A DNA stretch of 32,000 bases from Pseudoalteromonas tetraodonis. Lineage in GTDB: Bacteria > Pseudomonadota > Gammaproteobacteria > Enterobacterales > Alteromonadaceae. Position 1 is the first letter of the stretch; each line of letters starts with the position of its first letter. The stretch is taken from the NCBI RefSeq assembly GCF_002310835.1, contig NZ_CP011041.1:2370001-2402000 (forward strand), read 5' to 3'. This document shows, in pieces, positions 1-32,000 of this stretch. A program made the translations under genes and the position numbers. The notes beneath the pieces were generated by a model. That model ran no database searches. It saw nothing but the letters and a program-made list of their open reading frames with translations, and was not told where the DNA came from.

Positions 1-2714
1 TCTTGATCGAGTAATGTAGAAGATGTATCGGTGAAATCACCTTCAGATCCAACGTCAAACTCAGGCTCAGGTTCAAGTTCTGCTTGAAGCTCCGGCTCAG
101 CTTCAAGCTCTGGGTCTACTTCAAGCTCTGGCTCTACTTCAAGCTCTGGTTCTACTTCAAGTTCTGGCTCTGCTTCAAGTTCAGGTTCAGCTTCAAGTTT
201 TGGCTCTGCTGCTTCAAGCTCAGGCTCTACTTCAAGCTCAGGCTCTACTTCAAGCTCAGGCTCTACTTCAAGCTCAGGCTCTACTTCAAGTTCAGGCTCT
301 ACTTCAAGTTCAGGTTCTACTTCAAGTTCAGGTTCAGCTTCAAGTTCTGGCTCTGCTGCTTCAAGCTCAGGCTCTACTTCAAGTTCAGGTTCAGCTTCAA
401 GCTCTGGTTCTACTTCAAGTTCAGGTTCTTCTTCAAGCTCCGGCTCAGCTTCAACGCCTGGCTCTGGCTCTACTTCTGGCTCAGCAAAAGATGAAGCGAT
501 AGATTCTACATCTTCACTATTTAACTCTTCTTGCGCGTCAGCTAAATCTTCAATTGAGTCCGCCAATGCATGATCTATTTCAGAATCATGAACATCACTT
601 TCAGGTTGCTCCGCATCCAGTACATCGTCAATATCTACTTCGTCTTCATCAACTAGGCTGTCGATGTCTGGCTCTTCACTTTGAGCCTCAGTAGCCGATT
701 GTTCTGCATCAAGTAAATCGTCAATATTAACTTCATCGTCTTCATCAACTAAGCTGTCAATATCCGCGTCTTCACTCTCTGCAGCAGCGGGTTGCTCTGC
801 ATCAAGCAAGTCATCAATGTCAATCTCGTCATCTTCATCTACTAAGCTGTCAATATCCGCGTCTTCACTCTCTGCAGCAGCGGGTTGCTCTGCATCAAGC
901 AAGTCATCAATGTCAATCTCGTCATCTTCTTCAACTAAGCTGTCAATATCAGTTTCTTCACTCTGTGCAGTAGCGGGTTGCTCTGCATCGAGTAAATCGT
1001 CAATATCAAATTCGTCATCTTCTTCAACTAAACTGTCAATATCAGTTTCTTCACTCTGTGCAGTAGCGGGTTGCTCTGCATCGAGTAAATCGTCAATATC
1101 AAATTCGTCATCTTCTTCAACTAAACTGTCAATATCAGTTTCTTCACTCTGTGCAGTAGCGGGTTGCTCTGCATCGAGTAAATCGTCAATATCAAATTCG
1201 TCATCTTCTTCAACTAAACTGTCAATATCAGTTTCTTCACTCTGTGCAGTAGCGGGTTGCTCTGCATCGAGTAAATCGTCAATATCAAATTCGTCATCGT
1301 CTGCTGATGTGTCAGTTGCCTGCTCATTATTTTCATCGAGTAAATCATCAATGTCGAAGTCTTCGCCCTCTTCGGCGAGCTCTTCACTGAGTGCAGCCAT
1401 ATCATCATTCGATTCACCTTGGGGTTCATCTGGTAATGAATCGTCATCTTCTTCATCAAACAGGCTATCTAAATCATCCGCACTTAAAATATCATCCGAT
1501 TCGTCAAGATTAATTGTATCGCCCGTGTCATCTTCATCAGGGCTATCAAAATCTTGTTGCATGAAAACATCAAGTTCATCGCCCTCAGTATTTTCATCTT
1601 CAAAAACAACATCATCATTAAGTAAGCTTTCTAACTCATCTTGATCTAATAAACTGTCATCATCGAGATCATCATTAAACTCCACATCATCATCAAGTAA
1701 TACGTCATCCATGTTCTCATCTAACTGCACACTTAAATCATCAAGTGGATCGGGAGCAGGCGCTTCGTCAAGCGTGGGTTCTGGCATTTCATCTAGAGGG
1801 TCAGTATAAGCAGGCGCTTGTGGTATAAATTCATCATCGTTACTCTCAGGCTCTTGGTTATTATCACGCTTACGCAGCCACATAACTACAGCAAAAATAA
1901 TCAACAACGCTGGAATGGTCATTAATAAAATGAGTACCAAAGGATTCGAGAGTAATGCAGCAAAGCTAAATTCATTCTCTTGCTCTGCATCTTTTAATTT
2001 TTGCTGTGCAATGATCTCGTTTTGCTTAACGATTAATTCTTTTAACTGTTGTTGAATTTCACTATCTTGGCCTAGTTGTAAACGAACGTTTTCTAACTCG
2101 TTTGAAATACCTGTCAGCTGTTTTTTAAGGTTGTTGTTTTCAACTAAAATCTCTTCTACGTTACTAACCGAACTTTTAAACTGCTGCTGAAGCTCAACTA
2201 ATTTATTACCTTGATCTGTTTTAATCGCTTTTAATTCTTGTTGTAATTCTTTTTTGGCTTCATCAACGTCTGCTTTGCGGGCTTGGGTTACTTGTGTTTG
2301 TGCTGAATTGATCTCTGCTTGAGTGAGTGTGCCATTTTTCTTTTTTTCCCACAGTTCATCGTCTTGCTCAGAACGTTGCTTAGCTAATTGCGGGTTTACT
2401 CGTCTAATTTCTGCCAAAGTAGGTATTTTTAAATACGAACCACTTTGCATGTGATTTAAGTTTTGTTCTAAAAATGAGTTGGGGTTTTTGTTATACAAGG
2501 CCTGCATAACTTGATAAATGCTGACTGAGTTATCTGGGCGAACTTTAACGGCAATACGCCAAAGTGTATCGGTTGGTTTTATTGGCCCAATAGAGCGACC
2601 CTGCGCGCCGTAATCTGCGCCTTTAGGCCCTCTTAATTGGGTACTGTCTTGAGAGTAAACAGTCGTTACCATCAGTGCAGACGCTAATATAATAAGTGAA
2701 ACGAAACCGCGCAT
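1..2714 (-). CDS. fimV: FimV/HubP-family polar landmark protein with N-terminal signal/LysM region, coiled-coil, TM segment and hyper-acidic repeat tail. The 3' end runs off the left edge of the window.
   Basis: ATG at 2714 gives MRGFVSLIILASALMVTTVYSQ... followed by a LysM-like segment (TLWRIAVKVRPDNSVSIYQVMQALYNKNPNSF...GSYLKIP). A TM segment (LVLILLMTIPALLIIFAVVMW) lies near 1890-1950. I hand-checked the frame at 2714, 1922, 1007 and 5-62, and all fall in the same open frame. The position downstream of asd matches Pseudomonas and Vibrio synteny. It is absent from the ORF track, probably because no stop codon lies inside the window. Confidence 0.85.
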   Translation of the reverse strand, partial: MRGFVSLIILASALMVTTVYSQDSTQLRGPKGADYGAQGRSIGPIKPTDTLWRIAVKVRPDNSVSIYQVMQALYNKNPNSFLEQNLNHMQSGSYLKIPTLAEIRRVNPQLAKQRSEQDDELWEKKKNGTLTQAEINSAQTQVTQARKADVDEAKKELQQELKAIKTDQGNKLVELQQQFKSSVSNVEEILVENNNLKKQLTGISNELENVRLQLGQDSEIQQQLKELIVKQNEIIAQQKLKDAEQENEFSFAALLSNPLVLILLMTIPALLIIFAVVMWLRKRDNNQEPESNDDEFIPQAPAYTDPLDEMPEPTLDEAPAPDPLDDLSVQLDENMDDVLLDDDVEFNDDLDDDSLLDQDELESLLNDDVVFEDENTEGDELDVFMQQDFDSPDEDDTGDTINLDESDDILSADDLDSLFDEEDDDSLPDEPQGESNDDMAALSEELAEEGEDFDIDDLLDENNEQATDTSADDDEFDIDDLLDAEQPATAQSEETDIDSLVEEDDEFDIDDLLDAEQPATAQSEETDIDSLVEEDDEFDIDDLLDAEQPATAQSEETDIDSLVEEDDEFDIDDLLDAEQPATAQSEETDIDSLVEEDDEIDIDDLLDAEQPAAAESEDADIDSLVDEDDEIDIDDLLDAEQPAAAESEDADIDSLVDEDDEVNIDDLLDAEQSATEAQSEEPDIDSLVDEDEVDIDDVLDAEQPESDVHDSEIDHALADSIEDLADAQEELNSEDVESIASSFAEPEVEPEPGVEAEPELEEEPELEVEPELEAEPELEVEPELEAAEPELEAEPELEVEPELEVEPELEVEPELEVEPELEVEPELEVEPELEAAEPKLEAEPELEAEPELEVEPELEVEPELEVDPELEAEPELQAELEPEPEFDVGSEGDFTDTSSTLLDQ
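60..480. repeat. 18-bp tandem repeat of about 23 units, unit ttcaagctcaggctctac, encoding (E-V-E-P-E-L)n in the fimV frame
   Basis: ttcaag recurs at 102, 120, 138, 156 and onward with period 18. Minus-strand translation reads EVEPELEVEPEL... in the same frame as the fimV ATG. Confidence 0.9.
600..1300. repeat. 93-bp tandem repeat of about 7.5 units, encoding a 31-aa acidic module (DIDDLLDAEQPATAQSEETDIDSLVEEDDEF) in fimV
   Basis: ctctgtgcagtagcgggttg recurs at 961 and 1054 and onward with period 93. The rightmost ~4 copies are near-identical and the left copies are diverged. Confidence 0.9.
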
Positions 2715-3003
2715 GCTGATCCTTTAATGTTTAAATGTTAACGCAGCGCTTTAAAATTGGCGCTTAAACATTGATTATTCTTGCCGTTGTTAGCCACGTG
2801 GCCAACGCACATTTTTATTACAATCTATTTTTATTGCAAGCTCTATTCCAGTTACAAACTATAAACCAGTTAAGCCATAATATCCATCGCAACGCATTGA
2901 AAATAAATACCTTAAACATCATGATAAAAATGTTTTTATGTTGTTTATCAAGATGTTTACACTCTCTCAGTTAATAAGTGGCAAAAAAATGGCGGTTAAA
3001 GCA

Positions 3004-3037
3004 TAAAAAAACGGCAAACCACTGTGGTTTACCGTTT
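3004..3037 (-). terminator. Rho-independent terminator downstream of asd
   Basis: Stem aaacggcaaacca / tggtttaccgttt with one mismatch and loop ctg. It is followed on the minus strand by T7. Confidence 0.6.
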
Positions 3038-3065
3038 ATTGAAATTATCACTATTTTCAGGCTAA

Positions 3066-4082
3066 TTACATATAATTAGCAATCAGTTCTTCTGCTATTT
3101 GTACACTATTGGTTGCAGCCCCTTTACGGGTATTATCACTTACTACCCACATATTTAATCCATGTGGGTGTGAAATATCAGCACGTAAACGGCCGATATA
3201 AACAGTATCATTACCACTGGCATCCGACACAGCCGTTGGGTAGTCGCCAGCATCATCAATTAGCTCAACACCTGGCGCATCACTCAATAGTTGCTTTACA
3301 TGCTCAAAATCATAAGGCATACGCGTTTCAATATTAATTGACTCAGAATGACCAAAAAATACAGGGACGCGAACACAAGTCGGGTTTACCGCAATGGTTG
3401 TATCGCCTAAAATTTTATGCGTTTCGTTTACCATTTTCATTTCTTCGCGCGTATAGCCGTTATCTTCAAAGCTATCGATTTGCGGTATTACATTAAACGC
3501 AATTTGCTTAGGAAATATTTCGTTTTCCATTGGGCGTGCATTCATTAAATTTGCAGTTTGTTTAGCCAGTTCATCAACTGCCTCTTTACCCGCTCCCGAC
3601 ACCGCTTGGTAAGTTGAAACGTTAATACGATCAATGCCGTATGCATCATAAATAGGCTTAAGCGCAAGCATCATTTGAATGGTTGAACAATTAGGGTTGG
3701 CAATAATATTACGATTTCTAAAATCGGCTAAACTCGATGCATTTACTTCTGGCACAATGAGCGGCACTTCAAAGTCATTTCTAAAATGAGATGTGTTATC
3801 AATAACGATACAGCCAGCGTCTGCGGCGATAGGGGCATATTTTTCAGATACACTGCCACCAGCAGAAAATAAACCGATATGCGCTTGGCTAAAGTCAAAG
3901 CCTTCAACATCACGTACTTCTATGGTCTCACCACGAAACTTTATATCTTCGCCAGCACTGCGGCTGCTTGCTAATAAAAACAGCTGATCGACCGGAAATT
4001 TACGATCTTCCAAAGTTTCAATGATTTGACGACCTACAAGGCCTGTAGCGCCGAGTACGGCAACGTTATATTTTTGCGACAT
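3066..4082 (-). CDS. asd: Aspartate-semialdehyde dehydrogenase (short, ~338-aa type)
   Basis: N-terminal Rossmann motif VAVLGATGLVG. Catalytic Cys motif IANPNCSTIQM. YQAVSGAG motif. Catalytic His context FFGHSESI. Confidence 0.85.
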   Translation of the reverse strand: MSQKYNVAVLGATGLVGRQIIETLEDRKFPVDQLFLLASSRSAGEDIKFRGETIEVRDVEGFDFSQAHIGLFSAGGSVSEKYAPIAADAGCIVIDNTSHFRNDFEVPLIVPEVNASSLADFRNRNIIANPNCSTIQMMLALKPIYDAYGIDRINVSTYQAVSGAGKEAVDELAKQTANLMNARPMENEIFPKQIAFNVIPQIDSFEDNGYTREEMKMVNETHKILGDTTIAVNPTCVRVPVFFGHSESINIETRMPYDFEHVKQLLSDAPGVELIDDAGDYPTAVSDASGNDTVYIGRLRADISHPHGLNMWVVSDNTRKGAATNSVQIAEELIANYM

Positions 4083-4127
4083 ATTTCATCCTCTGTAAGC
4101 ACGATTAAAACAACCGTGCTAATTAAA

Positions 4128-5249
4128 TTAGTTTGCTGTAGTAAAACCAAGCTGCGCAAGTGCAGCAAGCTCGGTGCTATCACCTTCAACCACCACGGTG
4201 CTAAACTCACGTCGGGTTGGATAATTTTTTCGTAAACTGTCAAAGCCTTCATCGGCCAAGTGACGCAGTAAAATGCCATCATCACGGCGTACGTCATAAA
4301 CTAAGTGCACTAAACGGGCTATATCTGTTTCGCTAAAACTACTTCCTAGGGCGACTTTTTTAATTGCAGGAGGCGGTAAAAAATCATCAAGTGATTTTAT
4401 TGCGTTAACCCCTTTTAGCTCACACAAGCTTTGATACAACATTTGTGTACCCCGAGCTTTACCCTCAAGAGTATGTCCGGCAATGTGCACACTGGCATAG
4501 CGAACATGCTCAAGTAACTCGGTTAAAATGTTAGGTTCGTTTTCCCACACATCCAACACTAAATCGAGCTCAGCGCCTGCTTCCATCACCTCAAGTAATG
4601 CTTGATTATCAATCACATCACCTCGGCTGGCGTTAATTAAAGTAAGTCCAGGTTTAAGCGTAGTTAAGCGCTTTTTATCAAGCATGTGCAGTGTTTTATG
4701 CGTACCTGTTTTTACTAACGGCACATGAAACGTGACTATATCTGACTGCGCTAATAGCTCATCAAGCTCAACGTGCTCGGGTAATAGCCCTTGCTCATGC
4801 TTTATTGGGTCGCACAATAGTAAATTAACGTTAAGTGCTTTTAGCTTGTGCGCGAGGCAACTACCAATATTACCCACACCCACAATACCAATTGTTTTCC
4901 CGCTTAATGGGCTGGCGTTTTCTTGACTTAATGCAAATAAACTACTGATCACATATTCAGCAACCGCAATCGCATTGCAGCCAGGCGCACTGGTAAAATC
5001 AATATTTCTTGCGTTGAGCAAATCGGTATCAATATGATCCACACCAATAGTGGCTGTACCTACAAAGCTTAGCTTATTAGCCTGTGCTAATAATTCACTA
5101 TTGACCTGCGTGACTGAACGAGTGAGTAATACATCAACATCAATGAGTTTTTCTGGAGTTAATTGCCTGCCATCAAATCGTTCAACCTCACCCATATCTT
5201 TAAAGAATTGCTCAACTAAAGGCATATTTTGATCGGCAAGAATTTTCAT
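4128..5249 (-). CDS. pdxB: Erythronate-4-phosphate dehydrogenase
   Basis: MKILADQNMP... is colinear with my recollection of E. coli PdxB (MKILVDENMP..., GTATAGTDH-like, HLVYDVRRDD conserved). I placed the start at ATG 5249 rather than the upstream TTG 5267 used by the ORF track. Confidence 0.88.
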   Translation of the reverse strand: MKILADQNMPLVEQFFKDMGEVERFDGRQLTPEKLIDVDVLLTRSVTQVNSELLAQANKLSFVGTATIGVDHIDTDLLNARNIDFTSAPGCNAIAVAEYVISSLFALSQENASPLSGKTIGIVGVGNIGSCLAHKLKALNVNLLLCDPIKHEQGLLPEHVELDELLAQSDIVTFHVPLVKTGTHKTLHMLDKKRLTTLKPGLTLINASRGDVIDNQALLEVMEAGAELDLVLDVWENEPNILTELLEHVRYASVHIAGHTLEGKARGTQMLYQSLCELKGVNAIKSLDDFLPPPAIKKVALGSSFSETDIARLVHLVYDVRRDDGILLRHLADEGFDSLRKNYPTRREFSTVVVEGDSTELAALAQLGFTTAN

Positions 5250-5310
5250 TGTGAATCCGTTTGGCAAAATGAGACCCTATTGTAACGAACAACCGCCTAT
5301 TTGCACAAAC

Positions 5311-5338
5311 GAAAAAGCCGAGCATTTTGCTCGGCTTT
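5311..5338 (-). terminator. Rho-independent terminator downstream of fabB
   Basis: Stem aaagccgagc / gctcggcttt with loop atttt and a T-rich tail on the minus strand. Confidence 0.55.
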
Positions 5339-5357
5339 AAAATAGTTAAAGGTTTAC

Positions 5358-6569
5358 TTAGCCTTTGTATTTGCTCATTACTAATGTGGCATTGGTGCCG
5401 CCAAAACCAAAACTGTTAGACATAACCGTATTTAGTTCAACGTCTTTGGCTTCAGTTACAATGTTCAAGCCCGCTGCTTGCTCATCAAGCTCATCAATAT
5501 TGATAGATGGCGCAACAAAACCATGCTCAAGCATTAGCAATGAAAAGATGGCTTCGTGTACACCTGCCGCACCCAGTGCATGGCCTGTCATTGCTTTAGT
5601 TGCGCTGATCATTGGCGAGTTACCACCAAATACTTCTTGAATAGCGCCCAGCTCTTTCACATCGCCTACGGGTGTTGACGTACCATGGGTATTCAAGTAA
5701 TCAATGCTATCAACGTTTTGCATTGCTTGGCGCATACAACGTACTGCGCCCTCACCTGATGGTGCAACCATATCGTAACCATCTGAGGTTGCGCCGTAAC
5801 CGGTAATTTCAGCATAAATGTGCGCGCCACGTGCAAGTGCGTGTTCTAGCTCTTCAACAACCACAATACCGCCACCGGCTGAAATCACAAAACCATCACG
5901 GTTAGCATCGTATGTACGTGATGCTTTTTCAGGTGTGTCGTTATATTTAGTCGAAAGCGCGCCCATAGCGTCAAATTCCATCGCTAGCGTCCAGTGAAGT
6001 TCTTCACCCCCACCTGCAAAAATAACGTCTTGCTTGCCTAGTTGAATCTGCTCAACGGCATGGCCAATACAATGCGCAGAGGTTGCACACGCAGAGCTAA
6101 TTGAATAGTTAACGCCTTTAATTTTAAATGGCGTTGCTAAACATGCCGAGGTGGTACTTGCCATAGTACGTGGCACCATGTAAGGGCCAACGCGCTTAAC
6201 GCCTTTTTCACGAAGAATATCAGCCGCTTCTACTTGCCACTTTGATGAACCGCCGCCAGAACCCACTAATAAACCAGTGCGCTCGTTTGATACTTGTTCG
6301 TCGCTAAGGCCCGCATCTTCAATCGCTTGTGCCATTGAGATATAAGAATAAGCCGCTGCATCACCCATAAAGCGCATTGCTTTGCGGTCAACATGCTCTT
6401 TAACATCAATATCAATTTTACCTGATACATTGCTGCGCAATTTGTAATCAGCAAATTCTTGGTTAAAAGCAATACCGCTTTTACCCGCTCTTAGTGACTC
6501 TAATACTTCTTCTTTATTATTGCCGATGCTTGATACAACACCGATGCCTGTTATTACGGCTCTTCTCAT
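5358..6569 (-). CDS. fabB: 3-oxoacyl-ACP synthase I (KAS I)
   Basis: Near colinear with my recollection of E. coli FabB: [18 protein letters not shown], active-site [35 protein letters not shown]. It is divergent from mnmC, as in E. coli. Confidence 0.92.
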
Positions 6570-6644
6570 GGGTAATTCCCTTAGCTTAATACTTAATTGT
6601 GTTCTATTTTACGCGAATTTAATCACCTAAGTGGTCAGCTTTCT

Positions 6645-6662
6645 AGCGTACACTTGTACTCT
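6645..6662. promoter_or_regulatory. Candidate FabR operator upstream of fabB
   Basis: AGCGTACACTTGTACTCT lies about 75-90 nt upstream of the fabB ATG. It closely resembles the FabR palindrome as I recall it from the E. coli fabB/fabA promoters (AGCGTACAC-TGTACGC-like). Confidence 0.55.
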
Positions 6663-6748
6663 GAACCTACAGCTTATAAATAACGCCAGACTATTTCAAA
6701 GAAAACACGTAAAATAATTAAAAAATTATCTATAAAATTGAATTGGTC

Positions 6749-8758
6749 ATGATAAAAAACGCCCACATACACTTTAATGATTTAGGGACACCGGTTGCTA
6801 ATGACTTTGATGATGTTTATTTTTCTAATGACGACGGCCTCGCTGAGTCTCATTATGTGTTTTATCAACAAAACAATATAGAGTCACGGTTACAAAATCA
6901 TGACCGTGAGCACTTTGTTATAGCCGAAACCGGTTTTGGTACAGGGCTTAATTTTTTAAATGCATGGCAGCAGTTTTATGACCACCTGCAATGCCCACAA
7001 GTTCAAAGTCAACAGTCTAATAACGTGCAACGACTGCATTTTATTTCTTTTGAAAAATATCCACTTAGCGTAAATGATTTAAAACAAGCCTTGCAAGCTT
7101 GGCCTAGTTTAAGTCATTTAAGCGCCCAACTCGTCTCCCACTACCCGATTAATTTAACCGGTTGTCATCGCCTTGAATTTGCCAATGGCCTTGTGGTGCT
7201 CGACCTCTACTTTGGTGATGTGCTGGAATGTATTAATAGCATGAGCTACCCACAAAGTGGACTGGTTGACGCATGGTTTTTAGATGGTTTTGCACCGAGT
7301 AAAAACCCCGACATGTGGCAGCAAAGTGTATTTAATGCCATGGTCGATATTTCTAGAAGCAATGCCACATTAGCCACGTTTACCGCTGCGGGCTTTGTGC
7401 GCAGAGGACTAAACGAGGCAGGCTTTAGCATGCAAAAAGCCAAAGGCTTTGGCCGAAAACGAGAGATGCTAGTTGGCACACTCGCTCAGGCTAATTCAAA
7501 ACAATCGGCCCCCGCCTATTTTGAGCATCACTTCTCTCCCCTTACCAATGTGGCTGTTATTGGCGGTGGTATAGCCAGCAGTTGTATTCTTTATAGCCTC
7601 GCGAAACGCGGTATACCAAGCCACTTATTTTGCCAAGATAAACAACCGGCCATGGGGGCATCTCACAATGTACAAGGGGCGATATATCCGCATTTACAAG
7701 CAAAAAATTCGCCACACAGTGAACTATTTGCCCATAGTTTTTTATATGCAAAGCGCTTGTACAATCAATTACTCAATAATGGTTTTTTGTTTGATCACCA
7801 GTGGTGTGGTGTGCTGCAACATGCAGTAAAAAAACCATTGGCAGAGCGTCATCAAAATCTCGCTGATAAACAACTGTGGCCAGAGCAGCTTATGCGAAAT
7901 GTGACTGCTGATGAGGGTGATGCTATTGCTGGGGTTAAAACAGGTTACTCAGGGGTGTTTTTTGAACAAGGCGGCTGGGTTAATCCCCCCCAGTTAGTCA
8001 GTGCTATGTTAGATGCCGCACAGCAATTAAATGAGTTTGAGAGCCTATTTAATTGCCACATTGAGCAACTTAACAAACAACCCGATGGCTGGTACTTAAC
8101 CACGCAAAAACAAACATTTGGCCCCTTTAGCGATGTGATTATTTGCGCCGGTGAACACAGCGATGCATTTGCGCAAACTAAAACGCTCCCTATTGTTGGC
8201 GTACGCGGACAGGTGTCACATGTTCAAGCAAGCACGCAATCACGTAAGCTAAAAACCGTGTTGTGTCACAAGGGGTATTTCACCCCCGCTTATTTAGATC
8301 ACCATTGTATGGGCGCCACCTTTGAAAAGAACAGTAAAAGCCGTGAAGTGACCGAGCAAGATAATCAAACTAACCGCGAGCAACTGCTGAGCTTTTATAA
8401 CAACACTGAATTTGCAACCAGCTTAGGCGATATTAGCTCTGCTAAAGCCGCTGTTCGCTGTAGTTTTATTGATCACTTACCTATGGCCGGTGAATGGGTG
8501 GAGCAAACTGACTATACACATGCATTTGCTAATTTACGTTTGGGTAAGCGCTATCAATACCAAGCATTAAAAAAACCACAACAGGGCCTGCATATTTTTA
8601 CCGGCTTTGGCGCGCGAGCATTATGCAGTGCACCGCTATCTGCCGAGCACTTAATTAGTAGTTTAAACAATGAACCTCGCCCACTAAGCGAGCGCGTAAG
8701 CCAAGCTATTCACCCAGGCCGCTTTATTGTTCGTGACCTTATTCGCAATAAAATTTAA
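6749..8758 (+). CDS. mnmC: Bifunctional tRNA (mnm5s2U34) methyltransferase / FAD-dependent cmnm5s2U34 oxidoreductase
   Basis: The N-terminus FNDLGTPVANDFDDVYFSNDDGLAESHYVF matches the E. coli MnmC pattern. A C-terminal FAD domain carries VAVIGGGIASS. I placed the start at ATG 6749; the track uses TTG 6743. Confidence 0.88.
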   Translation: MIKNAHIHFNDLGTPVANDFDDVYFSNDDGLAESHYVFYQQNNIESRLQNHDREHFVIAETGFGTGLNFLNAWQQFYDHLQCPQVQSQQSNNVQRLHFISFEKYPLSVNDLKQALQAWPSLSHLSAQLVSHYPINLTGCHRLEFANGLVVLDLYFGDVLECINSMSYPQSGLVDAWFLDGFAPSKNPDMWQQSVFNAMVDISRSNATLATFTAAGFVRRGLNEAGFSMQKAKGFGRKREMLVGTLAQANSKQSAPAYFEHHFSPLTNVAVIGGGIASSCILYSLAKRGIPSHLFCQDKQPAMGASHNVQGAIYPHLQAKNSPHSELFAHSFLYAKRLYNQLLNNGFLFDHQWCGVLQHAVKKPLAERHQNLADKQLWPEQLMRNVTADEGDAIAGVKTGYSGVFFEQGGWVNPPQLVSAMLDAAQQLNEFESLFNCHIEQLNKQPDGWYLTTQKQTFGPFSDVIICAGEHSDAFAQTKTLPIVGVRGQVSHVQASTQSRKLKTVLCHKGYFTPAYLDHHCMGATFEKNSKSREVTEQDNQTNREQLLSFYNNTEFATSLGDISSAKAAVRCSFIDHLPMAGEWVEQTDYTHAFANLRLGKRYQYQALKKPQQGLHIFTGFGARALCSAPLSAEHLISSLNNEPRPLSERVSQAIHPGRFIVRDLIRNKI

Positions 8759-9049
8759 AGGTAATAATACCTACAAAGCCCTCTACTGTAATTACCAAGA
8801 ACGCAGTGTACGTATTGGCTTATACCAACGTAGCTTTGTAACCGAAGTAAGTATAATGATCGAGTAAAAAGTTCTAAAAAACGCCTTAAAAAATAGCTGA
8901 TTTTAATACTCAGTTAAGTAATAACTTTTCACTAATATGTTTTTTTTAAATAAGCTCGTTTAAATCCCATTTACTCTTTAAAAATAATTTCCTACCCCAA
9001 GGTCTGTTTGTACGAACAATCTTTACACTATATTGAGAAGGAATTAATT

Positions 9050-9685
9050 ATGAGTAAGACTTTAATTATTGGCGCAAGTGGTCAAATTGGTAAAATGGCT
9101 ACCAAACTACTTTTAGAAAATGAGCAAAATGTTGTTGCACTTGTAAGAGACAAAAGCAAACTGCGTGATTTAGATAGCCCATTTTTAAGTATTGTTGAAC
9201 AGGATTTAGAAGGTGACTTTTCAAGTGCCATTAATGGCTGCGACCAAGTTATCTTTGCAGCAGGTTCAGGTGGAAGTACAGGCACAGATAAAACCGTACT
9301 TATTGATTTGTGGGCAGCGACAAAAGCAGCAACTTATTCTAAAGAGCACGGTGTAAAACACTTTATTATGGTCAGCTCTATTGGTGCAGACGATCCTGAT
9401 GCGATAGATAGTGACTTAAAGCCTTATCTTGTAGCAAAACATATGGCTGATGAGCATTTAATTCACAGTGGACTCAATTACACAATTGTCCGCCCAGGAA
9501 CATTAACTGACGAAAGTGCCTCTTTGCAAGTAACAACAGAGCGCCCTAGCGATCAGTCAAAGGCTAAAATTAGCCGCGAAAATGTAGCCAACGCTTTGCT
9601 TCACGTTGCTACAAACTCATTTAATAGCAATCGTATTTTTGAGTTATTTGATGGCGACAAACCAATAAAAGCCGCTATTAAGTAA
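9050..9685 (+). CDS. NAD(P)H-binding SDR-like oxidoreductase (atypical SDR / NmrA-like)
   Basis: Rossmann motif LIIGASGQIG directly after the ATG at 9050, which is preceded by the RBS gaagga. Length is about 211 aa. Confidence 0.7.
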   Translation: MSKTLIIGASGQIGKMATKLLLENEQNVVALVRDKSKLRDLDSPFLSIVEQDLEGDFSSAINGCDQVIFAAGSGGSTGTDKTVLIDLWAATKAATYSKEHGVKHFIMVSSIGADDPDAIDSDLKPYLVAKHMADEHLIHSGLNYTIVRPGTLTDESASLQVTTERPSDQSKAKISRENVANALLHVATNSFNSNRIFELFDGDKPIKAAIK

Positions 9686-10436
9686 GCATTACACTCACCC
9701 CTTGCCATGCAAGCTGCATGGCAAGCAGAGTTAAAATCACTTTAAAAATAACCCTAAAACGTGCCACCGATAACCGCTTAAGTAAACGAATCCCTAACCA
9801 AGTGCCAATGGCTCCGCTTAAAATCATCGCCAGTGTTAACGGCAACCATTGCCAAAAGCTAAAACCCAGCCCCGCATAAACAACGGCTTTTAAGCTATGC
9901 TGCAAGGTCATAATACTTGAAAAAGTCGCGGTAAATTTAAGCTTATCGTAATGATTAATGTGTAAATAACTCGCCACCAGAGGCCCACTTGCTCCCACAA
10001 AAGTAGAAATAAATGCCGTAATTACACCCGCTATTAAACGCCCTAATCGTGAGTCTTTATTAAATTCAGGGATTGTTCCCCACAGTAAATAAATCACAAA
10101 TAAAGCCACAAACAGCTTCATGCTATCAAGGTTAATATCGCTTACTACTTGGCTTGATAGCCCAGCACCAATTAACCCACCCAGAGTAAAATACAACAGC
10201 ATCGGCTTATCAAGATGGGCAATACTTAACAACAACCGATTGGCATTAGAGCCTAACTGCACTAAACCATGAACAGGCACAACCACCGCCATCGGCATAA
10301 CCGACGCCATTACCACCAACAGCATTAAACCGCCACCCGCACCAAAGGCCGCCGATACAAACGAAGTAAACCCCGCCAGTAAAATAAGTAACAGCGAGAT
10401 CAAAGGGGAAATGTGTTCAGCTGTAAAAATATTCAT
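9678..10436 (-). CDS. TauE/SafE-family (sulfite exporter-like) membrane permease
   Basis: 252 aa, multi-pass and hydrophobic, with duplicated Gly-rich TM motifs (GAGGGLMLLVV, GASGPLV). Its 3' end overlaps the convergent SDR gene by 8 bp. Confidence 0.65.
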   Translation of the reverse strand: MNIFTAEHISPLISLLLILLAGFTSFVSAAFGAGGGLMLLVVMASVMPMAVVVPVHGLVQLGSNANRLLLSIAHLDKPMLLYFTLGGLIGAGLSSQVVSDINLDSMKLFVALFVIYLLWGTIPEFNKDSRLGRLIAGVITAFISTFVGASGPLVASYLHINHYDKLKFTATFSSIMTLQHSLKAVVYAGLGFSFWQWLPLTLAMILSGAIGTWLGIRLLKRLSVARFRVIFKVILTLLAMQLAWQGVSVMLT

Positions 10437-10566
10437 ATCAAAGCTCGCAGTTAATCATTGGCTCATAATACAAAAAATAAGCAAGTAAGCGACTAGTCTA
10501 TTAGTTGTAAGAGGTTCGGGGTTCGCAAGATAAACCAAAGCACAATAAATTCAATAATTTTAGCCA

Positions 10567-10608
10567 TAAAAAAACCCGCGACTTGATTGCTCAAGTTGCG
10601 GGTTTTTT
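10567..10608. terminator. Bidirectional hairpin terminator; presumed native ssrA terminator now separated from ssrA by the island
   Basis: A7 - cccgcgactt gattgctc aagttgcggg - T6. It lies just left of the displaced tmRNA 3'-end repeat. Confidence 0.55.
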
Positions 10609-10630
10609 AGGGTTTTTAAACAAACGAATT

Positions 10631-10668
10631 TAAAAACCGTTATTGGTGGAGCTGGGGGAGTCTGAACC
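10631..10668. repeat. Integrase-distal att repeat (displaced partial copy of the tmRNA 3' end)
   Basis: taaaaaccGttattggtggagctgggggAGtCtgaacc compared with 16220-16257 taaaaaccTttattggtggagctgggggGAtTtgaacc. They share a 19-bp identical core, ttattggtggagctggggg. Confidence 0.85.
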
Positions 10669-10719
10669 AAACATATAACCAATTGAAAAATATATAGACA
10701 AGCAAAATAAAAACCTGCT

Positions 10720-10740
10720 GTTGTTACTATTATTGTTACT
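10720..10740. promoter_or_regulatory. Candidate integrase arm-type sites (2 direct copies of (G)TTGTTACT) at the int-distal end
   Basis: gttgttact at 10720-10728 and attgttact at 10732-10740. The same motif recurs 4 times at 16048-16118. Confidence 0.5.
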
Positions 10741-10818
10741 TATTATCTTTCCGTGGGTTCAACTTCTCGATTTGCAGCTGAATCGACTGTATTAATAACT
10801 ACATTATTTGGATTACAT

Positions 10819-11370
10819 TTAACTTTTGTTCATACGCTTTTTAGTTTCATCTAAAAACGCGGCTGATACCCTATGATCAACTTTAAAAATCGTGTCACAC
10901 TTCTTTCCAGTGGCTTTCAATTCAATGTCTGCCTTGGCGAATTCTTCCAATCGCTCAACGGAAATATCAATTGCAAAATACTCATGCACAACTACATAGC
11001 TAACACCCATAGCTGAATTGGATGCAACATTACGATCTACCTCATGAAGTTTGTACTCTCTCCCAGTAGAATCATAGGCGCTATTTATAAAACACCAGCC
11101 ATTTTGTGAAAACATCTTTCCGTATAATTGAATGAAGTCAGGTGTACTTGAATCTTTTCCGTACTTTGCACGATAATTGTAGTTTGTTACAGGTTCTGAC
11201 ATGCCGCCCACATAAACCTCAGACCTTAACCACCCTTCAGACTTAAACTTATCGTAATTATAAGTAATACCTTTAGCCGCAGCCTCCTTACTACCTACAT
11301 TTACATTATAAGCACAAGCATTTAATAAAAATACCGATGCGCCAAATAGTGCTAAATTTAATATTTTCAT
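10819..11370 (-). CDS. Hypothetical lipoprotein (island cargo)
   Basis: MKILNLALFGASVFLLNAC contains a lipobox (LNAC). The RBS aaggga lies 5 nt upstream of ATG 11370. The track's longer ORF from 11412 lacks an RBS. I recognised no family. Confidence 0.7.
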   Translation of the reverse strand: MKILNLALFGASVFLLNACAYNVNVGSKEAAAKGITYNYDKFKSEGWLRSEVYVGGMSEPVTNYNYRAKYGKDSSTPDFIQLYGKMFSQNGWCFINSAYDSTGREYKLHEVDRNVASNSAMGVSYVVVHEYFAIDISVERLEEFAKADIELKATGKKCDTIFKVDHRVSAAFLDETKKRMNKS

Positions 11371-11404
11371 ACAATTCCCTTTATATAGTTTAACAGTCCT
11401 AGGG

Positions 11405-11908
11405 TTAATCAAACCCCAGCTCTTCTTTACTAGTTTTTGGTTTTTTTAAGCCGTTATAGCTTATTGAGAGCACAACATGCGCACTAAGCCCAGCATTAAC
11501 AAAGACTAAAACTAGAGTAAAATCACCACTCACCCATTGCATTGCTGTTTTATTATTCTCTAGTTGAGTGTACTTACCGAACAATGTGGTGAGCTTATTT
11601 AATAACAACGGATAGTCTTCAACGTCAAAATATACACCAACGCCATTAAGCCGCATTTCAGAATCAAACACAAATGACGTATTTCTATTTTGCCTTTTAA
11701 CCCCTAATACTTCTTTTGAATCTTTCAATTCAAGCCAAGCAATATCACCAACACTTTCCTTGGTAGTATTGGGTAATTTGTTTGCGACAGCTTCAATCGT
11801 ATCACCCCACTGTGTACCAAAAACACCATCACCAAACAGCTCTGCAATAGTTGCCGCTTTTACAGGGAGTAAAAAAAATAAAAATAAAACACTTAAAAAC
11901 AGCCTCAT
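11405..11908 (-). CDS. Hypothetical exported protein (island cargo)
   Basis: N-terminus MRLFLSVLFLFFLLPVKA|AT is a typical Sec signal peptide. 167 aa. I recognised no family. Confidence 0.65.
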   Translation of the reverse strand: MRLFLSVLFLFFLLPVKAATIAELFGDGVFGTQWGDTIEAVANKLPNTTKESVGDIAWLELKDSKEVLGVKRQNRNTSFVFDSEMRLNGVGVYFDVEDYPLLLNKLTTLFGKYTQLENNKTAMQWVSGDFTLVLVFVNAGLSAHVVLSISYNGLKKPKTSKEELGFD

Positions 11909-12030
11909 GGCTTTCCTTAAATTTAGTAGTAGAAACTGAATAAAGATATAAACCTATACCTTATACTAACACCAAAACCTAAATGGCTTGCGAGTATTTA
12001 TGCAAACAAATGTAAGATACCGACTTAAAA

Positions 12031-12197
12031 CTTTGTAGTAAAAAGCTTACAAAGCTATAAGCCTAATATGATGCATGTTTAAGAGCTTAATGAATACACG
12101 TGCATATCTCTCCGCAAAACAGCTGTAAGGTGTTTATTTGATACTGTCTTTTTATAAGCCTAAAATGATAGGTTTTGTAAGGTTTTGTTAGGCTTAT
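12031..12197. repeat. Cluster of short direct and inverted repeats (iteron-like) in the 512-bp non-coding gap of the island
   Basis: TATAAGCCTAAwATGAT at 12056 and 12153. An inverted ttaggcttat at 12188-12197. Tandem AGGTTTTGT x2 at 12170-12188. Hairpin ctttgta/tacaaag at 12031-12054. Confidence 0.6.
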
Positions 12198-12419
12198 TAA
12201 ACTAAGTTTTACTAAGTATTAACGGCTCATACAGTTGAGGTTTTATCAGGTATAAAGGCTAGGATAATTTAGATTTCATCAGTACAAAAACAAATACATT
12301 CGCTAAGCTCTTAAAATAAGTAGAGCCATTTAAAAATCAATTTTTGACAATGTTTGATAACCTGACAGCAAACAAAGTTAGATATAAAGTGTTTAATTGC
12401 TTTGTATTGTATACATTCC

Positions 12420-12995
12420 TTAAAGCTTAGGTTTAACCCTACTTGAGCCGTGGTTTTTAGTTTGTGCTGGTTTATAGCCCTTCCCTCTGGCTTTAGCAAG
12501 GTAAGACATACGCCATATAGCGCCTTGCTTTTTATCATGCTCATATCGTTTAAATCTATAAAAACAATTTTTTGGAATCCATGGACGCACACCCAATGTA
12601 TTTCCCATTTCTAAAATAAATTCATTTATCTTACTTGGGTAGCATACTTTGTTAGCATCAAGAATAACTACCACATGATAATGCTGCTTTTTCGCTCTTT
12701 CTTGCTCCCGCGTCCAATGGTAGCCAAAGATAGGCATTTTATACCTTTGCTTTATAAAACCGCTTAAACTTTCCATAACAGCAATAATAAAACGGTTATC
12801 ATTTGTTTGATATGGAATACCGATATCAAATCGTAAAACTAAAACTTGGCTATAATGTGTTAAAACTGCCTCAAGCTGATCTAACATACTCTTCATTTGC
12901 GCTGTGTAAATGCCGCTCTTTGACGTATGAACTTGCCAAATGTTCTGTTTATGGCAAATTACAGGTGAGTGACTCACATACTGATAATTAGACAC
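12420..12995 (-). CDS. YagK/YfjJ-family (Inovirus Gp2-like) protein, possible replication initiator
   Basis: Motifs typical of the family as I recall it: VLVLRFDI, YHWTRE, KKQHYHVVVILDANK (an H-Y-H triplet), MSYLAKARGKGY, NHGSSR. It occupies the same position relative to alpA as yfjJ in E. coli CP4-57. Confidence 0.7.
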   Translation of the reverse strand: MSNYQYVSHSPVICHKQNIWQVHTSKSGIYTAQMKSMLDQLEAVLTHYSQVLVLRFDIGIPYQTNDNRFIIAVMESLSGFIKQRYKMPIFGYHWTREQERAKKQHYHVVVILDANKVCYPSKINEFILEMGNTLGVRPWIPKNCFYRFKRYEHDKKQGAIWRMSYLAKARGKGYKPAQTKNHGSSRVKPKL

Positions 12996-13331
12996 AAATA
13001 CTTCCTATTAGATAATATAAATATCCGAATGATAAAAGGGGTGTTTTCACTAGTGTCATTATTCCACGGCTGGCTAACTCGACTTTATACAGTAAGTAGT
13101 AACTAACAACCTTCATTTTTAATGAAAACAAACCTATAAACCACTGCCGTTAAAGACCGCAATAAAAAAGGCTTAAGGGAAAAGACTGGATACACACGCC
13201 CTTCAATGTTAGTGGAAACTCACCTGAAAGCATTTTTATTATGAGCTTTACTTATTATATAATGCTTAAAGCTAGTGGCAGTTTAGCTACTCGCCACCAG
13301 CCCTCGAAATAACCAATCTAAAGCCGTCTAA

Positions 13332-13832
13332 CTAACCATTAGTCGGCTTTTCCTTATCAAAGACAGGCTCATTAGCCGCACCAGTAACCTTTAAATGCTC
13401 GGTCACAATAATGGTTTTAACCTGCTCAATACCAAGTTGCTCAAGGATTTTAACAAGGCTCTTTTTTGCCCTTTGCTCTCTTTCCTTTTTGACTTTACGC
13501 TTAACTTTTTCACGCTGAGCCGCTCGTTTATTGAAAAACTCAAATCGTTGTAGCTCTGTCATAGAGTGAGAAACCTTTAGCCCAACCTCACGCTTACTTT
13601 GATAATCAATAAAGCATTTCATTTTAAGGTGGCTATGCTTTGCATCTTCCTTATCTAATTCAACATCGGCATACCCTCTACCAATTGGGCTTGTAGATTG
13701 ACCGTTAAGCCATGCGAGCAAGATTGAACGGTGAATAATGTCCATTCGAACTAGCTCCTCAAAAGCTTCTGGTGCTAACTTTTCCAAATATTCCAATGTG
13801 ATTGGTGTTGGCAGTTCATTTAAATTAATCAT
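13332..13832 (-). CDS. Hypothetical protein (island), start overlapping the alpA stop
   Basis: 166-aa ORF. ATGATTAA forms an 8-nt overlap with the end of the alpA-like gene. It has a Lys/Arg/Glu-rich central segment (KVKRKVKKEREQRAKK). I recognised no family. Confidence 0.55.
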   Translation of the reverse strand: MINLNELPTPITLEYLEKLAPEAFEELVRMDIIHRSILLAWLNGQSTSPIGRGYADVELDKEDAKHSHLKMKCFIDYQSKREVGLKVSHSMTELQRFEFFNKRAAQREKVKRKVKKEREQRAKKSLVKILEQLGIEQVKTIIVTEHLKVTGAANEPVFDKEKPTNG

Positions 13833-14103
13833 TAGCTGCCTCCAAGTGAGTGTATTGCTTAAGTAGATTTTTGCGCTTTGCGACTAGTTCACGAACAAAT
13901 TCTTTTATCTGCTCATCGTTGTAGCCTGCAATGGTTACTGCTAAGGTTGCGTTTATTTCATACTTATAAAATGCAACTCCGCGTTTACCTATTTTTATAG
14001 GTGGAGGTATTAGCCCATCATTAATTTTTTGCTGAAATAGGGTTTTACCACATGCCCATAATGGACGTGCCTGCTCTTTTCTAGTTAATTCAAGTAGTGA
14101 CAT
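13825..14103 (-). CDS. alpA: AlpA-family helix-turn-helix regulator / excisionase-like protein
   Basis: 92 aa. The segment GKTLFQQKINDGLIPPPIKIGKRGVAFYKYEINA fits the AlpA pattern (S.STIY..I..G.FP.PIKLG.R.V.W...EI). A strong RBS aggagg lies upstream. Confidence 0.7.
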   Translation of the reverse strand: MSLLELTRKEQARPLWACGKTLFQQKINDGLIPPPIKIGKRGVAFYKYEINATLAVTIAGYNDEQIKEFVRELVAKRKNLLKQYTHLEAAND

Positions 14104-14206
14104 TTAAGACCTCCTAAGGTCGTTAATAAGTTTGCAATACAAATATTAACCTGAAGAATTATTTAAGCTATTTCAGTTTCCTAGTCATGTATCATCGTGA
14201 TAAATA

Positions 14207-14815
14207 TCAAGGTGATTTATCACTTTTTTGTAGGATTTCTTCTCTTATTTTTCTAATATGATTCTTGATAGCTTGATCACCTATCGTTGGGTACGTGTCC
14301 TTAGTAGCTAAAAAATCCTTATATTTTTTAACATAGCGCTCAAGCTTATAATCTTTTATTGCCTCACCAAAACTTCTAAAATCTTGACTTATCAGATGCT
14401 CAATATCACTTCTTATCTTTTCGGTTGAAATATTAGGCTTACTTCGTTTGGCTCTATTTTTCTTTGATTCCAACTTTCTAGTTTCATTTAAAGCCCAACT
14501 AGCTCCCTTTGTATCACCACTACACACCCCCATTTGATAAGCTCTCTTAATAAGTTCTTCTATATATAATCTTGAATACATTCTAACGTGAGTCGTCACA
14601 TCAATATCATTGCCGTGTGACACATCAAAGTTCTGTATTAAACCATATTCAAGTGCATGTTCAGCTTTATCGACGTCAACTTGATTTAGCAAATCTGCAT
14701 GAGAAGTTACTAAGTTCTCTATATAAATTTCGATTGCTTCAAGCGATTTCTCATAATTTTTAATAGCTGATTTAGATGGTTTCCCAAATCTATGGGGGAT
14801 GTATTCGATTTTCAT
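14207..14815 (-). CDS. Hypothetical protein translationally coupled to the integrase gene
   Basis: 202-aa ORF. Its ATG overlaps the int TGA as ATGA at 14812-14815. It is AT-rich and I recognised no family. Confidence 0.55.
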   Translation of the reverse strand: MKIEYIPHRFGKPSKSAIKNYEKSLEAIEIYIENLVTSHADLLNQVDVDKAEHALEYGLIQNFDVSHGNDIDVTTHVRMYSRLYIEELIKRAYQMGVCSGDTKGASWALNETRKLESKKNRAKRSKPNISTEKIRSDIEHLISQDFRSFGEAIKDYKLERYVKKYKDFLATKDTYPTIGDQAIKNHIRKIREEILQKSDKSP

Positions 14816-16047
14816 TTCAATACCTTTAGATAGCTAAGCCCAGCTAACGAACTACTTCCACTAGCCGCATTTTCTATATACTCAGACCACCAGCACATCA
14901 TGGTTTTTCTTCGTTCAAAGTAGTCAGTGCGGTTATATGCTCGCCTTACTTCGTTTGTATCAACATGCGCTAAAGCTGCCTCTATTACGTCAGGGTCAAA
15001 TCCTTGTGCATTAAGCGTTGTACTGGCAAGCGAGCGCAAGCCATGTGCCACCAGCTCGCCTTTAAACCCCATACGCTTTATTGCTGCATTGGCTGTTTGC
15101 ACGTTCGCGTGGCTGCGTGGGTCTCTATCAGCGGGAAATACATATTCACGGTGCGCACTTATTGGTTTCATTAATTCAAGTAAAGCGAGTGCTTGCGGTG
15201 TAAGGGGTATGCGTTGCTCTTTGCCCTTTTTCATTTGCTCGGCTGGTATAACCCACACGCCAGTATTTAAGTCTATATCTTGCCATTTAGTTGTTGCAGC
15301 CTCATTAGGGCGTGTCATGGTGTGTAACTGCCATTCGATTAAACAACGCGTTGTAAGCTTAATACTGGCACGATTTAAGGCACTCATTAGCTCAGGTAGC
15401 CTATCCACTTCAATAGACGGCATAGCGCTTTTTTTAGGCGCTTGGAATGCTTGCCTTATATTCGCTAGTGGATTGGCTTCTATAAGCCCACAGTTAACCG
15501 CATGCACCATTACTTCGTTAATACGCTGGCATAGTCTTTTTACAGTCTCTAAGCTGCCCTTTGCCTCTATGGGTCGCACTAGCTCTATTACTTGAAAGGC
15601 TTTTAATTTACTTATTGGTTCATCACCAAACGCAGGAAAGGCATGATTAGTTAACAGATTTAAAGCGGCTTGTGCTGTTTGTGGTTTTATTTCTGTTTTC
15701 TTTTTCTCAAACCACATTAAAGAAACTGCTTTAAATGTTTGTAGGTGTGTTTCTTGTGCTTGCTTTTCATCTAGCTGGCGCTGGTGGATAGGGTCTATAT
15801 TTTCAAGCACTAGGGCTTTATATTTTTTATGACGTTCTCTAGCCGTTTTAAGACTTATATCAGGGTAAGAGCCAAGCCCCATATTTTTACGTTTTTTAGT
15901 AATTGGCGCTGTGTAGTTATAAAGCCAAAATTTACCACCACTGGGCTTTATTCGTAATGTTAAGCCGCCACCGTCAGTAAGGTTATATTCCTTAGCTTTT
16001 GGTTTAGCCGAGTCGACTTGCTTTGCTTTGAGGTTGTGAATAGCCAT
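14812..16047 (-). CDS. int: P4-type tyrosine integrase (DUF4102 N-terminal arm-binding domain)
   Basis: N-terminus LTDGGGLTLRIKPSGGKFWLYNY...MGLGSYPDISLKTARE. C-terminal catalytic signature HGLRSLASTTLN ... VRRAYNRTDY. It is adjacent to the ssrA 3' end. I placed the start at ATG 16047; the track uses TTG 16056. Confidence 0.9.
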   Translation of the reverse strand: MAIHNLKAKQVDSAKPKAKEYNLTDGGGLTLRIKPSGGKFWLYNYTAPITKKRKNMGLGSYPDISLKTARERHKKYKALVLENIDPIHQRQLDEKQAQETHLQTFKAVSLMWFEKKKTEIKPQTAQAALNLLTNHAFPAFGDEPISKLKAFQVIELVRPIEAKGSLETVKRLCQRINEVMVHAVNCGLIEANPLANIRQAFQAPKKSAMPSIEVDRLPELMSALNRASIKLTTRCLIEWQLHTMTRPNEAATTKWQDIDLNTGVWVIPAEQMKKGKEQRIPLTPQALALLELMKPISAHREYVFPADRDPRSHANVQTANAAIKRMGFKGELVAHGLRSLASTTLNAQGFDPDVIEAALAHVDTNEVRRAYNRTDYFERRKTMMCWWSEYIENAASGSSSLAGLSYLKVLK

Positions 16048-16118
16048 TTGTAACAACGATCCCTATGTAAAATTCCAGTTGTTACGTTTAGTGTTACAAC
16101 AAATCGCGGTTGTTACAA
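16048..16118. promoter_or_regulatory. Candidate integrase arm-type sites (4 copies of GTTGTTACAA-like) at the int-proximal end
   Basis: ttgtaacaac at 16048-16057 (inverted). gttgttac at 16078-16085. gtgttacaa at 16091-16099. gttgttacaa at 16109-16118. Confidence 0.5.
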
Positions 16119-16153
16119 GTTTTAAACGGTCACTAATGGTTAAACTATAGGCA

Positions 16154-16194
16154 TAAAAAAACCCGCAAGGCTCGAATTAACTAGCGTTGCGGGT
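16154..16194 (-). terminator. Island-borne terminator now serving ssrA
   Basis: On the minus strand the stem acccgcaa/ttgcgggt is followed by T7. It lies 40-80 nt downstream of the tmRNA CCA end, with architecture parallel to the native hairpin at 10567-10608. Confidence 0.55.
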
Positions 16195-16219
16195 CTTTTA
16201 CGGTTCTTAGCAACGTATC

Positions 16220-16257
16220 TAAAAACCTTTATTGGTGGAGCTGGGGGGATTTGAACC
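16220..16257. repeat. Integrase-proximal att repeat (within the functional tmRNA 3' end)
   Basis: Partner of 10631-10668, sharing the 19-bp identical core. Confidence 0.85.
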
Positions 16258-16589
16258 CCCGTCCGAAAAGCCTCGACCGTCGGTACTACATGTTTAGTAT
16301 TGTCATTTAATTAACCTTTAAATCCCGGACAAACACGGTAGATAAAGGCGAGGCCGCTTAGTTTTAACGCTTCAACCCCGGCCAGGGTTTCCGTCGCGAT
16401 CAGGTGTTAGGGTGACACTCCAAAATCCAGTCCACAAGAATACATGGAAGGAGCGCTAGCCAGCCTAAGCTGCTAGAGAGTAGTTATCGTCGTTTGCGAT
16501 TACTTTAAATTGCGGCTTTTTTACGAGGCAAACCGCACCTCGACATGCACCTTGGGCTTCTTGAATTCCGTCGAATCCTAATCAGCCCC
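16233..16589 (-). ncRNA. ssrA: tmRNA (SsrA), 357 nt, tag peptide ANDDNYSLAA
   Basis: The 5' end GGGGCUG pairs with the 3' CAGCUCC-A-CCA, including the G3:U wobble. T-arm GGGGGUUCAAAUCCCCC. The tag reading frame GCAAACGACGATAACTACTCTCTAGCAGCTTAG lies at 16465-16497. Confidence 0.95.
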
Positions 16590-16621
16590 TGAATAAGGTT
16601 ACTCATTCAGAGCGTGCGAGC

Positions 16622-16651
16622 AGTATAACTGAGTAACCCATCAATACTCAA
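16622..16651 (-). promoter_or_regulatory. Candidate sigma70 promoter for ssrA
   Basis: On the minus strand: TTGAGT, an 18-nt spacer, then TATACT. This would give a ~25-nt leader before the mature 5' end. Confidence 0.4.
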
Positions 16652-16839
16652 CACCTTAGGCGTTTTATTTTATTGGTTGGTTAATCCTGCATCAAACACA
16701 CTTTTAAATGTAAAATATTGGATAATTAAGAAACAATTACTTAACAAGTATGATGCTTTATGCTCAAATGTAGGGCTAGACCTTGGTCTAATACAATATA
16801 AAAAAATAATAACAGGCATATTACCTAGAGGATTTATAA

Positions 16840-18465
16840 ATGTCGGTTTTTTCTTTTGATGAGCAAACGGGGCATATCTCTTTGCTCTCCCACCCTAATG
16901 TCTCAGGTTTAGCCTCAACAGCAACACAGCTTATTGAATTAATTAGTCAGTCAGAATATTGCGAGTGTGACATTATTGTTAGCAATATTGGTAAGTTGTT
17001 TGCTCAAAATAACGACGAAGAGATCCCCTCTTTGGTGGTTGCTCAAGCCATTGATGCAAAGCTAACCATTAACATTGATGAAAAAAATATGCTTGTTGAA
17101 GCTACCCTTATTACTGCTAAGGGCGGTAAATTACTTAACATGGAACAAGCAATTGACGTGTTAGCTCAGGCAGGGATTGTAAAGGGTATTAGCTCTCATG
17201 CATTAGAACAGTTATTGGCACAACAATTTGAACACCCCTCAGGAAGCACGCATTGCGCTGAAGTCGCTTTTGGTCGCGCGCCTAAAGTGGGTAACGATGC
17301 CAAATTTGTGCGTCTTTGCTGCACAGCGCAAGACCGCGTACTTAGCCCGCAAGCTAAGGGCGGTGGTAAAGTCGATATGAGAAACCTAGGTGATATTATT
17401 ACTGTAAAACCTGGGTGTGAACTAATGCGGCGTATTCCAGCAACATCGGGAGTTGATGGCTTTACTGTGTTTGGAGATGTGCTAACTGCAATCCCTGGCA
17501 AAGAGCATAAATTACAACCTTTTGACGGTACTAAAATTGCGCCCGATAACCCCAACTTACTAATTGCCGACTGTACTGGTGTACCGGTTGCCCTTCCCCG
17601 TGGTATGCGTGTTGATGATGTTTTATGTTTTCATAATATTGACCCAAGTACCGGCCATGTTGAATTTGATGGCAGTATTATAGTCAGTGGTGATATAAAA
17701 GATGGCATGCGCGTGACTGCTACCGGCGATATTACTGTTTTAGGTTTTGTTGAATCGGCGCAGTTAAAAAGTAATAACGCCATCACAATAGTAAAGGGGG
17801 CAATTGGCAGAAAACGAGAAGCCGATGAGCCATTCACCTGTTCTATTTTTGCTAAACGAACCGTTGCTCTTGGTTACTCTCAATACTGTGACATAAAAAC
17901 GGAGCAAAACTTATTAATAGAACGCCAATCATTACATTGTGACTTGAGTGCTGGAAATTTAATTAGGGTTGGCAGCGCAAAAGATCCTAAAGGGAAAATT
18001 ATTGGTGGTCATATTCTAGACGCAATGCGCATTGAAACAGGTGAATTGGGCGCACCAGCAGGAACTAAAACCCGTGTTTGCATCGCACAGCGATGGTATG
18101 TGCTAAAACAAAAACAAGCGCAAATCACTGACTTTGAAAAAGTTTTAATCAGTAAGTCAATTGAACTACAGCAAGCGCGCCAGCGAATTAATAAACAAGT
18201 TGCAAGCGCACAGCGTCAGCAGTTTTTGAATAAAATAACAACGAATGAAGAACACATAGCAAACCGAAGCGCCAGTATCAGTCAGCAAAAGCAGTTGCTA
18301 AGAAAGAAAATGACGCAGCTTTTAGCGCTCAGTCGTTTGAAAGTTAATGAGCTTATGCACCCCGGGGTGGAGCTTAAAATTGCACGAGAATCAATTAGCT
18401 TTTCGCGTAATTATCCACCACATTTAATCACTCACAGTGAAGGTAAAATAACGCAATCGTTTTAA
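16840..18465 (+). CDS. FapA-family (DUF342) protein
   Basis: 541 aa. It has a beta-helix-like repeated G-x-I/V segments region (VSGDIKDGMRVTATGDITVLGFVESAQLKSNNAITI) and a C-terminal coiled-coil, as in DUF342/FapA proteins. The RBS agagga precedes the ATG. Confidence 0.7.
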   Translation: MSVFSFDEQTGHISLLSHPNVSGLASTATQLIELISQSEYCECDIIVSNIGKLFAQNNDEEIPSLVVAQAIDAKLTINIDEKNMLVEATLITAKGGKLLNMEQAIDVLAQAGIVKGISSHALEQLLAQQFEHPSGSTHCAEVAFGRAPKVGNDAKFVRLCCTAQDRVLSPQAKGGGKVDMRNLGDIITVKPGCELMRRIPATSGVDGFTVFGDVLTAIPGKEHKLQPFDGTKIAPDNPNLLIADCTGVPVALPRGMRVDDVLCFHNIDPSTGHVEFDGSIIVSGDIKDGMRVTATGDITVLGFVESAQLKSNNAITIVKGAIGRKREADEPFTCSIFAKRTVALGYSQYCDIKTEQNLLIERQSLHCDLSAGNLIRVGSAKDPKGKIIGGHILDAMRIETGELGAPAGTKTRVCIAQRWYVLKQKQAQITDFEKVLISKSIELQQARQRINKQVASAQRQQFLNKITTNEEHIANRSASISQQKQLLRKKMTQLLALSRLKVNELMHPGVELKIARESISFSRNYPPHLITHSEGKITQSF

Positions 18466-18529
18466 TAACGCATATTAAGACTGGCTCAGCCCACACAGTG
18501 AACACTCATTAATATGAGCTGAGTTTATG

Positions 18530-19204
18530 CTAATCTTGGTTGCTTACTTCGTCTTCGTTTTGTTGTGTTTCATCTATAGCAAGTGGCCAACCACCTAGTT
18601 GCTGCCAACGATTAACAATTAAACAATATAATTCAGCGGTGCGTTCTGTATCGTATAACGCAGAGTGTGCTTGTTTGTTATCAAACTCTATTCCTGCCGC
18701 GCGGCATGCTTTAGCCAATACTGTTTGCCCTAATGCCAAGCCTGCAAGTGATGTGGTATCAAAACTAACAAACGGATGAAATGGTGTGCGCTTAATATTA
18801 TTACGCTCAATAGCCGCATTTAAAAAGCCATGATCAAAAGCAGCATTATGAGCAACCACCACTGAGCGCTGACACCCTGCGGCTTTTTGCGCTTTGCGCA
18901 CTACTTTACAAATTTCTTTAATGGCTTCTTCTTCTGGGACTGCCCCTCGAAGTGCTGAAAAAGGCTCAATACCATTGAACTCAATGGCGGCTTGTTCAAT
19001 GTTTGCGCCCTCAAACGGTTGCACATGAAAATGAACAGTATGATCTATGCTAAGCAATCCCTCGTCATCCATTTTTAAAACGGATGCTGCAATTTCTAGT
19101 AGTGCGTCGGTTTCTTTGTTAAAACCGGCGGTTTCAACATCAATAACCACAGGAAAAAAGCCACGAAAGCGTTGTGCGAAAAGTGTTTGCTCAGTATTTG
19201 CCAT
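18530..19204 (-). CDS. rnt: Ribonuclease T
   Basis: [32 protein letters not shown] and [15 protein letters not shown] are the DEDDh exonuclease motifs, colinear with my recollection of E. coli Rnt. Confidence 0.92.
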
Positions 19205-19405
19205 AGTATTCTTGGTTTATAGGGATTAGCTATCTATTATGTCAAAATTAGGGGGCTGTCGGCTAGGGGATTTATTGATTTATTACAGCTAAACTATAGG
19301 CATGTTACTTGCTATGTAATTAACGTTTACGCTGAATTATTTGCTGTTGCATAATATTTTACGGTTTTTGTCACTTTTTTGGCAGAGCTTAATGGGGAGT
19401 TCTTG

Positions 19406-20284
19406 ATGAAGTATAAGTTGTTATTTATTAGCCTAAGCATTAGCGGTGTGCTGTGTAGTTTTAATACGACTGCAGCTATGCGCCAATATACTGCTGACCA
19501 AGATAATTCAAATTGGAACTTGGTTAAAACAACTCGCTTACAATGCCAATTAAATCATGAAGTTCCCTACTATGGTGAGGCTGTTTTTAAAGCATCTGCA
19601 AGTAAAAATAAAGATCTTACCTTTAATTTAGACATGGTGGTACGCCCAGAAAATTATGCAATAGCGGGTTTAAAAGCGGTGCCACCTAGTTGGCGAGCGG
19701 GTCGCCCTGCGCGTGATATTGCTGATATGAAATTACTTAAAAAGTTTGATGGTGAATTAGGTAATAAAACAGCGTGGGAAATGCTAACTGAGCTTGAAAA
19801 AGGCAACCAACCTACCTTTTACTATCAAGACTGGCAAAATAGTGCCGACAAAATTGCCGTGGGCATGTCTAATATCAACTTTAAGCAAGCGTATTGGGCG
19901 TTTTTACAATGTCGCGACGAGTTACTACCATATAATTTTGAAGATATTTCGTTCACCATAATGAACTACGAATCGAATAGCAGTAAATTAACTAAATCAT
20001 CGCAGCAGCGCCTTGATAAAATTGCTGAGTATTTAAAAAACGATCCTAGTATAGAATCAATCAGTATTGCATCGTACACCGATAGCTATGGTGGTCGCTG
20101 GAATAACCTCGATTTATCAAGAACACGCGCTAAGGCTATTAAAGATTACATGGTTGGCTTAGGCGTTGATGAAGCTAAAGTGGTTACTGAAGGTTTTGGT
20201 GAAAAACGCTTTGTAGATACTAATGACAATATTTTAGGCCGTGATAAAAACCGCCGCTTAGTGATTCAAATCGCTAAAATGTAA
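19406..20284 (+). CDS. motY: Sodium-type flagellar T-ring protein MotY (OmpA-like C-terminal domain)
   Basis: A signal peptide, then QCQLNHEVPYYGEAVF, PTFYYQDWQ, FEDISFTIMNYE, YTDS and DKNRRLVIQI. These match my recollection of Vibrio MotY. The RBS ggggag lies 6 nt before ATG 19406; the track uses an upstream TTG. Confidence 0.82.
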   Translation: MKYKLLFISLSISGVLCSFNTTAAMRQYTADQDNSNWNLVKTTRLQCQLNHEVPYYGEAVFKASASKNKDLTFNLDMVVRPENYAIAGLKAVPPSWRAGRPARDIADMKLLKKFDGELGNKTAWEMLTELEKGNQPTFYYQDWQNSADKIAVGMSNINFKQAYWAFLQCRDELLPYNFEDISFTIMNYESNSSKLTKSSQQRLDKIAEYLKNDPSIESISIASYTDSYGGRWNNLDLSRTRAKAIKDYMVGLGVDEAKVVTEGFGEKRFVDTNDNILGRDKNRRLVIQIAKM

Positions 20285-20476
20285 ATTGTCGTATTCCTCC
20301 TCGACCGACGGTGTAATGTATAACGCTTTCGGTCAATACATGCCATTTTTGTGATGCCTATTTTATACATAGCAAACAACCTCCCTTTTAATTATTAACA
20401 TTGAGCTTTTTATTTTTTCATTTATATTAATAAGTTAAATTTCCTTTTTTGATGATTTTGGCTTTTTTAATACAGT

Positions 20477-20494
20477 TGTAAATAGAAGATTACA
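20477..20494. promoter_or_regulatory. Candidate TyrR box upstream of tyrP
   Basis: TGTAAA-tagaag-ATTACA matches the consensus TGTAAA-N6-TTTACA at 11 of 12 positions. It lies ~95 nt upstream of the tyrP start. A TTTACA half-site follows near 20532. Confidence 0.55.
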
Positions 20495-20585
20495 TTTTAT
20501 TTTGTCTCTTTTATGACAAAACTATTTAAGTTTTACACAACTAGTTATATCTTGCGTGTCTCTCACGTTTGATCAGGATCATTAA

Positions 20586-21788
20586 GTGCTTAAAAATAAA
20601 ACAATAGGTAGCATGTTAATTGTTGCAGGAACCACCATAGGTGCAGGCATGCTTGCCCTGCCTATTGCCTCTGCAGGGCTTGGGTTTAATACCGCGATGG
20701 TATTAATTATCGGTTGTTGGTTACTCATGACCTACACCGCTTTACTTATGCTGGAACTACATCAATACGCCCCACGCGATGCCACTTTAAATACCTTAGC
20801 TAAGCTTTGGCTAGGTAAGCGCGGGCAGTATGTGGCTAACTTTTCAATGATATTTTTATTTTATGCGCTATGTGCTGCGTATATAGCAGGTGGCGGAGCC
20901 CAGCTACAAGAACGTATAAACACTGGTTTTAATTTAAGTATTGCCCCACAGTTAGGCTCCGTTATTTTAGCGGTGGTGATTGCAGGCGTGGTGACTTTAG
21001 GCACTAGTAAGGTAGATAAGCTTAACCGAGTACTATTTAGTGTAAAAATAGTGGTTTTGGCTAGCTTGTTTTATATGCTAACACCTTATGTACATGGCCA
21101 ACATTTGTTGGAAATGCCTGTTGAGCAAGGGCTGATACTATCGGCTATTCCGGTGGTATTTACCTCTTTTGGTTTTCATGGCTCTATTCCTTCTATTGTT
21201 AAATATGTTGGGCTTGATATAAAAACCTTGCGCAAAGTTATGATTGCAGGCGCCTCTTTACCACTGGTTATTTATGTATTTTGGCAAGTATTAAGCCAAG
21301 GCATAATGAGCCAAGAGCAATTATTACAAAGCGAAGGGTTAACTGGGTTTGTAGCCAGTGTGGCCAATATTGCCAATAACGCTAATGTCTCTTCTGCGGT
21401 TAAACTCTTTGCCGACTTAGCTCTAGCAACGTCATTTTTAGGGGTGAGCTTGGGGTTATTTGACTTTTTTGCTGACACATTTAAAAAAGCAGATACGGGC
21501 GCAGATAGAATAAAAACCGCATTTATTACCTTTATCCCTCCTCTTGGGTTTGCCTTATTTTATCCGCAAGGGTTTATTATGGCATTAGGTTATGCCGCTA
21601 TTGCATTGGTGATATTGGCTGTATTTTTGCCGGTGAGTATGGTGTACAAACAGCGTCAAGGCGTTGAAAAAAGCGGTTATAAAGTACGAAGCGGTAATAT
21701 TGGTTTAGCCATAGCCGCTTTGTGTGGCATTTCAATTATTAGTGCGCAATGCCTGCAAATGGCAGGGCTAATACCTGCAATAGGTTAA
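20586..21788 (+). CDS. tyrP: Tyrosine-specific (aromatic amino acid) transport protein, HAAAP family
   Basis: The GTG start gives MLKNKTIGSMLIVAGTTIGAGMLALP. FTSFGFHGSIPSIV and FADLALATSFLGVSLGLFDF are colinear with my recollection of E. coli TyrP. Confidence 0.85.
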   Translation: MLKNKTIGSMLIVAGTTIGAGMLALPIASAGLGFNTAMVLIIGCWLLMTYTALLMLELHQYAPRDATLNTLAKLWLGKRGQYVANFSMIFLFYALCAAYIAGGGAQLQERINTGFNLSIAPQLGSVILAVVIAGVVTLGTSKVDKLNRVLFSVKIVVLASLFYMLTPYVHGQHLLEMPVEQGLILSAIPVVFTSFGFHGSIPSIVKYVGLDIKTLRKVMIAGASLPLVIYVFWQVLSQGIMSQEQLLQSEGLTGFVASVANIANNANVSSAVKLFADLALATSFLGVSLGLFDFFADTFKKADTGADRIKTAFITFIPPLGFALFYPQGFIMALGYAAIALVILAVFLPVSMVYKQRQGVEKSGYKVRSGNIGLAIAALCGISIISAQCLQMAGLIPAIG

Positions 21789-21814
21789 TACCCAATAATA
21801 AGTAATACTCTATT

Positions 21815-21850
21815 GGCAATCCCCCCAAACAAGAGTTTGGGGGGATTGCC
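21815..21850. terminator. Perfect 16-bp GC-rich hairpin between convergent tyrP and ggt (no U-tract)
   Basis: ggcaatccccccaaac aaga gtttggggggattgcc. Confidence 0.45.
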
Positions 21851-21865
21851 ATGCAAACGCTAACG

Positions 21866-23530
21866 TTAAAACACGATTGCTTTTCCTCTACCGCTTTGCT
21901 CTGACGCCGCCTCTAATTTGCCATTATGATTAATAATCACATGCATATCACCAAAGTGGCGTTCGTCCACTGTGTAACCCATTTTTATCAGCTGTTGTTT
22001 TACTGATGGCTCCAAGCCGGCATGTGCTCTGATCACATTTTTTGGCCATAACTGATGATGAAAACGCGGGCTATTTACCACATCATCGGCGCTCATATTA
22101 AATTCAATCGCGTTGAGTATCGATTGATACACCGAGCTAATAATAGTAGTGCCACCTGGCGATCCTGTTACCATTTTCACCTGATTATTACTGAGTAAAA
22201 TAGTGGGGGTCATAGAGCTGAGCATACGTTTATGCGGCTGAATTTCATTTGCTTTGCCGCCAATGGCACCAAATACATTCATAACCCCGGGTTTAGCGCT
22301 AAAGTCATCCATTTCATCGTTTAAAATAAAGCCTGCGCCTTCTACCACCACACCACTACCAAAGCCTAAATTAATGGTGGTGGTATTAGCTACAGCGTTA
22401 CCCATGTTATCGACAATGGAAAAGTGAGTGGTTTGCTCGCTTTCTTTTAAACCGGGTTTAATGTTTTCGGTGGTTGAAATAGCCTTTAAATCTATACTGC
22501 TACTACGGTTTTTAAGATAGTTTTCTGCAAGTAGTTTTGCTGTAGGTACTTGGTAAAAATCAGGATCGCCTAAGTACTCTGCTCTATCGGCAAATACTCG
22601 CTTACCTATTTCAGCCAATAAATGCACATACCCTACTGAATTATGTTGTTGTGCAGGCGTTGGTTTTTTAAGCTCATACATTTTCAGCCATTGCAATATA
22701 GCAATGCCGCCTGAACTTGGTGGCGGTGAAGTAAGCACTTGGTAGCCATTCCAGTTCGCTTTTATAGGAGTCCGCGATTTAGCACGATAACGTTTTAAGT
22801 CATCTTGGTTAATGATCCCGCCATGTTGGTGCATAAATTTTGCAATAATTGCGGCAGTTTCACCTTGATAAAAGCCATCTTGACCGTCATCGCGAATGCG
22901 TTTGAGTGTGGCAGCTAGCTCTGGTTGTTTAAAAAGCGCACCTGCCGTAGCTGTAGCAAAATAACTGGCAAAATTTACTTTAATGTTTTTATTATTTAGA
23001 TGCGCTATATAGTCCTCAATCAGCTGAGCCAACTTTTCAGGCACAACAAAGCCCTGCTCTGCTAATGTTACCGCAGGTTGCACTAACGCTTTCCACGGTA
23101 ACGTACCATGCTTTTTATGGGCTAACCACATTCCTGCGACACTGCCAGGCACGCCACTAGCGTGTATGCCGTAAATAGATTTATTTTCAATTACTTGCCC
23201 CTGCTCATCTAAATACATATCACGATGCGCGGCACTGGGCGCGGTTTCGCGGTAATCTATAAAATCACCTTTTCCATCTTTATGGATAAGCATAAACCCA
23301 CCGCCACCAATATTACCCGCTTCGGGGAGCGTAACGGCTAATACAAACTGAGCAGCAATAGCTGCATCAATCGCGTTGCCGCCTTGCTCTAACACGGCTT
23401 TTGCAGCGTGGGCACTAAATGTGTCGGGCATCGCCACCGCACTTTGTTTAGCCGCTACATTAAAAAAGCCTACTTGTATTATTAAGACACTGCTAATAAT
23501 TAGCATGCGTGGTGAAAAAAGTGATCCCAT
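21866..23530 (-). CDS. ggt: Gamma-glutamyltransferase
   Basis: Signal peptide. Autoprocessing/nucleophile motif EQTTHFSIVD. Also GGFMLIH, SPPPSSGG and TGSPGGTTII. Confidence 0.9.
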   Translation of the reverse strand: MGSLFSPRMLIISSVLIIQVGFFNVAAKQSAVAMPDTFSAHAAKAVLEQGGNAIDAAIAAQFVLAVTLPEAGNIGGGGFMLIHKDGKGDFIDYRETAPSAAHRDMYLDEQGQVIENKSIYGIHASGVPGSVAGMWLAHKKHGTLPWKALVQPAVTLAEQGFVVPEKLAQLIEDYIAHLNNKNIKVNFASYFATATAGALFKQPELAATLKRIRDDGQDGFYQGETAAIIAKFMHQHGGIINQDDLKRYRAKSRTPIKANWNGYQVLTSPPPSSGGIAILQWLKMYELKKPTPAQQHNSVGYVHLLAEIGKRVFADRAEYLGDPDFYQVPTAKLLAENYLKNRSSSIDLKAISTTENIKPGLKESEQTTHFSIVDNMGNAVANTTTINLGFGSGVVVEGAGFILNDEMDDFSAKPGVMNVFGAIGGKANEIQPHKRMLSSMTPTILLSNNQVKMVTGSPGGTTIISSVYQSILNAIEFNMSADDVVNSPRFHHQLWPKNVIRAHAGLEPSVKQQLIKMGYTVDERHFGDMHVIINHNGKLEAASEQSGRGKAIVF

Positions 23531-23641
23531 CCCATATCCTTAGGTTATTTTTATACATTGATGGCAAACATTAATGCACAGTAACAAACACTAGGTCAAT
23601 ATTTATACGCCACATTTAAAGAGCTTAGGATTGTTGTTAGA

Positions 23642-24187
23642 TTATCCACATGACTTTGAATAAAGTACGGCGGTTAAATTTGAGCCATCCTCTATATGAA
23701 TATAATAATGTTTAAGCTGCATACCGAGTTTTTTCATAACATTAATTGAGCCAACATTTGAGGTCAGTGCTGTAGCGCTAATTGCCTTTACTTGGCGTTG
23801 TTTTTCAAGCTCTGAACAAATAGCGCCTGCCGCTTCAATAGCATACCCTTTGCCCCAACTCGCTTGCTTAAACCGCCAGCCCACTTCAATATCACTAAAA
23901 TCAGGCGTATCTGAAAAAAAGCCCATCGGCCGAACAAGCACCCATCCTATAAAGGTATTGCTTTCACGCAAGGTTACTTGCCATAACCCCCACCCTTGTT
24001 GCTCGTTACGATAAGCAAGCATTCTAGGAATACTGACTGTTTTTATCTCTTCAAGCGAAGTGGGTTTACCTTGTGTTAAATACTGCATAACGGCTGGGTC
24101 TTGATCGAGCTCGTATAATTGCGGCCAATCATGTTCGTCCATTAATTTAAAACTTAATCGTGTTGTTACAGCTATGTTCATTTTCAT
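23642..24187 (-). CDS. GNAT-family N-acetyltransferase (RimJ/RimL-like)
   Basis: 181 aa. The pattern IEVGWRFKQASWGKGYAIEAAGAI is typical of the acetyl-CoA binding region. Confidence 0.7.
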   Translation of the reverse strand: MKMNIAVTTRLSFKLMDEHDWPQLYELDQDPAVMQYLTQGKPTSLEEIKTVSIPRMLAYRNEQQGWGLWQVTLRESNTFIGWVLVRPMGFFSDTPDFSDIEVGWRFKQASWGKGYAIEAAGAICSELEKQRQVKAISATALTSNVGSINVMKKLGMQLKHYYIHIEDGSNLTAVLYSKSCG

Positions 24188-24236
24188 TGTTGTATAGTTA
24201 CCTCTGAAATATAATTTTCTCTAAAGGAGATAGTAA

Positions 24237-24602
24237 ATGAAGAAATTAGCAGGTTTAGCTTTATTAGGCACTTTAATTACGTTAACTGGCTGTGAAGATG
24301 CCAACGAAGTAAAACAAGATGCAAAAGAAACAAGCGCTCAAGTGAAAGAAAAGCTTGATGAAACTTGGAATGAAGTAAAGGAAAAAACCAATGAGCTTAA
24401 AAATGATGAATCATTAAATGAGCTACTTGAAGAGAGTAAAGAAATGGGCTTAGACATGTACGACGACGGCAAAGAAGTAGCTGTTGATGCATGGATTAAA
24501 AGCAAAGAAGCGGCTGGCGAGCTGACTGAAAAAACCAAGCAAAAAGCACGTGAAATTGCCGCAGAAATTGAGCAGGCACGTAAAGAACATAAAGAAGGTT
24601 AA
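24237..24602 (+). CDS. Small Lys/Glu-rich lipoprotein, function unknown
   Basis: MKKLAGLALLGTLITLTGC contains a lipobox. The RBS aaggag precedes the ATG. The mature part is helical and charged. Confidence 0.65.
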   Translation: MKKLAGLALLGTLITLTGCEDANEVKQDAKETSAQVKEKLDETWNEVKEKTNELKNDESLNELLEESKEMGLDMYDDGKEVAVDAWIKSKEAAGELTEKTKQKAREIAAEIEQARKEHKEG

Positions 24603-24616
24603 TTATTTTTAACCAT

Positions 24617-24650
24617 AAAAAAAAGGTAAGCCATGGCTTACCTTTTTTGT
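24617..24650. terminator. Bidirectional terminator between the lipoprotein gene and the TonB-dependent receptor gene
   Basis: A8 - aaggtaagcc at ggcttacctt - T6. Confidence 0.7.
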
Positions 24651-24674
24651 TTTACTTTTAAAGTAAAATATAGA

Positions 24675-26897
24675 TTATAGTTCAAAGTCTTTTTTGAATT
24701 TTAAACCAAACTCACTACGATCATTACTGCGCATAACGCCAACAAAGCCAGTTTGCTGTAGACGTCCTACATCGTAAACTTCGTTTAATACGTTTTCGCC
24801 ATATAACGTCACTTCCATATCACCGTATGGGTTAGTGTAAGAAATATTAAAGCCAACGAGCTCACGCGAATCAATCGTTTCACTCTTATTGAAAACTGAT
24901 TGACCTTGCATTTCACTGCGGTATGAGTAATTTGCATTCAATGCAACTGTGCCACCATTACTTAAATCTACAAAGTAAGAAGGCGCAACCATCACTGTCC
25001 AACGCGGGGTCAATGCTGGTGAATCACCTTTACCAATACCTTGTACGCCCTCGGCGACTTCGGTAATCTCTGAGTCTAAATAACCTACCGCACTGCGAAT
25101 AGTAAAGTCATCAGTTATTGCAATTGTGGTTTCAAGTTCAATACCTTGCGCTTTAGACTGACCTGCATTCTCAACGATAGTGACAAAGCCACCACCCGCA
25201 GTTGGATCTGAGAATGGTAGTGCTAAGTCAGTGTAGTCGGTAACAAACATCGCAAGCATCATAGACACATTTTCATGTACTTGGCCTTTTAAACCAATTT
25301 CGTAGTTAACTGCTTTGGTTTCATCAAACGATACAAACTGATCTGGACCACCAAATGGGCGCGGCGGGAAACCACCTGTTTGATAGCCTTTTTGTACTTG
25401 GCCGTACACATTCATATTATTGCTAAGCTGGTATGAAGCATTAATATCCCATGTCACTGCATTAAAGTCTGCACTAATGTATTTACGCTCTGAAAAGCTT
25501 GGGAAAATCGCATTCGCGTCTTTTTTATCTTCTGAGTAACGAAGACCACCGCCAATTGTTAAATCATCCGTTAAATCGTAACTACCGTTAATGTAAGCTG
25601 CGTATGAGTTTGTTTCTTGATTGATTTCAAAAAATCCAAAGCCACCAAATGACGGAGTAACTCCATCATTTAACAGACCATTTGGCGTGTTAAACGGGCT
25701 AAATACAAAATCTTCTGAGCGAGTAAAACCATCTTCATTAAAGAAATATAAGCCTGATACAAAGTCCATTTTGTCAAACGTTGCGTTTAACTGAACTTCA
25801 AAAGAGTATTGATCTGCACCGCCTACTTCTGGGAACTCAGATAAGTTAAGTGGTGATGCATCATCATCTAAGCCACCTTCATACTCAGAAGTGCGGTAGC
25901 TTGAAATAAACTTAGTTGTATACGTGTTATTAATTGCCCAATCAGCGGTAAATGACGTACCCCAACCTGAATATGAGGTTGATTCAATACCGGCAACTGT
26001 TGTGCCTAAATCATCTGGATTCGATGGAATTAAGTCTTCAGTTAATAATGGGAAATCGCCATTGAATACATCATTTGAATCTAATGAATCTGTTAGTTCA
26101 ATAGTATAAGGTGATTGACCTGATTCATTATCAACCCCATCTAATGAGAAAGTAAACGCTAAGTCGCTGGTGGCTTCGTATTTAAGCGCGATACGACCAC
26201 TAAACTCTTGCTCTTCACCAATTTCTTTTTCAGGGTTAGCTAAATTTACCGCCGTACCTACACCGTCACGTTGTTTGTATGACGCACTGGCTGACATGCT
26301 TAAATCATTGGTTAGTGCATTATTAAAGTAAATATCGCCAGCAATACGCCCACGGCTACCCACTTTAGCAGTTGTCGTTAAAATACCTTCATCACCAGGC
26401 TGCTTAGTAATTACGTTTACTGCACCACCTAATGTATTACGGCCATAAAGCGTGCCTTGTGGTCCACGTAGAACTTCAACTCGCTCAACATTAGGAAGCG
26501 ATAAGTTAGACCCCATTTGGCGACCTAGGTAAACGCCATCTAGGTAAACACCTACACCGGGATCGGTTGTTATAATGTGATCTTGTAAACCAATGCCGCG
26601 AATAAATACAGAAGCATGTGCCGCGTTACCAACACCATAACGAGTAATGTTTAAGTTAGGAACGTATTTGCCAATGTCTTCTAAGTTACCCATATTGGCT
26701 TTATCAATAAGGTTAGCGCCTATTGATGTAATTGCAGTTGGAGATTCGAACAGGCTCTCGGTACGTTTACGTGCTGTAACTTCAATTTTTTCAAACGCGT
26801 CTTGTTTGGCAGTGGTTTTAGCTTCTTGTGCATTTACGGAAGTTGTTAGGGCTGCAATAACCGCTAAACTTAACTGTGAGAGGGTGCGTAATTTCAA
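24675..26897 (-). CDS. TonB-dependent outer-membrane receptor
   Basis: A signal peptide ends ...TTSVNA|QE. Plug motifs EKIEVTARKR and VEVLRGPQGTLYGRNTLGGAVNV. A long beta-barrel follows. The likely start is TTG 26897, with GGAG 6 nt upstream; the track uses TTG 26909. Confidence 0.88.
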   Translation of the reverse strand: MKLRTLSQLSLAVIAALTTSVNAQEAKTTAKQDAFEKIEVTARKRTESLFESPTAITSIGANLIDKANMGNLEDIGKYVPNLNITRYGVGNAAHASVFIRGIGLQDHIITTDPGVGVYLDGVYLGRQMGSNLSLPNVERVEVLRGPQGTLYGRNTLGGAVNVITKQPGDEGILTTTAKVGSRGRIAGDIYFNNALTNDLSMSASASYKQRDGVGTAVNLANPEKEIGEEQEFSGRIALKYEATSDLAFTFSLDGVDNESGQSPYTIELTDSLDSNDVFNGDFPLLTEDLIPSNPDDLGTTVAGIESTSYSGWGTSFTADWAINNTYTTKFISSYRTSEYEGGLDDDASPLNLSEFPEVGGADQYSFEVQLNATFDKMDFVSGLYFFNEDGFTRSEDFVFSPFNTPNGLLNDGVTPSFGGFGFFEINQETNSYAAYINGSYDLTDDLTIGGGLRYSEDKKDANAIFPSFSERKYISADFNAVTWDINASYQLSNNMNVYGQVQKGYQTGGFPPRPFGGPDQFVSFDETKAVNYEIGLKGQVHENVSMMLAMFVTDYTDLALPFSDPTAGGGFVTIVENAGQSKAQGIELETTIAITDDFTIRSAVGYLDSEITEVAEGVQGIGKGDSPALTPRWTVMVAPSYFVDLSNGGTVALNANYSYRSEMQGQSVFNKSETIDSRELVGFNISYTNPYGDMEVTLYGENVLNEVYDVGRLQQTGFVGVMRSNDRSEFGLKFKKDFEL

Positions 26898-26957
26898 GGT
26901 TTTCTCCAAAGGGTATTAATTTAATTATGCGTTATATGTTGTGTAAACATAAACTGT

Positions 26958-26989
26958 AGGCATAAAAAAAGATGCTTAGATGCATCTTT
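26958..26989 (-). terminator. Orphan terminator-like hairpin (minus orientation) upstream of the TBDR gene
   Basis: On the minus strand: aaagatgc atctaa gcatcttt followed by T7-ATGCCTACAGTTT. There is no annotated minus-strand gene upstream of it. Confidence 0.4.
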
Positions 26990-27270
26990 CCTCTGGGAGT
27001 GTATTGTATTACATAAAAGTTACAAAATGTATATTTAACTTTAGTTTATACAAAAAAATTAATTTTCAGTTTTTAATCTGAACTAATTATCTCAATAATG
27101 ACGCAACTTTGGTTTTAAATTAAGACTTTAACATTAGCCAGCAGCCATGTTGTGCATAAATCGCACACATAATTTATTGTGAAAAATACATTAAAGCTAC
27201 ATGAGATTATGACAATATCCAAAGACCCTTTATATTTAAGTCTACAGTAAAGCCATTTTTAGGTGAAAGC

Positions 27271-27867
27271 ATGATAAAAAAACAGACCACACAATCAGCT
27301 AACATGCTTTTTAACAACAACCACTATAATCCATTATTTTTTACTACATTGAATAACGACATATTGTTGGTATGCTACTCAGCCCTAAATTCTCTTACTA
27401 ATTACGAACTTTTAAACCAATTTATTCATACTAATAATTACCAAGGGCTCGTTATTTTTAATATCCCTAAAAATACCGATGCGGCTTCACTCAAAGAATG
27501 GCCAAATTTAAAAGGTCTTTTTTATCAAGATACTAGTGAAGAGTTGTTCAATAGAGGGTTAGATGCAATTAAACAAGGTGAATTGTGGTTTCCACGAACC
27601 ATTAGTGACATTTGGATGCGCCAAATGCTCGATACAGAGCAAAAAAACGCTTTGCAAACAGCTAACCTAACCGATAAAGAAATTAAAGTACTCAATCTAC
27701 TCTTTAGCGGACTTCATTCCAGTGCTATTGCTGATAGTTTATTTATAAGTGAAGCGACGGTGAGAGTGCACTTACATAAAATTTATAAAAAAATAGCGGT
27801 CAAAAATAAACAGCAAGCAATTCGTTGGTGCCAAGATAACCTAAAAAATATAAATTCACGTTTATAA
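27271..27867 (+). CDS. LuxR-family (CsgD-like) transcriptional regulator
   Basis: C-terminal HTH LTDKEIKVLNLLFSGLHSSAIADSLFISEATVRVHLHKIYKKIAV. An N-terminal CsgD-like non-phosphorylatable domain. The RBS aggtga precedes the ATG. The upstream region is 360 bp and AT-rich. Confidence 0.8.
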   Translation: MIKKQTTQSANMLFNNNHYNPLFFTTLNNDILLVCYSALNSLTNYELLNQFIHTNNYQGLVIFNIPKNTDAASLKEWPNLKGLFYQDTSEELFNRGLDAIKQGELWFPRTISDIWMRQMLDTEQKNALQTANLTDKEIKVLNLLFSGLHSSAIADSLFISEATVRVHLHKIYKKIAVKNKQQAIRWCQDNLKNINSRL

Positions 27868-28109
27868 CTAAAAAAATAATTACTACTTAATGCGTACTGC
27901 AGTAAATATTATCTCATCATAAATAATTCTAAAAAACTCAGCTAGTTACATTACCTTAAAATATAAAAGCCTTAATTTTCAATCACAATCATGTGTTCTT
28001 GTTGCAAAAAGGTGGTGAAAAGTACTTAATTTATTAATTTTAATTAGAAAAAAGTTAATACTCGTCTTATACTGCAGCGGGATACACATGAAATTAAATA
28101 GGATACACA

Positions 28110-29255
28110 ATGAAAAAACTATCTGTAGCAGTAGCAATTTGTTGCGCACTTGCCACAAGCAACGCGAGTGCTGAAGTTCGTATTAATGGGTTTGCTTCTA
28201 TTGTCGGTGGTAAGTCGCTCGATAGTGATCAAACTTTATATGGATATGATGATGATATTTCATTCAAAAATGAAAGCGTATTTGCTCTTCAGCTAACTGC
28301 TGATTTGCAAGAGAAGCTATCCGCTACAGCCCAAATAGTGGCTCGCGGCGAAAATGATTTTGATGCCGATTTTGAATGGGCATACTTAACTTATGAGATA
28401 TCTGACGAATTACAGATCAGTGCTGGTAAAATGCGTGCACCGTTTTATCGTTACTCTGACTTTTTAGATGTTGGCTATACCTACCGTTGGGTGCGCCCAC
28501 CTCAGTCTGTATATAACTTACCTTTTTCAACCTATGAAGGCCTAAGCTTATTACATACAACTCAGCTTGGTGATTGGGACTCTACTCTACAGGTTATTTA
28601 CGGCAGCTTCGATGATAATATTGCCGTAGTATCTGTTAATGGTGATACCGAGCTTAATGATATTGCAGGGTTAAACTGGACATTAAGTTACGATTGGTTC
28701 AGTGCTCGCGCTGCTTACTTTGTTGCCGAAACGAGTATTGAGATTGAAAATGATACGGCCGAAGGTATGGCCCTTAACGGCTTAGAGCAAGCCCTTCGTA
28801 ACTCAGGTTTTGTTGACCAAGCTAACAGTATTGCTATTGACGAAGACGATGGTGCATTTTTAGCGCTTGGCTTTTCAATTGATTACAATAATATCTTGTT
28901 TGACGCTGAATACACACAGTTTGAAGTAGATAACAGCGCGCTCGCTAAGCAAACTCAATATTACACATCTTTAGGCTACCGTATGGATGAATGGCTTGTT
29001 CATTTAACCTATGAAAATAACGATGATGAGCATGACAGTAATCGTTATAATGCAATCCCAACTGTGCCGCAATTAAATGCTGGCCTTAACCAAGTTTTGG
29101 AAGGCTCTAAAGCAAAAAGTAATGTGTACACTATTGGTGCTCGTTATGATTTCCACCCAATGGCTGCCTTAAAAGTAGACTTTAGCCGCTTAAAAGATGA
29201 CATAACAAATACTGAAACCGACGTAGTGGCCGTTGGCGTTGATTTAGTATTTTAA
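28110..29255 (+). CDS. Outer-membrane porin (beta-barrel)
   Basis: Signal peptide ...SNASA|EV. An alternating beta-strand pattern. C-terminal VGVDLVF ending in Phe. Confidence 0.75.
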   Translation: MKKLSVAVAICCALATSNASAEVRINGFASIVGGKSLDSDQTLYGYDDDISFKNESVFALQLTADLQEKLSATAQIVARGENDFDADFEWAYLTYEISDELQISAGKMRAPFYRYSDFLDVGYTYRWVRPPQSVYNLPFSTYEGLSLLHTTQLGDWDSTLQVIYGSFDDNIAVVSVNGDTELNDIAGLNWTLSYDWFSARAAYFVAETSIEIENDTAEGMALNGLEQALRNSGFVDQANSIAIDEDDGAFLALGFSIDYNNILFDAEYTQFEVDNSALAKQTQYYTSLGYRMDEWLVHLTYENNDDEHDSNRYNAIPTVPQLNAGLNQVLEGSKAKSNVYTIGARYDFHPMAALKVDFSRLKDDITNTETDVVAVGVDLVF

Positions 29256-29267
29256 TTGGAGCGAATC

Positions 29268-29675
29268 ATGAAAAAATTAATTTTAGCCAGCATGCTAACA
29301 TTATGTAGCTCAGCAGTTTTTGCTGAAGTTGCAGTCATCATTAACCCTGCGAATGCTAATGCAGTAAGCCAAGACGATATTAAAAAAATATACCTTGGCA
29401 AGAGCAAATCGTTTGCCGATGGCACCAAAGTTAATCCTGTTAATCAAAATGGCACTGCAGTCGCTGATGAATTTAACGACAAACTTGTTGGTAAATCGGG
29501 TAGTCAGTTAAATGCCTATTGGTCAAAGCTCGTATTTACAGGTAAAGGTACACCGCCGGGTAAACTTGATAATGACCAAGCTGTGATTGATTTTGTCGCT
29601 GCTAATGCAGATGCAATTGGCTATATCGATAGCGCCAAAGTAAGTGATAAAGTTAAAGTAGTGGGTAAGTATTAA
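29268..29675 (+). CDS. Small periplasmic PstS-like (PBP-like, single-lobe-sized) protein
   Basis: Signal peptide ...SSAVFA|EV. Then VAVIINPANANAVSQDDIKKIYLGK...WSKLVFTGKG...AIGYID, which resembles short proteins annotated as phosphate ABC substrate-binding. GGAG lies 6 nt before ATG 29268. The ATG begins 12 nt after the porin stop. Confidence 0.6.
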   Translation: MKKLILASMLTLCSSAVFAEVAVIINPANANAVSQDDIKKIYLGKSKSFADGTKVNPVNQNGTAVADEFNDKLVGKSGSQLNAYWSKLVFTGKGTPPGKLDNDQAVIDFVAANADAIGYIDSAKVSDKVKVVGKY

Positions 29676-29691
29676 TCTGCTAAATTAAAAT

Positions 29692-29728
29692 AAAAGCCCG
29701 CAATAAATACTTTATTGCGGGCTTTTTT
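29692..29728. terminator. Bidirectional terminator between the mini-PBP gene and the MCP gene
   Basis: aaaagcccgcaataaa tac tttattgcgggctttt, followed by T-run. Confidence 0.75.
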
Positions 29729-29781
29729 ATCCCTTAACGTTTTACAAAATCATAAAACGTTAAAGTAATGTGCTTTAGCAA

Positions 29782-31413
29782 CTACTCAATTTTAAACTTA
29801 GCAGTTGCATCTAATAAGTTATCTGAAAGGTAATGTAAGTTTTTAGCCACATCTCTTACTGCTTTTAGTGAGCTCATAGTATCTTCAAATGAAACATGCA
29901 TATTAGATACGTTGTCTACAACCATTGCAGCAACAGAGGTTTGCTCTTCTGTTGCTGCTGCAATTTGCGAGTTCATGCCATTAATTTCTAGTATTTGCTC
30001 TGCAATTTTTTCAATCGAAACACCGGTTTGCTCTGCTGCACTAGCATTATCGGTTGCCATATCTCTTGCAGAGGTCATCGCACTTACAGATTCATTAGCT
30101 GCCACACTTAATGTACTTAACAATTCACGTATTTCATTAGTTGACTGCGCCGTACGAGAGGCAAGCTCACGGACTTCATCTGCAACCACGGCAAAGCCTC
30201 GGCCATGTTCACCCGCGCGTGCAGCTTCTATTGCGGCATTTAGGGCTAATAAGTTTGTTTGCTCGGCAATGGATGTAATTACATTTAATATTTGCGATAC
30301 ATTTTTAGTGTCATCAGCTAACTTATTAATGGTGCTGGCCGCTATATTAATTTCATCACTTAGCGTTCGCGACGCATTTACAGACATTTTTACTTGTATT
30401 CGGCTTTGATCTACTTCTTTTTCTGCGGTTTGCACGGCATTAGATGCGCTTGCAGCTGATTGTGAAATATCACCCACGCTTTGCTTCATTTCTTCCATCG
30501 ACTGTTTAACAACATCTGCATCGGTGGTTTGTTTGGTGGTCGCTCTCTCCGCTCGCTCCATCCCTTGTACAAGACGGGTTGAATTTTCCATTAACGGTTC
30601 ACATACCGCGATGACTTCTAAAACGGTTTCTCTAAGCAGGCTAATAAAAGCATTAAAGTTTATAGATACCTGTCCTATTTCATCCTCTGAGTTAACAGCA
30701 AGCTTGGTACTTAACGACCCTTTACCACTTGCCAAAAGGCTTAAATTATTAGCGGCATCACTAGCTGATGAACCGATATTACGCGCTATCCAAATAGCCA
30801 TAAGTAATAACAGTGCTAATGAAACTACCGCAACAACCAGCATTAAGTTAAGTGCGTCATCTGAGCGTGCTTTTGTATTAGCAACAAGCTGGAAAAAGCG
30901 ATCATCTGCTTTTTGCTGTGCGCTTTTAAAGCTGGTTAATACGGCTTCGTATAGGCTTGTTTTAAGCTGAGCTTGTTGTTGAATTTTACTGAAATCTGCC
31001 GTGCCATTAACCATACCATTGGCAATAGTTGCAGATATTTTTTCGTAATTAGCTAGTCGTGTTTTTGTATCATTATCAATATAAGAGGTATTAATTGCCT
31101 CAATCGCACCAAGATTAGTAACCAACTGCGCATAGGTTTCACTCGCCTTTGTTACTAAGTCTTGCTCACCAAAGGTTACAGCCTGGGTGTATAATTCATC
31201 TAATTTTTCTAAAATACTTACGTTAGCCAAGGTTAATTTGGCTACTTTATAAGACGATTTCTCCATTTCATTGAGTGATATGCGATTTTCGTTCATGGCA
31301 AAGTAGTTAACCAAAACGATTACTAAGAATGCGATGATCGCTATAGATGTAATTGCATGTATTTTTTTAGTAATGCTGAGGTTTTTAAAAGAGAAACCTG
31401 AAGCCATATTCAT
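29782..31413 (-). CDS. Methyl-accepting chemotaxis protein
   Basis: An N-terminal TM, a periplasmic region, a second TM and a HAMP domain. The highly conserved signalling hairpin is [40 protein letters not shown]. Confidence 0.9.
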
Positions 31414-31439
31414 TTACTCCGTTTAATTATCTATAGTTA

Positions 31440-31466
31440 TTATCGGCTTAAGATGCACAAATGTTA
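31440..31466 (-). promoter_or_regulatory. Candidate sigma28 (FliA) promoter for the MCP gene
   Basis: On the minus strand, TAACATTT-N11-GCCGATAA compares with the consensus TAAAGTTT-N11-GCCGATAA. The -10 element is perfect and ends 27 nt before the ATG. Confidence 0.55.
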
Positions 31467-31617
31467 ACTTTATTTTTAACTTTAGACGCTTTTTATACAT
31501 GAAGTTAAATATACCGTAATAATCTTTCGTAAACACTAACAATTGAAATATAGAGTGTTCTACTCAATGATCAACATTAATCCTAAAAGAGTTGTTTAAT
31601 ATTTTAAATTGTAGGCA

Positions 31618-31652
31618 CAAAAAAACCAGTAACATTGCTGTTACTGGTTTTT
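31618..31652 (-). terminator. Rho-independent terminator downstream of tRNA-Leu
   Basis: On the minus strand: ccagtaaca gcaa tgttactgg followed by T7. Confidence 0.7.
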
Positions 31653-31657
31653 GTATT

Positions 31658-31742
31658 TGGTGCGGATGGGGGGACTTGAACCCCCACGCCCGAAAGCACT
31701 ACCCCCTCAAGGTAGCGTGTCTACCAATTCCACCACATCCGC
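31658..31742 (-). tRNA. leuU: tRNA-Leu (anticodon GAG), 85 nt with long variable arm and encoded CCA
   Basis: Acceptor GCGGATG/CATCCGC-A-CCA. Anticodon stem-loop CTACC-TTGAGGG-GGTAG. T-arm GGGGGTTCAAGTCCCCC. It lies directly downstream of secG, as E. coli leuU does. Confidence 0.93.
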
Positions 31743-31820
31743 ATTTTTTAAGCTATTGCTTAGTGTTAAGTCCGCATGTTTATTTGAGGGAAATAAACAA
31801 CTTAACGATTTAAAACTAAA

Positions 31821-32000
31821 TTAATTTGGTACGTCAGAGCTTTGCTCTTTAGTTGATGTGACTGGCACATCTTCTTCAACTGGAGTCACTGTTTCAACAG
31901 CTGGAGCCGCTTCTAGGTTTTCCCATTCGTCAGTCTTTTTAATTTGACCGGCAGTTAGGTTACCTAACACAATACTAAGCACAAAAAAGATTGTAGCTAA
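31821..32000 (-). CDS. secG: Preprotein translocase subunit SecG (C-terminal 59 codons; the 5' end lies beyond the right edge)
   Basis: Minus-strand translation reads LATIFFVLSIVLGNLTAGQIKKTDEWENLEAAPAVE...SSDVPN*. This resembles my recollection of the E. coli SecG C-terminus (ATLFFIISLVLGN...SEWENL...DIPN). The secG-leuU synteny also fits. Confidence 0.8.
   Translation of the reverse strand, partial: LATIFFVLSIVLGNLTAGQIKKTDEWENLEAAPAVETVTPVEEDVPVTSTKEQSSDVPN

Follow-up and report, generated by a model that had tools for sequence, protein, structure and literature searches.

The 32,000-nucleotide window from Pseudoalteromonas tetraodonis GFC (contig NZ_CP011041.1) contains a compact island inserted at the 3' end of ssrA, the tmRNA gene. 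The full-length tmRNA lies at 16233-16589 on the minus strand (ARAGORN and Rfam, 219 bits), and the 5,589 bp of island DNA lie between this gene and a copy of its 3' end that has been displaced. The features of the locus are as follows.

10556-10668, minus strand: attR, made up of the native 3' fragment of ssrA, now displaced (core 10640-10658), and after it the ssrA terminator hairpin that belongs to the host (10569-10608), located by repeats and terminator scan
10720-10739, minus strand: candidate arm-type integrase sites of the distal (P) arm, GTAACAAC and GTAACAAT
10819-11412, minus strand: orf197, cargo gene whose product is probably a lipoprotein, 183 aa from the likely start MKIL..LLNAC
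11405-11908, minus strand: orf167, cargo gene with the N-terminal signal peptide MRLFLSVLFLFFLLPVKA
12153-12250, minus strand: candidate origin, an iteron-like YAAAACYT cluster (12177, 12187, 12211, 12245; pairs 10 bp apart) inside the inverted repeat TATAAGCCTAA / TTAGGCTTATA
12420-12995, minus strand: rep, HUH rolling-circle initiator of the YagK/YfjJ ('inovirus Gp2') family, 191 aa, Pfam PF11726 at 1e-11
13129-13301, minus strand: conserved non-coding features upstream of rep, a hairpin GCTGGTGGC...GCCACTAGC (13271-13301) and a block GCGGTCTTTAACGG..TTATAGGTTT (13129-13160)
13332-13832, minus strand: orf166, small protein encoded between alpA and rep, its C-terminus basic and helical
13825-14103, minus strand: alpA-like, wHTH regulator/excision factor, 92 aa, a divergent member
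14207-14815, minus strand: orf202, hypervariable, overlapping int by 4 nt (ATGA) and translationally coupled to it, corresponding in position to PICMI iolg
14812-16056, minus strand: int, P4/CP4-57 IntA-type tyrosine integrase with arm-binding domain (Pfam Arm-DNA-bind_3, Phage_int_M and Phage_integrase)
16050-16116, minus strand: candidate arm-type integrase sites of the int-proximal (P') arm, three copies of GTAACAAC
16143-16232, minus strand: island-borne substitute for the sequence downstream of ssrA, with a terminator hairpin at about 16154-16199
16229-16247, minus strand: attL core, the 19-bp crossover region within the ssrA acceptor/T-arm 3' strand, from the repeat and a four-way alignment
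16233-16589, minus strand: ssrA (tmRNA), intact, tag peptide ANDDNYSLAA (ARAGORN, Rfam)

The initial annotation had described a duplicated tmRNA 3' end with a 19-bp core. Both were recovered, and the exact core TTATTGGTGGAGCTGGGGG is present at 10640-10658 and 16229-16247. The direct repeat of the ssrA 3' end covers 46 nt at 87% identity (10623-10668 and 16212-16257), and the similarity is longer than had been claimed, extending over about 115 bp (10556-10668 and 16143-16257) and including the terminator hairpin downstream of ssrA. The island therefore brings its own ssrA 3' end and terminator. The substitute region at 16143-16232 shows about 80-87% similarity with the native copy (10556-10630) and is near-identical to the attP arm of a circular relative, L006. 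In a four-way alignment of an empty site, attL, attR and the relative's attP, the sequence of attR to the right of the core is identical to the empty-site attB, and the whole has the chimeric pattern of a classical attB x attP exchange. Because the alignment gives the exact chimera of site-specific integration, the ssrA repeat is not a chance match. At the island ends we also found four of the window's six matches to GTAACAAC, where 1.4 would be expected. Comparable arm repeats lie on either side of attP in L006, L103 and L170, which are circular relatives, and the P'-arm layout is the same in the L006 attP; we infer that the GTAACAAC/GTAACAAT motifs are integrase-binding arm sites. Taken together, the data show that the attP which a P4/IntA-type integrase recombined into the ssrA 3' end brought with it a mimic of that 3' end, a terminator of its own and arm-type repeats.

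Empty sites had been proposed as a check on the element, and precise ones occur in four near-identical strains, in which the flanks are 99.4-99.9% identical and the TauE protein is identical. The island proteins themselves are identical in several Pseudoalteromonas strains (SM9913, BSi20439, GFC), and a mosaic variant of the island, L084, occupies the same site. Since near-identical strains have a precise empty site and the att alignment corresponds to an attB x attP exchange, the sequence comparisons indicate that the island is a discrete, complete and recently mobile minimal element. The initial annotation had also named the decayed edge of a larger prophage as a possible outcome. In favour of an immobile remnant of a CP4-57-type prophage or island, int shares 49% identity with the IntA of CP4-57, whose left end resembles the order int, X, alpA, Y, yfjJ-like gene. 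Against this, both att sites are intact with their identical 19-bp core, the empty sites are precise, all seven ORFs are intact, relatives occur in circular form, and the five-gene core is found again, in complete units of 4.05-7.4 kb between att sites, at several tRNA genes and the tmRNA gene. A decayed edge is contradicted by these data and has practically no chance of being correct.

Between the repeats we found the seven co-oriented minus-strand ORFs that had been counted before. Searches with Pfam, PHROGs, NCBIfam and PADLOC found no primase, helicase, structural phage or conjugation gene among them, in agreement with the first reading. The integrase matches NCBIfam NF007246 at 1e-144. 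The adjoining orf202 has homologues in only two clusters among 5.8 billion proteins, and its position, slot 2, holds mostly unrelated proteins across 21 islands; in L084 it is swapped for a 244-aa gene while the island is otherwise 95-98% identical. In most islands of the family the slot-2 gene overlaps or abuts int. This int-overlapping gene, a feature shared with the PICMI layout, was missed by the initial annotation. The AlpA-like protein scores 17 bits against Pfam PF05930, under the 21-bit cut-off, and its slot-3 orthologues from nine islands, one of them 78% identical to it, all pass at 25-58 bits. For orf166 there are 17 homologue clusters, those with a source name being from Pseudoalteromonas; its AlphaFold2 model is unusable (pLDDT 60), and in other islands its slot is occupied by families F5, F6 or F8.

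The two cargo genes are predicted to encode exported proteins. Of these, orf167 matches no family in Pfam, PHROGs, NCBIfam or PADLOC and has no phage match, and it belongs to gene family F9, present in four related islands. The likely 183-aa form of orf197 is also the gene call in one relative (L081). The protein matches PHROG phrog_8752 (function unknown) at 5.5e-10, has homologues of 44% identity in two tRNA-Phe islands and weakly matches hypothetical proteins of Moraxella prophages. PADLOC recognised no defence function in the cargo.

The replication candidate is the YagK/YfjJ-type protein, and this earlier proposal is borne out by its motifs, its predicted fold and plasmid pA41H1. Within the family the motifs RFD, QHYH and SYLAKxRGK are invariant, so that HUH and YxxK are kept. 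The AlphaFold2 model (pLDDT 91) matches the AAV Rep68 OBD and, in BFVD, 'Inovirus Gp2' as best viral match and parvovirus NS1. A homologue is the sole annotated CDS of the 2,626-bp Psychrobacter plasmid pA41H1, and the family is also found on plasmids of 2.6-5.9 kb from Psychrobacter, Klebsiella and Pseudomonas and on a circular 4.3-kb Psychrobacter contig. Given the HUH/YxxK motifs, the HUH Rep-like fold and the sole annotated gene of a 2.6-kb plasmid, we consider it highly probable that the island is integrative and active and that the HUH Rep is its replicon. The YAAAACYT cluster at 12153-12250 is a candidate origin; L084 and three further relatives (L016, L017, L098) have a cluster of the same motif at 70-260 bp downstream of rep, although the DNA around it is otherwise unalignable. 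Upstream of rep, an alignment of six relatives shows that the hairpin stem survives sequence changes and that ATAGGTTT is invariant, and the hairpin and block might serve as promoter, operator or nick site.

HUH nucleases act both as rolling-circle Reps and as conjugative relaxases. The protein could thus be a relaxase that acts at an oriT, and the island an integrative mobilizable element whose single strand is exported via the T4SS of a co-resident conjugative plasmid or ICE. Modules of int and alpA head conjugation-dependent IMEs such as PIMEs, and the genes are all co-oriented, as in many rolling-circle and transfer modules. However, coupling protein, mobilisation accessory and T4SS genes are absent from the island and 23 relatives, and 25 of 28 plasmids carrying the Rep family were typed as non-mobilizable. 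As the only annotated gene on pA41H1, the homologue must at least be a replication initiator. In addition, related large tmRNA islands moved without cell contact (PMC12595487). Mobilization of this kind is therefore unlikely.

The name of the Rep family and its best viral fold match also raise the idea of a filamentous (ssDNA) phage satellite, with single-stranded circles packaged and extruded by a helper inovirus, as happens with RS1 and TLC of Vibrio cholerae. The 4-7 kb units have the size of inoviruses, and all genes lie on one strand. Yet a tblastn search with Rep gave no match in 50,697 phage records, inoviruses included, the islands examined have no flanking inovirus morphogenesis genes, and no packaging-signal hairpin was identified. 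Phage_GPA-type genes beside two relatives are P2 gpA-like; that of L015 sits with cox-like, CI-like and P2-type int genes. We regard helper inoviruses as quite improbable carriers.

The island has many relatives. About 40 genomes of marine Gammaproteobacteria show a constantly spaced arrangement of t(m)RNA gene, int, variable slot, alpA, small ORF and rep, as do 80 of the metagenome stretches, which number at least 505. A core is conserved, another point proposed for checking: gene families were clustered over 23 islands, and the five-gene core forms direct-repeat-bounded islands of 4.05-7.4 kb at tmRNA and several different tRNA genes, in Alteromonadales, Oceanospirillales, Thiotrichales and other hosts. 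Three relatives assemble as circles closed at attP: L006 (4,639 bp, 9-bp end overlap, order Rep-attP-int), L103 (terminal overlap 55 bp) and L170 (123 bp). All three carry the tmRNA 3'-end mimic, terminator and arm repeats between rep and int. Two relatives form tandem int-rep-int arrays (L037, L157), and circular assemblies could also stem from such arrays. The L015 relative and a P2-like prophage form a tandem at ssrA.

Circular assemblies, together with a Rep family that drives autonomous plasmids of 2.6-5.9 kb and the absence of hijacking genes, would also suit a self-sufficient integrative rolling-circle plasmid that has no dedicated helper and is passed on now and then in vesicles, by natural transformation or by generalized transduction; VEIME-like concatemers have been seen in vesicle fractions too (PMC9618062). 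The tightly conserved int-coupled hypervariable gene and the AlpA switch, however, are the layout of a helper-induced satellite, and identical island proteins in strains from different sources, along with empty sites in near-identical strains, imply efficient transfer. We think this explanation improbable.

Among the routes considered, transfer as a phage satellite is, largely by analogy, the best supported. In this life cycle int and the overlapping hypervariable orf202 would be co-expressed, and an external trigger would switch on the AlpA-like protein, which would complete the excision complex. The HUH Rep would then nick the excised circle at an origin adjoining rep, for which the iterons at 12153-12250 and the hairpin at 13271-13301 are candidates, and the circle would be amplified by rolling-circle replication. 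A helper might carry the product to new cells, most likely as multimers packed into capsids of a tailed phage that infects the cell or is induced in it; such packaging has been shown for the PICMI satellites, which have the same architecture, and for larger tmRNA islands with int, alpA and a gene of the Gp2-like kind. Both of the exported cargo proteins would be accessory and might act at the cell surface. The entire chain of integration, excision, HUH rolling-circle replication and helper-borne transfer has about an even chance of being right, and the hijacking of a tailed phage falls slightly short of that.

Of the earlier proposal of a phage-satellite type, the PICMI-like layout held up, whereas virion-derived evidence, a helper and a packaging function were sought and none was found. 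Only one IMG/VR contig holds a relative, with the island merely abutting a P2-like prophage, and the island's attP-specific 39-mer is absent from IMG/VR and JGI metagenome contigs. The 50,697 phage records share no DNA with the island except within int, and Pfam and PHROGs revealed neither TerS, Ppi, Sid or capsid genes nor any other gene for hijacking. The products of classical HUH plasmid replication are single-stranded monomers and not double-stranded concatemers, which counts against satellite packaging. The AlpA score under the cut-off, the cargo without recognisable defence function and tandem arrays as a possible source of circles were counted against this explanation as well.

The likeness to the left end of CP4-57 that had been pointed out is partial. 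Both share the ssrA target, a full-length IntA match and AlpA-family then YfjJ-family genes in the same order. However, YfjJ is distant from the island Rep (24% identity, N-terminal part only, E 2e-5), CP4-57 AlpA and the island protein give no pairwise BLAST alignment, yfjH lies on the opposite strand, and YfjI is a 469-aa DUF3987 protein that is unrelated to orf166 and has no island counterpart; CP4-57 is annotated over 22 kb. P4-like satellites likewise have a P4-type integrase with arm-binding domain and an AlpA-type regulator, and L015 lies beside a P2-like prophage, while Psu, Delta, Sid, epsilon and the alpha primase-helicase are absent from the island, which is half the size of P4. Small plasmids of the pA41H1 type, in which the 'inovirus-type Gp2' is the only replication candidate, are similarly small replicons and encode an initiator with 30-35% identity over 85-99% of the protein and the same motifs. 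Unlike the island, they are autonomous and lack integrase, alpA and att sites.

The tmRNA islands described by Zhao et al. 2025 (PMC12595487), I23/I44/I55 of Pseudomonas and VPI-1, have intY, alpA and a gene like inovirus Gp2, and a jumbo phage transduces I55 as a satellite. Tyrosine integrase, AlpA and Gp2-like protein form a recurrent core there too, without autonomous transfer genes. In those islands alpA and the Gp2-like gene are at the far end from int, whereas here they follow directly behind it. They also have a shared region of about 18 kb encoding YqaJ, an HTH-containing protein and the Gp2-like protein, plus defence systems, and RadC homologues are common among related elements; the 5.6-kb island has none of these extra genes.

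The closest architectural match is PICMI, compared by gene layout as described. PICMI elements (phage-inducible chromosomal minimalist islands) of Vibrionaceae have the order int-iolg-alpA-up1-prim-up2 (Barcia-Cruz et al. 2024, PMC10803314). Their iolg overlaps int, most commonly by ATGA, and comprises 13 gene families of unknown function; excision needs int, iolg and alpA, and the DNA is packaged as concatemers (PMC10803314). Our family agrees in size class (6.1 kb for PICMI115, 4-7 kb here), in the order of int, int-overlapping hypervariable gene with ATGA overlap, alpA, small ORF, replicase and cargo, in co-orientation, in marine gammaproteobacterial hosts and in lacking capsid-remodelling or packaging genes. 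Membership of the island in PICMI was rejected, its replicase being a HUH Rep and not a primase and its site t(m)RNA and not fis. PICMI use a DUF3987/DUF5906 primase, insert beside fis and are described from Vibrionaceae, while the family described here has a PF11726 HUH initiator, occupies the 3' end of ssrA or tRNA genes and extends to Alteromonadales, Oceanospirillales, Thiotrichales and others. No described family in the literature searched fits the island, as the initial annotation had suspected. It thus belongs to a large and apparently undescribed family of 4-7 kb islands of marine bacteria, set apart from PICMI as the latter have been described.

The island is bounded by a duplication of the 3' end of ssrA, and the features that define its borders are the following.

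16233-16589, minus strand: ssrA (tmRNA), called by ARAGORN and full length by Rfam (219 bits)
10623-10668 and 16212-16257: direct repeat pair of 46 nt with 87% identity, from a repeat search of the window
10640-10658 (attR core) and 16229-16247 (attL core): exact 19-mer TTATTGGTGGAGCTGGGGG inside the 46-nt repeat
10556-10579 and 16143-16166: further collinear repeat pair
10595-10618 and 16186-16209: further collinear repeat pair

The core-to-core distance is 5,589 bp and encloses seven minus-strand ORFs, with a G+C content of 0.34-0.38 in the island versus 0.40-0.45 in the flanks. Recomputed repeats, ORFs and tmRNA calls reproduced the coordinates and the gene list of the initial annotation. 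The tmRNA 3'-end duplication with its 19-bp identical core was also present, but its extent had been given too short, since the aligned island ends are alike over about 115 bp, a stretch that takes in the final ~25 nt of ssrA plus its downstream terminator hairpin. In a four-way alignment of the attachment sites the empty site (attB) is composed of the left half of attL and the right half of attR, while the circle junction (attP) of a circular relative combines a left part of the attR type with a sequence near-identical to the right half of attL. This chimeric pattern therefore places strand exchange inside CCCCCAGCTCCACCAATAA. The attP junction sequence expected for the window island is ...TCAGACTCCCCCAGCTCCACCAATAAAGGTTTTTAGATAC... 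Thus, the element has integrated site-specifically into ssrA, and the 3' end and terminator of the gene were replaced by an element-borne copy. The motif GTAACAAC occurs six times in the window versus 1.4 expected, and the four copies at the island ends (10720, 16050, 16078 and 16109) fit candidate arm-type integrase sites. Two Rfam hits below the gathering score were taken as chance: RsaJ (23 bits, 10534-10606), which overlaps the native ssrA terminator, and tmRNA_permuted (27 bits, 16465-16670), which overlaps ssrA. The neighbors of ssrA in the window are a FapA-domain gene and a TauE/SafE exporter gene (16590-16840 and 9678-10436); smpB is not adjacent, unlike in E. coli, where it lies next to ssrA.

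The window matches BJXY01000005.1 (assembly GCA_007991235.1) at 100% identity over 16.8 kb. Its proteins correspond to P. tetraodonis GFC accessions, and identical Rep and orf202 proteins are also found in Pseudoalteromonas sp. SM9913 and BSi20439 records. Empty sites were searched among contigs that encode a TauE protein identical to the flanking TauE of the window. At four places, L080 (with nine similar ones), L082, L083 and L085, FapA, ssrA and TauE are adjacent without an island, in flanks of 99.4-99.9% identity. These precise empty sites, together with the four-way alignment, contradict the alternative that the segment is the decayed edge of a larger prophage, and they answer the concern of the initial annotation that related genomes might lack an empty site. 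The same search returned an island-bearing type (L081 and three similar places) and a mosaic variant, L084 (Logan ERR14940457). Identity between L084 and the window is 95-98% along int and along the alpA-rep part; two blocks (window 14055-14840 and 10806-11703) are replaced in a cassette-like fashion. The first block contains the int-coupled gene and a spacer, and an unrelated 244-aa gene sits exactly in this second slot; the other contains the last cargo gene, where the new gene again encodes a signal-peptide protein. The exact 39-mer of the window attP junction had no matches in JGI metagenome contigs and IMG/VR, so that for this copy it is the empty sites and the intact parts that speak for activity. 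The island is a real, complete and recently mobile element that belongs to a large family.

The integrase (414 aa) combines Arm-DNA-bind_3, Phage_int_M and Phage_integrase domains (PF00589 at 2e-29). Its NCBIfam match is NF007246 (1e-144), and it aligns with E. coli IntA over the full length at 49% identity. The AlpA-like protein (92 aa) scores 17 bits against Pfam AlpA (PF05930), for which the cut-off is 21, but its orthologues in nine related islands score 25-58 bits, one of them being 78% identical to the window copy. For orf202, orf166, orf167 and orf197 no Pfam, NCBIfam or PADLOC assignment was obtained. As read from the sequence, orf167 has a signal peptide and orf197 a lipoprotein-type leader; the latter matches one PHROG of unknown function and, weakly, Moraxella prophage hypothetical proteins in phage records. 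PADLOC gave no match for any of the seven island proteins, and hence there is no recognizable defense cargo. Neither a DUF3987 (PF13148) or DUF5906 (PF19263) primase domain (Pfam) nor a packaging or morphogenesis gene (Pfam, PHROGs) was found among the seven. Compared with 50,697 phage records, the island DNA revealed nothing beyond integrase-level similarity, and the Rep, orf202, orf166 and orf167 proteins had no match in phage records. The AlphaFold2 model of orf166 reached a pLDDT of 60 and was therefore left out of the fold search.

Rep (191 aa; 12420-12995, minus strand) matches PF11726 (YagK_YfjJ_C) at 1e-11 and weakly REP_ORF2-G2P in Pfam. Rolling-circle Reps share an arrangement of motif I, HUH and YxxK, and members of the HUH superfamily carry a His-hydrophobic-His metal-binding motif and a catalytic tyrosine (YxxK) on a central beta-sheet fold. 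In an alignment of 28 homologues with 31-77% identity to the window protein, R55/D57, Q104-H105-Y106-H107 and S164-Y165-x-A167-K168-x-R170-G171-K172 are invariant; these residues form the motif I/HUH/YxxK arrangement, and QHYH and SYLAK place Rep in the YagK/YfjJ/Gp2 branch of the superfamily. The AlphaFold2 model of Rep has a pLDDT of 91. Its best PDB fold matches in Foldseek are to the origin-binding/nuclease domain of AAV Rep68 (probability 0.99, E ~7e-4, but a TM-score of only ~0.3), and the top BFVD match is 'Inovirus Gp2' (E 3.7e-6, TMq 0.56), ahead of fragments of parvovirus NS1. A PDB sequence search with the Rep profile gave nothing meaningful. We conclude that the Gp2-like protein is a predicted HUH rolling-circle replication initiator. 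In PLSDB, 28 plasmids encode Rep relatives, including Psychrobacter, Klebsiella and Pseudomonas replicons of 2.6-5.9 kb; in plasmid pA41H1 (2,626 bp) the relative is the sole annotated CDS, and another is encoded on a 4,335-bp Psychrobacter contig whose ends overlap by 55 bp. An HUH initiator of the Rep family thus runs small plasmids, which is independent functional evidence for Rep as a replication initiator. With the Rep profile, 1,995 clusters (50% identity) are recovered at an E cut-off of 1e-3, of which 299 remain at 1e-30; no Rep relatives were found in the 50,697 phage records.

A Rep-profile scan of genomes, one for each species, yielded 62 loci. About 40 of them have a tRNA or tmRNA gene, int within ~200-300 bp, then an AlpA homologue and then Rep at nearly constant spacing; the integrases are 47-57% identical to that of the window, some 28-36%. 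Across genome and metagenome loci, the islands are attached at tmRNA and at tRNA-Arg, -Met, -Phe, -Leu, -Thr and -Ser genes. Host genera include Pseudoalteromonas, Colwellia, Psychromonas, Thalassotalea, Shewanella, Oleispira, Marinagarivorans, Cellvibrio, Kangiella, Methylophaga, Thiothrix and Thioglobus. In most cases the units are bounded by t(m)RNA 3'-end direct repeats, and these units measure 4,050-7,374 bp.

Repeat-bounded units of related islands (kb)
L038: 4.05
L037: 4.09
L053: 4.40
L017: 4.43
L023, L026, L049: 4.65
L046: 4.91
L021: 5.37
L016: 5.60
L063: 5.97
L020: 7.37

Clustering the proteins of 23 islands gave the consensus order int (F1), variable gene, AlpA (F3), small ORF (F5/F6/F8), Rep (F2) and zero to three accessory genes, which behind Rep are F4, F7, F9, F10 and singletons. 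The smallest members consist of the five core genes only, and at least 505 further stretches with the same layout were found in JGI/ENA metagenome contigs. The five-gene core is thus conserved. Three metagenome contigs are circular permutations of family islands: L006 (4,639 bp, 9-bp end overlap, order orf-Rep-attP-int-..., collinear with its integrated copy L005), L103 (5,884 bp, 55-bp terminal overlap, int 305 bp after Rep) and L170 (5,556 bp, 123-bp terminal overlap). Their rep-int spacer holds a tmRNA 3'-end mimic and a terminator, with short repeats on both sides, GTAACAAC, TAGTAACAC or AGTAGTAC. Such assemblies need reads across the attP junction and therefore report excised circles or tandem arrays. 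Tandem int-...-rep-att-int arrangements in a Cellvibrio MAG (L037, 6942-12546) and in L157 (259-6672) indicate that islands can stack at one site. Among the cargo, F4 (~200 aa with two CxxC pairs, e.g. ..CPYCQ..CRQC..) and F7 (~80 aa) often lie behind rep in Colwellia/Psychromonas-type islands (L021, L023, L026, L028-L030, L033, L034, L053, L066, L015, L086, L090, L170); they have no Pfam match and are absent from the window. In L090-L092 (JGI metagenomes, ~1188-5029) a 660-aa Big_2 (bacterial Ig-like) cargo protein is encoded on the opposite strand. A very abundant variant with a SUP05/Thioglobus-like Rep (L009-L014, P0052; 44 collection blocks) has an int of 399 aa, a slot-2 protein of 337 aa, an AlpA of 61 aa and a Rep of 195 aa. 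Its contigs repeatedly end near 5 kb, which suggests that the populations are heterogeneous or that the island borders contain repeats.

The gene right behind int is the hypervariable part of the core. In the window, the ATGA start of orf202 overlaps the int stop codon. Among family members, int and the slot-2 gene share 4 nt in six islands and 8 nt in two; in most of the remaining islands the slot-2 gene begins within 0-5 nt of int. Only two homologue clusters of orf202 exist among 5.8 billion proteins, and in a phmmer comparison of 21 slot-2 proteins no more than a few were linked to one another. Pfam detected no domains in the slot-2, F4, F5, F6 and F7 proteins of relatives; the sole named domain seen in this slot is DUF6387, in the protein shared by L094 and L095 (1517-2347 in L094). 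The PICMI iolg overlaps int by 1, 4 or 13 nt, ATGA being commonest; its 13 distinct gene families all lack a known function, and excision requires iolg as well as int and alpA (PMC10803314). The slot-2 gene is the same feature as this iolg. A hypervariable int-overlapping gene is now seen in two unrelated island families, and it is tractable in the cultivable Pseudoalteromonas GFC and SM9913, which have natural empty-site relatives.

Several conserved noncoding elements surround rep. Upstream, a hairpin (GCTGGTGG...CCACCAGC, window 13271-13301) is common to six relatives, its stem being kept despite sequence changes, and the block ATAGGTTT (13129-13160) is invariant in six relatives. Downstream, the window (12177-12245), L084, L016, L017 and L098 each have a cluster of four or five YAAAACYT repeats, pairs of which lie 10-11 bp apart, in regions that show little other alignment. 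Of the eight matches in the window, half fall within 273 bp. Either the upstream hairpin or the downstream cluster could be the origin.

In the mechanism that we propose, AlpA would trigger excision, carried out by Int and the slot-2 protein, Rep would drive rolling-circle amplification, and transfer would depend on a helper. We tentatively favor hijacking of tailed phages as the route, because the architecture matches that of PICMI gene for gene and because jumbo-phage particles have been shown to carry tmRNA islands that hold int, alpA and a Gp2-like gene (PMC12595487). The rivals are conjugative mobilization, helper-free spread and ssDNA packaging by inoviruses; a bolder variant of our reading likewise has the rolling-circle product packaged as ssDNA by filamentous phages. 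An IMG/VR scan with the Rep profile returned one locus only, L015; its viral flag stems from a P2-like prophage next to the island and so is no evidence of packaging. In L015 (UViG 3300049783_001738; 44-6153 and 14229-14289) the prophage end, with gpA, a Cox-like gene, a CI/S24 repressor and a P2-type int, stands in tandem with a family island; just a tmRNA 3' fragment separates the two, and hence phage and island share the ssrA site. The far end of this island has five tandem 12-bp repeats ATCAAGGGGTTC, with one more copy beside its int. In the ENA scaffolds L086 (3828-5531) and L087 (3416-5095), a 559-567 aa Phage_GPA (P2 gpA-like HUH nickase) gene, 39% identical to the L015 gpA, lies directly behind the accessory end; the contigs end before wider context. 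These three loci raise a P2-like phage as helper, as a lead only: P2-type genes adjoin family islands in a few loci only, and in some they are part of a neighboring element at another tRNA.

Taken further, the island might represent a widespread second lineage of minimalist phage satellites in marine Gammaproteobacteria, with five genes, rolling-circle replication, tmRNA/tRNA insertion and a slot-2 gene tied to the helper by coupling or an arms race; we advance this tentatively, as a possibility somewhat short of probable. The five genes would be int, the int-coupled hypervariable factor, AlpA, a small basic protein and the HUH Rep, without primase-dependent replication, and the ORFan-like, cassette-swapped int-overlapping gene would couple excision to a particular helper or be under arms-race selection with it. 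If the family is helper-dependent, the known hosts of minimal satellites extend beyond the one family Vibrionaceae (PICMI) and take in much of the marine Gammaproteobacteria, primase and HUH Rep are interchangeable as the replicase module, and the irreducible gene set of an integrative hijacker is about five genes in 4.1-4.7 kb. YagK/YfjJ/Gp2 genes have stood unexplained beside int and alpA in many enterobacterial and Pseudomonas islands, including CP4-57 and CP4-6 of E. coli K-12. For these proteins the predicted role of replication initiator is concrete and comes with a testable context.

The initial annotation could place the island in no described family, and we likewise found no description in open-access full text and bioRxiv. 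The family would be missed by current satellite finders because these look for primases and hijacking genes. Two candidates were set aside: PIMEs carry trbJ/trbL and RepA, measure ~22 kb and depend on IncP plasmids, and Charybdis elements have archaeal hosts and no integrase or Rep hallmark genes. The SatelliteFinder model of PICMI has a mandatory tyrosine integrase, AlpA (PF05930 or PF12728) and a primase (PF13148 and PF19263); integration next to fis is 'a hallmark characteristic', and excision is induced by the helper phage, with packaging as concatemers in virions (PMC10803314). The island shares the tyrosine integrase with arm-binding and central domains, and its architecture is that of PICMI gene for gene. 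However, its replicase slot holds PF11726 and no DUF3987/DUF5906 primase, and it sits in ssrA, its relatives at tmRNA/tRNA genes, not beside fis. It lies outside PICMI because these two defining features fail. P4-like satellites have seven components: integrase, Psu, Delta, Sid, AlpA, epsilon and alpha (PMC10085698). Only the integrase and the AlpA-like protein were found here by PHROGs and Pfam, not Psu, Delta, Sid, epsilon or alpha. PICI and cfPICI combine integrase, regulator and primase/replicase with packaging or morphogenesis genes (TerS, Ppi/Rpp, Cpm), and cfPICI also carry capsid, portal and connector genes, whereas the seven island proteins include no packaging or morphogenesis function. 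The island is outside P4-like, PICI and cfPICI elements because the hijacking genes are absent. The loosely defined tmRNA islands of Zhao et al. 2025 have intY right downstream of tmRNA, a tmRNA 3'-end direct repeat, and alpA or a conserved 3'-end sequence at the far end (PMC12595487). The window island agrees in the position of int and the flanking repeat, but its alpA is 2 kb from int and not at the far end, and the 23-bp end sequence is Pseudomonas-specific and inapplicable here. The left end of CP4-57 reads ssrA-intA-yfjH-alpA-yfjI(DUF3987)-yfjJ. The parallel in gene order drawn earlier holds for int (49% identical) and for the distantly homologous yfjJ, but the genes in the places of yfjH and yfjI are not related to them, and alpA gives no alignment. 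We classify the island as a putative satellite of the minimalist kind, a variant that differs in its replicon and in its attachment sites.
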